Shown here one piece after another: positions 1-64,000 of a stretch of DNA of 64,000 nucleotides (position 1 is the stretch's first letter; the number at the start of each line of letters is the position of its first letter). Under the pieces are notes generated by a model that was not told where the DNA came from, did no database searches, and worked only from the letters and a program-made list of their open reading frames with translations. Made by a program: the position numbers and the translations under genes. Source of the stretch: Opitutaceae bacterium (GTDB taxonomy: Bacteria; Verrucomicrobiota; Verrucomicrobiia; Opitutales; Opitutaceae); NCBI GenBank assembly GCA_025360455.1, contig JANYCF010000328.1, positions 4,451-68,450 on the forward strand, read 5' to 3'.

Positions 1-614
1 CCATTCTTGGAATTGGCGAAGATGCCGTTGCCGTTAAAACTGATTTCGCAGCCCCGGATGATCAGATGACGCGCAAACTCGATGTAGATGCCACAGGCAA
101 AGGGATCAAAGGTGCGCGTGCCACCCCGCTGATCGGTAAAGTGCCGTACGCCCGTCTTGTCGTAAAGGGCGTTGCGGATATTGAGTGTCTCGATGGTGAT
201 GTACTCTGGAAAGGTCTGGCCGTAAACATAACCGGTCTTGCGCGGCGTGACGAGGATCACGCCCCATTCTTCAAACAAAGAAACCCCGCCACCCGTGCTG
301 CGAAAATCCACTCCGGGGTCCATCACGGCGCCATCGCCATCGATGATGGGTAGCGCACCGGTGACCGGATCAGGAATGCCCCGGATTAAAATCGGCTGAC
401 TGACCGTGCCGGCAGCTGAGACTTGAATAATCTCATGATAACCGCCGGGCTTGCTGTGAATGTTGACGATGTCGCCGGGCTGGAGTCCGCCCCAAGAGAC
501 GTCAGACAGTTTCGTGCGCGCTAAGCCGGGCCCGATATCGTAGGTGGTGGCTGCGGCAGCGACAGAGAGCAGCAACGAGCTGCAGAGGAGAAAAAGGGTG
601 GGTGCGCGTGACAT
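1..614 (-). CDS. Secreted right-handed parallel beta-helix (pectin lyase-like) protein, N-terminal part; runs off the window start and is absent from the ORF track
   Basis: Manual translation from ATG 614: MSRAPTLFLLCSSLLLSVAAAATTYDIGPG...LQPGDIVNIHSKPGGYHEIIQVSAAGTVSQPILIRG...GIYIEFARHLIIRGCEISFNGNGIFANSKN. Signal peptide, a PGDIV..GGY.E lyase-like N-terminus and beta-helix-like repeats; open to position 1. Confidence 0.8.
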   Translation of the reverse strand, partial: MSRAPTLFLLCSSLLLSVAAAATTYDIGPGLARTKLSDVSWGGLQPGDIVNIHSKPGGYHEIIQVSAAGTVSQPILIRGIPDPVTGALPIIDGDGAVMDPGVDFRSTGGGVSLFEEWGVILVTPRKTGYVYGQTFPEYITIETLNIRNALYDKTGVRHFTDQRGGTRTFDPFACGIYIEFARHLIIRGCEISFNGNGIFANSKN

Positions 615-696
615 AGAGTGTGGAGTGAGGAGGAGTTGATTGGGTAGTGACGAGTGAAGCGCCGCCGTCGTCGGAGCCGAACTCATCTTCCTCTTC

Positions 697-724
697 ATTC
701 GTTAATCCGCCATGCAAAGTGACA
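697..724 (-). promoter_or_regulatory. Candidate ECF-type promoter (TGTCAC-N17-CGAAT) upstream of the beta-helix gene
   Basis: Minus strand reads TGTCAC tttgcatggcggattaa CGAAT about 80 nt before ATG 614. Resembles generic ECF -35/-10 spacing only; speculative. Confidence 0.25.
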
Positions 725-864
725 TGTCCTGGAGTAAAAACTCCTCCATAATCCCGGCCAGTAAACCGCTGGTGAATATCGCCGCGTCACGGTCCGGAGT
801 TGGAAAACAACCTGCGCCACACGACGACTCTCCGTAATCGGAGACAGGATTTGTCGGAGTGGTA

Positions 865-2997
865 TTACTCGGACGCTTGCAGCAGGTCTTTCGCGTGGTG
901 TAACAGCGCCATGTGCTCCTCGTCCACTTTCGGGTGAGCTTGGAGTGACGCAAGAGCTGCCTGCGCGTGGTCGCGGGCCTCGTCGCGTCGGCCGGTGGCG
1001 AGCAAGTGCGTCGCCAAGACCAGGCGGAAATTGAGTGTGTAAGGATGGTCGTGCCCATATTGGACGACGAAGGCCTGCCAAGTGTCGGCCAGCATTTGCA
1101 AGGCAGCCGGGTCCTGCCGCTGCTTCAGGATGATTTCCGCGAGGATGCCGCGTGCTTCGGCCAAAGGTGCGCCACCGGATATATCCGCCTTTGCAGTCAG
1201 GCGTACATTCGCCTCGGCGGCGGCTTCGGCGGCGGGGAAATTTCTTTCCGCTTGCTCCACCCAGGCGAGTACGCGCCATGTTTTGGCGGCCAGCTCGGGA
1301 TGGGTGGATTCATAGTGCTCCCGCGCGATTATGTTTCTCGCGGCAGTGATTTGCTGGCGAGCAACGGCAAACTGCCGGTTCCGATAGGAGACAAACGCCG
1401 ACAAATTCAGGTTGCTCGTCAATGTGAGCGGATCGATGAGATTGCCGGACACCATGGTCACTTCCGGCAGGGCAAGAATGCGCGCTGCCTCCGGGTAGTC
1501 ATCCTGACGAACCGCAATAATCGCCAAGCATTGCCACGCTTCTCCCAGGTGTCGGCCCGTGGTTTTTTCCAGAGCCACCGCCTTAATCAATTCAGCTTTC
1601 GCTTGCGCCCACTGGCCTTGTCCCATCCACGCCTCGCCGAGGGCGAAACGGACATCCTGCTCCACTGGCGGATGATCGTGTACGATGCGGGGCAGACTGT
1701 CGGAAAATCGTTGCAAGGATTCGACCATGGTCAGCGCCGGTTTGCCCTCGGAAACTTCCGGATTGGCCGTGGCGACCAACACATTCAATGCCCCGATGAC
1801 ACCTTCGGCCCGGGCCCGTTCGGTTTCGGCGGCGATGAGGCCCTGACGGGCGACGGCGGTGGCTTGCAGGGCGAATATCAATCCGATCACCAAACCGAGC
1901 AACGCAACGGTACCAGCACCGAAAGCCAGACGATGACGACGGATATATTTCCCCGCGTGATACCAAAGAGAGTGGGGCCGCGCCCGTACGGGCTGATTGT
2001 TGAGCCATGCGAGCAGATCGTCGGCGAATTCCTGCACCGATCCGTAGCGCAATGCGGGATCCGCTTCGATGGCCTTGAGCAGCACCGCGTCCAGTTCGGC
2101 ATTTAGTCCGGGTACGGGTGGGGGCGTTTCCCGTAGATGGCGGGCCCAGACTTGCGGCCCCATTTTCCAGAATGTTTGCGTCTGGCGCAGCAACCGTCCT
2201 GTGAGTAATTCTCCGAGTAATATTCCCAAAGAATACACATCGCCCCGGGTATCGGAGATGCCCTCGAAACGCTCGGGTGCCATGTACACCGGCGTACCAA
2301 TCATCTGTCCGGCCACCGTGATTTCGGCCGTGGCGGGCAGCAATGGCTCGAGTATTTTTGCGATGCCGAAATCAATCACCCACGCGTGTCCGGTCGCATC
2401 GACGAGTAAATTGGAAGGTTTGAGATCACGGTGGATGATGCCATTGCGATGTGCATGGGTGATTGCCTGGCAAATGGTCAGAAACAATCGGATCATCGCA
2501 TCCTTCGAGAGATTTTTCTCCCTGACATATCGCGTCACCGGCACGCCTTCGACCAATTCCATGGCGAACCACGGCTGACCAAGAGCATCTGCGCCTGCAT
2601 CAAAAAAACGGGCGATGTGCGGATGACTGAGGCTGGCGAGCGTTTGGCGTTCCGCTTCGAACCGCGCCACCACGGCCGGCGCACTGGCCGAACTGCTCAA
2701 GCGTTTGAGCGCCACCACGCGTTGCACGGGCGTTTCCTGCCGGGCGCGCTGCACCACGCTGAAACCTCCGCGACCCAGTTCCCCCATCACGATAAACGGC
2801 CCCACGCGTTCACCCCGGTCCAAGTGTTCGTCGACGCAGCGGAGAAACCCGGCGGCGGCTTCACTGGCGCTCAGTAACCCGACGACTTCCGCGTGCAGTT
2901 CCGGGGTTTCATTGGCCAGACGAAGCAGAAAAACAGTGCGGTCAGAATCCTTCAATTCTGCCGCTTCATCAAATGCCGTGCGCAGGGATCGGCTCAT
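865..2997 (-). CDS. Hanks-type Ser/Thr protein kinase with a TM segment and C-terminal TPR-like helical region
   Basis: LGRGGFSVV, VALK, HRDLKPSN, IDFG and GTPVYMAPE motifs; TM LAFGAGTVALLGLVIGLIFAL. ATG 2997 overlaps the sigma stop (ATGA) and is preferred over the track start 3069. Confidence 0.95.
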   Translation of the reverse strand: MSRSLRTAFDEAAELKDSDRTVFLLRLANETPELHAEVVGLLSASEAAAGFLRCVDEHLDRGERVGPFIVMGELGRGGFSVVQRARQETPVQRVVALKRLSSSASAPAVVARFEAERQTLASLSHPHIARFFDAGADALGQPWFAMELVEGVPVTRYVREKNLSKDAMIRLFLTICQAITHAHRNGIIHRDLKPSNLLVDATGHAWVIDFGIAKILEPLLPATAEITVAGQMIGTPVYMAPERFEGISDTRGDVYSLGILLGELLTGRLLRQTQTFWKMGPQVWARHLRETPPPVPGLNAELDAVLLKAIEADPALRYGSVQEFADDLLAWLNNQPVRARPHSLWYHAGKYIRRHRLAFGAGTVALLGLVIGLIFALQATAVARQGLIAAETERARAEGVIGALNVLVATANPEVSEGKPALTMVESLQRFSDSLPRIVHDHPPVEQDVRFALGEAWMGQGQWAQAKAELIKAVALEKTTGRHLGEAWQCLAIIAVRQDDYPEAARILALPEVTMVSGNLIDPLTLTSNLNLSAFVSYRNRQFAVARQQITAARNIIAREHYESTHPELAAKTWRVLAWVEQAERNFPAAEAAAEANVRLTAKADISGGAPLAEARGILAEIILKQRQDPAALQMLADTWQAFVVQYGHDHPYTLNFRLVLATHLLATGRRDEARDHAQAALASLQAHPKVDEEHMALLHHAKDLLQASE

Positions 2998-3599
2998 GCC
3001 CGAGGGACTTCTCCGGCCGGCGTTTCCGGCCGCAGTCGCTTGAACAACCAGGCCTGCGCAAATTTCCAATCGCGAATGACCGTGCGCGGCGATTTGTCGT
3101 GAAGCGCGGCGATTTCGTCCACGGAGAGACCGGTGAAAAAACGCAATTTCACGATTTCGGCCGCTTCCGGATCGATCTGATCCAATTCGGCCAAGGCTTC
3201 GTCAAGGGCGAGAACCACGTCGCTGCGTTCTTCGCGGGCGAGATCGAGCACATCACCGAAGGGGACAGCGGTCCAGCCTCCGCCGCGTTTGGATGCGCCG
3301 CGGCGACGCGCACGATCAACCAGAATCTGCCGCATCGAATCCGCCGCTGCGCCAAAGAAGTGCCGACGGTTGGCCCACTGCGGTTGCGGCACGGGCTGGC
3401 CGTCGAGTTTGAGCCAAACTTCATGGACCAGTTCAGTGGCTTGTAACGTGGGTCCCGCCCCGCCGGAAAAAATAAGCGACTGGGCCAAGCGGCGTAGTTC
3501 ACCATGGACCCGCTGCCAAAAAGTGCTCCACGCTTCAGTGGAGCCGTGATTGGCGGCTTGCAAGAGCAGGGTAAGATCGCCGGGTGGGTCGACGGACAT
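2994..3599 (-). CDS. ECF RNA polymerase sigma factor, kinase-associated (TIGR02999-like) type
   Basis: LRRLAQ...TLQATELVHEVWLKL, RHFFGAAADSMRQILVDRARRRGASKRGGG and sigma4 EIVKLRFFTGLSVDEIAALH...TVIRDWKFAQAWL. Confidence 0.95.
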   Translation of the reverse strand: MSVDPPGDLTLLLQAANHGSTEAWSTFWQRVHGELRRLAQSLIFSGGAGPTLQATELVHEVWLKLDGQPVPQPQWANRRHFFGAAADSMRQILVDRARRRGASKRGGGWTAVPFGDVLDLAREERSDVVLALDEALAELDQIDPEAAEIVKLRFFTGLSVDEIAALHDKSPRTVIRDWKFAQAWLFKRLRPETPAGEVPRA

Positions 3600-3777
3600 A
3601 ACTCAAGCGTCATGAGATTTGTCCCAAACTGAATACAAATCGATGCCAGCGAGGCTTGGTCAGTCCAAACTATCCGTTTTTTCAGTGAAAGGGGCTGGCT
3701 CCATGGCTTTTACGGGGTAGGCGTGCGCTTTTAAGACGATATCAGACCGAGGGAGGTGGCTTATGAAGGAAAAGCGC

Positions 3778-3806
3778 TTGACTCACCCCTTGTATTTTGG
3801 GTCTTT
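3778..3806 (+). promoter_or_regulatory. Possible sigma70-type promoter of rpsT
   Basis: TTGACT at 3778-3783 about 50 nt before the rpsT ATG; the -10 box is non-canonical or unclear. Confidence 0.35.
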
Positions 3807-3831
3807 CACCCTTCCCAATTTACTAACCGCC

Positions 3832-4098
3832 ATGGCCAATACCAAGTCCGCACTCAAAGCCGCTCGCAAATCCAACCGGAATGCTGCGCGTAACCAGACC
3901 ACTAAGACCCGCCTCAAGACTCTCGCCAAGAGCGTCCAGAAGGCCTCCGCCGCTGGCGATGCTGAGAAGACTCGCGCTGCCGCGATCGCTCTTAGTTCTG
4001 CCATGGATCGCGCAGTCAAAAGCTACGTTGTTCATAAGAATGTGGCCTCCCGAACCAAGTCCCGCTTGGCCAAGCACATTTTCATCGCAAAGAAGTAA
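3832..4098 (+). CDS. rpsT: 30S ribosomal protein S20
   Basis: MANTKSALKAARKSNRNAARNQTTKTRLKT...VHKNVASRTKSRL, 88 aa, from ATG 3832. Confidence 0.97.
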   Translation: MANTKSALKAARKSNRNAARNQTTKTRLKTLAKSVQKASAAGDAEKTRAAAIALSSAMDRAVKSYVVHKNVASRTKSRLAKHIFIAKK

Positions 4099-4122
4099 AT
4101 CTGGCTGATCTTCGATTTTCTT

Positions 4123-4157
4123 AAGCCCCGTGCGCCTTCATCGGCTGCGGGGCTTTT
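4123..4157 (+). terminator. Intrinsic terminator after rpsT
   Basis: AAGCCCCGTG...TGCGGGGCTT stem followed by a T-run. Confidence 0.8.
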
Positions 4158-4163
4158 GCTTGG

Positions 4164-7031
4164 ATGATTGCTCCGGGCTTGCGCTTAATGGCGGAGACGG
4201 AGGAAGTTGTTGCTGTGGCTTCCCCTGCCAACGTTCGCCGACATTTTCTCTCTTGGGACCGGCCGCTGCTTCCGCAGGCGGTTCAGTTCCTCGCGGGTGA
4301 CTGGTCGGGCGGAAAACCGCTTGATCTGTCGTCGTTGGTGGTCGTTGTTCCGACCAAACAGGCGGGGCGACGTTTGCGCGAGGCATTGGCTTCGTTCGCG
4401 GCCACAAAGAACCAGGCGGTATTTCCTCCCCGGGTGTTGACGCCGGATCGTCTTTTATTGGAGGAGAAAAGTGGGCCGATCGCGTCGGCCTTGGAGTCAT
4501 TGCTCGGGTGGGCGGAGGTATTGGGCGAACTCGATTTAGAAAACTTTCGAGAAGTATTTCCGGTAGATCCTCCTTCACGAAATTTCGCGTGGGCGTTGCG
4601 TCAGGCGCAGGAATTCGCAAGTTTACAGACGAAATTGGCCGAGGGTGGCCTGCGGATGGCGGACGTGGCGACGCGTGGGGGCGATTTTCCGGAAACAGCG
4701 CGTTGGCGGCAATTGGGCGCACTGGAAAGATTACACGCGGGGCGGTTGAGTGCCGTGCGTTTGGTGGATGCGCAGGCGGCTAAAATTTTGGCGGCGAACA
4801 ATCCGGTGCTGCCCGAGGGCACGGAGAAATTTATTTTGCTGGCGACACCCGATCCCTTGCCGTTGGCGGTGCAAGCGTTGGCCGGACTCGCGGCTCTGCG
4901 TCCGGTGGCGGTGGTTATTTTCGCGCCGGAGACTGAGGCGGAAAATTTTGATGACTGGGGCCGGCCACTCACGACGGCGTGGGAACAGCGCGTGCTGGCG
5001 CTGCCGGATTTCGAAACACAGGTGCATTTGTGCGCTGATCCGGCGGGACAGGCGGAGCGTATCGCGCGGCTCGCTTGCGCTTATGCGGCACCGGAAGGGC
5101 TGCTCGCGGTCGGCGTGGCGGATGCAGAGGTGTTGCCGCCATTGGAGGGCGCGTTGCGTCGGAGTGGACTGGCAGTGTTTAATCCTGAGGGACGGGCGTA
5201 TCGGCACGACGGGCTCTTTCATTTGTTGACGGCCTTGGCCGCCGTGGCGCGTGATCCGACGTTCGAGGCGGTGGAGACGCTGGCGCGGTGTCCGGAGTTC
5301 ATGGCGTATCTGCGCGGGCGGTTGGGTGAGTCGTTTTCTCTGGCACGCTGGCTGGCGGGGATGGATGATTTGCGCGCGCGGCATTTGCCCGCGACGTTGG
5401 CTGCGGCACGCGAACATGCGGGTGAGTTGACGCGCTTTCCGGAATTGGGTCAGGCACTCGCAGGGGTGGAGGAGGTTCGCTCGTGGCTGGCGCAGGGATC
5501 GTTTGCCGAGAGCGTGGCGGGTGTGCTGGCGGCGCTATTCTCCGAGCGGAAAATTGATCCGGTACGCGAACACGATGCCCAGCTTGAGGAAGAGGCCCTC
5601 GCCTGGATGGATACAGTGCGGGCGTGCGCGGAGGCGGGAGAAAGTTTCTCCGGGCTGACCAAAGGCGATTGGTGGGAACTGGCGCTGCGCTTGTTTGGCG
5701 AAGGCTTGAGGACAGAGGAGAAGCCGCCGGGAGCGGTGGAGTTGCAGGGCTGGCTGGAATTGCCGTGGGAAGATGCGCCACATCTTGTCATTGCGGGGAT
5801 CAATGATGGGTGCGTGCCCGAGAGCGTGGCAGGTGATCCGTATGTGCCGGAGTCGCTCCGCGAGCAATTGGGCCTGAAAACCAATGCGGCGCGATTGGCG
5901 CGGGATAATTATTTATTGCAGGCGCTGGCATTTTCCCGCGCGGTGGGTGGCCGGCTCGATTTGTTGTTTGGCAAAGTGTCCGCGACGGGGGAGCCGTTGC
6001 GTCCGTCGCGTTTGCTGCTACGTTGCGCGGATCATGAATTGCCGGAGCGGGTGAAGTTTTTGTTTCGTGAACCCACGCTCGAAGGAAATGTTTTGGCGTG
6101 GCGGCGGGCGTGGCAGTTGACACCGCGACGGGCGCCAGCGCCGACGCGTGTATCGGTGACGGCGTTGCGTGGCTGGCTGAAATGTCCACTCCGCTTTTAT
6201 TTTCGCCATGTGCTCAAGATGGAAGCGGTCGATCCGGTGAAGAGCGAAATGGATGCGATGGACTTTGGCACGTTTTGTCATAGTGCCCTGGAGGCGATGG
6301 GACGCGATCCGGCGCTGCGCGTTTGCACGAACGCAGCGGTGTTGCGGGAGTTTTTGCGGACAGAGTTTGATCGGCAAGTGCGCGCGCGTTTTGGCGCGGA
6401 GCTGACGCTGCCGTTGCTCGTGCAGGTGGAGTCGGCGTGTCAGCGACTGGCGAAGGCGGCTGAGGTGCAGGCGCAGGAGTGCGCCGAGGGCTGGTTGATC
6501 GTGGAGGTGGAGAGGAAGTTTGAGGTCAAGGTGGGCGAGCTCACGGTGGCGGGGAAAATTGATCGCCTCGAACGCCATACTGGGACGGGAGCCATGCGCG
6601 TGCTGGACTACAAAACTTCGGATTCGGCGGTTTCGCCGGCGGAAGTGCATTTGCGGAATTTGCGCACGGGAGAAATTATGCCGGAGTGGTCGCAGTTTTC
6701 CGGGTCGGGCAAGCCGAGGGCTTGGGCGGATCTGCAATTGCCGCTCTACCTGCACGCGCTGGCATCGGAGTTCGGCCCGGTTATTTCATGCGGTTACTTT
6801 AATCTGCCGAAGGCGACGAGTGAAACCGGGCTCGCAGTGTGGGAAGGCTACACGATTGAATTGCAGGAGTCGGCATGGCGGTGCGCGACAGGCGTGTGCG
6901 CGGCGATTCAGGCAGGAGAATTCTGGCCGCCACGTGAGTTGACGGGCCGGCAGCAAGAGATGGATGATTTTGTCGTGTTGTTTCACCACGGCGCGGCCGC
7001 GAGCGTAGCGTGGGAGGAAATCTCGTCATGA
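4164..7031 (+). CDS. addB: AddB/RexB-like subunit with a C-terminal PD-(D/E)XK nuclease
   Basis: VVVVPTKQAGRRLRE, SVTALRGWLKCPLRFYFRHVL, GKIDRLE...VLDYKTS, DLQLPLY. Stop overlaps the next ATG. Alternative start 4188. Confidence 0.85.
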   Translation: MIAPGLRLMAETEEVVAVASPANVRRHFLSWDRPLLPQAVQFLAGDWSGGKPLDLSSLVVVVPTKQAGRRLREALASFAATKNQAVFPPRVLTPDRLLLEEKSGPIASALESLLGWAEVLGELDLENFREVFPVDPPSRNFAWALRQAQEFASLQTKLAEGGLRMADVATRGGDFPETARWRQLGALERLHAGRLSAVRLVDAQAAKILAANNPVLPEGTEKFILLATPDPLPLAVQALAGLAALRPVAVVIFAPETEAENFDDWGRPLTTAWEQRVLALPDFETQVHLCADPAGQAERIARLACAYAAPEGLLAVGVADAEVLPPLEGALRRSGLAVFNPEGRAYRHDGLFHLLTALAAVARDPTFEAVETLARCPEFMAYLRGRLGESFSLARWLAGMDDLRARHLPATLAAAREHAGELTRFPELGQALAGVEEVRSWLAQGSFAESVAGVLAALFSERKIDPVREHDAQLEEEALAWMDTVRACAEAGESFSGLTKGDWWELALRLFGEGLRTEEKPPGAVELQGWLELPWEDAPHLVIAGINDGCVPESVAGDPYVPESLREQLGLKTNAARLARDNYLLQALAFSRAVGGRLDLLFGKVSATGEPLRPSRLLLRCADHELPERVKFLFREPTLEGNVLAWRRAWQLTPRRAPAPTRVSVTALRGWLKCPLRFYFRHVLKMEAVDPVKSEMDAMDFGTFCHSALEAMGRDPALRVCTNAAVLREFLRTEFDRQVRARFGAELTLPLLVQVESACQRLAKAAEVQAQECAEGWLIVEVERKFEVKVGELTVAGKIDRLERHTGTGAMRVLDYKTSDSAVSPAEVHLRNLRTGEIMPEWSQFSGSGKPRAWADLQLPLYLHALASEFGPVISCGYFNLPKATSETGLAVWEGYTIELQESAWRCATGVCAAIQAGEFWPPRELTGRQQEMDDFVVLFHHGAAASVAWEEISS

Positions 7032-10000
7032 GCGAATCGCGACATATCATGATTCTGGCGTCGGCAGGCTCAGGAAAAACTTATGCGCTCACGGGTCGAT
7101 TTATTCAGCTGCTGGCGCAGGGCGCGCACCCGGAGCGGATCGTGGCGCTGACCTTCACGCGCAAGGCAGCGGGAGAATTTTTCGATGAGATTCTGATGAA
7201 GCTCGCGGAGGCGGCGGGCAGTGAGGCGCGCGCAAAATTGCTTGCGAAGGAAATAGGGCGGTCGGAATTAGGGCGGACGGAATTTCTGCGGATGCTGCGT
7301 GAGGTGACGGAGGCGATGCCGCGATTGCGACTGGGTACGTTGGATAGTTTTTTTGCACGGATCGCGCGAGCCTTTGCGTTGGAGCTGGGGTTGACGGGAG
7401 ATTTCGAGATTTTGCAGGAATACGCGGCGCGCTTGGAACGGCGGCGGGTATTGCAGCGGATGTTTGCCCGCGCGGGGGAGTTGGGCGAAGCGCAGAAGGA
7501 ATTCATCGAAGCCTTCAAGCGGGCGACGTTTGGGAGAGAAGCGAAACGCTTGGGCGCGCAGCTGGATGAATTCATTGATAAGTATCAGGAGTTTTTTTTG
7601 GCGGTGCCGGAGGGTGAACGTTGGGGAAATCCGGAACTGATCTGGCCGCAGGGTAATCTGTGGCTCGAGGGTAAAGTGGATGTGCCGCTGGCCGTGCAGA
7701 CGTTGCGGACGTGGCTCGGAGAAACCGTCCTGGGCGATAAACAGCGTGCGCGCTGGGAGGCGTTTTTGGCGGCGCTGAGGGAGTGGTCGCCCGGGGTGAC
7801 GTTGCCGGGTGCGCTGGAATATGTCGTGAAAAAAGTCTTGGTGGCTTGGGACGATATTCAGGCGGGTCGTGCGGTGCTGGAGTTTGACCGGAAGAAACAG
7901 GAACTGAGTGCGTCGGCGTGCGTGGCATTGCGAGACTGTGCGCGGCAGGTGATCGGTGGAGAGCTGGCGCGGCGGCTGGAGACCACACGCGGCATCCATG
8001 CGGTGTTGCGCGGCTACGAAAACTTTTATCACGAGGCGGTGCGGCGCGCTGGAAAATTGACGTTTGGCGATGTGCAGCGATTACTGGCCCCAGGTGCGGG
8101 TGCGCCGTTGTTGACGGGAGAGAACGATTCCATGGACCGGCTCTTCATTGATTACCGGTTGGATGCGGAGATTGATCATTGGCTGCTCGATGAGTTTCAA
8201 GACACGAGTTTCGGGCAGTGGAGCGTGTTGAAAAATCTGATCGATGAGGCGGTGCAGGATGAAGCGGGGGTGCGGAGTTTTTTCTGCGTGGGTGATGTGA
8301 AGCAGGCGATCTTTGGCTGGCGAGGAGGTGATCCGCGGCTGTTCCGGGAAATTTTCAATTACTATAACGAAGCGGCGCCAAAAAATATTGCGGAGAAGCA
8401 TTTGGTGGAATCGTGGCGCTCGGGCCCGGCGTTGATTGAGATGGTGAATGCAGTATTCGGGGCTGCGGCGGTATTCGATGAGCTCTTCCCGGGAGAAATT
8501 TCTGCGAACTGGAATCGAGAATGGCGTCGCCATACCACAGCGGTGCCGGAGCGCACGGGGCAGGCGGCGTGGCTGTACGCGGAGGATACGGCGGCGCGCT
8601 GGGCGTTGGCGCTGGAGTTGTTACGCGAGATCCGTCCGCTGGAGCGTGGGCTCAGTTGTGCTATACTCGTGCAGTCGAATGAGACGGCGGCGGAGTTGTC
8701 TGATTTTCTGCGGCGTGAGGGCGGGCTGCCGGCGGTGGCGGAAGCTGATTTGCGGGTCTGCACGGACAATCCGTTGGGATCCTCATTGCTGGCGCTGGTG
8801 CGGGCCGCCGCGCATCCTGGAGATACGCTGGCAAAGGAACATTTATTGATGACGCCGTTTGGAGTGGTGTTGAAAGACGAAGGGCTGACGACTGCTGAAA
8901 TGCTGACGGGGCGAGTACTGGGGCAAATCCACGCCGAGGGATTTGAGCGTACGATGGAACGTTGGGCCGCTAAACTGGAATCGCGATTGGCCGCAGATGA
9001 CGAATTTAGCCGGATGAGAGCGCGGCAATTTGTCGCGGCGTCGCGGCAGTTTGATGAGACGGGGAGTCGCGAGGTGGCGGAGTTCGTGGCTTTCATGGAG
9101 CGGCACACGGTGCGCGAAAGTGAAGGCGCGGCGGTTGTGCGCGTGATGACGATTCACAAGTCGAAGGGGCTCGGCTTTGATGTGGTGTTGCTGCCGGATT
9201 TGGAGGGGAAAAAACTAAATCAGGCACGGGAGGGATTCGCAGTGCAGCAAAGTCAAGAGCGCACGGTTGAGTGGGTGTTGGATTTGCCGCCGAAGATTTT
9301 CTGTGAGGCTGATGCCGTGCTGTCGGGACACCTACGCGAGGCGGAGGCTGAAGCGGGTTATGAGGCGCTGTCGCTGCTCTATGTGGCGATGACGCGGGCT
9401 AAGCGCGCGATGTATGTGATCACGTCGCCAGCGGGGGATTCGGAGTCGCGAAATTATCGCTGCATTTTGACCGAGACGTTGGGCAATACGGTGACGGAGG
9501 TGAAGGTGGGGTCGTTGAAATTATCGGGCGGATGGGGCGCAGGTGATGCGGATTGGTATTTGAAGTTAGCAGAAATTAAATCACCGGTGCGGGCGGTAGC
9601 TGGGATCTTACGTCTGCGGGAAGTTGATTTGCGACCAGCTCGGCTGATCGCGCGGCGACCATCAAGCGAGAATAAGGGGATGAAGAGTGCGTCTTTATTA
9701 TTTTCTCTCGAGGCAACGGGTGGAGCCGAGTTTGGATCAGCAGTGCATGAATTATTTTCCGAAGTAGAATGGAATGGCGCTGACTTGGCCGGGGAATGGC
9801 AGAAGCGAGGATTGTCTTCGGGGGTATTGCAAGAGGTGACGGATTGTTTGCGCGCGCGAGAGTTGGCTGGGGTATGGATGCGGCCGGAGGAGGTTGAACG
9901 AGTTGAGCTGTGGCGAGAGCGCGCTTTCGAAGTGGTGTTGGATAATGAATGGGTAACTGGCGTGTTCGATCGGGTAGTTATATTTTGTGATGCTGATGGC

Positions 10001-10210
10001 CGACCCGAACATGCCGTTGTTTATGATTTTAAAACGGACCGATTCGCTGAGGATCAGTTGGTGGCGATGGTTGCGCGCCATGAGAGGCAGCTTACACTCT
10101 ATCGCCGAGTCGTAGCTGTGCTGACGGGATTGAACTTGAGTTCAGTCGCGGGGGAGTTGGTTTTTACAAGGTACCGTCGCGGTGTGCCGGCACCCATGCT
10201 CATAGTATAA
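7028..10210 (+). CDS. addA: AddA/UvrD-like helicase-nuclease
   Basis: ASAGSGKT (Walker A), LTFTRKAA, LLDEFQDTS, VGDVKQAIFGWRGG, MTIHKSKGLGFD, LLYVAMTRAK and C-terminal GVFDRV...YDFKTD. Confidence 0.92.
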   Translation: MSESRHIMILASAGSGKTYALTGRFIQLLAQGAHPERIVALTFTRKAAGEFFDEILMKLAEAAGSEARAKLLAKEIGRSELGRTEFLRMLREVTEAMPRLRLGTLDSFFARIARAFALELGLTGDFEILQEYAARLERRRVLQRMFARAGELGEAQKEFIEAFKRATFGREAKRLGAQLDEFIDKYQEFFLAVPEGERWGNPELIWPQGNLWLEGKVDVPLAVQTLRTWLGETVLGDKQRARWEAFLAALREWSPGVTLPGALEYVVKKVLVAWDDIQAGRAVLEFDRKKQELSASACVALRDCARQVIGGELARRLETTRGIHAVLRGYENFYHEAVRRAGKLTFGDVQRLLAPGAGAPLLTGENDSMDRLFIDYRLDAEIDHWLLDEFQDTSFGQWSVLKNLIDEAVQDEAGVRSFFCVGDVKQAIFGWRGGDPRLFREIFNYYNEAAPKNIAEKHLVESWRSGPALIEMVNAVFGAAAVFDELFPGEISANWNREWRRHTTAVPERTGQAAWLYAEDTAARWALALELLREIRPLERGLSCAILVQSNETAAELSDFLRREGGLPAVAEADLRVCTDNPLGSSLLALVRAAAHPGDTLAKEHLLMTPFGVVLKDEGLTTAEMLTGRVLGQIHAEGFERTMERWAAKLESRLAADDEFSRMRARQFVAASRQFDETGSREVAEFVAFMERHTVRESEGAAVVRVMTIHKSKGLGFDVVLLPDLEGKKLNQAREGFAVQQSQERTVEWVLDLPPKIFCEADAVLSGHLREAEAEAGYEALSLLYVAMTRAKRAMYVITSPAGDSESRNYRCILTETLGNTVTEVKVGSLKLSGGWGAGDADWYLKLAEIKSPVRAVAGILRLREVDLRPARLIARRPSSENKGMKSASLLFSLEATGGAEFGSAVHELFSEVEWNGADLAGEWQKRGLSSGVLQEVTDCLRARELAGVWMRPEEVERVELWRERAFEVVLDNEWVTGVFDRVVIFCDADGRPEHAVVYDFKTDRFAEDQLVAMVARHERQLTLYRRVVAVLTGLNLSSVAGELVFTRYRRGVPAPMLIV

Positions 10211-10221
10211 TAAATTCGGGC

Positions 10222-10254
10222 TTTACACTGTCGCATCGGTCTCGCAAGTTGACC
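10222..10254 (+). promoter_or_regulatory. Putative promoter of the bS22-like gene
   Basis: TTTACA-N17-CAAGTT-GACC; same CTGT-N13-CAAKTTGACC architecture as the motifs at 30317 and 32271. Confidence 0.5.
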
Positions 10255-10275
10255 GGCTAAACACTAACTTTACCC

Positions 10276-10377
10276 ATGGGAAATTTGAAGAAGAAACGAC
10301 GTCTCAAGATGTCGAAGCACAAACGCCGGAAGCGCCTTAAAGCGAACCGCCACAAGAAACGTACTTGGCAAAAATAA
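10276..10377 (+). CDS. 33-aa basic protein, bS22/mS38 (AURKAIP1/COX24 domain)-like small ribosomal protein; below the ORF-track cutoff
   Basis: [33 protein letters not shown]; matches the family pattern K-K-R-x-x-x-M-S-K-x-K-x-R-K-x-L. Has its own promoter-like site and terminator. Confidence 0.88.
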
Positions 10378-10411
10378 ACGTATTCCAGTCATTGGATGCC
10401 GCCCTACTCTC

Positions 10412-10440
10412 AAACCCGCCTTTCATCAGGCGGGTTTTTT
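10412..10440 (+). terminator. Intrinsic terminator after the bS22-like gene
   Basis: AAACCCGCCT-ttcatc-AGGCGGGTTT followed by a T-run. Confidence 0.9.
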
Positions 10441-10650
10441 TGCTATGCATTTGCAATGTAAAATATTTAGAAAGGCTTGTGGCCAAAGGGCGTCGGTGAT
10501 TATTTAACTTGTCAGCTGTTGGGGGACAACGTATTCAAATTTACGCGATTAATTCGTTCTTAGATCACCCCTCTAGAATCTTAGGATTAAATTATCCCCC
10601 TAAATTGCCGATAGTTGCCCCACACAACGCTTACCACGACTAATATTAGC

Positions 10651-11691
10651 ATGTCTCTATTCTCGAGCAAAACTAAGGGCTATTGTATCGAATTTGGTGA
10701 ACAATCCATTTTATTGGCAAGAGTTTCACGATCCGAGTCACCTCTGGTGATCGAGGAAGTTAAAGAATTTCCCGTCAGCGACATCACCGCTTTAAAAGAA
10801 TACCTGAAGTCAGCGCCAGGGAAGGGGCCCACAAAACTGATCCATGCCAAATGCGGTATTTTCCCTGCCAAACGAGTGGTACGTCGTCACACGCTGGATT
10901 TGAAGCGGATTAAGGAACCGGCTTATTTCAACGAAATATACACTCAGCAGTTTCGCGTTGATCCTGAAAAATATACGATCACGGTGCTGAATTCCGCCGA
11001 CGGCAGTGAGTTTGACGATTCAAAGACCAATCAGAAAGAAGTGGTTTTTTGTGGATTCCCGAGTGAAGAGATCGATAGCATGCAGGACTCGCTCTTGGCT
11101 ATGGGCATCTATCCTGAACGATTAGAACTTTCGTCTGTATCCACTTTAGGTGCTTTGATCAGTTATCTGAAGTTCAAACAAAGCAAAACGCCCTTACTTT
11201 TACTCGAGTTTGGTGCCGATACTACCCAAAGTTACATTTTGTCTGCCGATGGCGTGGAGATTTCCCGGCCCATCCAAAGCGGCATTTCGGCCATGATCCC
11301 GGTGGTGCAAAAGGAATTGGGCCTGAAGGATGAGGAATCTGCCAAGAAACTGTTCTTTTCCAATACTTTTGATTTCACGAGCATGGGTTTGTCATTAACT
11401 AAGAAGCTTTTAAAAGAACTGCAATCTTCGATTGGCTTTTATGAGGTGCAAACCGGCCAGTCGATTGGTGGCGTGCTTTGTACTCAATTACCACAACCCT
11501 TGGCTTGGTTGAGCACCACTATGACCGGTGCTTTGGGAGTGAGTAGTTTCAACGTCGAAATGACACCTTGGCTCGAGTCGACCGGTATCCGTTTCGCAGA
11601 TGGGGCATGTCCGACACCGCTGAACGAACGTTGGTTGGGACTCACTGCATTAATAGCTTCATACGACCATGTCATTGTTCAAAAAAAGTGA
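10651..11691 (+). CDS. pilM: Type IV pilus assembly protein PilM-like (actin-like fold)
   Basis: First gene of an M-N-O-P-Q-type operon; IEFGEQS and LEFGADTT actin-like motifs; LLKELQSSIGFYEVQTG (PilM EIxRSxxFF-like). Confidence 0.8.
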   Translation: MSLFSSKTKGYCIEFGEQSILLARVSRSESPLVIEEVKEFPVSDITALKEYLKSAPGKGPTKLIHAKCGIFPAKRVVRRHTLDLKRIKEPAYFNEIYTQQFRVDPEKYTITVLNSADGSEFDDSKTNQKEVVFCGFPSEEIDSMQDSLLAMGIYPERLELSSVSTLGALISYLKFKQSKTPLLLLEFGADTTQSYILSADGVEISRPIQSGISAMIPVVQKELGLKDEESAKKLFFSNTFDFTSMGLSLTKKLLKELQSSIGFYEVQTGQSIGGVLCTQLPQPLAWLSTTMTGALGVSSFNVEMTPWLESTGIRFADGACPTPLNERWLGLTALIASYDHVIVQKK

Positions 11692-12307
11692 CGCCCGCTT
11701 GACTTCGGAGCCACTCTGGCATCCCAATTTCCGCAACTTTGAACGGTTGCCGGACACCAAGGTGGTGCGTACGACCTTCTTTATTAATGTAACTGCAATC
11801 ACCGTTACCGTACTTTTGGTAGTTATTATGGGGTGGGGTGAGTATCGGATATTGGATTTGAAGTCACAAAATAACGAGGCCCAAGCCGCGATTGCGAAAA
11901 ATACGAAAGAAAATACTGAGGCAATCAGGCTTTCTAAAATATTTGACACTGAAGCAAAGAAGTTTTCCGAAGCCAGCGCCTTTACTCAAAGAACGCTGTC
12001 CCCTTCTGCTCTTATCTTTATGCTAGGGAAAACGCTGCCCAAAGAGGTGCAAATCGAGTCGGTGGACTTGCGTTTTTCTGGAGCAAGTGGCGACCAATGT
12101 GTTTTACGTGGGGTGGTGGCGGGCAGCAAGGATGCGGCGAGTGGATCAGCCGATAAGTATGTCCAGAGTTTACGCGCCTCTCCTCTATTTACGGCCAAGT
12201 TCGAGTCGATAAATATGCCTTCAATTAACCCTGATCCTGCTGGGGGATTCCTACGCTTCGAGATCGTTCTAAAATACAAACAAGCAGGGAAGGAAACAAA
12301 GCCATGA
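11669..12307 (+). CDS. pilN: PilN-like alignment protein
   Basis: N-terminal WHPNFRNFERLP (PilM-binding INLLP-like), a single TM, a coiled coil and a ferredoxin-like C-terminus. Confidence 0.7.
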   Translation: MSLFKKSDARLTSEPLWHPNFRNFERLPDTKVVRTTFFINVTAITVTVLLVVIMGWGEYRILDLKSQNNEAQAAIAKNTKENTEAIRLSKIFDTEAKKFSEASAFTQRTLSPSALIFMLGKTLPKEVQIESVDLRFSGASGDQCVLRGVVAGSKDAASGSADKYVQSLRASPLFTAKFESINMPSINPDPAGGFLRFEIVLKYKQAGKETKP

Positions 12308-12858
12308 CTGGTGCCGAATTTATCAGCCTCTTAAAAAAGCATCCAATTGGAGTGTTTTGCGGTATCATTTCACTCTTTTGCGGAGTCGAGCTTTACCTTC
12401 GTTCTGATGTTTTGGATGAAACCAAGCTGATGGTTGAGGCTGCAATCAAGCAAAGAGACGCGATGATCAGTAATGTGCGCAATTCCACTGGGCTGGCCCA
12501 GCAGGTTGATGCGCTGCAGCAAGCGACCAAGCAATTAGAGAGCAGGTTGGTAAAGGCCAATCAGCTTGCGACCAATCTGCAATATTTTTACCGCTTGGAG
12601 AGTGATACTGGGGTGAAGTTAACTGACGTTCGTCAAAATCAAGTGGGGCGTGCTAATGCCGGTTTGTATATAGGAATTCCGTATACTGTGTCTTACCAAG
12701 GTACGCACAAGCAGGCGCTCGAATTTCTCCAGAGAGTGGAAAGCGGTAAGTATTTCTCCAAATTCAGCTCAATTTCTTTTAATAAAGCCGCCGGGTCCGA
12801 ATCCACCAGCGGGATTTTGAGTGTCACTATGAACATAGAATTACTTGGCTCTCCATGA
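12304..12858 (+). CDS. pilO: PilO-like alignment protein
   Basis: N-terminal TM, coiled coil and IPYTVSYQGTHKQALEFLQRVE (PilO/GspM-like); ATGA overlaps on both sides. Confidence 0.7.
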   Translation: MTGAEFISLLKKHPIGVFCGIISLFCGVELYLRSDVLDETKLMVEAAIKQRDAMISNVRNSTGLAQQVDALQQATKQLESRLVKANQLATNLQYFYRLESDTGVKLTDVRQNQVGRANAGLYIGIPYTVSYQGTHKQALEFLQRVESGKYFSKFSSISFNKAAGSESTSGILSVTMNIELLGSP

Positions 12859-13331
12859 AATCTCAAATCAGCCGTTTTTTTTTAGTTCTATGCGGTGTAT
12901 CAGTCACACATGCTCTGTACGCGCAAATCGTATCCAAGCCAGATTCGCGCCAAAGTGTACTCGCGATGGCTGATACCGCGCTGGCAATCAAGCCGCCGTT
13001 AGTGCCAGTTGAGGCAATCGACCCTTTTAATTCTCCTGCTTTTAGTGAGGCGATGGGGTTGACTCGACCGACGGCGAGCGAGGTACGTGTTGTTGGACCG
13101 CGGGGTGATCGCGAGGTGCTTACCGGCATCGCCGCTGGACTTAAACCCTCCGGGAATTTTATTATCGGTGGCCAGCAAACATTGATTTTCGGTCAAAAGC
13201 GCGTGAAAGCAGGCATGCCTATGACGATTAACTTTGAAGGCACTGAATACACTATTGAAATCACGGCCATCGAACGAACCAGTTTTACCCTCCGTCTTAA
13301 TCGCGAGGAAATAACCCGACCCATCAAATGA
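12855..13331 (+). CDS. PilP-position periplasmic protein
   Basis: Signal peptide, DPF motif and a beta-rich C-terminus; lies between pilO and the secretin; no clear lipobox. Confidence 0.55.
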   Translation: MKSQISRFFLVLCGVSVTHALYAQIVSKPDSRQSVLAMADTALAIKPPLVPVEAIDPFNSPAFSEAMGLTRPTASEVRVVGPRGDREVLTGIAAGLKPSGNFIIGGQQTLIFGQKRVKAGMPMTINFEGTEYTIEITAIERTSFTLRLNREEITRPIK

Positions 13332-15070
13332 GGAACCCCATTATGAGCACACGCCTACTCCTGTCCGCGCTGGCCGCCTTGACCTTGACCTCACTTGGTC
13401 GGGCTCAGTCGTCAACGCCTCCGGTGGTTGACCCCACCCACGCCACTGCACCTGCAGCAGCGATTACCCCTGCGGCCGTTAATCGTGAGAAAGAGACTCT
13501 TTCCGTCGATTTTCCCGATGAAGATATTAGAACGATTTTGCGTAATGTGGCGGACCTGTTCGAATTGAATCTCGTGGTGCCCGATACACTCGTGGGCAAG
13601 ACATCCATCAAGCTCCGTGATGTCTCTTGGCGGCAGATTTTCTCTGTGGTCTTGGCGCCGGTGAATTTCACCTATGTGGAAGATGGCAATATCATTAAAA
13701 TCGTCAGTAATGATTCCTTACAGCAGGAGCCAACTTCTACCGATGTCTTTATTTTAAATTATGCCAAGGCTGCTGATATCAAACCGACGGTTGATGGTTT
13801 GGTGGATGCAGCGGCGGGAGGTAAAATTTTGGTGGATGCGCGCAGCAATGCCCTGGTGGTGACGGAGCGTCCCTCTCGTATGAGTCGGGTTCGTAGTATT
13901 ATCGAGCAACTTGATAAAGCCACTGATCAAGTCATGATTGAATCCAAATTCATTGAAGTGACTGATCGTGATATTCGTAACGTCGGCGTGAATTGGTCAG
14001 GGCTCCAAGGGCTGAAGCTCGGTGTTAGTGGGGCCAATCAAAGCTTCTCACGCACTCGAGGAAATGCATTTAGCGATGGAACGACGAATAGTAATGGTAC
14101 CACGGGTGGGAATACGGTGACGTATCTTACTGATCCCAATAGTGCCCCTTCTTACGATACCCCAAATGCAACGACTGGGCTGCCAACTGGTGGTGTTCCG
14201 AGGGGGGGAATCGTCTCAGGATTGCCTGCAACACTTCCCGCAGGGTCTTACTCGGCGAATTACAAGCCAGCAACGGCCACTGCACCAGCTTCATGGACTG
14301 CTTTGAATACCTATCTTGGGGGGGATACCAATGTTTTGAATTCCCTATCCAGCCTAGCCGGTACTGGCGGGACCTCGCGTGTGGCCTCTGCGGTGTTTTC
14401 CGCGTCGGAATTTAGTGTCGTCCTCTCTGCCTTGAAATCACTGAATTCAATTAAGGTCGTCTCGAATCCGACAGTGGTGACTTTAAATAATACCGAGGCC
14501 ACTTTAAATGTGGGTGAGGAATTTCCGATACCGAAATATACCTATAACTCTACAACGGGAAGTTTCGAGGTTTCAGGATTCGATTATAAATCCATCGGTG
14601 TTAACCTCAAGGTCACGCCCCAGGTGAATTCACGGGGCACGATTAAAATGGCTATTGAACCTGAGGTCAGTATTCGCAATGGAGCCTCAAGTTTCGGTGT
14701 AGCAGTGATTCCGATTATCGCTTCCCGTAAGGTAAAGACCCAGATATCGCTGCAGAGTGGTTATACCGCCGGTATTGGTGGTTTGATTACAGCGAATAAA
14801 AACAATGGATCGACGAAAGTTCCTGTGCTCGGCGATATTCCGGGGTTGGGACGGCTTTTCTCCTCCAAGAGCAAGGATGAGACCACGACAAATCTGCTGA
14901 TCTTTATCACCGCCAGTACAGTGGGTGCGGATGGAGCTTCTCCAGAATTGATGTTTGATCCACGTGCTGTTCAGGCAGCTGGCGTTACTCGCGACGAATT
15001 GCCTGGTCAGCGTGTTCAAAAAGGTGGAGATCTCTTTGCTCAACCTGCATCTGCTGCTCAGGGTAAATAA
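13328..15070 (+). CDS. pilQ: Secretin (PilQ/GspD family)
   Basis: LSVDFPDEDIRTILRNVA (STN/N0), DARSNALVV (N domain), QVMIESKFIEV, VVSNPTVVTLNNTEATLNVGEEFP and VPVLGDIPGLGRLFS (secretin signature). Confidence 0.93.
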   Translation: MRNPIMSTRLLLSALAALTLTSLGRAQSSTPPVVDPTHATAPAAAITPAAVNREKETLSVDFPDEDIRTILRNVADLFELNLVVPDTLVGKTSIKLRDVSWRQIFSVVLAPVNFTYVEDGNIIKIVSNDSLQQEPTSTDVFILNYAKAADIKPTVDGLVDAAAGGKILVDARSNALVVTERPSRMSRVRSIIEQLDKATDQVMIESKFIEVTDRDIRNVGVNWSGLQGLKLGVSGANQSFSRTRGNAFSDGTTNSNGTTGGNTVTYLTDPNSAPSYDTPNATTGLPTGGVPRGGIVSGLPATLPAGSYSANYKPATATAPASWTALNTYLGGDTNVLNSLSSLAGTGGTSRVASAVFSASEFSVVLSALKSLNSIKVVSNPTVVTLNNTEATLNVGEEFPIPKYTYNSTTGSFEVSGFDYKSIGVNLKVTPQVNSRGTIKMAIEPEVSIRNGASSFGVAVIPIIASRKVKTQISLQSGYTAGIGGLITANKNNGSTKVPVLGDIPGLGRLFSSKSKDETTTNLLIFITASTVGADGASPELMFDPRAVQAAGVTRDELPGQRVQKGGDLFAQPASAAQGK

Positions 15071-15098
15071 TCGACTGTAACAATTCTTATTTCACCAG

Positions 15099-15127
15099 GC
15101 GCGTCTGCTTTCAGGCGCGCTTTTTTA
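15099..15127 (+). terminator. Intrinsic terminator after the secretin
   Basis: GCGCGTCTG-cttt-CAGGCGCGC followed by TTTTTT. Confidence 0.85.
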
Positions 15128-15203
15128 TTTCATTAAACTATGCGCTTGCGATTCTTCGCTCTTAATTTTGTTAGCAATTCGTGATCCGTTGTCTAAATTC
15201 AAT

Positions 15204-16250
15204 ATGATGCCTGCATCATCAGCAAATTCCGCCGCTGCCTCCGATTTCTCGCATGATTTGCCTGCTGTATTTCGACAGGTTGGCCCTCAAATGGCAGCAC
15301 TCGATGTTTTTATGGCGGGGCAGGTGGCCTGCTTTGAACCAGAGATTCAGTCGATGGCCAAGTATTGCCTGGAAAGCACCGGGAAACGTCTTCGGCCTAC
15401 CTTGGTTTTTATCAGTGGCTGGCAGGGTGGGGATGTCGTGAGTGCTGACTTGGTTCGGGTTGCGGGAGTCGTTGAAATGGTCCATCTCGCGACCTTGGTT
15501 CACGATGATATCATGGATCGGGCCGAGATTCGTCGCAATCGCCGCACTGCGGCACGGGAATTCGGCCCCAATGCGGCAGTATTACTCGGCGATGCGCTTT
15601 TTTGTCAGGCGCTCCATGTGGCTTCTTTGTTTTCTACCAACGAAGTGTGCCGCTTGGTCTCGGAATCAACGCGCAAAGTATGTTCAGGGGAAATCATGCA
15701 GACCTTGCGTCGGCGCGGCAGCCGTCTCGCCTTGAGCGATTATTACCGGGTGATCGATCTGAAAACCGCTGAGCTTTTTCGAGTTTCCTGTCGGTTGGGA
15801 GCGCTAATGGCAGGGAATTCAGCTGAGTTTATCCAGGCGGCAAATGACTTTGGCCGGCATCTTGGCATTGCCTACCAAATTTATGACGATTTGGTCGACT
15901 TTCTTGGGGAGGAAAAACAAATCGGCAAAACGCTCGGTACGGATCTGGCCACCGGGAAACTCACTTTACCGCTCATGCTGTTGTTGGAGAAACTTCCTCC
16001 CCAAGAGAGCGAGGCGGTGTTAGCGGCCTTGCAAGAAGGACGTCCGCTGCCATTTGCCTCCAGTGTCGAACGCATGCGTGAACTCGGCATAGCCACAGGA
16101 GTTGTCCGCGCTATCGAGGCTGAAATGGTCTTGGCCAAACGGGCCTTGGCGTCACACGGGAGTTGCTTAGCGGTGCCACTGATGGTCCAGCTTTGCGATG
16201 TACTCGCGGCACAAGTTCAATCACTGCATGTCAGATCGCTCGCCGAGTAA
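15204..16250 (+). CDS. Polyprenyl diphosphate synthase (IspB/HepT family)
   Basis: GKRLRP, LVHDDIMD (FARM), RRNR, KTAELF and YQIYDDLVD (SARM). Confidence 0.93.
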   Translation: MMPASSANSAAASDFSHDLPAVFRQVGPQMAALDVFMAGQVACFEPEIQSMAKYCLESTGKRLRPTLVFISGWQGGDVVSADLVRVAGVVEMVHLATLVHDDIMDRAEIRRNRRTAAREFGPNAAVLLGDALFCQALHVASLFSTNEVCRLVSESTRKVCSGEIMQTLRRRGSRLALSDYYRVIDLKTAELFRVSCRLGALMAGNSAEFIQAANDFGRHLGIAYQIYDDLVDFLGEEKQIGKTLGTDLATGKLTLPLMLLLEKLPPQESEAVLAALQEGRPLPFASSVERMRELGIATGVVRAIEAEMVLAKRALASHGSCLAVPLMVQLCDVLAAQVQSLHVRSLAE

Positions 16251-16298
16251 TATTCATTTGCGCCTCGGTGGACTGTTGTTTCTGTTCCCTCTTATCTA

Positions 16299-16928
16299 AT
16301 GAACCTTACCAAGGTTTTCAGCCGGTCAATTGCCACCTCTCCTGAGCGCCAACAGGAGGCGGATGCTGATTATACAATTGTGCAGCGAGTGCAGGCTGGG
16401 GACGTGGCGGCTTTCGATCTGTTGATGCTTAAATACCGGGAGAGGGTCTTTGGTGTGGTCTACAATCTTACCTCGAATCGGGAAGATACTGCCGATCTGA
16501 CTCAGGACGCATTCATTAAGGCGTTTCAGGCCATCAACCGGTTTAATGGCCAGTCATCTTTCTTTACCTGGCTCTACAAGATCGCGGTCTATACGACACT
16601 TACTCATTTGCGGCGCAATCGCTTGCGTAATTTCTTTAGCTTGGAAAAACTCAATGAAGAAGAGGCGGGGTCTAAAATTCTCGAGCAAGTGGCCGATAAA
16701 AATACGGCAGACAAGGATACTTACCTACACGAACTTCAGGAAAAATTGAACGAAGCGATGCAAAAATTGTCTATCAGGCATCGAACAGTGATAACTTTAT
16801 ACGAAATCGATGGGCTCAGCCACACCGAGATTGCCCAAATTATGGACTGCTCCGAAGGGACCGTGCGCTCCCGTCTGCATTACGCAAAACAGTTTCTCCA
16901 AGGTGAATTAAACCAATATCTTCGTTAA
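16299..16928 (+). CDS. ECF RNA polymerase sigma factor (RpoE/SigW-like)
   Basis: DTADLTQDAFIKAF, FFTWLYKIA and LYEIDGLSHTEIAQIMDCSEGTVRSRLHYAK. Confidence 0.95.
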   Translation: MNLTKVFSRSIATSPERQQEADADYTIVQRVQAGDVAAFDLLMLKYRERVFGVVYNLTSNREDTADLTQDAFIKAFQAINRFNGQSSFFTWLYKIAVYTTLTHLRRNRLRNFFSLEKLNEEEAGSKILEQVADKNTADKDTYLHELQEKLNEAMQKLSIRHRTVITLYEIDGLSHTEIAQIMDCSEGTVRSRLHYAKQFLQGELNQYLR

Positions 16929-16931
16929 CCT

Positions 16932-17765
16932 ATGCCTGACTCACCGCACCGCTCGCCGTTGACCCTCGAAGATTTGCTCCGCCTCAAGCGCGCGGAGCGC
17001 CCCTCTTCTGATTTCTGGGTGCGCTTTGAGAGTGAGCTTCGTCAAAAGCAGCTCGCCGCGTTACTTGAACGTCGTCCTTGGTGGCAAAACCTATCCCAAT
17101 TGCTGGTGCAACGTCGGGCCTTCGTTCCGCTCGGGGCCACGGCCATCCTTGCCTTCACCTTGGTTACTGTCCGGTTTTATTCTCCAGTGGTGACTACGCA
17201 GGCGACTCCAGTAAATTCAGCGCAAAATATTATTGCTGAAGCAATCGTTTCAGCTCCGGTTTCCAGTTCAGCCCTCACGCAACCAGCGACAATTAGTAAT
17301 CCCGAATTCGCTGCCGGCGTTGATCAGTTTGATCGCAATGCCGTTGTTGCGGTCGTGGCTCTTTCTGATCAGTTGCCCGAACGGGCTGCCGATCTCACGC
17401 CGTGGAGTGCCTCGCTTCCCGTTCAATCGGCCTCTGCCAAATTTCTTGCTGCGAATAGTGTCCAACCCGTTCGTTCTTCGCCTGACTTGAATCAGGCTGT
17501 ATTAAACAATCCCTTGCCCTTGGCGGCCAGCCGGCTGCAACGTTCAAGCGGCGCGATCGCAGAGCTCGCTTCCGTTTCGGCCATGACTTCCAAACGCACG
17601 CGCTTGATGGCTCAATACACGGATCGCCAATTCACGCCCGAGTCTCAGGCTCCGGCGATTGTGCGTGAGCGCATTACCCGTCATCTGGCCTATGCGGACA
17701 CGAGCAATATCGAACGCTTCACTCGCCTAGGCCTCAAGGGCGATCAGGTGTCATTACGTTTCTAA
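16932..17765 (+). CDS. Putative membrane-anchored anti-sigma factor
   Basis: Starts 3 nt after the ECF; N-terminal helical LEDLLRLKRAERP..FW..FE..L region, one TM (PLGATAILAFTLVTV) and a low-complexity S/A/P/V extracytoplasmic tail. Confidence 0.65.
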   Translation: MPDSPHRSPLTLEDLLRLKRAERPSSDFWVRFESELRQKQLAALLERRPWWQNLSQLLVQRRAFVPLGATAILAFTLVTVRFYSPVVTTQATPVNSAQNIIAEAIVSAPVSSSALTQPATISNPEFAAGVDQFDRNAVVAVVALSDQLPERAADLTPWSASLPVQSASAKFLAANSVQPVRSSPDLNQAVLNNPLPLAASRLQRSSGAIAELASVSAMTSKRTRLMAQYTDRQFTPESQAPAIVRERITRHLAYADTSNIERFTRLGLKGDQVSLRF

Positions 17766-17793
17766 ACCTGCAACTTGCAGTGTCACTTCCCTC

Positions 17794-17820
17794 GGCCCGC
17801 CAAATTCGGTGGGCCTTTTT
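17794..17820 (+). terminator. Intrinsic terminator between convergent genes
   Basis: GGCCCGCC-aaattc-GGTGGGCC followed by TTTTT. Confidence 0.8.
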
Positions 17821-17883
17821 GTTTATCCTGGATTCCGCTGGTGATCGAAGCAAACCCTCGCGCGATATTTTTGGAGGCGTTCT

Positions 17884-19524
17884 TTATTTCTCCGCCGTAC
17901 AAATCCCGCAGACGTCGTAGAAAAAATCGTGCCCCTTGTCATCGACGAGAATGAAGGCCGGAAAATCTTGCACCTCGATGCGCCAGACGGCTTCCATGCC
18001 CAGCTCGGGATATTCCAATACTTCCACTTTTTTGATATTATCCTGCGCGAGAATTGCCGCTGGGCCACCAATACTCCCGAGATAAAAACCGCCATGGCGC
18101 TTGCAGGCATCCGTTACTCCTTTGCTCCGGTTGCCCTTGGCCAGCATCACCATTGACCCACCGTTTGCTTGGAACAGGTCAACATAGCTGTCCATTCGCC
18201 CAGCCGTAGTCGGCCCAAATGAGCCCGAAGCATATCCTGCAGGTGTCTTGGCGGGACCGGCGTAATAGATCGGATGGTTCTTGGCGTAGTCGGGCAAACC
18301 TTGGCCGGCGTCGATGCGTTCCTTGAGTTTGGCATGCGCACTGTCACGCGCGACTATCATGGGCCCACTGAGCAACACGCGCGTCGTCACCGGATACTTC
18401 GTGAGCTCCGCCAAGATATCCTTCATCGGACGGTTGAGATCAATCCGGACAATATTGTTATCCTTAAACATCCGGGCCTCTTCAGAAATGAAGCGGCCGG
18501 GATTGGCCTCCATTTTTTCCAAAAAAATGCCGTCCTTGGTGATCTTGCCCTTGATATTGCGGTCCGCACTGCACGAGACGCCCATGCCCACCGGGCAACT
18601 CGCCCCGTGTCTCGGCAAGCGAATAATTCGTACATCGAGGGCGAAATATTTTCCGCCAAACTGCGCGCCAATTTTTGCCTGTTGGGCGAGTTTCAGCACC
18701 TTTGCTTCCAGTTCGATATCGCGAAAGGCCCGGCCGTGCTCGTTGCCCGTGGTGGGGAGTGCGTCGAGATACTTGGTGGTCGCGAGCTTCAAGGTCTTCG
18801 TGCACGCCTCGGCGCTCGTGCCCCCAATCACGAATACGAGGTGGTAGGGTGGGCAGGCCGAAGTGCCGAGCAGTTGCATCTTATCCACAAAAAACTTTTC
18901 CAGGCTCTTCGGATTGAGCAGCGCTTTGGTCTCTTGAAATAGAAAGAGTTTGTTGGCCGAACCGCCGCCCTTGGCGACGAATAGGAATTCATATTTGGCC
19001 CCTTCCGTCGCGTACAGATCAATCTGCGCCGGGAGGTTCGTGCCCGTATTCACTTCTTGGAGCATATCCAACGGAGCCACCTGGGAATAGCGCAGGTTTT
19101 CCTTCGTGTAGCATTCATAGACGCCCTTCGACAAATGTTCGGCGTCATTGACACCGGTCCACACTTGCTGGCCTTTTTTGGCGAAGATCGCGCACGTTCC
19201 CGTGTCCTGGCACATGGGCAAAATGCCTCGGGCGGCGATTTCGGCATTTTTTAAAAGCGTGAGGGCCACGTAACGATCATTCGCTGAAGCCTCCGGATCA
19301 TCGAGGATCGCCGCCACCTGGGTGAGGTGCTTGGGGCGCAAAAAGAAATTGGTATCATGAAACGCCTCGCGTGCCAGATAAGTGAGAGCCTCGGGCGTGA
19401 CCTTCAGGATCTCCTTATCCTCAAATGTCGCGGTCGATACACCCTCTTGGCTGAGCAGGCGGTATTCGGTGTCATCCGCACCGAGCGGCAGTGGATCTTG
19501 ATAGACAAAAGGTGGCGTTGCCAT
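17884..19524 (-). CDS. fumA: Class I (Fe-S) fumarate hydratase
   Basis: [41 protein letters not shown]. Start [13 protein letters not shown] at 19524. Confidence 0.96.
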
Positions 19525-19622
19525 GTCTGGAAGCTTTAGCCCAAACGCCGACAATGACAAGTAGCCTCACTCGCTCATCGCTGCTTATTAAAACTTCCTC
19601 TGCCCGCCATTATCGCCATCGC

Positions 19623-20615
19623 TTAAAGCATTTTCAGCTTGGGCAGGTCTTGCACATCAATGTAGCCGACAGGCCGACCCTTGGTATCGAGGGCGAACAG
19701 ATCGGAAATCTTGAATTGCTGAAACAGTTTCAACGCTTCCACAGCGAGTGCATGGGCCGCCACCGTCTTGCCTCCGCGGGTCATGCTGCTGGTCACCGGT
19801 TTTTGGAGAAAAGTCGTTCCATCATTTAGCGCACTGCGCCGGAAATCCCCATCGGTGAAAATGCCCGTCAACCGTCCCTTCGCGTCAATCAAGGCAACCG
19901 CCCCGGCCTTGGCCTTGGTCATCGCGAAAATGGCTTCCTGTACCGTAGTCTTCGCTTCCTTCAACACCGGACAACTTTCGCCCGTGCGCATGATATCCTT
20001 CACGCGTAGCAGCAAAGTCAGGCCGAGGGTGCCGGCTGGGTGGTATTTGGCGAATCCTTCGTGGGTCAATCCACGGGTTTCGAGCAGAACCATGGCGAGT
20101 GCATCGCCGAGGGCGAGGGCGGCCGTCGTACTGGCCGTGGGGGCGAGGGAAAGCGGGCAGGCTTCGCGCGGGGCGCAGTAGGTCAGCCGGAAATCCGCGC
20201 CTCTGGCCAGTTCGCTCTCCGACGATCCCGTGAGCGCTACCGTTTTCAGTCCGAACTTCTCAAACAAAGGCAGGAGGCGGAGCAATTCCGCCGTGGATCC
20301 ACTGTTGCTTAATAAAATGGCGACATCTCCCGTGGCACACAGTCCGAGATCGCCATGCAGCGCCTGCGTCGGATCAAGAAAACAGGAAGGCACCCCGATG
20401 CTATTAAATGTCCCTGTGATCTTCTCGGCAATGGGGGCGTTCTTCCCTACACCGCTGAAAATGATTTTCTTCTCCTCTCCCAAGGCCGCCTCGATGAGGC
20501 GTACGACTTGGATGAAATCGGCATTGAGCGCCTTGGCTGTGGCGTCGAGGGCTTCGCTTTCGATGGCGAAGCAGCGACGGGCTTGGGCGAGAATTGTTTT
20601 ATCGTTCAGTGGCAT
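19623..20615 (-). CDS. kdsD: KpsF/GutQ-family arabinose-5-phosphate isomerase (SIS + 2 CBS)
   Basis: SGVGKN, ALHGDLG, SNSGST, LAPTASTT, GDALA, HPAGTLG and CBS GIFTDGDFRR. Confidence 0.9.
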   Translation of the reverse strand: MPLNDKTILAQARRCFAIESEALDATAKALNADFIQVVRLIEAALGEEKKIIFSGVGKNAPIAEKITGTFNSIGVPSCFLDPTQALHGDLGLCATGDVAILLSNSGSTAELLRLLPLFEKFGLKTVALTGSSESELARGADFRLTYCAPREACPLSLAPTASTTAALALGDALAMVLLETRGLTHEGFAKYHPAGTLGLTLLLRVKDIMRTGESCPVLKEAKTTVQEAIFAMTKAKAGAVALIDAKGRLTGIFTDGDFRRSALNDGTTFLQKPVTSSMTRGGKTVAAHALAVEALKLFQQFKISDLFALDTKGRPVGYIDVQDLPKLKML

Positions 20616-20687
20616 CAAATACTTGAGTCGGGGGGAACCTCACGCAAACGTACCGGTCACGCGTCTCCATTCAACTCCATTCCTTCG

Positions 20688-21605
20688 TTGTCTCTCACCT
20701 CTGCCCACCGCCACCGCATCCTCTCTGCACTTGTTTGTGCCGTAGTGGTCCTGGGGTTGTCGGGCTGTGGCGACCGCGACCGACTGACCTACGCCACAGA
20801 AACGGATGAACCCAATTACCGCGAAGGCGTTTCCCTCCTGAAGACGGGTCGCCGGCAAGAGGCGCTCACCGCCTTTCTCAAGGTCATTGATAAACGCGGG
20901 GAGGACGCCGCGGAATCCCACCTCGAGATCGGCCTGCTCTATTTGCAGCACATCAACGATCCGCTCTCTGCCATCTATCATTTCAAGAAGTATCTCGCCT
21001 TGCGCCCGAACAGTCCGCAATCCCCGCTCGTGCGGCAACGCATCGATGCCGCTATTCGCGATTTCGCCCGCACCTTGCCCGCCCAACCGCTCGAAAATGC
21101 GACCAAGCGCGTCGATTTGATCGCTGCTATGGACAAACTGAAACTCGAGAACGACCAACTGAAACAGCAACTCGCCGATCTGGCTGCCAACCGCGAATCG
21201 GAAACCTCCGTCACGGTTTCCACCCAATCTCCCAACCCGACGGCCGCGCCCGCGCAATTGATTCCAGAAAAGAAGCTCACCTTCAACCTTGATACCATGC
21301 CCACGGTGCGCACCCGGCCGGCAGCACCGGTGAAACCGGTGACACTCACGCCTCCGACGCCCACGGCCTCAACGAAAGGCCGTGATTTATCCCGCGCCAA
21401 AGCCGCGACTTCTCTGCCGTCACCCGCGACTTCCGCTCCCGGCACCGCGCGCAAACACGTCGTGCAAAAAGGCGACACACTTTCCAATCTCGCTCAACGT
21501 TATTATAAAAACCGCGCCAAGTGGCGTGATATTTATATGGCCAACCGCAAGGTCATGAAAAACGAAAGCGACATCCACGTCGGTCTCGAGCTGGTGATTC
21601 CTTGA
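20688..21605 (+). CDS. Lipoprotein with TPR, coiled coil, P/T-rich linker and a C-terminal LysM
   Basis: Lipobox LSGC; TPR-like AESHLEIGLLYL..AIYHFKKYL; LysM HVVQKGDTLSNLAQRYY...WRDIY.AN. Start uncertain (TTG 20688 chosen; the track start 20355 overlaps kdsD). Confidence 0.85.
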   Translation: MSLTSAHRHRILSALVCAVVVLGLSGCGDRDRLTYATETDEPNYREGVSLLKTGRRQEALTAFLKVIDKRGEDAAESHLEIGLLYLQHINDPLSAIYHFKKYLALRPNSPQSPLVRQRIDAAIRDFARTLPAQPLENATKRVDLIAAMDKLKLENDQLKQQLADLAANRESETSVTVSTQSPNPTAAPAQLIPEKKLTFNLDTMPTVRTRPAAPVKPVTLTPPTPTASTKGRDLSRAKAATSLPSPATSAPGTARKHVVQKGDTLSNLAQRYYKNRAKWRDIYMANRKVMKNESDIHVGLELVIP

Positions 21606-21859
21606 GCCACCGAAAATGCTCTAAAACTGAAAAACGCAAAGCCCCCTTTTCGCCGCAAGCAAGACCGACTGCAGAAACGGTGGCGGAATCATAAACGCGT
21701 CATGGTAATCAGATCGGAACCGCCTGGTATGGTTAGCCGCACCATAACTGATTGCGGGAATGGGGCACACGACACTGCATGGTGAGGATCAGAGTGCGGC
21801 GACGGGCATGGTGGGACTCGTCGGTCGCTTCATGGTATAGCGAGCTGCGCGTCGCGTCC

Positions 21860-24800
21860 TCACTCCGCGGCCAACCAGGCTTCCCGGGCGAGCTCGACGT
21901 GGGTGGGGAGAACTTTGGCGTAGTCGTAATAGCGCAGGGCTTTCGAGTAGGCGGTGGGCGTGAGAGATTTGCCGCTGCGTTCTTTCGCGAGGCAGGTCCA
22001 CATCATCTTCGAGAGCGCAATGGGATCACCGGGCGATACGAGGTATCCTTCCTGCCGTTGGCCGATCATCTCGGCGATGCCGTGCACGTCCGTCGTCACC
22101 ATCGGGGTGCGGAAGGCCATCGCTTCCATCACCACGCGGGGAAAAGATTCTTCGTAGCTGGTGCAGACGAACAGATCTGCGGCGACGAAAAAGTCGAAGA
22201 CCTCGCGCGTCTCGGGGATCAGCGTGACGTTGGGTAGACCGAGGCGCTTGAGATCACGCAATAACAGATCGAGATAAATGCCGGGTCGGGCGCCGACCAA
22301 AATGAAACGGAATTTTCCGCGGTGGCCTTGGTGGTGGTTGAAGTGATCAATCGCCCGGAGAAAAATGTGCTGCCCTTTCCGCTCACAGACCGTCCCGATG
22401 TTGGCGATGATCGTCTCGTTGTCGGCCAGTCCGTGTTTGCGGCGTAGCGTGGCGCGATCATGGGTGCGCTGGAAGGCTTCGATGGCGTCGAGCCGAATCC
22501 AGCTCGGAACGATGCGGAAATTGCCGTGAAGATTGTCGTCTTCGAAATAGGCGCGGGTCGCGGCGCAGAGGAACAGCGTGTGCGTGGCGCGGGCGAGGGC
22601 GTCGTGTACGAGCGAGTGCAGGGTCAACTCCAGCTTGGCCTCGAAGAATCGAAAGACCGACGTGCTTTCATGGATGTAGAGCAGCGAAGGCTTGTTGGCG
22701 CGGCAGGCGAGGAGCACACCCCAGAAACTGACGAGCGTGTTGCAGACGACGAGATCGATCTGATCCCAGTCGAGCAGGTGGGAGAGATCGGCGAGCCGAT
22801 GGTGAAACGTTTCTTCATCCGGTGCGGCGTACAGTAGGGCTGCGTCCACGAGAGTGATACGCGCGCCGAGCGCTTCAAACGCCTCGCGCAAGGGTCCGTC
22901 CTGGGATGCGAGGATTTCCACACTGAAACCGGCTTCCTTCACCAGGTAGTTCGCGTATTCGAGGAGGAAGAGCGGTGCGCCTTCGAGATTCAGGTTGTGC
23001 GTCAACAGCAGCAGGCGAAGTTTATCGGCGCGGCCGGTGCGAGTGCTCTGGGCTCGGCGACAGCGGATGAAGGCACCGGCCAGTTCAAGGTGGGGGCTGA
23101 AATACGGGTCGCGGTACTGTGGGTAGCGACGGACAAACGCGATGTGCTCAGCCTCGTTGAAAGTGATGCCCCGTGTCGCGCTGCCCCAATGCATGAGCTG
23201 CGCTTGCGGCGTGTAGAGAACGCGTAGTTTTCTTTCACGGACGCGCAGGCAGTAGTCCACGTCGTTGTAGGCGACGCCGAAATCCTTTTCGTCAAACCCG
23301 CCGAGTTCGCGATAAAGCGAAGTCCTGGTCATCAGGCACGCGCCGGTGACGGCCGATACTTCGCGCGCGGCAGCATGCCAGACAACGTCGACCTCAGCAG
23401 CGTTTACTTTGGCGTACGGCGTGTCGGCCAGCCCGCCGTGGGGGCCGATGATGATGCCGGTGTGATTGAGGGTTTTCTCCGGATAAACCAATTTGGCTCC
23501 GACGACGCCGACATCGGATTGCGCGAACCAGCCGGCCATTTCCTCCAGCCAGCCGGATTCCAAGGCGTTCACGTCGTTGTTGAGATGAAGGACGAGAGGA
23601 GTGTCGAGATGCGGCAGGGCGGCGTTGACGAGTTTCGAGTAATTGAAGGGCGCGTGCGGGTCCGCTGGGCGGACGACGGTGCACATGAGATCCTTGCGCT
23701 GTTGAATCGCCTGCAGGTAGCTCACGGCATCGGCGTCGCGGGAATGATCATCGACGATTATCAATTTCACGTACCGCCAGTCCACCGTCTCATCGAGCAG
23801 CTCGATGCATTCCTGGAGCAGGTAAAGGTGGTCGCGCGTGGGAATGACAATCGTGACTTGGAGTCGCAAGAGGATCGATTTCTCCCAGCGTAATTGATGA
23901 AAACACAGCTGCCGATGGTGGCCGATCTCGGGCAAAAAGGGAGCGGCGCTCCAGCCACGACGTTGCACGGCCGCAGCGAACGCCGAGCGGGCTTGTTCGT
24001 ACACGGGATCAGCGAGAGCGATGGTTTGCGGGAGAGCACGGGCGTGGTGGCAGACGAGTGGAACGTGCTCGACTTGGTCGGCACGCAATTTGTCGCCCAC
24101 CCGCAGCAACAGATCGTACCAGAGCACACGGTCGAAGCCTTCGCGAAATGATCCGAGTTCCACGAATCGATCACACCGGACGAGGCTGAGTTGTCCGGGA
24201 AATAATCCGGAGTCGGCCAGAGCCGGGCTCCAGTCGGGTTTGAAAACCGGTTTATTCCGGTGACCGAAATGATCCATCTGGTCTTCGTCCGTGTATAAGA
24301 GCTCGAGCGCGGGCTTGGTGGCGAGGCGGTCTGTGATTTCAACCAGCGCATCGGGAGACAGCCGGGAGTGTCCGGGCAACAAGGCGAGGTGGGTACCTTG
24401 GGCTTGGTGGGCGGCGGCGTTGAGCGCACCGATAATTTCCTGTGGTGAGCTGGCGGCGGTGGCTTTAAGACGCGGATCGCCGGTGGGCGCGCTCACCTGG
24501 CCGATGAACCACGCCTGCCAGTGCGGATAAATTTGTTTGGCCAGCGATTCGGCCAGCTCCTGCAATTGCGTGGGGGTGCAGCCACGGGTATCGACGAGCA
24601 GCACGTAGCGTGGGCCGCTGGTTCCGGATTTTTTTGCGACGACTTCCAGCGCCTGACGCAAATGCGGGGTGAGCTGGTTGGCCGTGGCCCAGTCCTGGTA
24701 GGGATTCGCGTTGGCCGATAGTGGCCGGGTCACTTGGGCGGGCGCGAACTTTTGATAAACCTGATAGGTCTCCCGGCACGCGTTCCAAAGCTCTCCCCAA

Positions 24801-25741
24801 GATCCGAACCGTACTCCCTCGGCGCGGCAGGCGGTGCGGAAATTCCGGACGATCTCGAAGAAAAGGGTGCGGCTGAAAGCCGGCAATGGCCGCTCCCATT
24901 GATTGCAACCGCGCTGGTAGAAACGCCGCACAAAAGCGAGGTGGCGGGTGCCATCTTCGAGTTCAGCGAAGATTTTCAGGCAAACCGGATCACCGGCGCG
25001 TTCGTCGATATCCACCATGCCGAAGAATTGGGATTTGAGCGCGTAGGGATGATTTGGGAAAAGATCGCGTACTTCGCCGCGCTCGCGATCACCGTAATCC
25101 ATTTCGCTTTCCGCCAGCGGATGAGTCGTCGCGATGAGGCAACGGATGCGCTGGTCCTGATGAATGATCCAGCCTTCCACCCGCAGTTTGCCGAACTGGG
25201 AGCCGCCGATGATGAGCGGTTTCTCCAGTGAACCGAAAAAAGGCGGGTTGGGCAGGGTATCGAGCAACACGACGGAAGATTCCCGTGCCAGCCGGCGGGC
25301 GAGCGAGGTGAGATCCGCGCTTGGGTCGGTGCGCCGGGCTTGCAGTAATTTTAGCAACTGGTCGAGCACGACGCCGGCATTGAGCTGCGCGCCGGCAGGT
25401 GGGCCGTGGAGGACCTTGATTTTTGTCCGCCAGATTTCCACCCAACGGCCGCCGGCATCGAGCAACTCCAGTTTCAACCACTGGGCTCCGCGAGGAGGGG
25501 CTACCAAAAGGGAAAAACCGACATGGGGCAGGCCAATATAACCGCGGTGTTGCAGTTCAATCTGCTCGCGGGGCTGGCCAAAAATCCCCATGTGCGGTAC
25601 GTCATCAATCACAGCGCGGATGTCGGAGAATATGGCGCCAATCTTAGAGTAGAACCAGCCACTGATCCAGACCGGTTCGCCCTTGAAGACCCATTGCTTG
25701 GGTTCTTCCACGTCAAAAAGGTAGGCGTCGTTTTCGTTCAC
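21860..25741 (-). CDS. Large multidomain glycosyltransferase: shared N-terminal module + degenerate GT2 + GT2 + GT4
   Basis: LLYTDEDQMD; VTIVIPTRD...IIVDDHS...LHLNNDV; THNLNLEGAP...CTSYEESFPRVVMEAM. GTG 25741 preferred because the track start 25783 overlaps the upstream gene. Confidence 0.9.
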   Translation of the reverse strand: MNENDAYLFDVEEPKQWVFKGEPVWISGWFYSKIGAIFSDIRAVIDDVPHMGIFGQPREQIELQHRGYIGLPHVGFSLLVAPPRGAQWLKLELLDAGGRWVEIWRTKIKVLHGPPAGAQLNAGVVLDQLLKLLQARRTDPSADLTSLARRLARESSVVLLDTLPNPPFFGSLEKPLIIGGSQFGKLRVEGWIIHQDQRIRCLIATTHPLAESEMDYGDRERGEVRDLFPNHPYALKSQFFGMVDIDERAGDPVCLKIFAELEDGTRHLAFVRRFYQRGCNQWERPLPAFSRTLFFEIVRNFRTACRAEGVRFGSWGELWNACRETYQVYQKFAPAQVTRPLSANANPYQDWATANQLTPHLRQALEVVAKKSGTSGPRYVLLVDTRGCTPTQLQELAESLAKQIYPHWQAWFIGQVSAPTGDPRLKATAASSPQEIIGALNAAAHQAQGTHLALLPGHSRLSPDALVEITDRLATKPALELLYTDEDQMDHFGHRNKPVFKPDWSPALADSGLFPGQLSLVRCDRFVELGSFREGFDRVLWYDLLLRVGDKLRADQVEHVPLVCHHARALPQTIALADPVYEQARSAFAAAVQRRGWSAAPFLPEIGHHRQLCFHQLRWEKSILLRLQVTIVIPTRDHLYLLQECIELLDETVDWRYVKLIIVDDHSRDADAVSYLQAIQQRKDLMCTVVRPADPHAPFNYSKLVNAALPHLDTPLVLHLNNDVNALESGWLEEMAGWFAQSDVGVVGAKLVYPEKTLNHTGIIIGPHGGLADTPYAKVNAAEVDVVWHAAAREVSAVTGACLMTRTSLYRELGGFDEKDFGVAYNDVDYCLRVRERKLRVLYTPQAQLMHWGSATRGITFNEAEHIAFVRRYPQYRDPYFSPHLELAGAFIRCRRAQSTRTGRADKLRLLLLTHNLNLEGAPLFLLEYANYLVKEAGFSVEILASQDGPLREAFEALGARITLVDAALLYAAPDEETFHHRLADLSHLLDWDQIDLVVCNTLVSFWGVLLACRANKPSLLYIHESTSVFRFFEAKLELTLHSLVHDALARATHTLFLCAATRAYFEDDNLHGNFRIVPSWIRLDAIEAFQRTHDRATLRRKHGLADNETIIANIGTVCERKGQHIFLRAIDHFNHHQGHRGKFRFILVGARPGIYLDLLLRDLKRLGLPNVTLIPETREVFDFFVAADLFVCTSYEESFPRVVMEAMAFRTPMVTTDVHGIAEMIGQRQEGYLVSPGDPIALSKMMWTCLAKERSGKSLTPTAYSKALRYYDYAKVLPTHVELAREAWLAAE

Positions 25742-25755
25742 GGGGTGAGGAGGAA

Positions 25756-28050
25756 CTAAGGCGAAGCGGGTGGACGAGCGCAAGCCCGGGCCAACGCGGC
25801 GTGAAGGGGGAGCGAGTTGGCCTCGTGATAACGGCGGACGATGGCGGCGCGGGCTTTGTCCACGCGTCGGGTATCACCATTATAATGCGCATTCAGCGCC
25901 TGTTTGATCGCTTCGGCCAACTGATAGCGATCGCCGGGGGGAATGATCCACGCCTCGTCTTCGGCCAACATTTCGGTGATGCCGTTGACGTTGGTGGTGA
26001 TGATGGGGAGGCGGAAGGCGGCCGATTCCAGCAGGACGCGCGGGAATGATTCTTCGAAACTGGTGCACACAAAAATATCGGCCAGCCGGTAGAAATCAAA
26101 AATTTCGCCCGACTCCGGCAGGAAGAGGGCGTTGTCCAGCTGATGGAAGGCCACCTCGTGCTTGAGCAATTCGAGGTAAACTCCGGCGCGGGCACCCACC
26201 ATCACGAATTGGATTTTCTTGCCGGGGTACGCTGTGGGGAGTTCCGCTTTCAGCAGTTCGATGGTGCGGATGAAAATATGCTGGCCCTTTCGCTCGCAGA
26301 TAGAGCCGATGTTTACGATGAGCACGGCGTCGGGATCGAGCCCATGCTTGCGGCGCAACTCAGCTTTGGATTGGACGGCGGCAAAGGCGTCGACGCGGGC
26401 GACGTCGACCCAGCTCGGCAGGGAAACGAAGTTATTTCGCTCGTCCAAATAAGAGAAGACGGCCCGGGATGAATCCGCGGTGAACACGACCCGCGTGGCC
26501 TCGCGGAAAGCGGATTCGATCAGGGGAATCAGAGCAGGCGAAAGCGTCGGAGCGAAGAACCGCCGGATGTGGGCGCTTTCATGAACGTACATCAAGACCG
26601 GCAAGCTCGCGCGCTGCGCTGCGTGCACCGCCCAAAAAGAAACCATGGTGTTGCAAAGCACGAGATCGGTTTCTTGCCACGGCAGGCCGCCGGTGGCTGC
26701 AGCAAGAGCGGAATAAAAATCGTCCGTTGATTCTGATTTCAGGGCAGCGGATAGATCCAGAATTGCCACGGGCATACCGGCTGCGGTGAAGACGCGGCGC
26801 AGGGAGCCATCTTGCGGAGAAACCACGTGAACGCTTGCGCCGGGTTGACTATGCAAGAATTTGGCTAGCTCAAAAATGAACCAAGGCGCGCCTTCGAAAT
26901 TCAGGTTATGCGTGACGACGAGGATACGCAACGGGCGGTGGGACTGAGTGGTGGAGCGCATTGCCCCCAATGCGCTGCCTTGCTCGCTACCAGACCCAAG
27001 CGCGTTGGGGGCAACGGGCTCCGCCTTCCGGCGAATTTTGGCCGGGGCTTCGGCGAGGTAATGGGCCCACGCGGCTTTGGCGCCGTCGGTAAGATCGGAA
27101 ATTTTTCCGAGAGGAATACAGTAACGGCTGGCGGCGCTGCGCAAGGCCCAGCCCGCCCGGGCAAAGGTGGCGCGGGAGAGCGGGGGCAGGGCGATATCGG
27201 CTCCGGCGATGACGCGTGGGGTGAAACGCTGGGCGAAGGCCAGATGTTTTTCCCCGTTGTCCAGCTCGGCGAAAACTTTCACGAGGGCCGGCGCGCTTTG
27301 GCTGGCGGGCAGATCAACATGCCCGACGAAATGCGAAAGCTCACTCCCGGGCAGATCGGTAAACACGCCGCTGATATCCTCGCGCGGCAAGCCGTGGAGC
27401 AGAATGGATTCTTGCACGGCATCGACGAGCGCCGTGATGCGTGTGATCTTGGCCGTGCGATGCGCGAGCCAGCCCTTGACGGAGAGACGACCGTAACGCA
27501 GCCAGCCGGTTTCGCGGGGTTCTTCGAGTGCACCGAAAAACGGCGGCACCGGCAGGGAGTTGAGGGGCGCGCCCAACGTGGCGGAGACCAATTCGCCGGC
27601 GAGCGCAGTCCAGGAATGGTCGGGTTCCTGGGTCTGGCGGCGGAGCAAGGCGGGTAGGATTTCCGGTAAGCGGGCGGCGAGTGGCGGCGGCGAGGTCAAT
27701 GCCGGGGCTTCTGCGGCTACGGTGATTGCGTGGCGAAAAAATTCCGTCCAGCTGCCGGCGTGATCGCGCGCCTCGATTCGCAGCAGACGCGCCCCACGGT
27801 GGGGTTCGACGTGGCAGACAAAACCGGAATACGGTGGACCGGGGCGCCCGAGCAGATGCTCATCCCAGCCGGGCTTCGGCAAGCCGCTCAAACCGAGAAA
27901 GGCGCGGCCATCGATCCACAGTCGCAGATCGGAGATGAAGCGGTTTTTCCCGGCGAAAAACCATCCGCCTACCCAAGTCTTGCCGGCGGGAAATTTCCAG
28001 TCGGGGGGGTGAATCTCCACGGCGAAACGCTGGGCGTCGGGATCGCTCAT
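25756..28050 (-). CDS. Shared N-terminal module + GT4 glycosyltransferase
   Basis: ILVVTHNLNFEGAP, NIGSICERKGQ and CTSFEESFPRVLLESA. Confidence 0.9.
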   Translation of the reverse strand: MSDPDAQRFAVEIHPPDWKFPAGKTWVGGWFFAGKNRFISDLRLWIDGRAFLGLSGLPKPGWDEHLLGRPGPPYSGFVCHVEPHRGARLLRIEARDHAGSWTEFFRHAITVAAEAPALTSPPPLAARLPEILPALLRRQTQEPDHSWTALAGELVSATLGAPLNSLPVPPFFGALEEPRETGWLRYGRLSVKGWLAHRTAKITRITALVDAVQESILLHGLPREDISGVFTDLPGSELSHFVGHVDLPASQSAPALVKVFAELDNGEKHLAFAQRFTPRVIAGADIALPPLSRATFARAGWALRSAASRYCIPLGKISDLTDGAKAAWAHYLAEAPAKIRRKAEPVAPNALGSGSEQGSALGAMRSTTQSHRPLRILVVTHNLNFEGAPWFIFELAKFLHSQPGASVHVVSPQDGSLRRVFTAAGMPVAILDLSAALKSESTDDFYSALAAATGGLPWQETDLVLCNTMVSFWAVHAAQRASLPVLMYVHESAHIRRFFAPTLSPALIPLIESAFREATRVVFTADSSRAVFSYLDERNNFVSLPSWVDVARVDAFAAVQSKAELRRKHGLDPDAVLIVNIGSICERKGQHIFIRTIELLKAELPTAYPGKKIQFVMVGARAGVYLELLKHEVAFHQLDNALFLPESGEIFDFYRLADIFVCTSFEESFPRVLLESAAFRLPIITTNVNGITEMLAEDEAWIIPPGDRYQLAEAIKQALNAHYNGDTRRVDKARAAIVRRYHEANSLPLHAALARACARPPASP

Positions 28051-30254
28051 AACGCCGTTTCTCCGGGAGCAAGTGCGGCGGTTTCGCGAACGAGGGCGAG
28101 ATGGCGCGGCAAGGAAACGCGTTCGTCGTAGCGACTCGTGATGGTTTGGCGGGCGAGATCGGCGCGAGTGGTATTACCGGCGAGGTGGGCGGCCAGCGCT
28201 TGGCGGATGGCTTCAGCCAACACATAGCGATCACCCGGCTCGACCAGCCAGGCATCGCGACCGCTGAGCATTTCCGGGATGCCGTTGACATCGGTGCTGA
28301 CGATGGGCGTGCCAAAGATGGCCGCCTCCAACAGTACGCGCGGTGATGATTCCTCGAAGCTCGTGCAGACCAAGATATCGGCGAGCCGATGAAAGTCATA
28401 GTTCTCGCGCGTTTCCGGGACGAAGCGGACCGTCGAGAGTTTGGCGTCGGCCATCTTGGTTTTCAGGGCGCGGAGGAATTCATCGTCACGCGCGCCGACC
28501 ATCACGAATTCGATTTTTCTCTTCGGGAAGCGGACGCGAAATTCCGGTTCAAGCAACTCGGCCGTCTGAAGAAAGACGTGTTGACCCTTGCGTTCGCAAA
28601 CCGCGCCGAGGTTGAGCAACACGATCGAGTCGGGCGCGAAACCGTGTTTGGCGCGGAGTGAAGCGGTGTCGTGACTACGGCTGAATTGTTGTATCCCTGC
28701 CACGTCGAGCCAACTGGGCAGGACACGGAAATTAGCCCGCTGGTTTTGCGCCGAGCAAACCTGGCGCGAAGCATCGGCGGTGAAGGCGACGCGTTGGGCC
28801 AGAGTGAGTGTTTCCGCCACGACAGGAATCAAGCCGGGCGCTACCAACGGGGCAAATAATCGGGGGATGGGTGTGCTTTCGTGGACGTAGAACAGGGCGG
28901 GTTTGCGAACGCGGTGCGCCAGATGGACGGCCCAAAAGGTTACCACCGTGTTGGCTAGCACCAGATCGACGCCGCTCCAGTCAATGGTGCCGCTCAAGAT
29001 ATTTAGTTGCACATGGAATTCTTCCGCCGTGGTGGCGCGGAGGGCGGGCGCCACATTGAGAACGGTGACGGCCATGCCGGCATTTTCAAACAACGCGCGC
29101 AACGGACCTTCGGTTGGAGATATAACCCGGAGGCTGATGCCAGGTTGGCGCTTGAGATACGAAGCCAGTTCCAGGACGAGGCGGGGTGCGCCTTCGAAAT
29201 TCAGATTATGGGTCACGACCAAAATGCGCAGCGGTTGATCGCGATGGGGCGTGGCACCGGGGGCGGCGGATTTCGGTAGCGGTTTGCCGGTGTAGTTGGC
29301 CCACGCCGCGCGACCGGCCCGGAAAACGCCGGTGGTCGGCAGCCCCAAGCGACTCGCGGCACAACGGAGCGTCCAAACCGCACGGCTAAATTGGCAGACC
29401 GACAATGGGGGCGCGGTGGGCACGGCTCCGATCATCAGGCCGGGTTGGAAACGTTGCGCAAATGCCAGATGCTTCTCGCCGTTGTCGAGGGTGGCGAAAA
29501 TTTTCAACAGGATGGGACGATTTAAGCCGGCGGGCAGATCGACTTTCCCCACAAAGGCGGCGTTCGCGTGTTGGGTGAGTTCGGGGAATTTGCCGATAAT
29601 ATCGGCCCGGGCGTTGCCGTACGCGAGGGGAACTTCGTACAACGGATCCACGATCGCGGTGAGCCGCGTGATCTTCGCGGTGCGGTGGGTCAGCCAACCC
29701 ACCACGGAAAGACGGCAGTATTCGACGCGGCCAATTTGCGTCGGTTCTTCGAGTGCGCCGATGAAAGGCGGGTTGGGAAAGGCATTCAGCGGTTCGGCGT
29801 CCATGGCCGTCACCAGATCATCCGCGATGGAGGCGAGCGTGCGTTCGGGGTGGCGGGCGGCGCGGCGCAGCAGATCGGGGATGAGTGCCGACAGGGAATC
29901 CGCCAACCGAATCCGCGTCGGTGCCGGGGTTGGCTCGGGTGAAGCTTTGATCGAGGTGCGGAAGAATTCGATCCAGCGGCCGGTCAGATCACAGGCTTCC
30001 AGTCGTAGGACGGTGGCGTCGCTTGGTGGTGCGAGCAGAAACGAAAAACCGGAGTAGGGGAGCCCGGCCTCACCGTGTCGGGGCAAGCCGTGCAAACCAA
30101 ACGAAACTTTTTTATCGAGCCACGCGCGCAGGTCGGTGATCGCATTGCCCGACTCCGCCTGGATCGTGCCGGCAATCCAAGTTTGGCCTGCGGGGAAACG
30201 CCAGTCCGGGGGATGATGATCGACGACAAATTTCCAGCCGGCAGGCGGGTTCAT
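28047..30254 (-). CDS. Shared N-terminal module + GT4 glycosyltransferase (paralog)
   Basis: ILVVTHNLNFEGAP, NLGAVCERKGQ and CTSFEESSPRVLLEAA; start MNPPAGWKF at 30254 aligns with the paralog starts. Confidence 0.9.
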   Translation of the reverse strand: MNPPAGWKFVVDHHPPDWRFPAGQTWIAGTIQAESGNAITDLRAWLDKKVSFGLHGLPRHGEAGLPYSGFSFLLAPPSDATVLRLEACDLTGRWIEFFRTSIKASPEPTPAPTRIRLADSLSALIPDLLRRAARHPERTLASIADDLVTAMDAEPLNAFPNPPFIGALEEPTQIGRVEYCRLSVVGWLTHRTAKITRLTAIVDPLYEVPLAYGNARADIIGKFPELTQHANAAFVGKVDLPAGLNRPILLKIFATLDNGEKHLAFAQRFQPGLMIGAVPTAPPLSVCQFSRAVWTLRCAASRLGLPTTGVFRAGRAAWANYTGKPLPKSAAPGATPHRDQPLRILVVTHNLNFEGAPRLVLELASYLKRQPGISLRVISPTEGPLRALFENAGMAVTVLNVAPALRATTAEEFHVQLNILSGTIDWSGVDLVLANTVVTFWAVHLAHRVRKPALFYVHESTPIPRLFAPLVAPGLIPVVAETLTLAQRVAFTADASRQVCSAQNQRANFRVLPSWLDVAGIQQFSRSHDTASLRAKHGFAPDSIVLLNLGAVCERKGQHVFLQTAELLEPEFRVRFPKRKIEFVMVGARDDEFLRALKTKMADAKLSTVRFVPETRENYDFHRLADILVCTSFEESSPRVLLEAAIFGTPIVSTDVNGIPEMLSGRDAWLVEPGDRYVLAEAIRQALAAHLAGNTTRADLARQTITSRYDERVSLPRHLALVRETAALAPGETAL

Positions 30255-30316
30255 GGCTGGATGACGGAAAATGAGGGGAGAGCGCCGGGGCGCGCATAAG
30301 TGGACATGGTTGACTT

Positions 30317-30349
30317 GGTCAAATTGGGCCACCGCCGTGACAGGTCAAC
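30317..30349 (-). promoter_or_regulatory. Conserved upstream motif, copy 1 (putative promoter)
   Basis: GTTGACCTGT-N10-GCCCAATTTGACC; same ends and length as the copy at 32271-32303. Confidence 0.65.
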
Positions 30350-30373
30350 TCTCGGCTGCGGCGAGGATTGGGG

Positions 30374-30427
30374 GTAGCGCAGGCATCCTGCCTGCTGATG
30401 GGGAAGCAGGCATCCTGCCTGCGCTAC
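30374..30427. repeat. REP-like doublet, family A (GTAG foot)
   Basis: GTAGCGCAGGCATCCTGCCTGC...GCAGGCATCCTGCCTGCGCTAC; each arm is itself palindromic. Confidence 0.85.
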
Positions 30428-32202
30428 TTCTGGCGCCGACAGACGATCACATCTTGGTGCTGACCCCAGGCGGCGGCACGAACAGCGATTATTTCCAACT
30501 CTGTCTCACGTTCAATTACTTCGCGAATCCAGCCCGGTTGCGCGATAGAAATGCCGTACCCCGGTGTATCCGTATAATCAACATAGCCGAAACCCTTCGT
30601 CGCGGCGTCATGGCAGAGACGCGCGACATCCGGCGGTGGGAGGCCGTAATCTTTTTCTCCGCTGTGCACAATATCGAGGGCGAGCAAACCGTGCGAAGTG
30701 AAGACCAGTACGCCGTGGGGAGTGAGCCGTTCGTGGAAACGGCGGAGATGCGTGATCCATTGGTCTTGATCGAAGTGGGTCAGCAGCGAGCCGCACCAAA
30801 TGATATCATAGGGTCCGGGTAAGGCGGCCCAGTGGCTGCCATCAAGCGTGGCCTGAACTCCGGTGGCGTTCAGCTGTTGCACGCAAAAATCCACGCCCGG
30901 CCTCTGGGTGTCGCAGACGGAAAGTTTGGCTGCGGGATACGCCGTGCGAAACCAGCGGGCCACTCGGCCAAAACCACTGGGTAAATCTAAAATGGATTCG
31001 ACGCGACCGCCTCCAGCTTGCGCCACGGCCTCCTGTACCAGTATTAATGCCTCCCGGCCGACTGAAAAATACTGGGAGATATCGGGCACACCCATGTCGT
31101 CGGCCGAATCGATGAGGGTGAGTGCCGGCTGTGCGGGCGGGAGCGGGACGGGGTGTCGAGTGAAGTTCTCGTCGGGAGATGGCCAAAAAGTATCAGACCG
31201 GTAGGCCGGACTGGCCGGATTGGCGGCCCAGATTTTCTGGGCCGACCGAAGAAAATTTTGACGGGATAGTCCGTGCCGACCGGCGGAATGAAAGAGAGCC
31301 CAGAGGGCGCGGGCAATTTCCCGGCCGGTGGTCAGGCGGGGAATTTGCCCGCTATCACCGTGGAGCTGCGGAATGAAGCGCCGGGCAAAGACGAGGTGGC
31401 GTTCGCCGTGATCGAGTTCCGCGAAAATTTTAAGCAGGACCGGTGTGGCGAGTCCGACCGGCAGGGCGATTTCTCCAACGAAAGCGGAATGCGGTTGATC
31501 TCTGAGTGAGGGGAAAGCGCCGCTGATATCCGAACGCGCCAAGCCATGCGGCAGGTCGAGTTTCGGCAACGGATCGATGACGGCGGAGAGTCGGGTGATT
31601 TTCGCCGAGGGGTGGGCGAGCCAGCCGGTGATGGGAATACGGCCGTAGCGCAGGCGTCCGATGACGTGCGGTTCTTCGAGGGTGCCGAGAAAGGGGACGT
31701 TGGGATGGGAATCCAGCGGTTCAGCGACGAAGGCAGCCATGAGTTCATCGGCAAGCTCGCTCCAAGTTCGCTGCGGGGTGCGCAACCGTTGCTTTAATAA
31801 AGCGGTCGTGAGTGCGCCCAGTGAGGTGCTGAGGTTCAGTGTGCTGGCGGGTGTTGCGGCCGTGGCCGCCGCAGCAATGGGGGTGCGAAAGAATTCTCGC
31901 CACTGGCCGGTGCGATCCCGTGCCTCCAGACGGAGCAACGTGGCGCGAGGCTGGGGGGAAAGCAGAAAAGAAAATCCCGGGCCGGCGGTGCCGGATTGCC
32001 CCGAATGATTTTCCGTGAACGCGGGGTGGGGCAGACCGAACAGACCAAGGATGACGCGATGATGTAATCGTGCGCGTACATCGGTGATCACCTGCCCGGC
32101 CGCCGGTTGAATCCAACCGGCGATCCAAGAATTTCCTGCGGGGAAATTCCAATTATCCGGATAGATCTCAACCGCGAACTGCGGGCAGGGTGGGGCAATC
32201 AT
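30424..32202 (-). CDS. Shared N-terminal module + class I SAM-dependent methyltransferase
   Basis: ILDLPSGFGRVARWF (motif I), YDIIWCGSLLTH and GVLVFTSHG. Confidence 0.9.
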   Translation of the reverse strand: MIAPPCPQFAVEIYPDNWNFPAGNSWIAGWIQPAAGQVITDVRARLHHRVILGLFGLPHPAFTENHSGQSGTAGPGFSFLLSPQPRATLLRLEARDRTGQWREFFRTPIAAAATAATPASTLNLSTSLGALTTALLKQRLRTPQRTWSELADELMAAFVAEPLDSHPNVPFLGTLEEPHVIGRLRYGRIPITGWLAHPSAKITRLSAVIDPLPKLDLPHGLARSDISGAFPSLRDQPHSAFVGEIALPVGLATPVLLKIFAELDHGERHLVFARRFIPQLHGDSGQIPRLTTGREIARALWALFHSAGRHGLSRQNFLRSAQKIWAANPASPAYRSDTFWPSPDENFTRHPVPLPPAQPALTLIDSADDMGVPDISQYFSVGREALILVQEAVAQAGGGRVESILDLPSGFGRVARWFRTAYPAAKLSVCDTQRPGVDFCVQQLNATGVQATLDGSHWAALPGPYDIIWCGSLLTHFDQDQWITHLRRFHERLTPHGVLVFTSHGLLALDIVHSGEKDYGLPPPDVARLCHDAATKGFGYVDYTDTPGYGISIAQPGWIREVIERETELEIIAVRAAAWGQHQDVIVCRRQK

Positions 32203-32270
32203 GGCCGGTTCGCAGGCTTGTGAGTGAGAGCGGTGGAACGCTTCGGTGCGGGTAAGAAGAAGGACAATCC

Positions 32271-32303
32271 GGTCAAATTGGGCGGCTGACCGAACAGGTC
32301 AAC
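32271..32303 (-). promoter_or_regulatory. Conserved upstream motif, copy 2 (putative promoter)
   Basis: GTTGACCTGT-N10-GCCCAATTTGACC about 70 nt upstream of ATG 32202. Confidence 0.65.
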
Positions 32304-32364
32304 CTTCCGCTGCCGTCGATTTTTCGTGTTCTGGATTTTCAATATACCGCGGGATCGATCGAGC

Positions 32365-32391
32365 GTAGGGCCGGCGCTTGTCGCCGTGCCG
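32365..32391. repeat. Single REP-like arm, family B (GTAGGG foot)
   Basis: GTAGGGCCGGCGCTTGTCGCCGTGCCG, similar to the arm at 42012-42038. Confidence 0.7.
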
Positions 32392-32620
32392 ATGATCTCG
32401 CGAGGGAGGGTTGCTCATCTTAATCAACGAAAGTTAGAAAAACTGCGCAGGGGCGATTTTGTTGATCAGGTGCACTTTCGGATTTGTCGGATGCATCGTT
32501 GGACGCGGGACGCCAGAATCCACGCGGAGTTGGCCAGCTGAATGCTAATCTCTGGGCAGAACCAGTTTTTGGCCACAGAAGCGGCAAAATGTGCCGCTTA
32601 CTAAAATCTAATCTACAACC

Positions 32621-33223
32621 ATGAAACCTATCGGCGAATTGCTCGACGTCCTGACCAAGTCTCAAGCACTGGAACCAATGATTGAGACCACAGGGCGGGC
32701 GCTCGTGGATTGTTTAAAGCGTGGGGGGAAGGCGTTTTCGTGTGGGAATGGCGGGAGTGCCGCCGATGCGCTGCACTTCGCGCAGGAATTGGTCGGGCGC
32801 TACAAAGTGAACCGGCGCGCGTTGCCGGCGATTTGTCTGAATGCGGATGTCACGGCGTTGACCTGCATCGGCAATGACTACGGGTATGATCAGGTTTTTG
32901 CGCGGCAACTTTCGGCCTTTGCCAAACCCGGTGATGTGTTGGTGGGATTTAGCACGAGTGGAAATTCTCCCAATGTACTGGCGACTTTTGCGGTCGCGAA
33001 GGCCTTGAAAGTGACAACGATTTTGCTCGGAGGCAGGGATGGCGGTCAGGCACGGGGCAGGTGTGACTATGAGTTGATCATTCCCTCGCAAAATACCGCG
33101 CGAATTCAGGAGGTGCACACCTTGGTGCTGCATTCCTGGCTCGATTACGTGGATAAGGAATTCGATCCGGCCACCGCCAAATCAACGAATTGGATGCAGC
33201 AAGTGGAGATGGCTTTGGTTTAA
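32621..33223 (+). CDS. gmhA: Phosphoheptose isomerase
   Basis: CGNGGSAADALHFAQEL, GNDYGYDQVFARQ, STSGNSPN and TARIQEVH. Confidence 0.96.
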   Translation: MKPIGELLDVLTKSQALEPMIETTGRALVDCLKRGGKAFSCGNGGSAADALHFAQELVGRYKVNRRALPAICLNADVTALTCIGNDYGYDQVFARQLSAFAKPGDVLVGFSTSGNSPNVLATFAVAKALKVTTILLGGRDGGQARGRCDYELIIPSQNTARIQEVHTLVLHSWLDYVDKEFDPATAKSTNWMQQVEMALV

Positions 33224-33235
33224 CAAGCTACGAGC

Positions 33236-33808
33236 ATGTCCGAAAAAGCTCTCTTTCTGGACCGCGACGGAACGCTGATCGTGAAGCACGATTATTTGTC
33301 TGATCCTGCGCTGGTGGAATTAATGCCGGGGGTGCGGGAGGCGCTCCATCGCTTTATTGAGCGAGGGTACCGGCTGTTTATGTTCACCAATCAAAGTGGC
33401 GTCGGGCGTGGCATGTTTTCCCTCGAGAAAGTTCAGAGTTGCAATGCGCGGATGCTGGAGTTGCTGCAGTTGCCGTCACCGGGATTCGCGGAGATGTGTA
33501 TTGCGACGGAGTCACCGGCGATGCCCACCGTCTATCGCAAACCTTCACCGCGGTTTATTTTGGAAATGATCGCGAAATATTCACTGATACCGCAGAAAAC
33601 ATGGATGGTCGGCGACATGCCTTGTGATATTCAAGCGGGTTTGAATGCCCGGGTGCGCACGGCTTGGATTCAGCAGGAGCGGGTTTCGATGGTCCCCGAT
33701 GGAGTGTGGCACGGGAAAAACTTTTTAGAGTTTGAGACCCATGTTTTGAAATTAAACGAGTTCGGTTCGCGCAGTCCGTTTTTGCAGGTGGCGGGTCTGC
33801 ACGGTTAG
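33236..33808 (+). CDS. gmhB: D-glycero-D-manno-heptose bisphosphate phosphatase (HAD-IIIA)
   Basis: LFLDRDGTL, FTNQSGVGRG, RKPSP and MVGD..DIQAG. Confidence 0.9.
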   Translation: MSEKALFLDRDGTLIVKHDYLSDPALVELMPGVREALHRFIERGYRLFMFTNQSGVGRGMFSLEKVQSCNARMLELLQLPSPGFAEMCIATESPAMPTVYRKPSPRFILEMIAKYSLIPQKTWMVGDMPCDIQAGLNARVRTAWIQQERVSMVPDGVWHGKNFLEFETHVLKLNEFGSRSPFLQVAGLHG

Positions 33809-34149
33809 TGGGTGTGAAGATCGGATGAGATGTCGGGTATTCCTTGTCATCCTCACGGCAAATTCTGCCGTGAAGACTGCGGTAATTATTGTTGAGACGA
33901 ATTGACCTTGTTGTCGTCGGTTCAGAAAAATATAAAGCATGATAGCTCAGGGAAATGAGGAAACGTCAGGTCAGGCTGGCCCGGATTCTGCAAAACAGTG
34001 AGCGCATGTCATTTCCCTGTATGCTACCTCTTGGTTTATATGACCGATTCATCCGGCTGGATTGGGTCGAGGGGCGGCAAATATCTGGAGTAGCCAAGCG
34101 GTATCCAAGCAATCGAACACTCATTTTCTGTGTTATGGCATATCAACTA

Positions 34150-34229
34150 AAGGTGGAGCGCGTTGCCCTCAACGCGCTGGGCTGTGGTCGCTCCAAAACA
34201 AGCGCATTGAGGGCAATGCGCTCCACCTT
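34150..34229. repeat. REP-like inverted repeat, family C (GTGG foot)
   Basis: AAGGTGGAGCGCGTTGCCCTCAACGCGCT...AGCGCATTGAGGGCAATGCGCTCCACCTT, 29-nt arms. Confidence 0.85.
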
Positions 34230-34264
34230 CCAATGCATTGCTAAGGCTCCGTTCGACTTTATTT

Positions 34265-35005
34265 ATGAATAAACTTTCTCAAATTACGGCGGCAATTTTG
34301 GCGGGTGGCGCAGGAACGCGTCTGCGTTCGGTCGTGGCGGATCGGCCCAAGGTACTCGCCCTGCTGGGAGGCAAACCTTTCATCTCCTATTTGCTCGACC
34401 GGTTGGCGGCGCAAGGCGTAGGGAAAGTGGTATTGTGTACGGGCTACATGGGTGAGCAGATGCAGGATCAATTGGGCGAGAGTTACCAAGGTATGCAATT
34501 ACTCTACTCGCGCGAAGAGCAACCGCTCGGCACCGGAGGCGCGATTATTCAGGCCTTACCGTTGCTTACTTCCGATACGATTTTGGTGCTCAATGGCGAT
34601 TCTTACTGCGAAACGGTGCTGCCTGCTTCGTTGGAATGGCATCAGGATCGTCAGGCGCGGGCGACGGTGGTGCTGGCTCATGTCGATGAGGGCGCGCGCT
34701 ACGGACAGGTCCAAATTAATTCCGAGGGACGCATCGAACGTTTTTGCGAAAAAAATCCGACGTACATTGGCGGGGGCTGGATCAACAGCGGTGTGTATTG
34801 GTTTGAGCGCGAGGTCTTGGCCGGTTTGCCTGCCGGTCGGGCACTCTCGCTGGAGAAAGAGGTGCTCGGTGCTTGGAGTGGAGACGGTCTTTATGGGTAC
34901 CGGGAGTATGGACGATTTTTAGATATCGGCGTGCCGGAAGATCACGCCCGGGCCGAACGCTTTTTGACGGTTGTGCATGAACCCATTGCGGGATTAGTCG
35001 TGTAG
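34265..35005 (+). CDS. hddC: D-glycero-alpha-D-manno-heptose-1-phosphate guanylyltransferase (HddC/GmhD-like nucleotidyltransferase)
   Basis: ILAGGAGTRLRSVVADRPK, EEQPLGTGGA, LNGDS, INSGVY and FLDIGVPED; context with gmhA and gmhB. Confidence 0.82.
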   Translation: MNKLSQITAAILAGGAGTRLRSVVADRPKVLALLGGKPFISYLLDRLAAQGVGKVVLCTGYMGEQMQDQLGESYQGMQLLYSREEQPLGTGGAIIQALPLLTSDTILVLNGDSYCETVLPASLEWHQDRQARATVVLAHVDEGARYGQVQINSEGRIERFCEKNPTYIGGGWINSGVYWFEREVLAGLPAGRALSLEKEVLGAWSGDGLYGYREYGRFLDIGVPEDHARAERFLTVVHEPIAGLVV

Positions 35006-35007
35006 TC

Positions 35008-36288
35008 ATGTCCACGAGCTTCACCATTATCGGGGGAGGATTGATTGGTTTAAGTACGGCGTTGGAGGTCAAGTTGCTCGCGCCCGGGTCCGAGGTGCGC
35101 TTGCTGGAAAAGGAAGCGACGGTCGGACGACATCAGAGTACGCATAACAGCGGCGTATTGCATGCCGGGCTGTATTATAAACCGGGCTCGTTGAAAGCGC
35201 GGCTGGCGGTGAAGGGCATCCGCCGCATGATTGAATTTTGCCAACAGCATGGCGTCGCTCACGAAATTTGCGGGAAGCTGGTGGTCGCAACCACGCCCGA
35301 TGAAATTACGCGGCTGCATACGCTGCAGGAACGCGGGGAGAAGAATGGTTTGCGCGGATTGCGCTGGCTGGAGCAGGGCGAATTGCGGGAGATCGAACCG
35401 CATGCGGCCGGGCTGGCCGCAGTCCACGTGCCGGAGGAGGGGATCGTGAACTATCAGGGCGTATGCACCGCCTTGGAAAGTGAGCTCAGCGCGCGCGGCG
35501 TGATGATCACAACGAATGCCGCCTTGCGTCAGGCCGAGCGGCGCGGTTCCGAGTGGCACTTGCAGACGGCCGCAGGAGATTTTTCGACAGGCTATATTAT
35601 TAATTGTGCCGGATTGCACAGTGATTGGGTGGCGGCCTCAGCCGGCGAAGAGCGGGAGGCACGGATTCTGCCTTTCCGCGGGGAGTATTATAAATTGCGC
35701 GCGTCGGCCCAACATCTCGTACGGAATCTGATCTATCCGGTGCCGGATCCGTCATTTCCGTTTTTAGGAGTGCATTTCACGCGGTTGATCGAAGGCGGCG
35801 TGGAAGCCGGTCCGAACGCGGTGCTGGCGATGGCCCGCGAGGGTTATTCGAAATGGCGCCTGAATCCCCGTGATCTGTTCGATGCTTTGTCCTACGGAGG
35901 ATTGTGGAAATTTATGCGGCAGCATCGCTCGATGGCGTGGGATGAAGTGGTGCGTTCTTTCAGCAAGGCCAAGTTCTGTGCGTCGTTGCAGCGTTTGGTA
36001 CCGGCGGTGCAGATTACGGATTTGGAGCCGGGCATCACCGGGGTGCGGGCGCAGGCGATGTTGCCCGATGGCACGCTCATGCAGGATTTCCATTTTGTGG
36101 AGCGCGCGGGTGCCCTCCATGTGATCAATGCGCCCAGCCCTGGTGCGACCGCTTGTCTTGCTATTGGTGAATTCGTCGCCCGTCGGGCTTTGGCATCGAT
36201 TGGCCTCATCACGCCGCAGACCGATGGCCCGTTGGAATCGAGCGGGATGGGCCGAGGCAAGGAGGACAGGGAAATATATTCCCCTTGA
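35008..36288 (+). CDS. lhgO: L-2-hydroxyglutarate oxidase/dehydrogenase (FAD)
   Basis: IIGGGLIGL, HQSTHNSGVLHAGLYYKPGSLKA, PFRGEY, YPVPDPSFPFLGVHFT, GVRAQA and NAPSPGATA. Confidence 0.92.
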   Translation: MSTSFTIIGGGLIGLSTALEVKLLAPGSEVRLLEKEATVGRHQSTHNSGVLHAGLYYKPGSLKARLAVKGIRRMIEFCQQHGVAHEICGKLVVATTPDEITRLHTLQERGEKNGLRGLRWLEQGELREIEPHAAGLAAVHVPEEGIVNYQGVCTALESELSARGVMITTNAALRQAERRGSEWHLQTAAGDFSTGYIINCAGLHSDWVAASAGEEREARILPFRGEYYKLRASAQHLVRNLIYPVPDPSFPFLGVHFTRLIEGGVEAGPNAVLAMAREGYSKWRLNPRDLFDALSYGGLWKFMRQHRSMAWDEVVRSFSKAKFCASLQRLVPAVQITDLEPGITGVRAQAMLPDGTLMQDFHFVERAGALHVINAPSPGATACLAIGEFVARRALASIGLITPQTDGPLESSGMGRGKEDREIYSP

Positions 36289-36495
36289 GTGGCCTGAGCA
36301 GACTTCGGTTCGAGCGGAGAGGCGGGCAGCTCATGTTTAAGCACTCTATCGTATTATAAAAGATAGAGATGCAGGCGTCGGTCGAATCTGGCGTGAATCC
36401 TGCAAAATACCGGCATGCCCCCGTCTATTCGTTTTCATTACGAACGTCTGGCCGTGCCTTTCTTTGCTGCGGTGCCGTTTTCTTCTTAATAAATT

Positions 36496-37440
36496 ATGTC
36501 CTCCTCAACCACTGTTCTGATCACCGGCGTCGCCGGCTATCTGGGATCAATTGTCTCGGATCACTTTTTAAAAGCCGGGCATCGAGTTATCGGAGTTGAT
36601 AATTTGAGTTTCGGTTCAGCTGCGCTGAATCATCTGTGCGAGCAGCCGGCCTTCGAGTTTGTCCGCGAAGATGCCCGCAATGAGCAGGCGATGGCGCCCT
36701 TGGTGAAGAAAGCCGATGTGATCATCCCCCTGGCGGCCGTCGTCGGCATGCCCGCGTGTCAGCGTGATCCCCTCCTGGCGACTTCACTGAATCTTGATGC
36801 GGTGCGCATGATCAATCGGCTCCGTTCCCCGGGCCAGCTGATCGTTTATCCCAACACGAACAGCGGTTACGGAATCAAGTCGGGCAATTCTTTCTGCACC
36901 GAGGATACCCCGTTGGAGCCCATTTCCGTTTACGGCACAACCAAGTGTCAGGCTGAGATCGAACTGTTGAATTCCAAAAACACCATCACGCTGCGGCTCG
37001 CGACCGTGTTCGGCATGTCGCCGCGGATGCGGATCGATCTGCTGGTGAATCATTTTGTTTATACCGCCGTCACCGATGGCTACATGGTAATTTTTGAAAA
37101 GGACTTTAAGCGCAATTTCGTCCATGTGCGCGATGTCGCGGACTGCATGCTGCACTGCGTGGCGAATGCTTCCAAGATGATTGGCCGGCCCTACAATGTG
37201 GGGTTGGATACGGCGAATCTTTCCAAGGAGGAATTGGCGATGAAGGTGAAGGAGTTCGTGCCGAATTTTTATGTACACTTTTCCGAAGTCGGCACTGATC
37301 CGGATAAGCGCAATTACATCGTCTCCAACCAGCGACTGCGGGAGGCGGGATTTGAAGCCAGGCGCTCACTGGAAACGGGCATTCCCGAGCTAATCAAAGG
37401 CTATAAAATGTTTGGCCGCTCCCCGTTGAAGAACGTGTGA
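36496..37440 (+). CDS. Extended SDR, Cj1427/WcaG-like GDP-D-glycero-D-manno-heptose C4-dehydrogenase
   Basis: ADVIIPLAAVVGMPAC, YPNTNSGYG, PISVYGTTK, RLATVFGMSPRMRIDLLVN and DPDKRNYIVSN match my recollection of C. jejuni Cj1427; GDP-heptose gene context. Confidence 0.8.
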   Translation: MSSSTTVLITGVAGYLGSIVSDHFLKAGHRVIGVDNLSFGSAALNHLCEQPAFEFVREDARNEQAMAPLVKKADVIIPLAAVVGMPACQRDPLLATSLNLDAVRMINRLRSPGQLIVYPNTNSGYGIKSGNSFCTEDTPLEPISVYGTTKCQAEIELLNSKNTITLRLATVFGMSPRMRIDLLVNHFVYTAVTDGYMVIFEKDFKRNFVHVRDVADCMLHCVANASKMIGRPYNVGLDTANLSKEELAMKVKEFVPNFYVHFSEVGTDPDKRNYIVSNQRLREAGFEARRSLETGIPELIKGYKMFGRSPLKNV

Positions 37441-37523
37441 GACGAAGCCCGACGAATAATTTCCACTCCTGCTATGAAGGCTCGGCGATAGGGCGGTGTT
37501 CCCACAAATCAAAAATATATTCT

Positions 37524-39458
37524 ATGAACTCCACGCCTGATGCTTTACTGACTCTTTTGGCTGATCCGCTCGATGCGAATGGCGCTCATCGTCCTGAGCT
37601 GACGCAGCTTTCCGTCCTCGAGCAGTTGCGTCGTGCGCTCGCGAATTATTTGGAAACGCCGGGTGAGCGCGAGATGTGGATGAGATTTCTTTTGGCGCGT
37701 CGGAGCGCCAGCGAGTTGATCGCCCGGTTTTCTCGCAAGGAGACCGATGCTCCTCACGTGCATGAAGGGCATGAACTGATCCGGGAAATGGCGAAATCGG
37801 GCGGGCACGATCATACGGCTCAACCCGACGATTTAGCGCTGGCGCAAGGGTTCGTTCGCAAAGGTTGGCCGGGAGTATTGGCCGCGATGTTGCTCGTGCC
37901 GGCCTGGCAATGGCCGGACGCGCCATTGCTGATGGAGGTGCCGGATTGGTTGCGGGCTGATTATGTGCGCTGGTTGTTTACGGCACCACAAAACTTTTCT
38001 TCGCCCGGCCAGGCGGAGGCCTTTGGCGCATTCACCCTCAAACGATTGGAAGAACTTGTGCGCTGGCTGAACCGCGCCCCCAACGGGACGGAAGAGAAAA
38101 AGGTGCTGGGTGCCTATGCCAGTCACTGTTCCTTGCGACCGGTTTGCCAAGGATCGGAAGCGCTGCGCCGTCACGCAGAATTGCGCGGCCAACTGCTCGG
38201 GCGCGCGATGGGGAAACGGGATGATCATTATCGGGCCCCCTTTAAACCTCGAGCTGGCCGCCGGCTACGCATCGGTATTATCAATCGTAATTTTGAGCCG
38301 CAGCTGGAGACGTACGCCACCTTGCCCCTTTTTGAACAGCTCGATCCGGAACGCTTCGAGGTGATGCTGTTTACGTACGTGAGTGGTTTTAGTCGGGTGG
38401 AAGAGCATTGCCGGCAAAAATCAGCCGACCTGCAAGTGCTGCCGGTTGATCTTCCAGGTCAGCTTTCGCTGTTACGAAAGGCGGCGCTCGATGTGGCCGT
38501 CTTCAGTGCGGATCTGACGGCGGAGTGCAATGTCGTGACGCGGCTCGCCCTGCATCGCATCGCACCGCTTCAGGTCGCCAGCAATGCTTCGTGTCTTACG
38601 ACCGGTTTGCCCGAGATTGATCTCTATTTGACGGGTGACGGAGCGATGACCGAAGGTCTCGCCGCTCAATTCACGGAACGTCTGGGACTCCTGCCGGGGC
38701 CGACGCACACTTTTAATTTCGAGGCTGATCGCGAGGAAGTGCAAGTTGGCTGTACGCGGGCTGATTTCGGTCTGCCCGCAGAGGCCGTCGTTTTTGTTTC
38801 CACGGCTAATTTTCAAAAAATAATTCCTGAAGTACAGCAGGTTTGGGCCCGGCTGTTGGCGGCGGTGCCGGGTTCATATTTGCTCGTGCATCCCTTTGCG
38901 CCACGCTTGCCGTCGAATCAGACGATCAACCATTTCTATGCGGCGTTTGAGGAGAATATGCAACGGGCAGGCGTAGATACTGCCCGCTTGGTCGTTTCCA
39001 CCGTGGATTTCCCCTCGCGCAACGAGGTCAGGGGATTACTCGGGTTGGGTGATGTGTATCTCGATACTTTTCCGTTTGGCGGAGTGGATTCATTGATGGA
39101 TGCGCTGGAACTCGGTTTGCCCATCGTTGCGATGGAAGAGCGGGCGTTGCGCTCGCGGACGGGCGCTTCCTTGCTGCGGGTGATTGGTATGGGCGAGTTG
39201 ATCGCGAGCACGGCTGCGGCGTACGCAGCGATTGCGATCAAGGTCGCGAAAGATTCTGCCTATCGGACGAGTTGCCGAGAACGGATCTGCCCCGGGATGG
39301 GACAGCCGCCCGCTTTTCTTGACACGAAGGCGACGAGTGAGGCCTTTGGTACCTTGCTGGGAATGGCGTACGATGAACTGGCGATCAAAGGACGTGAATT
39401 GTTCCGCGCGAATTTGCAGCCGTTGCGCATCACCGGGATGTCGTCGGCTGGGAGGTAG
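37524..39458 (+). CDS. GT41 (OGT/SPINDLY/HMW1C-like) glycosyltransferase, paralog 1
   Basis: RLRIGIINRNF, RIAPLQV, FVSTANFQKIIP and DVYLDTFPFGGVDSLMDALELGLPIV. Confidence 0.85.
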   Translation: MNSTPDALLTLLADPLDANGAHRPELTQLSVLEQLRRALANYLETPGEREMWMRFLLARRSASELIARFSRKETDAPHVHEGHELIREMAKSGGHDHTAQPDDLALAQGFVRKGWPGVLAAMLLVPAWQWPDAPLLMEVPDWLRADYVRWLFTAPQNFSSPGQAEAFGAFTLKRLEELVRWLNRAPNGTEEKKVLGAYASHCSLRPVCQGSEALRRHAELRGQLLGRAMGKRDDHYRAPFKPRAGRRLRIGIINRNFEPQLETYATLPLFEQLDPERFEVMLFTYVSGFSRVEEHCRQKSADLQVLPVDLPGQLSLLRKAALDVAVFSADLTAECNVVTRLALHRIAPLQVASNASCLTTGLPEIDLYLTGDGAMTEGLAAQFTERLGLLPGPTHTFNFEADREEVQVGCTRADFGLPAEAVVFVSTANFQKIIPEVQQVWARLLAAVPGSYLLVHPFAPRLPSNQTINHFYAAFEENMQRAGVDTARLVVSTVDFPSRNEVRGLLGLGDVYLDTFPFGGVDSLMDALELGLPIVAMEERALRSRTGASLLRVIGMGELIASTAAAYAAIAIKVAKDSAYRTSCRERICPGMGQPPAFLDTKATSEAFGTLLGMAYDELAIKGRELFRANLQPLRITGMSSAGR

Positions 39459-39598
39459 AATTTGCCCTACCTGCGCTCAAAATGAAACAACCCCGACGCC
39501 GCCACGGATATCGGAGGCAAAGAATATTTTATAGAATTCGTTACCATAGATTAACACGGTCCGATCCGCCCTGGGCCTAAAAACTGCGATCATTATTT

Positions 39599-41938
39599 AT
39601 GTCTTCACTCTATTCACCCCAAGCGCTCATGTCGGCCGATCCCTTTGCCTTATCCCAGCCGGAAAATAGCCGGAGCCCACTGCCGCTGGAAGAAACCGGC
39701 GCGCTGTTTGATCAACTGCGCAACGGATTGACCCAGTATTTGGAGCAACCAGCCAGTGCAGAGTTATGGAGCAAATTCACCGTTGCGCGACGCGCCGCCA
39801 GCGAGGCGATCACCCGTTTTCCGAGAAAGGATACGCAAGCACTCTTGGTTTACGACACGCGTCAGTTGATGCAGGAAATTTCCCGATCGGGGGTGCATGA
39901 TCGCAGCCTTGAAGCGGAAGATTTAACACTGGCCGATGGCTTGGTCAAAAAAGGGTGGTCGGGTTTGTTGGGCGCGATGTTGCTGACTCCGGCCTGGCAA
40001 TGGTCCTCGGCTCCACTTTTGGTGGAAGTGCCGGAATGGTTGTTGGCGGATTATGTCGGCTGGCTTTTTGCGGCGCCCCAGGGATTCAGTGAGATCGGAC
40101 ACGCGGAGGCCTATGCCGCGCATACGTTGCGCCGCTTGGAAGAGTTGGTGCGCTGGATGAAACGGGGTCCGGGCATCAGTGCTGAGACCGAAGTGCTCGG
40201 TGCTTATGTGACCCATGCCTCCGTGATTCCTTTGTATTTTTGTACCGGTGATCTCCGTCGCCACGCCGAGTTGCGCGGCCTGTTGTATACGCAGGCGATC
40301 AGCCTGCCGGGAGATCACTATGAAGCCGATGCGGTCTCGCGTGAAGGCCGGCGTCTGCGCGTGGGTTTTGTGAACCGGCATTTTAGCTCGCAGACGGAAA
40401 CGTACACGACCTTGCCCACGTTCGAGCAACTCGACCCCGAGCGTTTTGAGGTGATCCTCTACAGCTATAAATCGGGGAACAGCAACCTGGAGGAATATTG
40501 CCGGTCGAAGGCGGGGGATTATTTTGTGCTGCCCGACGATATCGAGGGACAGCTCTCGATGCTGCGCGGGGCGGGACTGGATGCGGTGGTCTTTGGGACC
40601 AACGTGACGGCGGTGTGCAACGAGGTCACGCGCTTGGCGCTGCACCGCGTCGCGCCCCTGCAGGTGGTCAATAATTCTTCCTGTATTACTTCCGGTCTGC
40701 CGGAGGTGGATCTGTATGTGTCAGGCACCCTCACCGAGTCCTTGGGCGCATCGGCGCAATTCAGCGAGCGCCTGGGATTGCTGCCGGGCCCGACTCACGC
40801 TTTCAATTATGAAGCAGACCGACAGGAGTCGCAAAATTCGGGTACGCGGGCCGATTGTGGCATTCCGGACGACGCGCTGCTGTTCGTGTCCGCGGCGAAT
40901 TATTTTAAAATCATCCCGGAGATGCAGCAGCAGTGGGCCAAATTACTCGCGGCTGTGCCGGGTTCATATTTGTTGGTGCATCCGTTCAATCCGAATTGGA
41001 CTTCAGAATATCCGATCAAACGTTTTCAAGCGGAGTTTGTCCGTGTCTTGGCCAGTCATGGCGTGGACCGGGCGCGGTTGAAGATTTCGACCACCTCGTT
41101 CCCCTCGCGAACAGAGGTGAAGCAACTTTTGGGGTTGGGCGATGTGTACCTCGATACCTTCCCGTTTGGCGGCGTGAATTCCCTGGTGGATCCGCTGGAA
41201 CTCGGGTTGCCCGTGGTTACCTGGGATGGAGAAACGATGCGTTCTCGCATGGGAGGCGCGCTGCTGCGCTCGCTGGAATTGCCTGAATTGATCGCCAGCA
41301 ATGCCGAGACTTACCAAGCTATCGCCGTGAAACTGGCCACCGATGCCACTGAGCGCGCTGCGGTGCGGGAGCGATTGCAGACCCGCATGGAACGGATGCC
41401 GATTTTTCTTGATGCGTTGGCCGCCAGCGAGGCGATGGGCGATTTGTTGGAAGTGGCTTTTGACGAATTGACCCTGGTCGGACGCAAGGCGTTTCGGGCG
41501 AACTTAGTTCCGCTTCAGGCGGCACTCACGTCGGCCAATGCCCGCGACAAGGCTTCCAGTGATCCGGTGGCGCAGGCGAGGGCCGTGTTGCGATCAGCTC
41601 CGGCGGATGCGACGGCTCGTCATGTCCTGGGTTGCGCCCTGCATGCGGCTGGTCGGTCAAGTCGGGCCGTGTGTTACTTGTTGGCGGCCATTCAAAAAGT
41701 GGAGAACAATCCTGATCTTTGGTTGGATCTGGCGCAGGCGTTGCGAGCGGACGGTCGAACCAGTGAGGCGATTCAGGCGCTCGAAGCCAGTTTGCGGATG
41801 GACCAGGATCAATTGGAAGGATGGTTGATGTTGGCCGAGCTCGCGCAGGCGATCGGAGTCACCGACCTAGCGCGCGAAGCAGCGGGCGTGGCCCAGAGAT
41901 TGGCCCCGGATGACACGCGCGCGAATGTTTACTTATAA
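39599..41938 (+). CDS. GT41 glycosyltransferase, paralog 2, with C-terminal TPRs
   Basis: RLRVGFVNRHF, FVSAANYFKIIP and DVYLDTFPFGGVNSLVDPLELGLPVV; TPR-like tail ARHVLGCALHAAG...LWLDLAQALRADG. Confidence 0.87.
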   Translation: MSSLYSPQALMSADPFALSQPENSRSPLPLEETGALFDQLRNGLTQYLEQPASAELWSKFTVARRAASEAITRFPRKDTQALLVYDTRQLMQEISRSGVHDRSLEAEDLTLADGLVKKGWSGLLGAMLLTPAWQWSSAPLLVEVPEWLLADYVGWLFAAPQGFSEIGHAEAYAAHTLRRLEELVRWMKRGPGISAETEVLGAYVTHASVIPLYFCTGDLRRHAELRGLLYTQAISLPGDHYEADAVSREGRRLRVGFVNRHFSSQTETYTTLPTFEQLDPERFEVILYSYKSGNSNLEEYCRSKAGDYFVLPDDIEGQLSMLRGAGLDAVVFGTNVTAVCNEVTRLALHRVAPLQVVNNSSCITSGLPEVDLYVSGTLTESLGASAQFSERLGLLPGPTHAFNYEADRQESQNSGTRADCGIPDDALLFVSAANYFKIIPEMQQQWAKLLAAVPGSYLLVHPFNPNWTSEYPIKRFQAEFVRVLASHGVDRARLKISTTSFPSRTEVKQLLGLGDVYLDTFPFGGVNSLVDPLELGLPVVTWDGETMRSRMGGALLRSLELPELIASNAETYQAIAVKLATDATERAAVRERLQTRMERMPIFLDALAASEAMGDLLEVAFDELTLVGRKAFRANLVPLQAALTSANARDKASSDPVAQARAVLRSAPADATARHVLGCALHAAGRSSRAVCYLLAAIQKVENNPDLWLDLAQALRADGRTSEAIQALEASLRMDQDQLEGWLMLAELAQAIGVTDLAREAAGVAQRLAPDDTRANVYL

Positions 41939-41977
41939 TTCTTTGCGTAAGTTCATGCATCTCTTGCTCGACAAAAC

Positions 41978-42038
41978 CGGCATGGCCACAAGGGCCAGCC
42001 CTACCAATTCCGTAGGGCCGGCCCTTGTGGCCGTGCCG
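41978..42038. repeat. REP-like doublet, family B
   Basis: CGGCATGGCCACAAGGGCCAGCCCTAC-caattcc-GTAGGGCCGGCCCTTGTGGCCGTGCCG. Confidence 0.88.
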
Positions 42039-42138
42039 AGAACGTCGCAGGTCTATCATCCACGAATTTGTGCAACGATTGATATAACAGTTATTCGGTT
42101 CCTCGATGATTCCAGTGGGTCGCGGAGATTTGCTTGGC

Positions 42139-42210
42139 GTAGCCACAGGCCTCCGTGCCTGTGGAGTTGGGGGCGCGTCGAACTCCGCAGGCAGGGACGC
42201 CTGCCGCTAC
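42139..42210. repeat. REP-like doublet, family A variant
   Basis: GTAGCCACAGGCCTCCGTGCCTGTGG...GCAGGCAGGGACGCCTGCCGCTAC. Confidence 0.85.
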
Positions 42211-42316
42211 TCCGAACAATCAACTTGGAAGCGCGAACAAAGAGAGTCTTTGCATGGCGAACTGCGTTTACCCACTGGAATCAGCGAAGAACCAGTTATT
42301 CTGACTGCTTCCCACT

Positions 42317-43495
42317 GTGAGCACCGACCATTTAGTTGCCGAGCCCGTGGCCGCACCGAGCGCAAAAGCGCAGCGGGAGGCTTTAATGGCACAAGCGCGG
42401 GCGGCGTTGGTGAAAGTATATGAAGTGCCCAATCTCACCTACGCGCAACGCCTCGCTCACGCGAAAAGCCTCAACTCGGCTCTGGCGAAATTGGAATATC
42501 AAAACGGAACGACGCAACTGACTTGCCGACCGGCGATGATCGAATTGCCCGTGGCCGGGAAGTGCAACTTGCGCTGTACGATGTGCGGTTTATCGCACGG
42601 TGATCCCGGTTTTCCGAATTGGACTTTGGAGGAGGTGAAGAAATTCGAACCGTTCTTCCGCTTTGCCCGTTCCGTCAATCCGACCGGTGCCGGCGAGCCA
42701 TTGGCGGTTCGAGATTTTTTTTCCATGCTGGAACTGTTCAGCGGTTACGGGCTGACCACCGGCTTTTATACCAATGCCACTTTGCTGACACCGGATAAGG
42801 TGGAGAGTGTGATCCGGTTGGGTATCGCGCAGGTGAATATCTCCATTGACGGAGCCACGGCGGCAACTTTTGAAAACATCCGGCATCATGCCAAATTTGC
42901 TACAGTGGTGGGAAATACCCGGCGCTTAGTGGCCCGTCGCCGCGAGCTTGGGCGAAACATTCCCCGTCTCCAAATCGCCATGGTGCTCATGCGGGAGAAT
43001 ATGCACGAATTGCCCGACTTGGTTCGCTTGGCGGCCGATATCGGGGCCGACAGTGTCTACGTTGGTTTTGTCAGCGCTATTGTCCCCGAAAATATTTGTG
43101 AGCGGGAGCCCATCCGCACAAATGCGATGCTGCGCGAAGCGCGTCGGGTGGCGGAAGCATTGAAGCTGCCGATTTTGTGTCCGGATTATTTACCCGAGCA
43201 TGCCACGGCGGAAGCGGCGACGGCGCGGGAGGCGGTGGTTCCGCTTGCTCCCGCCAGTGGGTGTATGTGCAGCCATCCTTGGCAACAATTGGTCGTATGG
43301 AACGATGGAGGCGTGAGTCCTTGCTGCCGTATTCGCGATCAGGTCGATGGGGAGAAATTTGGCAACATTCACGAAACGCCACCGGAGCAACTCTGGAACA
43401 GTCCCGGCTTTGTTCGGTTGCGGGAGCGGCTTGCTTCGAGAAATCCGCCGATGGACTGTCAGATTTGTCCACTACGAACGGCGACGCTGCATTGA
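42317..43495 (+). CDS. Radical SAM protein with a SPASM/twitch domain
   Basis: CNLRCTMC (CxxxCxxC), GAGEPL, SIDGA and CSHPWQQLVVWNDGGVSPCC...CQIC. Confidence 0.93.
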   Translation: MSTDHLVAEPVAAPSAKAQREALMAQARAALVKVYEVPNLTYAQRLAHAKSLNSALAKLEYQNGTTQLTCRPAMIELPVAGKCNLRCTMCGLSHGDPGFPNWTLEEVKKFEPFFRFARSVNPTGAGEPLAVRDFFSMLELFSGYGLTTGFYTNATLLTPDKVESVIRLGIAQVNISIDGATAATFENIRHHAKFATVVGNTRRLVARRRELGRNIPRLQIAMVLMRENMHELPDLVRLAADIGADSVYVGFVSAIVPENICEREPIRTNAMLREARRVAEALKLPILCPDYLPEHATAEAATAREAVVPLAPASGCMCSHPWQQLVVWNDGGVSPCCRIRDQVDGEKFGNIHETPPEQLWNSPGFVRLRERLASRNPPMDCQICPLRTATLH

Positions 43496-43531
43496 ATTTT
43501 GGTTTTCGGACCCAGGGTTTGGGGTCTTGGG

Positions 43532-43604
43532 GTAGACACTGTGCCTCCTCCGTGCCTGTGGGGTGAGGGCGAGGGGAACGGCAGGCAAGGACGCCTGCCG
43601 CTAC
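43532..43604. repeat. REP-like doublet, family A variant (degenerate left arm)
   Basis: GTAG...CTCCGTGCCTGTGG...GCAGGCAAGGACGCCTGCCGCTAC. Confidence 0.78.
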
Positions 43605-43768
43605 AGGGACGCATGTTGCCTCTGGGCAAAATCTGCCAGACTCGGTGACGGTGGGTTGGATCTGCGCTCAGCCTGCATTTGGCTGCTTGAATAATATTTT
43701 ATTAAATTATCCATCAAGGATTAGCAGGGCTTGGACTCGGCTGGGCTAAGAACCTGCAATCAGTCGGC

Positions 43769-43975
43769 ATGCGATTGAACTACTCGCTCTCGCCCGAGCT
43801 ATACCTGGATTTCCTGCGGACGAATTTTAGCGCCCACCCGCATGCCGATGCCGTCCCGGTCTCGCCCTTGGCCAGCCCGGATTCCTTGGCGGCTTTCTCG
43901 CTTGAAGACAGAATGGTTTCACGAGCCATGATGCAGGCGTTGGACAAAAAATACACCCTGAGCTCCCGATCATGA
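43769..43975 (+). CDS. 68-aa hypothetical protein
   Basis: Fills the gap before the GT; its stop overlaps the next start (ATGA). No family recognised. Confidence 0.4.
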   Translation: MRLNYSLSPELYLDFLRTNFSAHPHADAVPVSPLASPDSLAAFSLEDRMVSRAMMQALDKKYTLSSRS

Positions 43976-46900
43976 ATGTGCTGTTGATTGAGTTCGATTT
44001 GTACAAGTCCGTGGGCGGAGGGCAGACGGTGTACAAGCGACTGATCGAGAGTAATCCGAAAATTACTTTCTTTTATTTCGGAGTTCGGGAAGAAGCTGCC
44101 GCGATTCGTCCGGCGAATGCGCGGTTGGTGCCTCATCAGGTGGTGTATCCCTTTCGTAGTTTGACGGGGGAATTCACTGCGCTCGATCTCCCGGTTTGGG
44201 CTCATCTGGATTACCTCGGTGCGGCGAACATGGCGGCCTCCGTGGCTCATCTTTCGATCGATGTCGTGGATATTCCGGACTACAAATATTTCGGATATTT
44301 TCTAGCCCCCGCCTTGCGCCGACATGGTCAAAAGCACTGCAAAATCGTGGTCGCCCTGCATGGCAATCTGTCGGAAACGCAACGCGTCAACTGGAGTAGT
44401 CATGACGTGCTGGAGATTAGCGTGGATCAGCGGGAGCAGTGGCAATATCGTACGGCTGATAGCCGCTACGGCATCAGCCGGGATTACCTTGATCATTGGC
44501 AATCGATTGCCGGGGTGGCCGGGCATTATTTGCATCCGCTGAGGTTTTTGTCTCCCCCGAAGATCTTGAAATGGAATCGGACGGAGGCGGGCGTTTCGTT
44601 GAATTTCATCGGTCGGACCGAAGGCTTTAAAGGCCCCGATTTATTTGTTGAACTGCTGACCTGGTTGCCGGCCAAATCGTATCAGACCGCCCGAATCATT
44701 GGCCCCGGCGTGGTGGATGCCCAGGGCGTGAGTTCCACGGTGCATTTGCAAAGAATGGCGGCCAGACGCGGGCTGCAAATTCAGCATCATGCCTGCATGA
44801 CGAAGGGGGAATTGGCGGAAATATATTCTGGTCGGGGCCTCACGGTGCTGCCTTCCCGCATGGATACGTTCAATCTTACCGCCTTGGAATCGTTTTATGC
44901 GGGTTGTCCTGTCGCGGTGTCGGGCAAAGCCGGGGTCTGCCGTTTTATGCGGGACACTTATCCCGAGATTCCTTTTGCCACGCTCGATGTTGATCGGCTC
45001 CATTCTTCCGGGCCGGTGCTGTTGAAATTGATCGATGATTATGACCGGCAGAGAGACAAACTGACAAAAGCCATGGAAAGTGCTGAGCCGCTCGTGACAG
45101 GTTTGGACCTGCAGCAAATTTACGAGAGCGGAGATACGGGCGAGGTGTTTCTAAAACAACAGGCGGAAAGCTTGTACGATCGGGTGGCCGCTTTCTATCA
45201 TCGTAACCGAATCTCAGCGGGTCAGAGAATCGCAGCAGCGGGCGTGCGGGGATGCGATGCCTTGCGCAATCATTTGGAAGGATTTAAAGGGACTGGCCAA
45301 GTGCTGGAACAGAATGCCTGGCCGTTGCACCGTCAACTCTTCTACTTGCCCGAGGGAACGCCGCAGGAAATTAATCGGAAGACGGGGTTTGCCGCCGACA
45401 TCACCCGGGCGGTCCAAATTGATCGCGCACGCGGTTGGGCTGAACTCGCGCGTCTGGAGCGGGTCCGGGGGAATGATTTTGTCGCCGCCACTTATGAAAT
45501 TCGTATCATGCGGGCGCTGGGGGAAGATCGTTCGGGGATGCTGCCTTGGGTGATGGCGATTTTGAATGAACAGGGCTATCCGCAGGAAGCAAAGACGGTG
45601 CTCGCCTTGTATGGTCCGCGAGAACAACGGCTCGAACGTAGCCGCGAGCTGCTCACCGCAGCGCACGACAACCACCGTCAGGTGCCGGATCGGCCGTATC
45701 AGTTCATCGCCGATGGCCGCACGACTCAGACTCCGAAAGTCGGGATCATTGTTTCTCTCTACAAGGCGGCGAACAAGCTGGAAACTTTCCTGCGCATGTT
45801 GAGCCAACAGGAGTGGGTGATGAACGGTCAGGCGGAATTGGTATTCGTCGACAGTCACTCGCCGACGAATGAGTATGAAGTGTTTCAGCGCATGTCGGCT
45901 GCACTGGGCATCAAAGCGGTTTATGCGCGGACGGAAGAACGGGAAACTATTCAGAAAGCCTGGAACCGGGGCATTCTGCTGGCTCGGGCACCTTACCTGT
46001 CATTTTTGGGCGTCGACGAGATGGTGCGGCCCGATTGTCTGTCCGTCCTGGCGGGAGAATTGGATGCCGATCCCGCGTTGGATTGGGTGCAAGGCAACTC
46101 GGTTATAACGGAAGTAAATCCACAAGGGACGTTGCTGCGCGATGTGATGATCTACCAACGGATACCCTACGAGCAGGATTTGGTATATCTTGAGACGTGT
46201 TATCTCAGCTGGGTGGGCGGGATGTATCGCAAAAGCATCCATGACCGCTGCGGTTACTATGATGAAAGTTTTGGCGCGGCCGGCGATACCGAGTTTAAGA
46301 ACCGTGTGCTTCCGTTTATCAAGAGCAAGACCGTGCCGCAGACGCTGGGGGTATTTTTGAATTATCCGGAAGAGCGCACCACGCAAAGTCCCCGGGCCGA
46401 AGTGGAAGATTTGCGAGCATGGTATTTGCATCGCAGTGTCGCGGGAGTGGAGTACGCTCTGGCCCGGCGAAAGCCGGAAGAGGCGCTGACTTTGCTCAAG
46501 AAAACTCTGGGTTATCGGAAATCGTACTGTGGGCATCAGAGCACGGATTTGGAATATGCTCAGGCCTTGGCTCTTTTCGCGGCGCCGAAACTCCCGGGAC
46601 AAAAGCTGGATCAGGTGGTACTCGCGTTGGGGCGGGCCTTGCAAGGCTACCGGGAATTGGAGTGGTTGCCGGTCGCTTCTCCCCGGTCTGGCGTGCGGGA
46701 ACTCAAGCGGGTGCAACAACTCGCCGTCAATGAGGCGCGTATTATTCAGTCCTGTCTCGATCTGGGGGATTCTTTGCCCTGGTTGATTTTCAATGATAAC
46801 CGCTACGAGCAGCACGCTCAGCCTTGGGAGGGGAAAGCTTTGGCGGAACACTTTCTACCGGAAGAACGCTGTTGCTGGATGCGGACGAAAGAACCGGTGG

Positions 46901-47541
46901 CTGCTGCTCTGGTGCAGCCAGGAGACGACACGGCAAAACCGGCGGTGCCCGATCCGGACAAAATGCCCGGGAAGTTGCTCGCCGTGTTGCGGGAGCAAGT
47001 GGATCAATTTCGCAAAGTAGGAAAGCTGGATGTGGCGCGGGATTTGGGCGTGCTGGTGCAGTTCTTTCAGGATTTGGCCGAAGGCAAAGATGCACCCGTG
47101 ACCAATGCATCGGGCACCGGTCCGATCCTTTGCCGGATCTTGGCTGAAAATAATCAGGGAAAATCACTGGGCAACACCGCGCTGTTTGATCGGAATTTCG
47201 CCGGGCTCTGCGCGTTGTTGGCGGAAATCGCGACGCCGATTTGCGTTGAACTGGGGGACATTTTCGAGGGGCTCGCCACCCTCGCCTCACAAAATCTGGA
47301 GCAGAATAGAGCGATGGAATTGGCGGCGCGACTGCTCACTTATCCCTCGCCGACCGAAGCGGTCAGGCGGCACAGTGCGGATCTTGACCGGAAAGTTTTG
47401 GAAACCCTGAAACGGGCCGCCACGACGGCCAAGGCCAATGGGAACGCCGCCTATTGTCTGCGCCTGGAGACGCTTAGTGTGGCGATTCAAACTGAATTGG
47501 TGGCGAAAGAAAGCCGCAAACCGATGTGTGCTGTGGCCTGA
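43972..47541 (+). CDS. Multidomain glycosyltransferase: GT4-like + helical/TPR-like + GT2 + helical tail
   Basis: N-terminal GGGQTV, FIGRTEGFKGPD and LPSRMDTFNLTALES (GT4); GIIVSLYKA...FVDSHS and FLGVDE (GT2). Confidence 0.88.
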   Translation: MNVLLIEFDLYKSVGGGQTVYKRLIESNPKITFFYFGVREEAAAIRPANARLVPHQVVYPFRSLTGEFTALDLPVWAHLDYLGAANMAASVAHLSIDVVDIPDYKYFGYFLAPALRRHGQKHCKIVVALHGNLSETQRVNWSSHDVLEISVDQREQWQYRTADSRYGISRDYLDHWQSIAGVAGHYLHPLRFLSPPKILKWNRTEAGVSLNFIGRTEGFKGPDLFVELLTWLPAKSYQTARIIGPGVVDAQGVSSTVHLQRMAARRGLQIQHHACMTKGELAEIYSGRGLTVLPSRMDTFNLTALESFYAGCPVAVSGKAGVCRFMRDTYPEIPFATLDVDRLHSSGPVLLKLIDDYDRQRDKLTKAMESAEPLVTGLDLQQIYESGDTGEVFLKQQAESLYDRVAAFYHRNRISAGQRIAAAGVRGCDALRNHLEGFKGTGQVLEQNAWPLHRQLFYLPEGTPQEINRKTGFAADITRAVQIDRARGWAELARLERVRGNDFVAATYEIRIMRALGEDRSGMLPWVMAILNEQGYPQEAKTVLALYGPREQRLERSRELLTAAHDNHRQVPDRPYQFIADGRTTQTPKVGIIVSLYKAANKLETFLRMLSQQEWVMNGQAELVFVDSHSPTNEYEVFQRMSAALGIKAVYARTEERETIQKAWNRGILLARAPYLSFLGVDEMVRPDCLSVLAGELDADPALDWVQGNSVITEVNPQGTLLRDVMIYQRIPYEQDLVYLETCYLSWVGGMYRKSIHDRCGYYDESFGAAGDTEFKNRVLPFIKSKTVPQTLGVFLNYPEERTTQSPRAEVEDLRAWYLHRSVAGVEYALARRKPEEALTLLKKTLGYRKSYCGHQSTDLEYAQALALFAAPKLPGQKLDQVVLALGRALQGYRELEWLPVASPRSGVRELKRVQQLAVNEARIIQSCLDLGDSLPWLIFNDNRYEQHAQPWEGKALAEHFLPEERCCWMRTKEPVAAALVQPGDDTAKPAVPDPDKMPGKLLAVLREQVDQFRKVGKLDVARDLGVLVQFFQDLAEGKDAPVTNASGTGPILCRILAENNQGKSLGNTALFDRNFAGLCALLAEIATPICVELGDIFEGLATLASQNLEQNRAMELAARLLTYPSPTEAVRRHSADLDRKVLETLKRAATTAKANGNAAYCLRLETLSVAIQTELVAKESRKPMCAVA

Positions 47542-47599
47542 TCCTTCGCCTTTAAAGAAAACAGTTTGGCCGAATTTTACCCGCTACCCTCATTTCACT

Positions 47600-48748
47600 A
47601 TGATTACTTCCTCTCCTCAATTCATTCCGACCGTTTCCACGGAGAAATATTTAAAAGACTTGGTGGCCCAATATCCCAAGGATACGGAGGCCAAGCGCAA
47701 ACTGGCGCGCTTCTGGTTTGTGGAAGGGAAAATTCAGGATGCCGCAGAACTCTACGCGCAAATTTTGAAGGTGCATCAACACGACTACGAGTCCTTGAGT
47801 TTTCTGGCCCACCTGTATTTGGAGCGCGGCATTGCGGATCATGCGGTCGCGCTGTTTAACGCGATGCTGGCCATTAAACCCCATGACAAGGCGGCGCGCT
47901 ACCACCTGAGCGCGATGTCGGCGTTGTTGGAAAGGGGGAAGACGACGGATAAGTATGCCGCGCTCTATGAAAAGATGATCGGCACGGATGATCAGTGTCC
48001 GGCACTGGGCCTAAGCCGGGAAAATATTCCCGTGCTCATCGAAATGAACGGCGATCTTTTATGGCTACCCGGTGACTTGCTCCGTTTTCTTTGGCATACG
48101 GTGAGAAAACCTCTCACCACTCCGGTCCCTTCCTTTCTCGCGGAAACCGATCATTATGTCTGGGTGCGGGACCGGATCAAACCGGGGGATGACGTCCTCG
48201 ATATCGGTTCCAATTTGGGAATATTCGCCACGATGATGGGCGCCCGGGTGGGAACGGGAGGCCGGGTTTTTGCCTTTGAGCCCAGTGCGCGCATCGCCTC
48301 GGATTTACGTCGGGTGCTCGCTCTCAACGAACTGAAACAGGTGACGGTGACAGAGGCGGCGGTTTCTAATCAGAATGGGGAGGCGACGTTTTGCGATATA
48401 GAGGAATCCGATGTGCGCCGCGAAGGCAGCCATTTGAGCGATGAGTTATTTGATCGCGTCACGAGTGAGCATCAGCAGAAGAAAGTCGTGGTGAAAACGG
48501 TGGTGCTCGATGATTTCGTGGCGGGGCACAACCTCCGTCCCTCGGTCATTAAGATCGATGTGGAAGGAGCCGAACATCTCGTGCTGGCCGGCGCAGAAAA
48601 AACCATTGCCGCCTATAAGCCAAAGCTAGTCATCGAAATTCATCCCAAAACCAAAGACGGTCCGCTCGATCCGGGGCCGCTCCTCGAGTATCTCAAGCGG
48701 TTTGGCTATGAGCATAAATCGGAGAGCAAGACGTATTACTGTTGGTAG
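47600..48748 (+). CDS. FkbM-family methyltransferase with an N-terminal TPR
   Basis: VLDIGSNLG, VFAFEP and IKIDVEGAE; TPR-like KLARFWFVEG..DAAELYAQIL. Confidence 0.92.
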   Translation: MITSSPQFIPTVSTEKYLKDLVAQYPKDTEAKRKLARFWFVEGKIQDAAELYAQILKVHQHDYESLSFLAHLYLERGIADHAVALFNAMLAIKPHDKAARYHLSAMSALLERGKTTDKYAALYEKMIGTDDQCPALGLSRENIPVLIEMNGDLLWLPGDLLRFLWHTVRKPLTTPVPSFLAETDHYVWVRDRIKPGDDVLDIGSNLGIFATMMGARVGTGGRVFAFEPSARIASDLRRVLALNELKQVTVTEAAVSNQNGEATFCDIEESDVRREGSHLSDELFDRVTSEHQQKKVVVKTVVLDDFVAGHNLRPSVIKIDVEGAEHLVLAGAEKTIAAYKPKLVIEIHPKTKDGPLDPGPLLEYLKRFGYEHKSESKTYYCW

Positions 48749-48835
48749 CAGCGGGGCGGGTGCGGTGCAGGGAAATTGCGGGCGCAGGTAGGCGCGAGAC
48801 ATGTTCTGTCTGATTCCCGCTTTGGATTTCTGTTG

Positions 48836-48900
48836 GTAGGGTACGTTATTCCTTAACGCGCCAATTAATCGTCGCGCGGATTAGCGATAATCCGCCCTAC
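48836..48900. repeat. REP-like inverted repeat (GTAGGG...CCCTAC)
   Basis: GTAGGGTACGTTATTCCTTAACGCGC...GCGCGGATTAGCGATAATCCGCCCTAC between convergent operons. Confidence 0.7.
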
Positions 48901-48949
48901 CAAGAATCTCATGGATTCTTCGCTGTTTTCAGTGGGTCGTGGGTCTGGC

Positions 48950-49036
48950 TCGGAGTCGCTACAGGCCTCTGTGCCTGTCGGGTTCGATGACGCGCGCCGC
49001 ACTCGGCAGGCAGGGACGCCTGCCGTTACTCCGAAC
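48950..49036. repeat. REP-like doublet, family A variant
   Basis: TCGGAGTCGCTACAGGCCTCTGTGCCTGTCGG...CGGCAGGCAGGGACGCCTGCCGTTACTCCGAAC. Confidence 0.82.
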
Positions 49037-49127
49037 TGATCCAACGGAGGTGCGACAACCGATGGGCAACCTTCTGCACCCACTGGAAACTGCGAGGAAC
49101 TATTCAACGCAGTGGCCGCGCCCTGTC

Positions 49128-50258
49128 TCATACATGCGTGAACCAGAATGATCCGCCTTCGCGCCAAACGCCCGGATCGCCGACTCCGGGCAGCAGCGTC
49201 GGCTCCAGGCAGTCTTTGAGTCCCTCGGTATGCCCCAGATATTGGGAAGGCATGAGTATCTTGATGCGATCACCCATGCCGAGCAGGTAGACGGCCAGCA
49301 TGTACTGCTCGCTCCAGTACCAGTTCTTCGCCCACTCGGGATAATCAAACGGCAGCACGATGTCGTGAATGTGGACGATCACACCGGGCTTCAACAGGGG
49401 CAGCACATCCAGAAAAAATACCGTCACATCCGAATTCATAAAACAGCGGTGGCTGCCGTCCATGAAAACAATATCCCCCGGCTGGAGATCAGCGAAGACT
49501 TGGAGGTTGGGCAAAGTTTCGAGTCCGTCGCGGAGGACTTCGTCGCAAATACTGTCGATCGCGGCACGAGGCTCCGGGTCGATGGACAGAATGCGGGTCG
49601 GCAAGCCGTGGTCTTTGACCGCGCGGCGGGCAAAGCAGGTCGTGGCGCCGGAACCGATTTCCAGATACGTGGCCGGGCGATGTTTCCAGACGAAGTAGTA
49701 GAGCAGGGCCAGATCGAGCGCATTGATCGGCGCTCCCACCCAACCCGGTTCCGGGGCGGTTGCTCCGGAATAGTCCGGGCGAATTTTGCCGAGGTGCGGC
49801 ACGAGCGTCCGCAATTCGGCAATCAGGTTTTGATACTCGCGGTGGTTGCGCGCGAACAGGGCGGAGAGTCCGGCATGGGCCGGAATGCTGTAGCCCCAGC
49901 GCAGGCTCATGTTGCGCGAGGGCGGATAATCCAGGGGAAGGGCATACTTGGCATAGCGGGTGCCGGGCAGCGGTTGCAGCGCATGTTGCTGGGGCCGGCC
50001 GTTGCGCACCGCGATGCGACCGAGCAGTCTCAGTGTCTCCTGATTTTTGCGGTCAAGGGCGATCGAGCGCCAGGCGGCTTCTTCTGCTTCTGGTTTACGC
50101 CCCAAAGCGAGCAGAAGTGTGCCCAAGGAGGTCAGGAGATCGGGTTGCTCGCCATTCTGGGCGATGACTTCGCTCAGATAGCGGCAGGCGCCCGCGAGAT
50201 CGCCCGTCGAGACGGCGTCTTCATATTGGCTCATCAAAGTCTGGAGGGTAGTATTCAT
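49128..50258 (-). CDS. Class I SAM methyltransferase (Methyltransf_24-like) with an N-terminal TPR
   Basis: YLEIGSG.TT, SIDPEPR, FMDGSH and GVIVHIHDI.LPFDYP. Confidence 0.88.
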   Translation of the reverse strand: MNTTLQTLMSQYEDAVSTGDLAGACRYLSEVIAQNGEQPDLLTSLGTLLLALGRKPEAEEAAWRSIALDRKNQETLRLLGRIAVRNGRPQQHALQPLPGTRYAKYALPLDYPPSRNMSLRWGYSIPAHAGLSALFARNHREYQNLIAELRTLVPHLGKIRPDYSGATAPEPGWVGAPINALDLALLYYFVWKHRPATYLEIGSGATTCFARRAVKDHGLPTRILSIDPEPRAAIDSICDEVLRDGLETLPNLQVFADLQPGDIVFMDGSHRCFMNSDVTVFFLDVLPLLKPGVIVHIHDIVLPFDYPEWAKNWYWSEQYMLAVYLLGMGDRIKILMPSQYLGHTEGLKDCLEPTLLPGVGDPGVWREGGSFWFTHV

Positions 50259-50423
50259 GGGGAAACTAGGGTCGGGGATGAGTGCTTTGCATGGCAGGGC
50301 GTGGTTTTAAAATATCGGCGTCACGCCGGGGGTGCAGAGTGGGTTGCGCTCGGTCAGCAAGGAATGTTGGAGGTGATGATGGTGGCAGTATTCATTTTTC
50401 CTGTCTATTTATAGTCACTATAA

Positions 50424-51254
50424 TTACTCGATGCGTATACCACTGGTCTTGATCGCATCTATGGCCCATTGTGCGCGCCAACGTTTCCAATCCTCTTCCA
50501 TCCCCGTGTAAGGTTGGCCCCACTCGCGAATCCTTGCTTCTACTTTTGCCAGCCGGCCAGTCGCCTCCCAGAGTGTGCCTCCCTTGGAACCGAAGCTGGA
50601 CGCTTTTTGGTAAATGCGCTGACAAGTGACCGGTGCGCTCGTGAAAACGACTCCATGTCGCGCCGGGAGCGCATGGTTCATCAAAAAATCAATCTGCGGT
50701 CCCAGGCTGAAATCAAAACCTCCAATCTCCTGCATGCAGTCCCGGCGCCAAATGCTGCTGCTGCCGGGCGCAAACATGTTCCCGCGCAGGAAGTCGCGAT
50801 AGCAATCCTCCGGCGGGATGTAGCCCTCGCGGGAAGCAGAGCCAAATTTACCTGTGACCTGATTTTGCTCGGCATCAAGCAACCCGACGACGCCAAAGAA
50901 ACCTGCAGCAGTGGGATGCTCGGCCAGCGCGGTCGCCGCCAAGGCAAGGAAGTGTTCGTTAAAGATGAAATCATCCGCGCCTTCACCAAAGATGTAAGTG
51001 CCGGTGACGCGTTCCAACGCGTTCTTTGTCGCGGCCATCAAGCCTTGATTTTTGGTGAAAAAGTGGGTTTTGAGCCGCGAATCTTTGGCCGCAATCCCAG
51101 CAATGATCCGCTGGCTGCCATCGGTGGAACCATCGTCAGTGATGACGACCTCGAAGTCGGTGAAAGACTGGCGCAACATACCAGCCAGGCACTGCGGCAG
51201 GTATTTCGCGTGATTGTAATTGCAGAGATAGATCGAAAACGTCGGTGCAGACAT
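50424..51254 (-). CDS. GT2 glycosyltransferase
   Basis: YLCNYNHAKYL, ITDDGSTD and GADD. Confidence 0.92.
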   Translation of the reverse strand: MSAPTFSIYLCNYNHAKYLPQCLAGMLRQSFTDFEVVITDDGSTDGSQRIIAGIAAKDSRLKTHFFTKNQGLMAATKNALERVTGTYIFGEGADDFIFNEHFLALAATALAEHPTAAGFFGVVGLLDAEQNQVTGKFGSASREGYIPPEDCYRDFLRGNMFAPGSSSIWRRDCMQEIGGFDFSLGPQIDFLMNHALPARHGVVFTSAPVTCQRIYQKASSFGSKGGTLWEATGRLAKVEARIREWGQPYTGMEEDWKRWRAQWAIDAIKTSGIRIE

Positions 51255-51290
51255 GGCAAGCAGTGGAGAGTGGGAAACTTGATGAGCGTT

Positions 51291-52532
51291 TCAGACCACG
51301 CGCATCTCCGGCAGTGGGACGATGAAGTGGCCACCTTGAGTCAAGTATGCCTGATTGCGCGCGATGATCATGTCGGCGAACCGCCAGGCGAGAATGAGTA
51401 AGTAATCTGGTTTGCGTTCGGCCAACGCGGTAGATGCTACAATGGGAATGTGATCGCCGGGGCTGTAGCGGTGCTGACGCACGGGATTATCGTCGACAAT
51501 GAAGTCCATGACACCGCCGAGGCCAAAGTGGTAGGTCAACACGGTCCCGGTGGCCGAGGCACCATAGCCTGCGATGGTTTTCCCCTCCGTTTTTAGCTTG
51601 GTGAGCAAATCGTTCAGACGAACCTTCGCCGCGTCGATCCGGTTGCCCCACGCGGTGTAGGTTTCCAGGCGATATAGACCGTACTCGTTCTCGAGGAGCA
51701 GGAGACGCGGGACCTCGGGTGATTCGACGCGCGGGCCGCCAGCCAGTTGGGCGTAGCAGCGGATCGTGCCTCCCTTGCTGGCAGTGCGCTCGACGTCGAT
51801 CAGCTGGAGGCCATGGCGCTTGAGGAAAATCTGGAGCGGTTTGACGGAGTGATGGCTGAGGTGTTCGTGGTAGATGAAGTCGAACACCATGTTTTCAATC
51901 ATATCAAGCAGGTACGATACTTCGAAAACAAACACACCGTTGGGTGCGAGGAGGGCGCGGATGCCGTCCGCCATGTCACCGAGGGTATCCGAGTGGGCGA
52001 AGACGTTGTTGGCGGTCACAAGTCCAAAGTCGCCGCGGGTGCGGCGGAGTTCCGTGCCGACCTGGCTGTTGAAAAAGCACGGCAGGGTTTCGATGCCTGC
52101 GGCGGTGGCGGAGGTGGCGACCTCGCTGGCCGGATCTACGCCGAGCACACTCAGGCCCTGGGCCTTGAGAAAAGAGAGCAGGGTGCCGTCGTTGCTCCCG
52201 ATATCGAGGGCGCGCGACCCGGGGGCGGGTTTCACCTTGCTGACGACATGGGTGGCGTAGTCGCGAAAATAATTCACCAGGCCCGGTGAGCTGGCGGTCG
52301 TGTAGATGTAATCCCCGAAGAGCAGTTTCGGCGACACCACGTCCAGCAGCTGGCCGTGGCCGCATGTTTCGCAAAGGTAGAGATTAATTGGAAAACGCGG
52401 TTGAGCGACGGAACGTTTTTCCTCCGTGATGAACGCATCGACTGGTGGACAATCCGTGAGCTTCAGGGCGAGCGGTACTTTAGGGCTGTCGCAAAGACGG
52501 CAGGTGTGACGGTGGTAAACGAGGGATTCCAT
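51291..52532 (-). CDS. NDP-sugar C-methyltransferase (TcaB9/KijD1/TylC3-like, Zn-binding)
   Basis: CRLC...CETC Zn site, LDIGSNDG, IYHEH and GYGASA. Confidence 0.9.
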   Translation of the reverse strand: MESLVYHRHTCRLCDSPKVPLALKLTDCPPVDAFITEEKRSVAQPRFPINLYLCETCGHGQLLDVVSPKLLFGDYIYTTASSPGLVNYFRDYATHVVSKVKPAPGSRALDIGSNDGTLLSFLKAQGLSVLGVDPASEVATSATAAGIETLPCFFNSQVGTELRRTRGDFGLVTANNVFAHSDTLGDMADGIRALLAPNGVFVFEVSYLLDMIENMVFDFIYHEHLSHHSVKPLQIFLKRHGLQLIDVERTASKGGTIRCYAQLAGGPRVESPEVPRLLLLENEYGLYRLETYTAWGNRIDAAKVRLNDLLTKLKTEGKTIAGYGASATGTVLTYHFGLGGVMDFIVDDNPVRQHRYSPGDHIPIVASTALAERKPDYLLILAWRFADMIIARNQAYLTQGGHFIVPLPEMRVV

Positions 52533-52544
52533 GGGAGAGTCGGG

Positions 52545-53354
52545 TTATTTTATTTTCCGGGTGGGCGGCGCTGCGGCATCGAGGGGAACGAGTTCCCGCG
52601 CGAGCGCCTCTTGGAAAACCAAGGTGAGGCCGCCGTCGACCACGAGGTCCTGGCCGGTGATAAAGGAGGAGCGGGGGCCGGCGAGAAACGTGACCGCTTC
52701 GACCACTTCGTCGGCGCGGCCTAGTCGGCCGAGCGGGATGATGCGTTGGTAAAGATCGACGAGCTTGGGCTTGGCGAGAATCACGTGTTGGGATTCCTCC
52801 TTGAGGAAGGTGCCGGGCGAGACGCTGTTCACACGGATGCCACGGGCACCGAGCGCGACGGCATAGTAGCGCACGATTTGGTTCAGCCCGGCTTTCGCGA
52901 CGTGGTAGCCGAGGGGCAGGTGCCGGGAAATGAGCGAGGCGTTGACGGAGCTCACGATCACGATCGCGGCATCGCGCAGGTTGAACTTTTGGACGAGCAT
53001 TTCAATCAGGGTCCGGGTGCCGGTCAGACTGGTTTCGATTTCCCCCTGCCAGGCATCGCCGGTGCCGCGGTAACGCTGGAAGAAAGCGACACTGTGAAGC
53101 GGGCCGCGCGCACGGGTGATCGCGGTGATCGCGGCTTGCAAAGCCACGGGGTCGTTCAGATCGGCCTGCCAGTAACGCCCGGCGTCCGGCTTGTTCCGGG
53201 CCGGGGAGGGTGGATTCCTCGCGAGTACTGACACGCGGTAACCTTCGGCGATCAGACGCCGTACGGCGAGCCGGCCCGCTCCACGCGTGCCGCCCACGAC
53301 GAGTGCGTGCCGCTTGCTTCGGAATGTTCGCGCAGTGGCCATCAGGTCAGACAA
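52545..53354 (-). CDS. Classical SDR oxidoreductase
   Basis: VVGGTRGAG, YHVAK (YxxxK), RVNSVSPG and ITGQDLVVDGG. Confidence 0.92.
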   Translation of the reverse strand: MSDLMATARTFRSKRHALVVGGTRGAGRLAVRRLIAEGYRVSVLARNPPSPARNKPDAGRYWQADLNDPVALQAAITAITRARGPLHSVAFFQRYRGTGDAWQGEIETSLTGTRTLIEMLVQKFNLRDAAIVIVSSVNASLISRHLPLGYHVAKAGLNQIVRYYAVALGARGIRVNSVSPGTFLKEESQHVILAKPKLVDLYQRIIPLGRLGRADEVVEAVTFLAGPRSSFITGQDLVVDGGLTLVFQEALARELVPLDAAAPPTRKIK

Positions 53355-54414
53355 GGACGGCGGTGCGTTGGTCGGCGGCTTCGCGCAAGGAGCGCATGAA
53401 GTCGGCGACGGCGGGCAGGTCGGTTTCAGCCGGCGCCCAGACGGCCCAGACGGTATCCTCGCGGCGGAACGGACCGGGTGTCGCCTCGTGAATCACGAGA
53501 CGTTCGGAGCGCATGATGATGGTGTGGTAGACAAATGCGGGTACGCGAATGTAGAACTGGCGACCGGTGCCTTCCGCGCCGAGCGGAATGATTTCAGTGA
53601 TCTTGCCCTGGGCGTCGAAGAAAATGAAATCGGCTTCACCCTCGAGGATGTGCAGCGATTCGTCCTTGTTAATATGCTTGTTTGGTTTCACGTAGGTCAT
53701 GTCCATGTAGACAACGAACATTTCGTGCAGCGTGTTCTCGAGTTCCTTGTGGGTGCAAAGGCGCACACGTTTGCGGGCGGTGGTTTGCACCGTCTGTTTC
53801 AGAAATTCGATTTCCTTGCGGCCGATGCTGACGACCGCTTGATCGGCGACGAAGACCTCTTCGCCGGTGCGCTTCATCTGCAACATCGGGCGTATGGCGC
53901 GGGGCGTAAGACGCAGCTTGTCGAGGAATTTGGCAACGGCGGCTTGATTGGCATCCTCGGGCGACCAGGCGGAGAACACGGTGTCCTCGCGCTTGAACGG
54001 CCCAGGCGTGGTCTCGTGGATGGCGATGTCGTCGGAGCGGATGAGCAGCGCGTGCTCGGTCGAGGCCGGGATGCGGCAGTAGAATTGGTAGCCGGAACCA
54101 TAGGCGCCGAGGGAAACGACATCGGTGACGGAGCCGTCCGGGCCAAAAAAGAAATAGTCGGCTTCGCCTTCGAGCAGGTGGAGCGATTCGTCTTTGCCCA
54201 CGTGGAGGCTGGGGCGGACGTAGTTCGTGCCCGTGAAGGCGATGAACATTTCATGCATGCGGTCTTCATTGGTCTTGTGCATGCAGGCGCGCACGCGCCC
54301 TTTGGGCGACTGTTCCAGATGCTGGCGGAGAAAAGCGGCGTGATCCTGACCGACGCTGGGGAAAGTTTCCTCGGTGATGAACACTTCGGGACTGACGGGA
54401 CGTAGTTTATGCAT
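53347..54414 (-). CDS. Tandem WbuC-family cupin protein (two cupin repeats)
   Basis: RVRACMH...HEMF...YVRPSLH..KDESLHLLEG repeated as RVRLCTH...HEMF...YVKPNKH..KDESLHILEG. Confidence 0.85.
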   Translation of the reverse strand: MHKLRPVSPEVFITEETFPSVGQDHAAFLRQHLEQSPKGRVRACMHKTNEDRMHEMFIAFTGTNYVRPSLHVGKDESLHLLEGEADYFFFGPDGSVTDVVSLGAYGSGYQFYCRIPASTEHALLIRSDDIAIHETTPGPFKREDTVFSAWSPEDANQAAVAKFLDKLRLTPRAIRPMLQMKRTGEEVFVADQAVVSIGRKEIEFLKQTVQTTARKRVRLCTHKELENTLHEMFVVYMDMTYVKPNKHINKDESLHILEGEADFIFFDAQGKITEIIPLGAEGTGRQFYIRVPAFVYHTIIMRSERLVIHEATPGPFRREDTVWAVWAPAETDLPAVADFMRSLREAADQRTAVLV

Positions 54415-54444
54415 GGGGATTGGAGCTGAGGGTGAAGGGAAGGT

Positions 54445-55269
54445 TTAGCTGAAACGGACAATGGGACGCTTGGTGAGTTTGAACTTCACGGCCTGCTGGA
54501 GATGCAGCTGGCGCTCCTCGGGCGAACGATATTGAAACTGGTTGGGGGTCAGGTCGCTGGTGGAGTCCGGGCCCTTTTCGGCGATACAGATGGTGAAATA
54601 TTCGCAAGGTGGACCGAAGAACTGGCCATTGGCCATCACCTGATCACCTTGGATCTTGATCGGTTCCCAGAGAGTCCATTCCAGTCGGCTGTTCCACTTG
54701 TCGGGGGTGGGGAAGGTGGCGAGGTAGGTTTTGCAGTCGGCAAAGTTGTTCACTGAATAGTAGTCGTGAAACCAGTCTGGCGGGAAGGTGAGATAGGGGC
54801 CGTTCACCCGGGTGCCGTGCTCAAGGTGGACAATGCGTCCACCGGGTTTGAGCATACGGCTCATGTTGCGGAGGCTGGTTACCGGGTCCCAGACGTTGTC
54901 GAGCACGCTGCCGTTGTAGATAAAGTCGAAACGGTTTTCCAATTCGGGGGGAATGGGCCGGTTAAGATCCCAGACAATGTCAGCCCCCTCGAAATTACTG
55001 TGGTCGAGGGAACGGAGCTCCCCCGTGCTGAACGAACCGAAGAACGACTTGTCGTCGATGAACTGATCCATGTCCGAGTTTGTGGTGGAACGGTCGATCT
55101 GGATTTTTTCGGGAGGTGGACAGGGCAGACCTTGTTGTTCCAAAAAGGTTTTGAGCAGGGGGGGCGTGATGTGGATCGTCTGCCGGCCGATGGTGAGGAT
55201 CTGGCCGGTGATATTTTTGTACACATGCTCACGAATGATATACTGTCCGACTTGGGGGAGTAAGCCCAT
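54445..55269 (-). CDS. Methyltransferase-like protein
   Basis: SLDHSNFEGADIVWDLN and FDFIYNGSVLDNVWDP...LKPGGRIVH. Confidence 0.72.
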   Translation of the reverse strand: MGLLPQVGQYIIREHVYKNITGQILTIGRQTIHITPPLLKTFLEQQGLPCPPPEKIQIDRSTTNSDMDQFIDDKSFFGSFSTGELRSLDHSNFEGADIVWDLNRPIPPELENRFDFIYNGSVLDNVWDPVTSLRNMSRMLKPGGRIVHLEHGTRVNGPYLTFPPDWFHDYYSVNNFADCKTYLATFPTPDKWNSRLEWTLWEPIKIQGDQVMANGQFFGPPCEYFTICIAEKGPDSTSDLTPNQFQYRSPEERQLHLQQAVKFKLTKRPIVRFS

Positions 55270-55317
55270 GATGTTATGAGGAGTTGATGTTGGGATGGAG
55301 AAAGGCGGTGTGGCAGC

Positions 55318-55992
55318 TCAGGCGCGGCGGTCTGAGCCGATGGCGAAAAGATAATGGGCCATCTTGTGATAGCCGGTGTGCACGACCTCATCGTTCATCG
55401 AGAAGAGAAAGACGTTGTGGAAATACCGGGCCATCAACTGGCGGAATTCGTCACCGGACTTGCAGTTCACATGACCAGCCTTGCTACCGGGAGAAGCATA
55501 GGTCTGGGACTCGAGCGACGGCGAACCGAGGATGCACACGCCGTGCGGCCCGAGTGATTTCACCATGTTGCCGACGAAACGGTCCTCGTCCTCGGCATGG
55601 ATGTGCTCGATCACATCCACGGCATAGACGCCGTCGAACGGGCCGTTCACGGGGCCGGTCAGCATGTCATGGGTGAAACATTCGAACGGCCACGCTGGGT
55701 CTATCCGGCGGTTGACGTCTTCCACGAACACCGGATCGAAATCGGTCGCGGTCAGTGCCTTCACTTCCTGGCGCACCACGCGGGTGCCGAATGCATCGGC
55801 GCAGCCAACTTCCAACACGCGGTTCATGCCCGAAAACATTTTTGAGACGAACTTGTAGCGGGCGAGGACGAAGCCGAGCCGGCGTGGATCGTCGTGCCAG
55901 ACCTGATTGCTCATCAGGCCGAACTCGGTGCGGCGTTGCTCCGCCAGCTCGAGGCAGCGGTCGTATTGCGGTTCTTTGGTGTGAGTGATCAT
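55318..55992 (-). CDS. Class I SAM methyltransferase
   Basis: VLEVGCADAFG, ATDFD and FDGVYAVDVIEH. Confidence 0.88.
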   Translation of the reverse strand: MITHTKEPQYDRCLELAEQRRTEFGLMSNQVWHDDPRRLGFVLARYKFVSKMFSGMNRVLEVGCADAFGTRVVRQEVKALTATDFDPVFVEDVNRRIDPAWPFECFTHDMLTGPVNGPFDGVYAVDVIEHIHAEDEDRFVGNMVKSLGPHGVCILGSPSLESQTYASPGSKAGHVNCKSGDEFRQLMARYFHNVFLFSMNDEVVHTGYHKMAHYLFAIGSDRRA

Positions 55993-56010
55993 GAGGAAAG
56001 GGTGGCTGGA

Positions 56011-56676
56011 TTATTCGAAATAGATGAACTCATAGTCCCCTCGGTAGCCGAAGTGCCGGTAGAGCCAGAGCCACTCGGCGGTGTCGAAAAACGATGCGCA
56101 CGTGAGGGCCCAGCACTGGAGGTTGAAAAGCTCCTGCTCGGAGCGATAGCTCTCGAGCAGCAGATAACCTTGGTGCCCGACGCGGTTCATCTCGCCGAGC
56201 GCCACCTGCAACTCCGGCAGGCGGAGGTTGTGCAGCGCGTTCAAGGTGATCACTAGGTCGAAGTGTTGGTCAGCAAACGGCAATGGCTTGCGGGCGTCAT
56301 GCAGGCGCAGGTCGGCCTTCAGCTCCGGATGGCGTCCGTCGATACCGGATTGTGAGGTATCCACGCCGACCAATTCGAGGCCGGGCTGGAGGCGTTGCAT
56401 TTCGTAGAGCAGAAATCCTTTGCCGCAGCCGATATCGAGAACGCGCGAGCCGCCCTGGAGGCCATAAGTGGTGATGAGGGCCTGTGCGACCGGGGCCCAA
56501 CGGCCGGGGAGATATTTGTAGCCACCGTACCCGTAGCGGCGGTCGCCGTCCCAATAGTCTGGGCCGTATTCCTTGGCTTTGAGCATGCAGGCCACTTTGT
56601 CATCCCTCATCCGCTCGATGTATTTGCGAGCGGTGGCTTGATGAAGCGGGGTGACGAAATTGCGGAGTGTGCCCAT
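56011..56676 (-). CDS. Class I SAM methyltransferase
   Basis: VLDIGCGKG, GVDTS and FDLVITLNALHN. Confidence 0.9.
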   Translation of the reverse strand: MGTLRNFVTPLHQATARKYIERMRDDKVACMLKAKEYGPDYWDGDRRYGYGGYKYLPGRWAPVAQALITTYGLQGGSRVLDIGCGKGFLLYEMQRLQPGLELVGVDTSQSGIDGRHPELKADLRLHDARKPLPFADQHFDLVITLNALHNLRLPELQVALGEMNRVGHQGYLLLESYRSEQELFNLQCWALTCASFFDTAEWLWLYRHFGYRGDYEFIYFE

Positions 56677-56697
56677 GGGATTTGGCGTGGTGGAAAA

Positions 56698-58350
56698 TCA
56701 GGAAGCGAGGGCGAGCGGCGGGTGAAGCGCGGCGGCGGCTTTGGCAAGCTGGGTCGTTTTGCGCGCGACGATGTCGGCCGTGCCCGCGAAGCGGCGGCGC
56801 CGGTTTCCGGCCGGGAGAAACTCATTGAGCATGATCGTACACCATTTGAGTTGGTAGATGGGAAGCAGCAGGCGGCAGCGGGCGGCGAGGACCGCGGGCG
56901 AGGCGCAACCAAGTGCGGCGGCAACGCGGGAGATGAAGTTTTCGTAGCAGTCAGCCGGCGCCGGAATCGCGGGCTGGCAGAAGAAATCGCAGACAAGTTT
57001 GGCGGGATCATCCCAACCGGCGTACTCGAAATCAAAAAACATCAGCGAGCCATCGGTCCGGCGCAGCGTGTTGTGGAAACCGAAGTCGGAGGGCGAGACA
57101 CAGCGGGGCATGGGGGCGGAGTCGGCGTTCACGTCGGAAAGCGCCGCGACGAGGGCGGGGTGATGGAGGGCGTTTTGCCAGGCGGGGAAAAGGGTATCGT
57201 TCACGAATAAACGAGCGGTGGCGTCGATTGGGTCCGTACCGGATATGCTGGCGAGACGATCCATGCGGCTTTGCACGGTGGCGAGATGCTCGGCCAGGGT
57301 GTGGCAGGTCTCGGCGGCGGGGCGGATGACATCGGCGCGGGTGCGGGCGTGGTTGAGTTGGGTGAAAAAATCGAGAGCGGCATCCACGTCTGCGGAGGTG
57401 GCCTGTTCTAGGCGGGTACCTTCGACCAGGGCAAACGCGCCCAGACGATCCGTCTCGTCCCATGCGAGCGGTTCCGGGATGCAGCGCACGCCGGCGGATT
57501 CCCAAGCGAAAGTATAAAACGCATGCTCGGAGTGGTAGCGGTCGCGGGTGTCGTTGGCCGGCGTGAAATATTGCTTCACGATGTAATCACGGCCGCTGGC
57601 AGTGCGGGCGCGGTGCACGCGATTGTTGGCGCCGCCGGGGAGCGGTTCCAAGGTGTGAGGCATCTCGCCGAAGAAGCGATTGAGCAGGCGCGCGAGGGCG
57701 GCGGGTTGCAGCGCGGCGGCCTGGATGTCGGTCACGGCGTGGGTAATGTCGAGCAAGTGCGACTGAAGATCGGTCCACGTGGCGAAAACGTGGTCACCGG
57801 TGATAACTGGCCCGGTGATGTTCGGGGCGAATAGCAATTGGGCGGTGTTGGCCGGGAAGGCCGAGTCGGACAGGATATCGGGCAGATCATCGATGAAATG
57901 AGTGCACTGGCACGAGGCGATGCGGGCGAGCTTGGCGGATTTCGTTAGCTCGAAAAAGATTTGCTCGGGACGCAGGCCGGCACCGTCGGGCGAGAAGAAG
58001 CCCTGTTGCACGAGCCAGTCCTGGGCGGCGGCGTGCAGATCGTATGGCTCGCCGACGAACGGATGGCGGGTCTTGTGACTGATGATGCAGACGGTGATGC
58101 CGTGTTCGCGGCAGGCGCGAAAGAAATCATGCACGCCGGGAAACGGTTCAGCCTCGGCCATACGTGGGCCGTAGACGCAGCCTTGCAGGGCCGTCCACTC
58201 GGGCTCGCGACCGGCAGCGCGGAGATAATCGCGAACGGCGTTCTTCGTGGCGGCAACACCGGCGGGCACGAGCCCGCGCTCCAATGCGACGCGAGGGAAG
58301 AGCGCGTCGTAGCGGACGATGGTGTTGTCGAAATCTACGCCGATAATCAT
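56698..58350 (-). CDS. HAD phosphatase fused to an APH/choline kinase-like phosphotransferase
   Basis: N-terminal IGVDFDNT, IISHKT and FIDDL (HAD); C-terminal GGANNRV, SPSDFGFHN and FFDFEYAGWDD (APH). Confidence 0.85.
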   Translation of the reverse strand: MIIGVDFDNTIVRYDALFPRVALERGLVPAGVAATKNAVRDYLRAAGREPEWTALQGCVYGPRMAEAEPFPGVHDFFRACREHGITVCIISHKTRHPFVGEPYDLHAAAQDWLVQQGFFSPDGAGLRPEQIFFELTKSAKLARIASCQCTHFIDDLPDILSDSAFPANTAQLLFAPNITGPVITGDHVFATWTDLQSHLLDITHAVTDIQAAALQPAALARLLNRFFGEMPHTLEPLPGGANNRVHRARTASGRDYIVKQYFTPANDTRDRYHSEHAFYTFAWESAGVRCIPEPLAWDETDRLGAFALVEGTRLEQATSADVDAALDFFTQLNHARTRADVIRPAAETCHTLAEHLATVQSRMDRLASISGTDPIDATARLFVNDTLFPAWQNALHHPALVAALSDVNADSAPMPRCVSPSDFGFHNTLRRTDGSLMFFDFEYAGWDDPAKLVCDFFCQPAIPAPADCYENFISRVAAALGCASPAVLAARCRLLLPIYQLKWCTIMLNEFLPAGNRRRRFAGTADIVARKTTQLAKAAAALHPPLALAS

Positions 58351-59285
58351 AGGGAACAGGCGACGTTCAGGCTACGGCGGAGCGCGGTGCTGATCGCTTC
58401 GGCTGTCAGGCCAAAATGCGCACGAGCTTCGTCCTGATCGCCGATATCATGATAAAAAGTGTCGGGCGTGCCGAAGCGGACCAGACGCGCCTCGGGGTGG
58501 GGGTGGTCGGCGAGCCATTCGGCGACGGCACCGCCAAAACCGCCGAGCACGCTGTGCTCCTCGATGGTGGCGACGAGAGTGTGGGCGGCGAAGACGCGGC
58601 TGAGCGCGGCTTCGTCGAGCGGCTTGACGGTCGGGAAACTGATGACTTCAGCCGTGATGCCTTCGGCCGCGAGTTGGCCGGCAGCTTGGAGGGCGATGGG
58701 TAGCAGCACGCCGTTGGCGAGGAGGCAGAGATCCTTGCCCACGCGCATGGGGATAGATTGGCCGAGCGCGAGTCCGGCGGGCGGGGCAGAGTGCACGACG
58801 GGTTCACCTTTTTTGCCGATGCGCATGTAAGTGGGCTGGTCCTGATGGAAAGTGGCCCGCAGCAGGGCGCGGACTTCCATGGCGTCGGCTGGCGTGAGAA
58901 CATTCATCTCGGGCAGAAGCCGGAGCATGCCGACTTCCTCGCAGGAATGGTGCGTGCCGCCGAGGGAGGCGTAGGCGAGACCCGCACCGGTGCCGACGAT
59001 GGTGACGGGCAGGCGATGGTAGCAAAGATCCACGCGGATCTGCTCGATGCAACGGTAGGTGACGAAAGGAGCGATCGTGTAGCACACGGGACGCAGGCCG
59101 CACATCGCGAGGCCGGCGGCGACCCCGATCATGTTAGCCTCGGCCACGCCGCAGTTGTAGAAGCGGTCGGGGCAACGGACCTTGAAATCGTCAAAGAGGC
59201 GGTTGCCGATATCGCCCGAAAGAAGCACGATGCGTTGATCGGCGATGGCCAGTTCAGTGATGGCTTGGGCGAAGGCGTTTCTCAT
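58347..59285 (-). CDS. Split transketolase, C-terminal (pyrimidine-binding) subunit
   Basis: Start MRNAFAQ at 59285 (ATGA overlap); CGVAEANMIG, GGTHHS and TIEEHSVLGGFG. Confidence 0.92.
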   Translation of the reverse strand: MRNAFAQAITELAIADQRIVLLSGDIGNRLFDDFKVRCPDRFYNCGVAEANMIGVAAGLAMCGLRPVCYTIAPFVTYRCIEQIRVDLCYHRLPVTIVGTGAGLAYASLGGTHHSCEEVGMLRLLPEMNVLTPADAMEVRALLRATFHQDQPTYMRIGKKGEPVVHSAPPAGLALGQSIPMRVGKDLCLLANGVLLPIALQAAGQLAAEGITAEVISFPTVKPLDEAALSRVFAAHTLVATIEEHSVLGGFGGAVAEWLADHPHPEARLVRFGTPDTFYHDIGDQDEARAHFGLTAEAISTALRRSLNVACSL

Positions 59286-60145
59286 GGCGAGCAGAGGAGT
59301 TGGGCGGCGAGGTCGACTTCGGCGGCATCGGGGATGCGATAGTGCCAGTTGTTGTCGTCCTCCATGAAGGAGACGCCCTTGCCCTTGACCGTGTGCGCGA
59401 TGATGGCGCGCGGTCGGCCCGTGGCTTCGCCGCGGGGAGCGAGGGCGGCGGCGAGGGCGGAAATATCGTGGCCGTCTACTTCGGTGGCGTCCCAACCGAA
59501 GGCACTCCACTTGTCGCGGAGCGAAGCGAGGGCCAGTACTTCGTCGCTGCGGCCGGTGGCCTGCCATTTGTTGTAGTCAATCACGACGGTGAGACGACCG
59601 AGAGATTTTCCGGCGGCGAACATCGCGGCTTCCCAGACAGAGCCTTCGTTGCATTCGCCGTCGCTCATGACGACGAGCGTGCGGTAGTCGAGATTTTGAA
59701 TGCGGCCAGAAAGCGCGAGGCCGCAACCGACGGGCAGACCGTGGCCGAGGGAACCGGTGGCGAGTTCGACCCCAGGAGCGCAATTAGGCGCGGGTTGTTC
59801 GGCGAGTTTGCCTCCGTGAACGGCGAAGGTATCGAGCCACGCTTCGGGAAAAAATCCCCGGGCGGCGAGGCAGGTGTAGAGCGCGGGAGCGGCGTGGCCC
59901 TTGCTCAGAATAAAGCGGTCGCGGTTCGCGGCAGACGCTGCGGCGGGATCGATGCGCAGGGTAAGCCAGTACGCAGCGACGAGAATATCGATGCAGGAGA
60001 GCGAAGAACCCAGATGCGGCGCACCGGAAGTGTGCGACATCTGCACGACTTGGTAGCGGAGGTTACGCGCGACCTCGGTGAGATCGGCAGGAGTAGCCCC
60101 GAAGGGCACCTGGGCGGGACGGCGTTGTTGGGGCAGGGTTTTCAC
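59282..60145 (-). CDS. Split transketolase, N-terminal (ThDP-binding) subunit
   Basis: HLGSSLS, DRFILSKGH, GSLGHG, SDGECNEGSVWEA...DYN and HTVKGKG. Confidence 0.93.
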   Translation of the reverse strand: MKTLPQQRRPAQVPFGATPADLTEVARNLRYQVVQMSHTSGAPHLGSSLSCIDILVAAYWLTLRIDPAAASAANRDRFILSKGHAAPALYTCLAARGFFPEAWLDTFAVHGGKLAEQPAPNCAPGVELATGSLGHGLPVGCGLALSGRIQNLDYRTLVVMSDGECNEGSVWEAAMFAAGKSLGRLTVVIDYNKWQATGRSDEVLALASLRDKWSAFGWDATEVDGHDISALAAALAPRGEATGRPRAIIAHTVKGKGVSFMEDDNNWHYRIPDAAEVDLAAQLLCSP

Positions 60146-61188
60146 GAGCTGAAGAGGGGAAAGTGAATCATGGCGTGAATGACTTCGCCGGAGCGCAGGC
60201 GGGCGATGGCGTCGTTGACGTCGGCGAGTGGAAAGCGATCGGTGACAAATCCGGCGGGATTGAAGCGGCCCGCGCGAAGCATGCGGACGAGGCGCGGAAT
60301 ATCCTCCGCCGGTTGACTGCCGCCGCCGTGGGAGCCGGTGAGGACTTTGCCGAAATGAAGCGGCAGGGTGTTGAGGGAAATTTTCTGATCGTGGGCCATC
60401 ACGCCGAAGATCACGCAGCGGCCGGTCGGAGCCGTGAGAGCGAAGGCTTCTTCGATCACGGCGGGCAGGCCTGTGCCATCGATCACGACGTCGGCCGGAC
60501 CGTTGAGGAGGGCCTGGACGGCGGTGCGGAAACCCGTGGAGGCGGAATTGATCACGTGCGTCGCGCCGTAGGCGCGCGCCTTGGCGAGTTTGTGTTCGTG
60601 GAGGTCAACGGCGATGACGGGGTGTGCGCCGGCGAGGTGAGCGCCGAGCACGGCCCCGAGCCCGATGCCGCCGCAGCCGATAATGACGACCGATTCGCCG
60701 ATGCGGACTTTCGCATCGTGGGTAATTACGCCGAAGCCGGTGGTGAGGGTGTCGGCGAGCAGGGCGCAGATTTCGAAATTGAGATCGATCGGAACCGGCG
60801 TGAGGCGGTTTTCCGAGACGACGCTGAATTGCTGGAAAGTGGTGATGTTACCGGCGTTGACCTTCGAGCCATCAGCACGGAGATAGGTGCTGCCTCCGGC
60901 CTCGATGCCGCGACCGGGACGCCAGTGAATGACGACGCGATCGCCGATCTTGACGTGGCGAACTTCGGGACCGGTCTCGCGGACAATGCCGCCGGCCTCG
61001 TGGCCGAGCAAGTGCGGTAAATATTTATCGGGACCTTTCGAACCTTGAATTTCACCGATCTGCGATCCGCAGATTCGGGTCGCGGCAATCTCAACGAGAA
61101 CCTGGCCATGACGGAGCACAGGGATTTCCAGCTCGGCAATTTCCAGCGGGCGGCGTTGTTCGATTAAGATGGCAGCGAGAGTCTTCAT
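60142..61188 (-). CDS. Zn-dependent medium-chain dehydrogenase
   Basis: ICGSQ, LGHEAGG and IIGCGGIG; lacks the structural-Zn Cys cluster. Confidence 0.9.
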   Translation of the reverse strand: MKTLAAILIEQRRPLEIAELEIPVLRHGQVLVEIAATRICGSQIGEIQGSKGPDKYLPHLLGHEAGGIVRETGPEVRHVKIGDRVVIHWRPGRGIEAGGSTYLRADGSKVNAGNITTFQQFSVVSENRLTPVPIDLNFEICALLADTLTTGFGVITHDAKVRIGESVVIIGCGGIGLGAVLGAHLAGAHPVIAVDLHEHKLAKARAYGATHVINSASTGFRTAVQALLNGPADVVIDGTGLPAVIEEAFALTAPTGRCVIFGVMAHDQKISLNTLPLHFGKVLTGSHGGGSQPAEDIPRLVRMLRAGRFNPAGFVTDRFPLADVNDAIARLRSGEVIHAMIHFPLFSS

Positions 61189-61209
61189 GACAGCGGGCAG
61201 CGCTGGAGT

Positions 61210-62154
61210 TTAGGCGCAGATGGCGAGCTGCTTCATCGTTTTAATGTTGTAGCAGTTTTCCTCGTCGCGGAGATGGCCCGCGCGGTAATTTGTGATGACG
61301 TCGGTAATGCCGTCTTCGACGGTGAACTTCTGGACAAAACCGGTGGCGAGCAGTTTCTTGGAAGACAGGCGGTAGGAACGCGGGTCGTTGGAAGGCGTGA
61401 CCACGATCTCCACGCCGAGGCGTTTTTGCACGCGCTGGGCGATTTCGAGAATGGAGATGTTTTCGAAGCCGGCATTGAAGATCCCGGGATGGGCCAGGCC
61501 GCAACCGAGGAAATGGTGATACACACGGATCATGTCGCGGATATGAATGTTGGGTCGCGTCTGATCGCCGCCGAAGACCGTAATCTTGTTTTTCGTGAGG
61601 GCGGACATGGTCAGCACGTTGACCGAGAGATCGAGCCGCATGCGGGGCGAATAGCCGCAGACCGTGGCGGGACGCACGATGTTGACACAGATTTTGTCGG
61701 CATAGCTGAGCAGCACGCGTTCGCTGATCATCTTGGTTTTGTTGTAGTCGGAGATGGGCACCAACGGAAGATCCTCGGTGACTTCCGGTTCGTCTTTCAC
61801 GCCGTAGACACTGCCGGAGCTGGCGAAAATGAATTGGGGAACTTGGTGCGCGATGGCCCGTTCGACGAGCAGCATGGTGGCGAGGGCGTTGACCTCCCAG
61901 TTGAGCTTGGAGTCGAGATCGGCGCAGGGATCGTTGGCGACGTTGGCCAGATGCATGATCACATCCATGCCGGCCATCGGAATACGGTCGGCGTCGCGCA
62001 CGTCTTCCTTGATGACGGTGAGATTGGGGTGCGCCGGCAAAAAGTTGCCGAACCACTGGAGATCCACGACGGTGACCGTGTGGCCCGCTTCGAGGAGACT
62101 GAGGGTGAGCGGGGTGCCGACATAACCGCAACCGCCGGTGAGTAGAATTTCCAT
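61210..62154 (-). CDS. Extended SDR NAD-dependent epimerase/dehydrogenase
   Basis: Start MEILLTGGCGYVG at 62154; ASSGSVYG, YNKTK and RPATVCGYSPRMRLDL. Confidence 0.9.
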   Translation of the reverse strand: MEILLTGGCGYVGTPLTLSLLEAGHTVTVVDLQWFGNFLPAHPNLTVIKEDVRDADRIPMAGMDVIMHLANVANDPCADLDSKLNWEVNALATMLLVERAIAHQVPQFIFASSGSVYGVKDEPEVTEDLPLVPISDYNKTKMISERVLLSYADKICVNIVRPATVCGYSPRMRLDLSVNVLTMSALTKNKITVFGGDQTRPNIHIRDMIRVYHHFLGCGLAHPGIFNAGFENISILEIAQRVQKRLGVEIVVTPSNDPRSYRLSSKKLLATGFVQKFTVEDGITDVITNYRAGHLRDEENCYNIKTMKQLAICA

Positions 62155-62171
62155 GGAGGGGTGGGAGAAAT

Positions 62172-63788
62172 TTAGAATGCGAGCATCGAGGTTCCGCCTT
62201 TGAGGAGGCGGGCCTTGCGGATGGGTTCGGCGTTGCCGACGATCTTGACGGCCTGCGCTCCGGCGAGTTGACCCATGAAGGTGGCGACGTTGAGCGGGAC
62301 ACGACTGGCCGCGGCGAGACTGGCGACGGCACAGAAGGCGTCGCCGGCTCCAACCGCATCCACCACGACATGATCGAGCGGAGGACAGGCGGTGATGCCT
62401 TTCACACAGTTGCGTCCGAGCGTCTGGTGGGCGCCGCGCGTCAACCACGCATAGCTGCTCCCGAGGTGGGTCGCGAGGTTCGTGAGCTCCTGCCCGAAAT
62501 CGATTTCCCGGCGGCCGACGGCGAGGTGCAGCTCGGTTTGGTCGAGGGTAAATACATCCGCGCGGCGGTACCGGCGATTGATGATATTGAAACCGTGATT
62601 GTTGCTGTTCGTCTGGCAATTGATGGCGAGGAACGGTGCCTTGTCCTGCACGTAGTCGCGTACGATGTCCTCCATCACGCCGTGGCCGAAATCCATCACG
62701 AGCACGAGATCGTAGCGCGAGATTTCGCCGGCGATGTGCTCCTGCAAAATGCGCTGCAGGGCTTCTCCCGGCATGTGCCTGTTAAGGTAGTTGACGGAAA
62801 AAAGTTTCGCGAGCTCTTTGCCCTCGACGCGCGGCTCGACGTAGCGCTGTTTCACAATCGTCGTGAAATCCGGGGAGCGGACAATCCGGTCGCCCTCGGG
62901 CCCGATGAAGCCGGCCAGCAGGCCGTCGATCCACGGCTCGGTGCCGGTTAATCCGATCAGCTTGACGTGCTGGGTGAATTCTTTGAGGTGCCGGTAGACG
63001 GCGAGAGCTCCGCCGGCCTGCATTTCTTCGGAGACAAAACGTCCGGATAGAATGCGGTTTTTCGAAGTGAGGCCTTGTACTTCGACCGTGGAATATTTGT
63101 CGAAGATGATATCGCCGATGACCAATACTTTCAGTTTGGCAAAGCTGTCGATGATCTGACGGAAGCGCGTGGGCGGACATTCCTGCGCGACGAGTTGGCA
63201 AAAGCTTTTCACCTCCGGCGGATAGGGATCAAAATGTTTGTTGAGCAGACGCGTTGAACTGAAAAGGATGGAACCGAGGTAGCGCATTTCGCCGCCCACG
63301 CGCTGCACGGTGAGAATATCATCACCGATATTGTTCGTGAGATCCGTCAGCGGGTCGGCGTATTCGCGGCCCTTGCAATAGAAGTGCGCGCGGATGCACT
63401 CGATGGCCTCGACGGCGGCGGGATAGGGTATCACCACGACGTAGTCCACGCACCACAGGGCCGCGAGCCAGCGGGAACGCAGCTGATCGTTGAAGTAGGG
63501 GCGACCGGGACCTTTGTTGACAAACTTCTCGCCCGTAATCGTGACGACGAGAATGTCACCCAAAGCTTTCGCTTCCTCGAAATGCACGATGTGCCCGGGA
63601 TGGATCAGATCGAAGGTGCCGTGACAATGAACGATGACCTTGCCCTGCTCGCGCAACCGCGTGCACAGAGGGCCGGCGTGGTTGAAGCCCACGATTTTTT
63701 CCTGCGGGCGAGGCGCAACTGAGACCACTCGTTTGGTGGCGACAAGGCGGCGAGTCCGCTTCGGGACCATGGATTTTAGCAAAGTCAT
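62172..63788 (-). CDS. Bifunctional nucleotidyltransferase (HIGH type) + PfkB kinase; HldE/RfaE-like with reversed domain order
   Basis: HGTFDLIHPGH, GPGRP and YCKGREY at the N-terminus; VIGDIIFD, DFGHG and DAVGAGDAF at the C-terminus. Confidence 0.9.
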   Translation of the reverse strand: MTLLKSMVPKRTRRLVATKRVVSVAPRPQEKIVGFNHAGPLCTRLREQGKVIVHCHGTFDLIHPGHIVHFEEAKALGDILVVTITGEKFVNKGPGRPYFNDQLRSRWLAALWCVDYVVVIPYPAAVEAIECIRAHFYCKGREYADPLTDLTNNIGDDILTVQRVGGEMRYLGSILFSSTRLLNKHFDPYPPEVKSFCQLVAQECPPTRFRQIIDSFAKLKVLVIGDIIFDKYSTVEVQGLTSKNRILSGRFVSEEMQAGGALAVYRHLKEFTQHVKLIGLTGTEPWIDGLLAGFIGPEGDRIVRSPDFTTIVKQRYVEPRVEGKELAKLFSVNYLNRHMPGEALQRILQEHIAGEISRYDLVLVMDFGHGVMEDIVRDYVQDKAPFLAINCQTNSNNHGFNIINRRYRRADVFTLDQTELHLAVGRREIDFGQELTNLATHLGSSYAWLTRGAHQTLGRNCVKGITACPPLDHVVVDAVGAGDAFCAVASLAAASRVPLNVATFMGQLAGAQAVKIVGNAEPIRKARLLKGGTSMLAF

Positions 63789-63797
63789 GAAAAAGGT

Positions 63798-64000
63798 TCA
63801 GGGCTTGTGAATGTAGTCGAAGGGTTGCTGGCGGATCTCAGCCAGGTGTGCATCCACCCAGGCGATCGTGGCACGTACGCCCTCTTCGAGGGAAACGGTG
63901 TCGTTCCAACCGAGCGATTGACGGGCCTTGGTGCTGTCCAAGGTATAGGCCGCATCTTTGCCGGGACGGTCGTCGGTGATTTGCGCGACGTGGTTGAAAT
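63798..64000 (-). CDS. 3' end of an NDP-sugar 4,6-dehydratase/epimerase (RfbB/Gmd-like); truncated by the window end and absent from the track
   Basis: Manual translation: FNHVAQITDDRPGKDAAYTLDSTKARQSLGWNDTVSLEEGVRATIAWVDAHLAEIRQQPFDYIHKP-stop. Confidence 0.82.
   Translation of the reverse strand, partial: FNHVAQITDDRPGKDAAYTLDSTKARQSLGWNDTVSLEEGVRATIAWVDAHLAEIRQQPFDYIHKP

Follow-up and report, generated by a model that had tools for sequence, protein, structure and literature searches.

A proposed 2-oxoglutarate/L-2-hydroxyglutarate redox shuttle encoded in a GDP-heptose modification operon of an Opitutaceae bacterium

The window analyzed here is a stretch of 64,000 nucleotides from an Opitutaceae bacterium (GenBank assembly GCA_025360455.1, contig JANYCF010000328.1). 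On its forward strand lies a heptose operon whose first gene is gmhA, encoding sedoheptulose-7-phosphate isomerase (32621..33223; SIS_2 domain; TIGR00441 gmhA, 198.8 bits), which is 89% identical to the syntenic gene of the related locus L163. It is followed by a gmhB-like gene for a HAD-IIIA heptose-1,7-bisphosphate phosphatase (33236..33808; TIGR01662 and TIGR01656 above their cut-offs; PRK08942 GmhB, 88 bits) and, after a gap of 456 nt, by hddC, encoding heptose-1-phosphate guanylyltransferase (34265..35005; NTP_transferase domain; NF049965 HddC, 145 bits). The start of hddC is probably the ATG at 34265 and not the TTG at 34238; in the gene call on L001, an identical Logan contig, the protein begins at this ATG and has 246 aa. 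The gap before hddC contains a 29-nt inverted repeat (34150..34229; 93% complementary, 22-nt loop), and a related copy of this repeat lies at about 26950-27027. These profile matches for gmhA, gmhB, and hddC indicate a context of GDP-heptose synthesis, in which the hddC product would supply the GDP-heptose substrate. No GHMP kinase (hddA) was found within the window by tblastn, and an HldE-like fusion with reversed domain order lies at 62172-63788.

On the same strand, lhgO, for an FAD-dependent L-2-hydroxyglutarate oxidase/dehydrogenase of 426 aa (35008..36288), begins 2 nt past hddC. This junction, remarked upon in an earlier note on this DNA, was exact when the coordinates were checked: the hddC stop codon TAG occupies 35003-35005 and is followed by TC and then by the lhgO ATG at 35008, an arrangement that indicates co-translation. 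The junction is kept in the relatives L163/L164 and L166, whose LhgO proteins are 82-84% identical to that of the window. A 207-nt spacer (36289..36495), at the position where L163 has an additional 354-aa SDR gene, separates lhgO from the forward-strand gene for a Cj1427-like extended SDR, a putative GDP-D-glycero-D-manno-heptose C4-dehydrogenase of 314 aa (36496..37440).

Farther downstream, the forward strand carries two genes for GT41-family glycosyltransferases that are 57% identical to each other. The first (37437..39458, with an alternative start at about 37524; PF13844) is a probable protein glycosyltransferase that would use the modified heptose. The second (39599..41938; PF13844 and C-terminal TPR repeats) is 51.5% identical to the Nibricoccus aquaticus gene immediately downstream of lhgO. 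Since neither a flagellin nor a FliD gene was found within the window, the glycosylation target can be read from relatives only. In Nibricoccus, homologues of the first GT41 gene flank flagellin genes. On the reverse strand, an NDP-sugar C-methyltransferase (51291..52532; PF08484, PF08421, and PF13489) is a candidate consumer of a 4-keto-heptose, and its homologues are recurrent in Cj1427-like loci, including L168. A promoter and terminator scan of 32150-37600 gave counts at or below those of shuffled controls and has no bearing on operon boundaries. The region was present in four metagenome runs from rock and sediment, all of DNA and none of RNA.

Comparison with solved structures identified the SDR as a relative of Cj1427 (PDB 6VO6/6VO8; 331.6 bits, E 4e-98, residues 4-306, 49% identity), with the second-best structure reaching only 65.5 bits; the PF01370 domain scored 99 bits. 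This alignment of 36496-37440 bore out the likeness that the earlier note had drawn from sequence motifs, as all four of them (VIIPLAAVVGMPAC, YPNTNSGYG, RLATVFGMSPRMRIDLLVN, and DPDKRNY) are found in both proteins. In addition, Cj1427 has identical residues at G11xxG14xxG17, T121, S123, Y146, and K150. Ser123 occupies the position of the dehydratase Glu, with T-N-S facing S-S-E of GMD (T-x-E in 4,6-dehydratases). Given that the SDR is without the 4,6-dehydratase Glu, a released 4-keto product would leave NADH behind. The stretch SPxxRxDL was considered as a signature uniting Cj1427-like SDRs with those of the L100 type and was dropped, as GMD has a similar ESPRRG stretch. In Cj1427, NADH is tightly bound and not displaced by NAD+, and it is re-oxidized by 2-oxoglutarate with formation of the L isomer of 2-hydroxyglutarate (PMC10680097), in agreement with the tight cofactor binding and 2-oxoglutarate reduction that the earlier note had described. 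We propose that the window SDR is a GDP-D-glycero-D-manno-heptose C4-dehydrogenase reducing 2-oxoglutarate to L-2-hydroxyglutarate; its tight NADH binding and use of 2-oxoglutarate are extrapolated from this 49%-identical homologue.

The LhgO protein scored 507.4 bits against the NCBIfam equivalog NF008726, "L-2-hydroxyglutarate oxidase" (cut-off 299; model positions 2-388 of 389), and 303 bits against Drosophila L2HGDH (PDB 8W75). In the alignment, S48, H52, Y243, L253, H256, and R347 of LhgO correspond to S88, H92, Y289, L299, H302, and R393 of the Drosophila enzyme, the six residues defined as contacting 2-oxoglutarate or L-2-hydroxyglutarate (PMC10726252). The residues contacting C1, C2, and C5 of 2-oxoglutarate are all kept, among them the Arg to which the distal carboxylate binds, and all six residues are invariant across the six LhgO copies found in heptose loci. 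Enzymes of the L2HGDH family act specifically on the L isomer and have no activity on D-2-hydroxyglutarate (PMC10726252), and the proposed role of the window enzyme is to recycle L-2-hydroxyglutarate to 2-oxoglutarate. By homology, the enantiomers would match, as Cj1427 makes the L isomer that this family oxidizes.

Taken together, the SDR and LhgO probably constitute a two-enzyme redox shuttle within a GDP-heptose modification operon. The SDR would keep its nicotinamide bound, and in the NAD+ form would oxidize C4 of GDP-heptose to the 4-keto sugar; the trapped NADH would then be re-oxidized by 2-oxoglutarate, yielding L-2-hydroxyglutarate. LhgO, made from the same message as hddC, would return this product to 2-oxoglutarate and pass the electrons via FAD to quinone or possibly O2. 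The net reaction would convert GDP-heptose and an acceptor to GDP-4-keto-heptose and reduced acceptor, with 2-oxoglutarate acting catalytically, and L-2-hydroxyglutarate, which probably acts as a product inhibitor and inhibits 2-oxoglutarate enzymes in general, would not build up. The acceptor that LhgO reduces and the advantage that the loop gives the cell are both what we infer from this scheme. The 4-keto sugar would enter later tailoring by the C-methyltransferase, a cupin, and reductases, and the two GT41 transferases would probably glycosylate protein with the product, flagellin being the target in relatives.

Gene neighborhoods were examined in both directions, and both supported, at the level of genes, the 2-oxoglutarate/L-2-hydroxyglutarate loop that the earlier note had suggested. 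Starting from the SDR, 80 GTDB species loci with a Cj1427-like SDR of 64-83% identity were surveyed (1.26 Mb). In about 69 of the 80, the SDR has an hddC homologue as its neighbor, and in six (L020, L021, L030, L043, L060, and L025) a same-strand L2HGDH-type gene is located inside the heptose operon. Against an analytic background, as opposed to a matched control family such as gmd, chance would give 0.25-0.84 linked LhgO genes (Poisson P of 3e-7 to 2e-4, or 1e-4 to 1e-2 when the three Planctomycete arrangements, which are nearly identical, are treated as a single case); the co-occurrence and adjacency of lhgO with Cj1427-like genes are thus enriched. Clustering of ORFs produced antisense artefacts in GC-rich loci, and such clusters were disregarded. 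The gene order is lhgO-SDR-hddC-gmhB-gmhA in Longimicrobium (L020) and SDR-hddC-...-hddA-...-DegT-rSAM-lhgO-gmhA/B in the Planctomycete type (L021/L030/L043), and operon-linked lhgO is also found in Kuenenia (L060) and a member of the Bdellovibrionales (L025). In the Opitutales, lhgO resides within a heptose/flagellin-glycosylation island, and in the cultured Nibricoccus aquaticus (CP023344) it lies within a flagellin/heptose island. The N. aquaticus orthologue of the window SDR is located at 14202-15134 of L168.

The reverse survey started from the window LhgO and covered its 80 closest relatives in metagenomes; among the genuine neighbors of these, NDP-sugar enzymes were the commonest. LhgO lies directly beside a Cj1427-like SDR and hddC in three loci, L099 (lhgO-SDR-hddC-gmhB-hddA), L105, and L114 (SDR-lhgO-hddC), and adjoins gmhA in two others (L106 and L112). 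CsiD or glutarate genes were found beside none of the 80. A Gfo/Idh/MocA gene directly upstream of LhgO in L087 was considered as a WbpB analogue and rejected, its best structures being 4H3V and 6A3F-type sugar dehydrogenases, with WbpB at 45.7 bits.

These surveys bear on whether the two genes are neighbors by coincidence, with lhgO being the housekeeping gene of the lineage (for lysine/glutarate catabolism or for repair of L-2-hydroxyglutarate formed by malate or lactate dehydrogenases) and having no link to the SDR. Vertical inheritance is suggested by the closest named relatives of the window LhgO, which come from Opitutae, Opitutaceae, and Nibricoccus, and the LhgO phylogeny roughly tracks that of the organisms, so this could be the only lhgO of the lineage, residing in the island by chance. 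Furthermore, 74 of the 80 Cj1427-like loci have no lhgO within 10 kb, indicating that the partnership is not obligatory or that it relies on a gene at another genomic location; among these loci, the close Opitutales relatives L162 and L165 have heptose genes without lhgO. The 207-nt gap between lhgO and the SDR likewise counts against the loop. However, coincidence is an unlikely explanation for linkage in at least four gene orders across Gemmatimonadota, Planctomycetota, Bdellovibrionota, and Verrucomicrobiota, for six observed cases where fewer than one was expected, for the dominance of sugar-nucleotide genes over CsiD/glutarate genes beside LhgO, and for the 2-nt junction with hddC.

Alternatively, LhgO may serve another enzyme of the island, such as a DegT-type aminotransferase or a TPP-dependent or radical-SAM enzyme, by tuning 2-oxoglutarate and L-2-hydroxyglutarate, while the SDR is an NAD+-exchanging dehydrogenase or a 4-epimerase. 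DegT-like, E1/transketolase, and radical-SAM genes are frequent in these loci, and DegT adjoins LhgO in L108, L109, L145, and L148. Nevertheless, we regard this as quite improbable: these classes are not known to make L-2-hydroxyglutarate (aminotransferases make 2-oxoglutarate), no DegT gene lies next to lhgO in the window, L169 has LhgO and no DegT, in L020, L099, L105, and L114 the Cj1427-like SDR is the direct neighbor of LhgO, and Cj1427 is the sole enzyme of this cluster type with a documented L-2-hydroxyglutarate product. Drift of LhgO to another substrate of the glycan pathway, such as a different 2-hydroxy acid or a sugar-linked hydroxy acid decoration, is suggested by the versatility of the DAO-family fold and by a 33-residue C-terminal tail past the end of the family model, but is highly improbable given the invariance of the C1, C2, and C5 contact residues here and in the six heptose-locus copies and a score far above the equivalog cut-off. 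The SDR-LhgO loop, which would sustain glycan production, is by comparison made very probable by the recurrence of the same pairing in several phyla.

LhgO also occurs in a second cassette (L100, L110, L111, L115, L122, L169, and L172) that is widespread in Verrucomicrobiae and Acidobacteria and comprises a glucose-1-phosphate-cytidylyltransferase-like NTP-transferase, LhgO, a distant SDR with 29% identity to that of the window, an RmlC-like 3,5-epimerase, and a reductase; no 4,6-dehydratase is found in it. By the logic of Cj1427-Cj1430-Cj1428, this cassette would yield epimerized hexoses that retain the 6-hydroxy group. We tentatively suggest, at somewhat less than even odds, that having LhgO as a neighbor is the mark of a wider, unrecognized class of NDP-sugar C4-dehydrogenases. 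These "NADH-locked" enzymes, embracing those of GDP-heptose loci and of the second cassette, would have a private 2-oxoglutarate/L-2-hydroxyglutarate shuttle to the respiratory chain. If so, lhgO linkage would be a genome-wide predictor of ping-pong sugar dehydrogenases, a genomic marker for a class otherwise hidden, and independent in vivo evidence for 2-oxoglutarate as their physiological oxidant.

The 2-oxoglutarate dependence of Cj1427 was found in vitro, and its physiological oxidant is not addressed in the literature examined. The presence of LhgO in the same operon across several phyla provides independent evolutionary evidence that the reaction occurs in cells, and an operon-borne LhgO suggests that the L-2-hydroxyglutarate by-product must be recycled. 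The earlier note had known of no description of such a coupling. For the L isomer, the literature searched here yielded nothing on a pairing of Cj1427 and LhgO or on an LhgO embedded in a glycan operon, but the statement must be tempered because an analogue for the D isomer, WbpB with D2HGDH, has been published (PMC8651671). With the present pair, the same principle would be found to operate with the L isomer and with an enzyme of another fold, and the pair suggests that recycling can be built directly into a glycan operon. Nibricoccus aquaticus is a cultured and completely sequenced organism in which these proposals could be tested, and a practical route to 4-keto-heptoses by enzymatic synthesis with catalytic 2-oxoglutarate may follow.

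Among known systems, Cj1427 is matched by the window SDR along its full length (49% identity), in its motifs, its catalytic Thr/Tyr/Lys residues, its lack of the dehydratase Glu, and its location beside hddC and GDP-heptose genes. The systems differ in that the glycan of the window is probably protein-linked, as suggested by GT41 and by flagellin in relatives, whereas that of C. jejuni is capsular, and in that the downstream tailoring genes are not the same. We know of no lhgO in the C. jejuni capsule locus. The fate of the L-2-hydroxyglutarate formed by Cj1427 is not described in the review consulted (PMC10680097). LhgO of Escherichia coli and Pseudomonas (YgaF; the csiD-lhgO glutarate pathway) and animal L2HGDH belong to the same family as the window LhgO and share its substrate-binding residues, but differ in the source of L-2-hydroxyglutarate, which in the window would be a sugar-nucleotide dehydrogenase. 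In the csiD-lhgO and animal systems, it comes from the glutarate hydroxylase CsiD or from enzyme side reactions. Eukaryotic L2HGDH hands its electrons to quinones (bioRxiv 10.64898/2026.07.16.738879).

A related principle is found in bacterial L-serine synthesis, where, according to work cited within PMC8651671, SerA and D2HGDH drive a dehydrogenation through 2-ketoglutarate reduction and subsequent FAD-linked 2-hydroxyglutarate re-oxidation. The serine system resembles the proposed shuttle in driving an unfavorable or cofactor-limited dehydrogenation through 2-ketoglutarate/2-hydroxyglutarate, and differs in belonging to central amino acid metabolism, in using the D isomer, and in involving no sugar nucleotide. 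A parallel to the proposed SDR-LhgO pair in principle, a dehydrogenase with a 2-hydroxyglutarate recycler, was reported in 2021 (Nat Commun) for Pseudomonas aeruginosa O-antigen synthesis, in which WbpB, with tightly bound NADH, is re-oxidized by 2-ketoglutarate and D2HGDH (PA0317) regenerates 2-ketoglutarate; loss of D2HGDH lowers glycan output, and 2-hydroxyglutarate inhibits the sugar dehydrogenase WbpB (PMC8651671). In P. aeruginosa, the D isomer serves as the carrier between a C3-dehydrogenase of the Gfo/Idh/MocA fold and a D2HGDH of the PCMH fold, and the genes of the system are unlinked, whereas the window pair would use the L isomer, a C4-dehydrogenase of the SDR fold, and an LhgO of the DAO/GR2 fold, with the recycler placed inside the glycan operon.

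The window's lhgO (35008-36288) and the extended SDR that follows it (36496-37440) proved to be what the earlier note had taken them for. LhgO scored 507 bits on the NCBIfam LhgO equivalog model (cut-off 299) and 303 bits against Drosophila L2HGDH (dmL2HGDH), while the SDR aligned over its full length with Cj1427, the C. jejuni GDP-heptose C4-dehydrogenase (PDB 6VO6; 331.6 bits, 49% identity), the second-best solved structure reaching 65 bits. The four motifs by which the SDR had been recognized occur in both proteins. All genes of the heptose operon lie on the plus strand: gmhA (32621-33223) and a gmhB-like phosphatase gene (33236-33808), a gap of 456 nt, hddC (best start 34265, stop 35005), exactly 2 bases, as originally read, lhgO, a gap of 207 nt, the SDR, and two tandem GT41-family glycosyltransferase genes (37437-39458 and 39599-41938) that are paralogues, 57% identical to one another. 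A palindromic element with 29-nt arms (34150-34229) sits in the gmhB-hddC gap, and a second, diverged copy lies at about 26950-27027, inside a 764-aa GT4 ORF (25756-28050, minus strand), no such match being expected by chance; the element may be REP-like, a regulatory hairpin or a small mobile element.

In dmL2HGDH, 2-oxoglutarate is contacted by six residues (S88, H92, Y289, L299, H302, and R393), and enzymes of the L2HGDH/LhgO family act specifically on L-2-hydroxyglutarate (PMC10726252). Alignment to dmL2HGDH identified S48, H52, Y243, L253, H256, and R347 of the window LhgO as their equivalents, and all six are kept both here and in every LhgO found in heptose loci. Aligned with bona fide GDP-mannose 4,6-dehydratase (GMD), the window SDR, Cj1427, and their relatives carry Ser (T-N-S versus S-S-E) at the position taken, from the E. 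coli GMD literature, to be that of the dehydratase's catalytic Glu. A 4-keto sugar released without dehydration leaves the enzyme holding NADH, and an external oxidant is thus required. The biochemistry that the earlier note gave for Cj1427 (tight NADH, 2-oxoglutarate as oxidant, 2-hydroxyglutarate formed) agrees with a 2023 review from the Raushel laboratory, in which the C4-dehydrogenase was isolated with tightly bound NADH that is not displaced by NAD+ but is oxidized by alpha-ketoglutarate, itself becoming L-2-hydroxyglutarate (PMC10680097). This isomer matches the L-specific LhgO family, so that, from published work, the stereochemistry of Cj1427's product and of the LhgO-family substrate agrees.

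By analogy with Cj1427, the window SDR would hold on to its cofactor, oxidize GDP-heptose at C4, and then reduce 2-oxoglutarate to L-2-hydroxyglutarate, which LhgO would re-oxidize with electrons passing to quinone or possibly O2; eukaryotic L2HGDH has been shown to reduce quinones (bioRxiv 10.64898/2026.07.16.738879). Because L-2-hydroxyglutarate would be recycled by LhgO, 2-oxoglutarate would be catalytic, the C4 step would be effectively irreversible, and L-2-hydroxyglutarate would not build up. Inhibition of P. aeruginosa WbpB by D-2-hydroxyglutarate (PMC8651671) suggests, by analogy, that product inhibition by 2-hydroxyglutarate may be the selective pressure. Other island genes would next modify the 4-keto-heptose, candidates being a C-methyltransferase (51291-52532, minus strand), a tandem WbuC-type cupin (53347-54414, minus strand), and two SDRs (52545-53354, minus strand, and 61210-62619), before its transfer by the GT41 enzymes. 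The recurrent operon linkage, the kept residues, and the published isomer match support this shuttle, and functional coupling of the two enzymes is probable, even though the SDR shares just 49% identity with the characterized dehydrogenase.

To assess linkage, the window SDR was aligned with Cj1427 and five relatives from databases, and this alignment served as query, giving 80 loci, one per GTDB species (1.26 Mb in total; SDRs 64-83% identical to the window's), whose gene content was scored by tblastn and ORF clustering. A core of genes proved strongly conserved: hddC adjoins the SDR in about 69 of these, the GHMP kinase gene hddA is present in 48, DegT-like and B12-radical-SAM genes in 26 each, gmhA and gmhB in about 20 each, TPP-dependent E1 subunits in 17-20, and a C-methyltransferase gene in 8. 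Six loci have an L2HGDH-type gene within the operon and on its strand: a Longimicrobium locus ordered lhgO-SDR-hddC-gmhB-gmhA (L020), three loci of a common Planctomycete-type order (L021, L030, and L043; SDR-hddC-...-hddA-...-DegT-rSAM-lhgO-gmhA/B), Candidatus Kuenenia (L060), and a Bdellovibrionales locus (L025) whose more distant copy, 33-35% identical, keeps all contact residues. The linkage therefore recurs across phyla and gene orders. Against an analytic background of 1-2 lhgO per 3-5 Mb genome, rather than a matched control family, 0.25-0.84 occurrences would be expected by chance (P of at least 6, 3e-7 to 2e-4); with the three similar Planctomycete loci counted once, P of at least 4 is 1e-4 to 1e-2 on the same background. 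The suspected enrichment of lhgO beside Cj1427-like genes was thus found, and since most of the 80 loci have no linked lhgO, other genomes must cope otherwise or use an unlinked copy.

The reverse comparison started from LhgO and took in the 80 metagenomic loci with the nearest homologues of the window protein (46-68% identity), antisense artefacts being removed before neighbours were counted. DegT-family and SDR genes led the neighbours, at 8 loci each, ahead of RmlC-like epimerase genes at 7. Sugar-nucleotide or glycan surroundings were seen in at least 21 of the 80, many of which are contigs of just 1-6 kb, and more glycan loci may hide among those labelled "other" with a limited query set; no csiD, gabT, or glutarate context was seen around LhgO in any of them. 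The heptose setting reappeared as lhgO-SDR(70%)-hddC-gmhB-hddA (L099), as SDR-lhgO-hddC with an SDR scoring 380 bits against Cj1427 (L114), as lhgO with a truncated Cj1427-like gene behind it (L105), and as gmhA adjoining lhgO (L106 and L112). At other loci, GDP-mannose dehydratase, GT2/GT4, or exosortase genes adjoin LhgO. In a neighbour-joining tree, glycan-linked LhgOs fall in several clades, all in the half nearest the window, and a distant clade beside modABC contains no glycan-linked copy. In one locus (L087, 7651-10027), a Gfo/Idh/MocA sugar dehydrogenase gene lies 25 nt upstream of LhgO; its nearest relatives are 4H3V and levoglucosan/scyllo-inositol dehydrogenases, not WbpB, and it could, tentatively, encode a further 2-oxoglutarate-linked dehydrogenase.

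Six reverse loci share a second arrangement (L088, L100, L110, L111, L115, and L122; reference example, L100 1505-7494), in which LhgO directly precedes a 332-aa SDR about 29% identical to the window's (best solved relatives, TunA at 79 bits and Cj1427, over full length, at 72 bits). A glucose-1-phosphate-cytidylyltransferase-like gene (277 bits on TIGR02623, slightly below the model cut-off) lies just upstream of LhgO in all but L088, and an RmlC-type 3,5-epimerase and a second SDR come after the 332-aa SDR in most of the six, with a DegT-family gene in between in L100, L110, and L122. Four homologues of this SDR (79-86% identity) were sampled from databases: L169 and L172 have the order NTP-transferase - DAO/LhgO - SDR - (orf) - RmlC-like - SDR, and L170 and L171 have the identical cassette without LhgO. 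RmlC-like epimerases require a 4-keto substrate, no 4,6-dehydratase is encoded in the cassette, and its SDR carries Ser where the dehydratase has Glu; we therefore infer a hexose counterpart of HddC-Cj1427-Cj1430-Cj1428, with LhgO placed right beside the enzyme presumed to hold NADH, an independent occurrence of the pattern seen in the SDR-LhgO pair.

The closest named relatives of both window proteins are from Opitutae, Opitutaceae, and Nibricoccus, and a metagenome search placed the region solely in rock and sediment, which makes an uncultured member of Opitutales its probable source. In two Opitutales relatives (L163 and L164; SDR 89%, LhgO 82%), the order is methyltransferase (minus strand), gmhA, gmhB, orf, hddC, lhgO, extra SDR, Cj1427-like SDR, hddA, transketolase halves, and more; a third (L166; LhgO 84%) follows the window's order, hddC-lhgO-SDR-GT41-GT41-hddA-E1. 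The complete genome of the cultured Nibricoccus aquaticus (CP023344; L168) has fliD, three flagellin genes, GT2-TPR, TPR-GT41, orf, lhgO, GT41 (51% to the window's), orf, hddA, Cj1427-like SDR (54%), hddC, C-methyltransferase, and SDR. Here and on two related contigs (L162 and L165), the GT41 homologues adjoin 2-4 tandem flagellin genes and fliD/fliS. On those two contigs, the heptose genes directly follow the flagellins and no lhgO was found within 10 kb, so that the lhgO-heptose linkage in the Opitutales group is frequent, not obligatory. Because heptose genes stand beside flagellins in relatives, the island most probably serves flagellin (protein) glycosylation. The position of the GT41 homologues suggests that the window's tandem GT41 genes encode flagellin glycosyltransferases; the window itself contains no flagellin gene. 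In another Nibricoccus sp. locus (L167), a group II intron reverse transcriptase gene (9709-11040), flanked by 163-aa ORFs of identical length, lies directly downstream of lhgO, before the GT41 gene.

hddA, present in all close relatives compared (L163, L166, and L168), was not found anywhere in the 64-kb window; where L166 has it, downstream of the GT41 pair, a radical-SAM/SPASM gene (42317-43495) takes its place in the window. A 538-aa protein (62172-63788, minus strand) has the HldE domains in reversed order, adenylyltransferase-like at the N terminus and PfkB heptose-7-P-kinase-like at the C terminus, both well below family cut-offs; it could supply the absent heptose kinase activity or act in a separate ADP-heptose-type route. 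The island goes on at 51291-61188 (minus strand), with three small methyltransferases, a 550-aa protein without assignment, a Zn-dependent alcohol dehydrogenase, and split transketolase halves (58347-60145, minus strand); such split pairs, of transketolase or of E1, are found again at other Cj1427-like loci and may point to a heptose that is branched or extended. Upstream (21860-32202, minus strand), four successive genes, for a 592-aa methyltransferase, two GT4 proteins of about 760 aa, and a 1307-aa GT2+GT4 protein, have in common an N-terminal module, about 330-370 aa long and homologous in all four, that matches no family and is 33-57% identical to the N terminus of the L163 methyltransferase. 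The low-GC stretch at 10001-16000 (46-51% versus about 59% elsewhere), with four successive ORFs without family (10615-13331) and then a secretin gene (13328-15070), could represent a pilus or secretion module gained by horizontal transfer.

The earlier note knew of no description of this coupling, and a full-text literature search covering heptose, glycosylation, and polysaccharide-cluster contexts likewise found none for a Cj1427-like/LhgO pairing; a precedent does exist, however, for the D isomer (PMC8651671). The proposed coupling is a testable and well-supported extension of that precedent rather than a categorical surprise; it has a cultured model organism in N. aquaticus and might plausibly be generalized to a further family of sugar-nucleotide dehydrogenases. 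Among known enzymes Cj1427 comes nearest, and among known systems the WbpB-D2HGDH couple of P. aeruginosa, in which WbpB, which oxidizes a sugar nucleotide at position 3 and keeps its NADH tightly bound, converts 2-oxoglutarate to D-2-hydroxyglutarate and D2HGDH recycles it, O-antigen being reduced in a D2HGDH mutant (PMC8651671, which also cites a SerA-D2HGDH couple). The system proposed here differs in its enantiomer (L rather than D), in its folds (SDR and DAO/GR2 rather than Gfo/Idh/MocA and PCMH), in the position oxidized (C4 of a GDP-heptose), and in having the recycling gene physically embedded in the glycan operon.

Follow-up and report, generated by a model that had tools for sequence, protein, structure and literature searches.

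A verrucomicrobial split-transketolase operon as a probable distant relative of the Bradyrhizobium bradyrhizose cluster

Bradyrhizose is a ten-carbon, bicyclic sugar with an aldehyde at C1 that forms hemiacetals via O4, O5 or O9 (PMC9912281), and the published data fit a quaternary carbon at C4 that joins the two rings and is bonded to C9 (PMC9912281). Photosynthetic Bradyrhizobium gdh mutants lack the bradyrhizose homopolymer O-antigen (PMC4743980); this evidence consists of an insertion in one gene, which is prone to polar effects, and the source paper itself terms the assignment an assumption (PMC4743980). A further described enzyme, the best match of one SDR here, is Cj1427, a heptose C4-dehydrogenase that produces L-2-hydroxyglutarate (PMC10680097).

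We analyzed a 64,000-nt stretch of an Opitutaceae contig from an Opitutus-like soil bacterium (hereafter, the window), in which the initial annotation had described a tightly packed operon with ATGA overlaps at 56011–64000. All the genes that it named are present on the minus strand, running from 64000 to 56011 in the claimed order (Table 1). The packing and the overlaps (GTGA at ADH/TKN, ATGA at TKN/TKC and ATGA at TKC/HAD-APH, with remaining intergenic gaps of 12–48 bp, those between the genes named in the initial annotation being 17–21 bp) were found as described, but the boundaries were not, since the unit is clipped at both ends. Downstream, it extends to ~49128 and there encodes a WbuC cupin and a GT2 along with another SDR, a C-methyltransferase and further methyltransferases. 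Upstream, a public contig (L088) with 100% identity over 1829 bp (window positions 62172–64000) shows what lies past the window end, namely, the dehydratase-like gene in full (332 aa) and a SIS gene resembling GmhA. The region is most likely the core of an operon of ~18 genes.

Table 1. Features of the operon and of the neighboring heptose genes (window coordinates)
Feature	Position	Strand	Basis
Second heptose-activation set	32621..35005	+	Pfam, NCBIfam
GmhA-like	32621–33223	+	NCBIfam gmhA, 198.8 bits (cutoff 209)
GmhB-like HAD	33236–33808	+	NCBIfam GmhB, 88 bits
HddC-like nucleotidyltransferase	34238–35005	+	NCBIfam HddC, 145 bits
L-2-hydroxyglutarate oxidase (LhgO)	35008..36288	+	NCBIfam NF008726, 507 bits (cutoff 299)
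TPR + Methyltransf_24 protein, final co-directional gene, after 165-bp gap	49128..50258	−	Pfam
GT2 glycosyltransferase, operon end	50424..51254	−	Pfam PF00535
TylC3-type NDP-keto-sugar C-methyltransferase	51291..52532	−	Pfam Methyltransf_13 + Methyltransf_14; 21/54 loci
Classical short-chain dehydrogenase (short SDR)	52545..53354	−	Pfam adh_short_C2; 15/54 loci
Tandem WbuC-family cupin (DUF6016 x2), accessory tailoring enzyme	53347..54414	−	NCBIfam TIGR04366, 4e-66, two stretches
MT3, weak class I methyltransferase-like, rare accessory	54445..55269	−	Weak Pfam matches; 2/54 loci
MT2, class I SAM methyltransferase, NodS-like, accessory	55318..55992	−	Pfam, NCBIfam; 15/54 loci
MT1, class I SAM methyltransferase, core cassette member	56011..56676	−	Pfam
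HAD phosphatase (1–~200) + APH-fold small-molecule kinase (~215–550) fusion (HAD-APH)	56698..58350	−	Motifs, model
Transket_pyr + Transketolase_C, C-terminal (Pyr + C domain) subunit, cassette type (TKC)	58347..59285	−	Pfam PF02779 + PF02780
Transketolase_N, N-terminal (PP-domain) subunit, cassette type (TKN)	59282..60145	−	Pfam PF00456
Zn-dependent medium-chain ADH, class I/III-like (Zn-ADH)	60142..61188	−	Pfam ADH_N + ADH_zinc_N
SDR, epimerase/dehydratase family; proposed NDP-heptose C4-oxidase	61210..62154	−	PDB match 6vo6, Foldseek
CTP_transf_like + PfkB fusion (CTase-PfkB)	62172..63788	−	Pfam PF01467 + PF00294
RmlB-like SDR ("dehydratase"), 3′ end, 67 codons + stop	63798..64000	−	Remainder outside window; full length 332 aa

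The statement in the initial annotation that similar cassettes exist without an assigned product was borne out: more than 3600 HAD-APH homologues were found, and in our scan, a relative was encoded by at least 544 species from many phyla. For synteny, we compared 54 loci from other species with sufficient DNA flanking the HAD-APH homologue. TKN and TKC occurred together in 48 of these loci, CTase-PfkB, MT1 and a dehydratase-like gene in 44 each, the SDR in 43 and the Zn-ADH in 38, an arrangement that is well past chance expectation, and most loci contained a single SIS gene. The WbuC cupin was found in 22 of the 54, usually accompanied by an SDR and a C-methyltransferase, and the short SDR is probably the ketoreductase of this tailoring triad. 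In Bradyrhizobium, as in other loci, GT2 genes also lie downstream of the cassette. HAD and APH are separate adjacent genes in Alphaproteobacteria. The cassette is present in hundreds of species, among them non-photosynthetic Bradyrhizobium, for which bradyrhizose is unreported, a point against the bradyrhizose-like product proposed below.

Several of the enzymes resemble those of heptose metabolism. The best sequence and fold match of the SDR at 61210..62154 is Cj1427 bound to GDP-heptose (PDB 6vo6, 4.5e-33); specifically, the top six Foldseek hits of its model (pLDDT 92.7) were all Cj1427 chains (TM 0.80–0.88), with 31–33% identity versus 24–27% for other SDRs. The upstream SIS isomerase, at 107 bits (cutoff 209), counts as a divergent GmhA, and a near-canonical GmhA sits elsewhere in the locus, in a second heptose-activation set (32621..35005) from which a kinase is absent. 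The adjoining LhgO, homologues of which lie <10 kb from the cassette in 6 of the 54 loci, is proposed to recycle the L-2-hydroxyglutarate produced by the Cj1427-like dehydrogenase. CTase-PfkB carries the HxGH and GAGD motifs and is similar to HldE but with the domain order reversed (an HxGH cytidylyl/adenylyltransferase-like domain at the N-terminus, a PfkB sugar kinase at the C-terminus); its scores against NCBIfam HldE, rfaE_dom_I and rfaE_dom_II were far under the cutoffs, and its PDB matches included human ECT (1.7e-16) and HldA (8e-8). The Zn-ADH matched class I/III ADHs in NCBIfam and PDB, and we propose that it performs an alcohol/aldehyde or ketone redox step. In HAD-APH, the DxDxT, S/T, K and DD motifs of the HAD part were invariant among 24 homologues, as were the DxxxxN and DFE motifs, and a model (pLDDT 86) with Foldseek matches to APH-fold kinases confirmed the APH fold. 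The label "dehydratase" is not supported: the RmlB-like SDR lacks the catalytic Asp for dehydration ("STDEVYG" reads "STPEVYG", and YxxxK reads YxxxR), and this Asp was missing from all 65 homologues; the loss agrees with a fully hydroxylated carbocycle.

The transketolase subunits matched a genuine split enzyme (TKN versus 6YAK, 1.5e-62; TKC versus 6YAJ, 7.9e-58). YerE and AviB1/B2, which the initial annotation had cited as precedents, come from other ThDP families (ALS-type and E1-type, respectively) and are therefore analogies rather than relatives. TKN retains H26, H66, H261, D155 and N185, with the changes H100 to Q, GDG to SDG and TGSLGQG to TGSLGHG, and TKC retains R358, E411 and H473, with S385 replaced by R, H461 by G, D469 by L and R520 by K. 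Among the cassette enzymes, the catalytic His, Glu, Asp and Asn were intact; H461G with R520K and D469L/N were each present in 59 of 59, and S385R/K in most. Neither ketones nor NDP-sugars are known transketolase acceptors. Judged by these residues, the acceptor pocket appears to be remodeled around a full set of ThDP machinery, and because H461 and D469 are lost and S385 and R520 altered, we read the enzyme as probably not serving the pentose-phosphate pathway. In the engineered transketolase TKgst, three phosphate-site positions, the same as those changed in the cassette, set acceptor length and phosphate dependence (PMC11997939).

With moderate confidence, we propose that the operon serves a surface glycan by making a heptose derivative that is nucleotide-activated, carbon-extended and methylated, similar to bradyrhizose. 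In the initial annotation, a sugar or a polyol phosphate was to be activated, oxidized and extended by C–C ligation into an unusual monosaccharide; this general reading is the best supported, with backing from the gdh orthology, the remodeled pocket and the Cj1427-like C4-dehydrogenase. We infer the substrates, step order, chemistry and product from gene content, synteny, orthology, residue changes and similarity to Cj1427. The GmhA-like isomerase encoded just past the window end would convert sedoheptulose-7-phosphate to a heptose-7-phosphate, from which the PfkB, HAD and cytidylyltransferase-like domains may form an NDP-heptose in the manner of HldE and GmhB. The Cj1427-like SDR would then oxidize C4, its bound NADH being reoxidized by alpha-ketoglutarate, which LhgO would regenerate from L-2-hydroxyglutarate. 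The Zn-ADH may make or remove a second carbonyl, most simply a C7 aldehyde, and the split transketolase, with its rebuilt acceptor pocket, could deliver a two-carbon unit. If that unit bridges C4 and C7, it would close a six-membered carbocycle fused to the pyranose at C4–C5, i.e., the bradyrhizose skeleton (C7 + C2 = C9). A tenth carbon, whose position in bradyrhizose we partly assume, might come from MT1 or the TylC3-type C-methyltransferase. Two SDRs (the Asp-less RmlB-like one and the short one), MT2/MT3, the WbuC cupin and the APH kinase could tailor the product before the GT2 transfers the finished sugar. The scheme leaves the APH kinase surplus and gives the Asp-less SDR no specific step.

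Alternatively, elongation might take place at the reducing end before activation, with the transketolase adding a ketol unit to C1 of D-glycero-D-manno-heptose-7-phosphate; the divergent GmhA would convert the resulting nonulose-9-phosphate to an aldo-nonose-9-phosphate, and kinase, phosphatase and nucleotidyltransferase would yield an activated linear (or later cyclised) C9 sugar. The pocket, still cationic (R358, K520, R385) and without H461, suits a longer phosphorylated acceptor, and with Leu in place of D469, the residue that recognizes the 2R-hydroxyl in normal acceptors, a manno-configured heptose could be admitted. Engineered transketolases extend C5–C6 aldoses to C7–C8 ketoses (PMC11997939), and a divergent cassette isomerase in a locus that also has a near-canonical GmhA would fit as well. 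We nevertheless regard this route as rather unlikely, because it gives the Zn-ADH no role in creating the acceptor, leaves the Cj1427-like NDP-heptose C4-dehydrogenase and LhgO unexplained, meets only one SIS gene in most loci and ends in a linear nonose that by itself lacks the C4–C9 bond of bradyrhizose.

Quite improbable, in our view, is that the transketolase only provides sedoheptulose-7-phosphate by ordinary pentose-phosphate chemistry for a methylated or epimerised heptose: the GmhA-, HldE-, GmhB- and Cj1427-like enzymes all indicate heptose chemistry, the ThDP-binding and catalytic residues are intact and the nearest structure is that of a genuine split transketolase, but virtually every cassette enzyme has other residues at the normal substrate-binding positions H461, D469, S385 and R520, a supply enzyme would not need translational coupling to Zn-ADH and HAD-APH across phyla, and the homologous cluster is linked to a C10 sugar rather than a heptose. 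A polyol phosphate start, the other option of the initial annotation, is disfavored by the GmhA/HldE/Cj1427-type heptose enzymes. In a CDP-polyol or MEP-like route, the DXS-like ThDP enzyme would condense small units to a ketose, the Zn-ADH reduce it to a polyol, and kinase and cytidylyltransferase produce a CDP-alditol substituent, as for CDP-ribitol and CDP-glucitol. This would accommodate the likeness of the transferase domain to ethanolamine-phosphate and glycerol-3-phosphate cytidylyltransferases, the score of TKC against DXS (almost equal to that against transketolase), the membership of choline and ethanolamine kinases in the APH fold and the change of His100 to Gln in the window lineage, a position at which change favors a pyruvate donor. 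It is highly improbable, as it offers no substrates for the GmhA-like isomerase, the two nucleotide-sugar SDRs (one Cj1427-like) or the TylC3-type C-methyltransferase, and the Bradyrhizobium O-antigen is a bradyrhizose homopolymer without polyol phosphate.

The bradyrhizose-like reading draws on comparison with Bradyrhizobium, whose cluster we read from strain STM 3843 and MAGs. In STM 3843, 11 co-directional genes (CTase-PfkB, NTP-transferase, SDR312, SIS, SDR332, TKN, TKC, Zn-ADH, HAD, APH and MT) adjoin Wzm/Wzt. The published gdh primers, designed for strain ORS285 (Busset et al. 2016), fall in SDR332, where they show 1 and 4 mismatches and span an amplicon of 381 bp, and the 332-aa dehydratase-like SDR is an orthologue of this gdh (58% identity). 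Overall, nine proteins are 44–62% identical between the STM 3843 cluster and the window plus L088, including the Cj1427-like SDR (61%) and MT1 (47% to gene 11). In contrast, CTase-PfkB is just 23% identical, and the Bradyrhizobium NTP-transferase has no neighboring counterpart in the window operon. His100, a donor-recognition residue, is kept in the Bradyrhizobium transketolase but is Gln in that of the window, so the donor or product may differ. Judged from these sequence relationships, the best explanation is that the operon represents a distant, enlarged verrucomicrobial version of the Bradyrhizobium gdh (bradyrhizose) cluster, an orthology that makes a related carbon-extended surface sugar its most likely product.

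Translations and Pfam/NCBIfam domains recovered every gene named in the initial annotation, in the order it had given on the minus strand, with overlaps at three junctions (GTGA, ATGA, and ATGA) and gaps of 12–48 bp elsewhere. The operon described there is real, but the unit extends past the limits set for it, both downstream and upstream. Specifically, co-directional genes continue to 49128 and encode two further methyltransferases (MT2 and MT3), a tandem WbuC cupin, a short SDR, a TylC3-type C-methyltransferase, a GT2, and a TPR-methyltransferase. On the other side, a public contig (L088), reached via the nucleotidyltransferase-kinase fusion CTase-PfkB, extends the window by 5 kb and is 100% identical to it over 62172–64000. 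It supplies the remainder of the RmlB-like gene (332 aa), which adjoins CTase-PfkB on the upstream side in the window organism and is itself preceded by a GmhA-like SIS gene. Long overlapping ORFs (e.g., 61210–62619 and 58347–59567) were ruled out as genes, being GC-rich read-through 5′ of the true starts. The glycan locus runs from ~19.6 kb to past the window end, and window positions 1–19.5 kb hold unrelated housekeeping genes; the organism is Opitutus-like, the best genome match among those listed being labeled Opitutus sp. GAS368 (92% identity). Neither Wzm/Wzt nor Wzx/Wzy nor WaaL was seen among the window genes, so the glycan acceptor may be LPS, capsule, or protein.

Genes of the cassette and of the surrounding glycan locus, with their occurrence among 54 loci
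Feature	Coordinates	Strand	Loci (of 54)	Class
RmlB-like SDR, last 67 codons in window	63798-64000	-	44	core
CTP_transf_like + PfkB fusion (CTase-PfkB)	62172-63788	-	44	core
Extended SDR	61210-62154	-	43	core
Zn-ADH	60142-61188	-	38	core
Transketolase_N (TKN)	59282-60145	-	48 (TKN + TKC)	core
Transket_pyr + Transketolase_C (TKC)	58347-59285	-	48 (TKN + TKC)	core
HAD + APH fusion (HAD-APH), 550 aa	56698-58350	-		
Class I methyltransferase MT1	56011-56676	-	44	core
GmhA-like SIS			about 21	core
WbuC-family cupin	53347-54414	-	22	accessory
C-methyltransferase			21	accessory
HddC-like transferase			16	accessory
MT2			15	accessory
Short SDR			15	accessory
GmhB-like HAD			13	accessory
Large multi-domain glycosyltransferases	43972-47541	+		
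Two GT41 (OGT-like) glycosyltransferases, then radical SAM/SPASM enzyme	37437-41938, 42317-43495	+		
LhgO equivalog	35008-36288	+		
Second heptose-activation set	32621-35005	+		
Large multi-domain glycosyltransferases	21860-32202	-		
KpsF/KdsD-type SIS+CBS arabinose-5-phosphate isomerase	19623-20618	-		

Elsewhere in the glycan locus, the very large glycosyltransferases comprise a 1307-aa GT2+GT4 protein, a pair of ~760-aa GT4 proteins, and a 1189-aa GT4+GT2 protein. The same two stretches encode a 592-aa methyltransferase as well as TPR-FkbM and TPR-Methyltransf_24 proteins, and the methyltransferases beside the glycosyltransferases are possibly chain-length or terminating enzymes. One of the GT41 proteins carries C-terminal TPRs. 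At the edge of the locus, the KpsF/KdsD-type gene overlaps a 416-aa ORF (20355–21605) on the opposite strand.

Homologues of HAD-APH number in the thousands, and in a scan that took a single genome for each species, at least 544 species encoded a relative; the taxa represented among the matches listed include Verrucomicrobiota, Planctomycetota, Elusimicrobiota, Alphaproteobacteria, Cyanobacteria, Chlorobiaceae, Acidobacteria, Woesearchaeota, and others. The occurrences tabulated here come from matching the window proteins against every ORF of the retrieved loci, restricted to the 54 with sufficient flanking DNA. In Alphaproteobacteria, HAD and APH are encoded by two distinct genes with an overlap of a few bases (loci L022, L032, L033, and L085, around 10000–10600), whereas most other phyla encode a single protein of 530–600 aa, which suggests that the fusion marks a functional couple. 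The apparent in-frame stop in the HAD-APH region of L032 was ruled out as the mark of a pseudogene, since it is the boundary of the separate HAD and APH genes. The WbuC-family cupin of the window is a tandem duplication, with two full domains in 355 aa; its counterpart in most loci is a single domain of 164–178 aa.

The window transketolase was aligned with the split transketolase of Carboxydothermus (6YAK/6YAJ) and with human transketolase (E. coli numbering throughout). It keeps Arg358 together with the ThDP/metal-binding and catalytic residues His26, His66, His261, Asp155, Asn185, Glu411, and His473, and these seven are also conserved in the 59–64 cassette homologues. Other positions have changed: Ser385 is replaced by Arg, His461 by Gly, Asp469 by Leu, Arg520 by Lys, and His100 by Gln, and TGSLGQG reads TGSLGHG. 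The window enzyme thus does not keep the sugar-phosphate acceptor site (S385, H461, and R520) or the C2-hydroxyl reader (D469) of EC 2.2.1.1. Among the cassette enzymes, His461 to Gly and Arg520 to Lys are found in 59 of 59, as is Leu or Asn at position 469; in comparisons of 59–64 enzymes, Ser385 is mostly Arg or Lys and the Gln-to-His change in the TGSLG motif is universal. The His100-to-Gln change is restricted to the mainly verrucomicrobial lineage of the window, Bradyrhizobium having His. In an engineered Geobacillus transketolase (TKgst), the acceptor phosphate is held by S385, H462, and R521, changes at these positions allow long non-phosphorylated aldoses to be accepted, and use of pyruvate as donor needs H102L and H474S together (PMC11997939). 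With its catalytic residues kept and its acceptor-site residues replaced, the cassette transketolase is predicted to be catalytically competent, yet not a pentose-phosphate transketolase. The initial annotation had named an enzyme confined to pentose-phosphate reactions, with a glycan unaltered by its loss, as the finding that would undo its reading of the operon; at the level of sequence, the replaced substrate-binding residues speak against such an enzyme. In some loci (L015 and L046), the cassette pair is accompanied by another split-transketolase pair that diverges further (Leu at position 100, Ala at 385, and Leu at 469 in place of His, Ser, and Asp).

The top PDB sequence match of the extended SDR is Cj1427 (4.5e−33), the NDP-heptose C4-dehydrogenase of C. 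jejuni. Its model (pLDDT 92.7) likewise returned Cj1427, as identified from Foldseek entry titles, for the top six Foldseek matches (TM 0.80–0.88), with an identity of 31–33% to Cj1427 versus 24–27% to other SDRs. Cj1427 holds a tightly bound NADH that is reoxidized by alpha-ketoglutarate, with release of L-2-hydroxyglutarate (PMC10680097). The glycan locus encodes an equivalog of the L-2-hydroxyglutarate oxidase LhgO (507 bits versus a cutoff of 299) adjoining the GmhA-, GmhB-, and HddC-like genes, and in 6 of the 54 other loci an LhgO homologue is encoded no more than 10 kb from the cassette. LhgO may serve as the recycling partner for L-2-hydroxyglutarate released by the Cj1427-like SDR; we know of no description of such a pairing with a Cj1427-type heptose C4-dehydrogenase. 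In the RmlB-like protein, termed gdh in Bradyrhizobium, the dehydration Asp is replaced by Pro (STPEVYG) and, in both the window and Bradyrhizobium, YxxxK by YxxxR. None of the 65 RmlB-like cassette homologues has Asp at the dehydration position, and the protein scores 205 against the dTDP-glucose 4,6-dehydratase NCBIfam model (cutoff, 365); a role as 4,6-dehydratase is unlikely, judging by these residues. The Zn-ADH resembles class I/III alcohol dehydrogenases.

The putative activation enzymes include CTase-PfkB, which is HldE-like with intact HxGH and GAGD motifs and with the domain order reversed relative to HldE; it scores 106.6 bits against the HldE equivalog (cutoff, 521), and its kinase is not N-terminal. 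The HAD-APH model (pLDDT 86) matched in fold only generic APH-fold small-molecule kinases, with no substrate singled out. The second heptose-activation set of the locus consists of a near-canonical GmhA, a GmhB-like HAD, and an HddC-like nucleotidyltransferase; it is without an HddA-type kinase and has a 430-bp gap at 33808–34238.

Bradyrhizose is a non-immunogenic O-antigen sugar. To our knowledge, it has so far been obtainable only by 26 chemical steps, the question of its biosynthesis has stood open since 2011 (and for longer in the case of the carbocyclic sugar caryose), and a single mutated gene, in a single cluster, is the sole genetic handle on it. The gdh mutants of Bradyrhizobium strain ORS285 (BRAO285v1_100023, annotated as dTDP-glucose 4,6-dehydratase) are without O-antigen (Busset et al. 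2016, PMC4743980), which in this strain is a homopolymer of bradyrhizose, a C10 bicyclic sugar (PMC4743980). The gene lies within an eleven-gene sugar-enzyme cluster whose synteny is perfect across six photosynthetic strains; the bradyrhizose role of this cluster is the authors' assumption, and they flagged possible polar effects (PMC4743980). Starting from an alphaproteobacterial APH homologue, we reached Bradyrhizobium proteins and, through them, the photosynthetic strain STM 3843 (L085). The gdh cluster was read from STM 3843 and MAGs, and searches for named ORS285/ORS278 proteins yielded only other Bradyrhizobium strains and MAGs. STM 3843 has exactly eleven co-directional genes adjoining Wzm/Wzt and then a GT2, encoding CTase-PfkB, NTP-transferase, SDR312, SIS, SDR332, TKN, TKC, Zn-ADH, HAD, APH, and MT; three Bradyrhizobium-related MAG contigs have the same eleven-gene layout. 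In STM 3843, the gene-specific stretches of the ORS285 gdh primers fall within SDR332, the RmlB-like gene (L085 5642–5664 and 5999–6022), with 4 and 1 mismatches; the sites are 381 bp apart, in agreement with the published "300 to 400 bp internal fragment" (PMC4743980). Nine of the 11 cluster proteins are 44–62% identical to window or L088 proteins (the Cj1427-like SDR, GmhA-like SIS, Asp-less RmlB-like SDR, TKN, TKC, Zn-ADH, HAD, APH, and MT1), and the RmlB-like SDR of the window organism is the gdh orthologue (58% identity). CTase-PfkB is only 23% identical between the window and Bradyrhizobium, and the Bradyrhizobium NTP-transferase has a 27% match to a window gene 21 kb off on the other strand. 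Our literature search found no description of the pathway of the bradyrhizose cluster, and nothing relevant that links a transketolase to the glycosylation of flagellin, or to an O-antigen together with a cytidylyltransferase.

Bradyrhizose is a bicyclic sugar of ten carbons with a C1 aldehyde that forms hemiacetals via O4, O5, or O9 (PMC9912281); from these features it follows that a quaternary C4 is bonded to C9. We put forward, as a tentative reading held with low confidence, that the transketolase-family enzyme, the Cj1427-like C4-dehydrogenase, and the Zn-ADH bridge C4 and C7 of an NDP-heptose by two carbons, giving carbocycle-fused sugars (bradyrhizose and perhaps the caryose class) in more than 500 species of bacteria and some of archaea, each lineage adding its own methylation and tailoring. 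In the mechanism that we favor over its rivals, the GmhA-like isomerase would yield heptose-7-P, the PfkB, HAD, and CTase activities would turn it into an NDP-heptose, the Cj1427-like SDR would introduce a C4 ketone, and the Zn-ADH would, as the simplest option, produce a C7 aldehyde. The transketolase would give a two-carbon unit, with first attack at C7 or C4, and aldol closure with the other carbonyl would in either case produce a six-membered carbocycle fused at pyranose C4–C5, which agrees with the published facts on bradyrhizose (PMC9912281). The tenth carbon would be added by MT1 or the TylC3-type C-methyltransferase, and this route assigns no step to the APH kinase or the Asp-less SDR.

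Heptose-7-P might instead be elongated at its reducing end to a nonulose-9-P and then isomerized, a scheme that we regard as unlikely. That the enzyme simply provides sedoheptulose-7-P, from which a tailored heptose is made, would suit a transketolase with intact catalytic residues, but given the loss of the pentose-phosphate substrate contacts it is distinctly improbable. Least credible is a CDP-polyol or MEP-like route, to which the CTP_transf_like domain might point. Should the C4–C7 bridging route be true, carbocycle-fused higher sugars would be widespread, overlooked cell-surface building blocks. The gdh cluster is a single example of a cassette that many phyla share. The rebuilt transketolase acceptor site, the Cj1427-like SDR with LhgO, and the spread of the cassette reduce the bradyrhizose question to a few enzyme assays. 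This chemistry, should it prove right, would constitute a new reaction type for the transketolase family and would open carbocyclic higher sugars to biocatalytic synthesis, and unusual surface sugars would be predicted for Verrucomicrobiota, Planctomycetota, Elusimicrobiota, cyanobacteria, and others.

By their defining residues and architectures, the window enzymes stand outside the canonical transketolase, RmlB, HldE, and YerE families. Canonical and split transketolases (6YAK/6YAJ) share with the cassette enzyme the fold, the subunit split, the ThDP and metal ligands, and the catalytic His and Glu, but S385, H461, D469, and R520 are replaced across the cassette family and TGSLGQG is altered. 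The ADP-L,D-heptose pathway consists of GmhA, HldE, GmhB, and HldD. Modification of GDP-heptose in C. jejuni involves GmhA, HddA, GmhB, HddC, Cj1427, Cj1430, and Cj1428 (PMC10680097). The window resembles such NDP-heptose pathways in its GmhA-like isomerase, its PfkB fused to an HxGH nucleotidyltransferase, its HAD phosphatase, its SDR closest to Cj1427, and the alpha-ketoglutarate/L-2-hydroxyglutarate logic suggested by LhgO. It differs in that all scores lie far under the family cutoffs, the HldE domain order is reversed, the cassette HAD is not of the GmhB type, and the transketolase, Zn-ADH, and APH kinase are absent from all known pathways of this kind.

YerE, ErwE, and MMAR_2332 carry out acyl-branching of NDP-4-keto sugars (PMC9306805). 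The comparison with YerE drawn in the initial annotation holds as an analogy, both systems involving a ThDP-dependent C–C bond on an oxidized nucleotide sugar followed by reduction, but not as a relationship, because the ThDP families differ: YerE-type enzymes are of the acetolactate-synthase type (TPP_enzyme_N/M/C) and paired with a pyruvate aldolase, whereas the window enzyme is of the transketolase type. The window proteins scanned include no TPP_enzyme protein and no YerE-type module. One locus with a 90% identical HAD-APH (L087) has, 3′ of the cassette at 15094–20476, an ErwE/YerE-type acyl-branched-sugar module that is absent from the window (DmpF-like acetaldehyde dehydrogenase, DmpG/HMGL-like aldolase, SDR, acetolactate-synthase-type ThDP enzyme, and methyltransferase). 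Burkholderia caryophylli makes both the carbocyclic sugar caryose and the acyl-branched sugar caryophyllose. Caryose (4,8-cyclo-3,9-dideoxy-nonose) is a C9 carbocycle with a ring bond from C4 that occurs as a (1→7)-linked homopolymer, and how it is made is stated to be unknown (PMC9092360). Compared by structure, it fits the C7 + C2 arithmetic and differs in its five-membered ring and deoxy positions; it is a candidate for a further product class.

The Bradyrhizobium gdh cluster shares with the window the order TKN-TKC-(ADH)-HAD-APH-MT, a GT2 after the cassette, and the transketolase changes H461G, D469L, S385R, and R520K. The two differ in that HAD and APH are fused in the window and separate in Bradyrhizobium, the NTP-transferase belongs to the Bradyrhizobium run and lies outside the window operon, transketolase position 100 is Gln rather than His, and Wzm/Wzt stand beside the Bradyrhizobium run with none in view in the window, which comes from another phylum (Verrucomicrobiota) and has MT2, MT3, the tandem WbuC cupin, the short SDR, and the C-methyltransferase as extras. 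The His100-to-Gln change and these extra genes suggest that the product here is modified, rather than bradyrhizose itself. As far as sequence comparison can place it, the closest known system is the gdh cluster, genetically implicated and biochemically uncharacterized, of which the window locus appears to be an enlarged and distantly related version from a different phylum.
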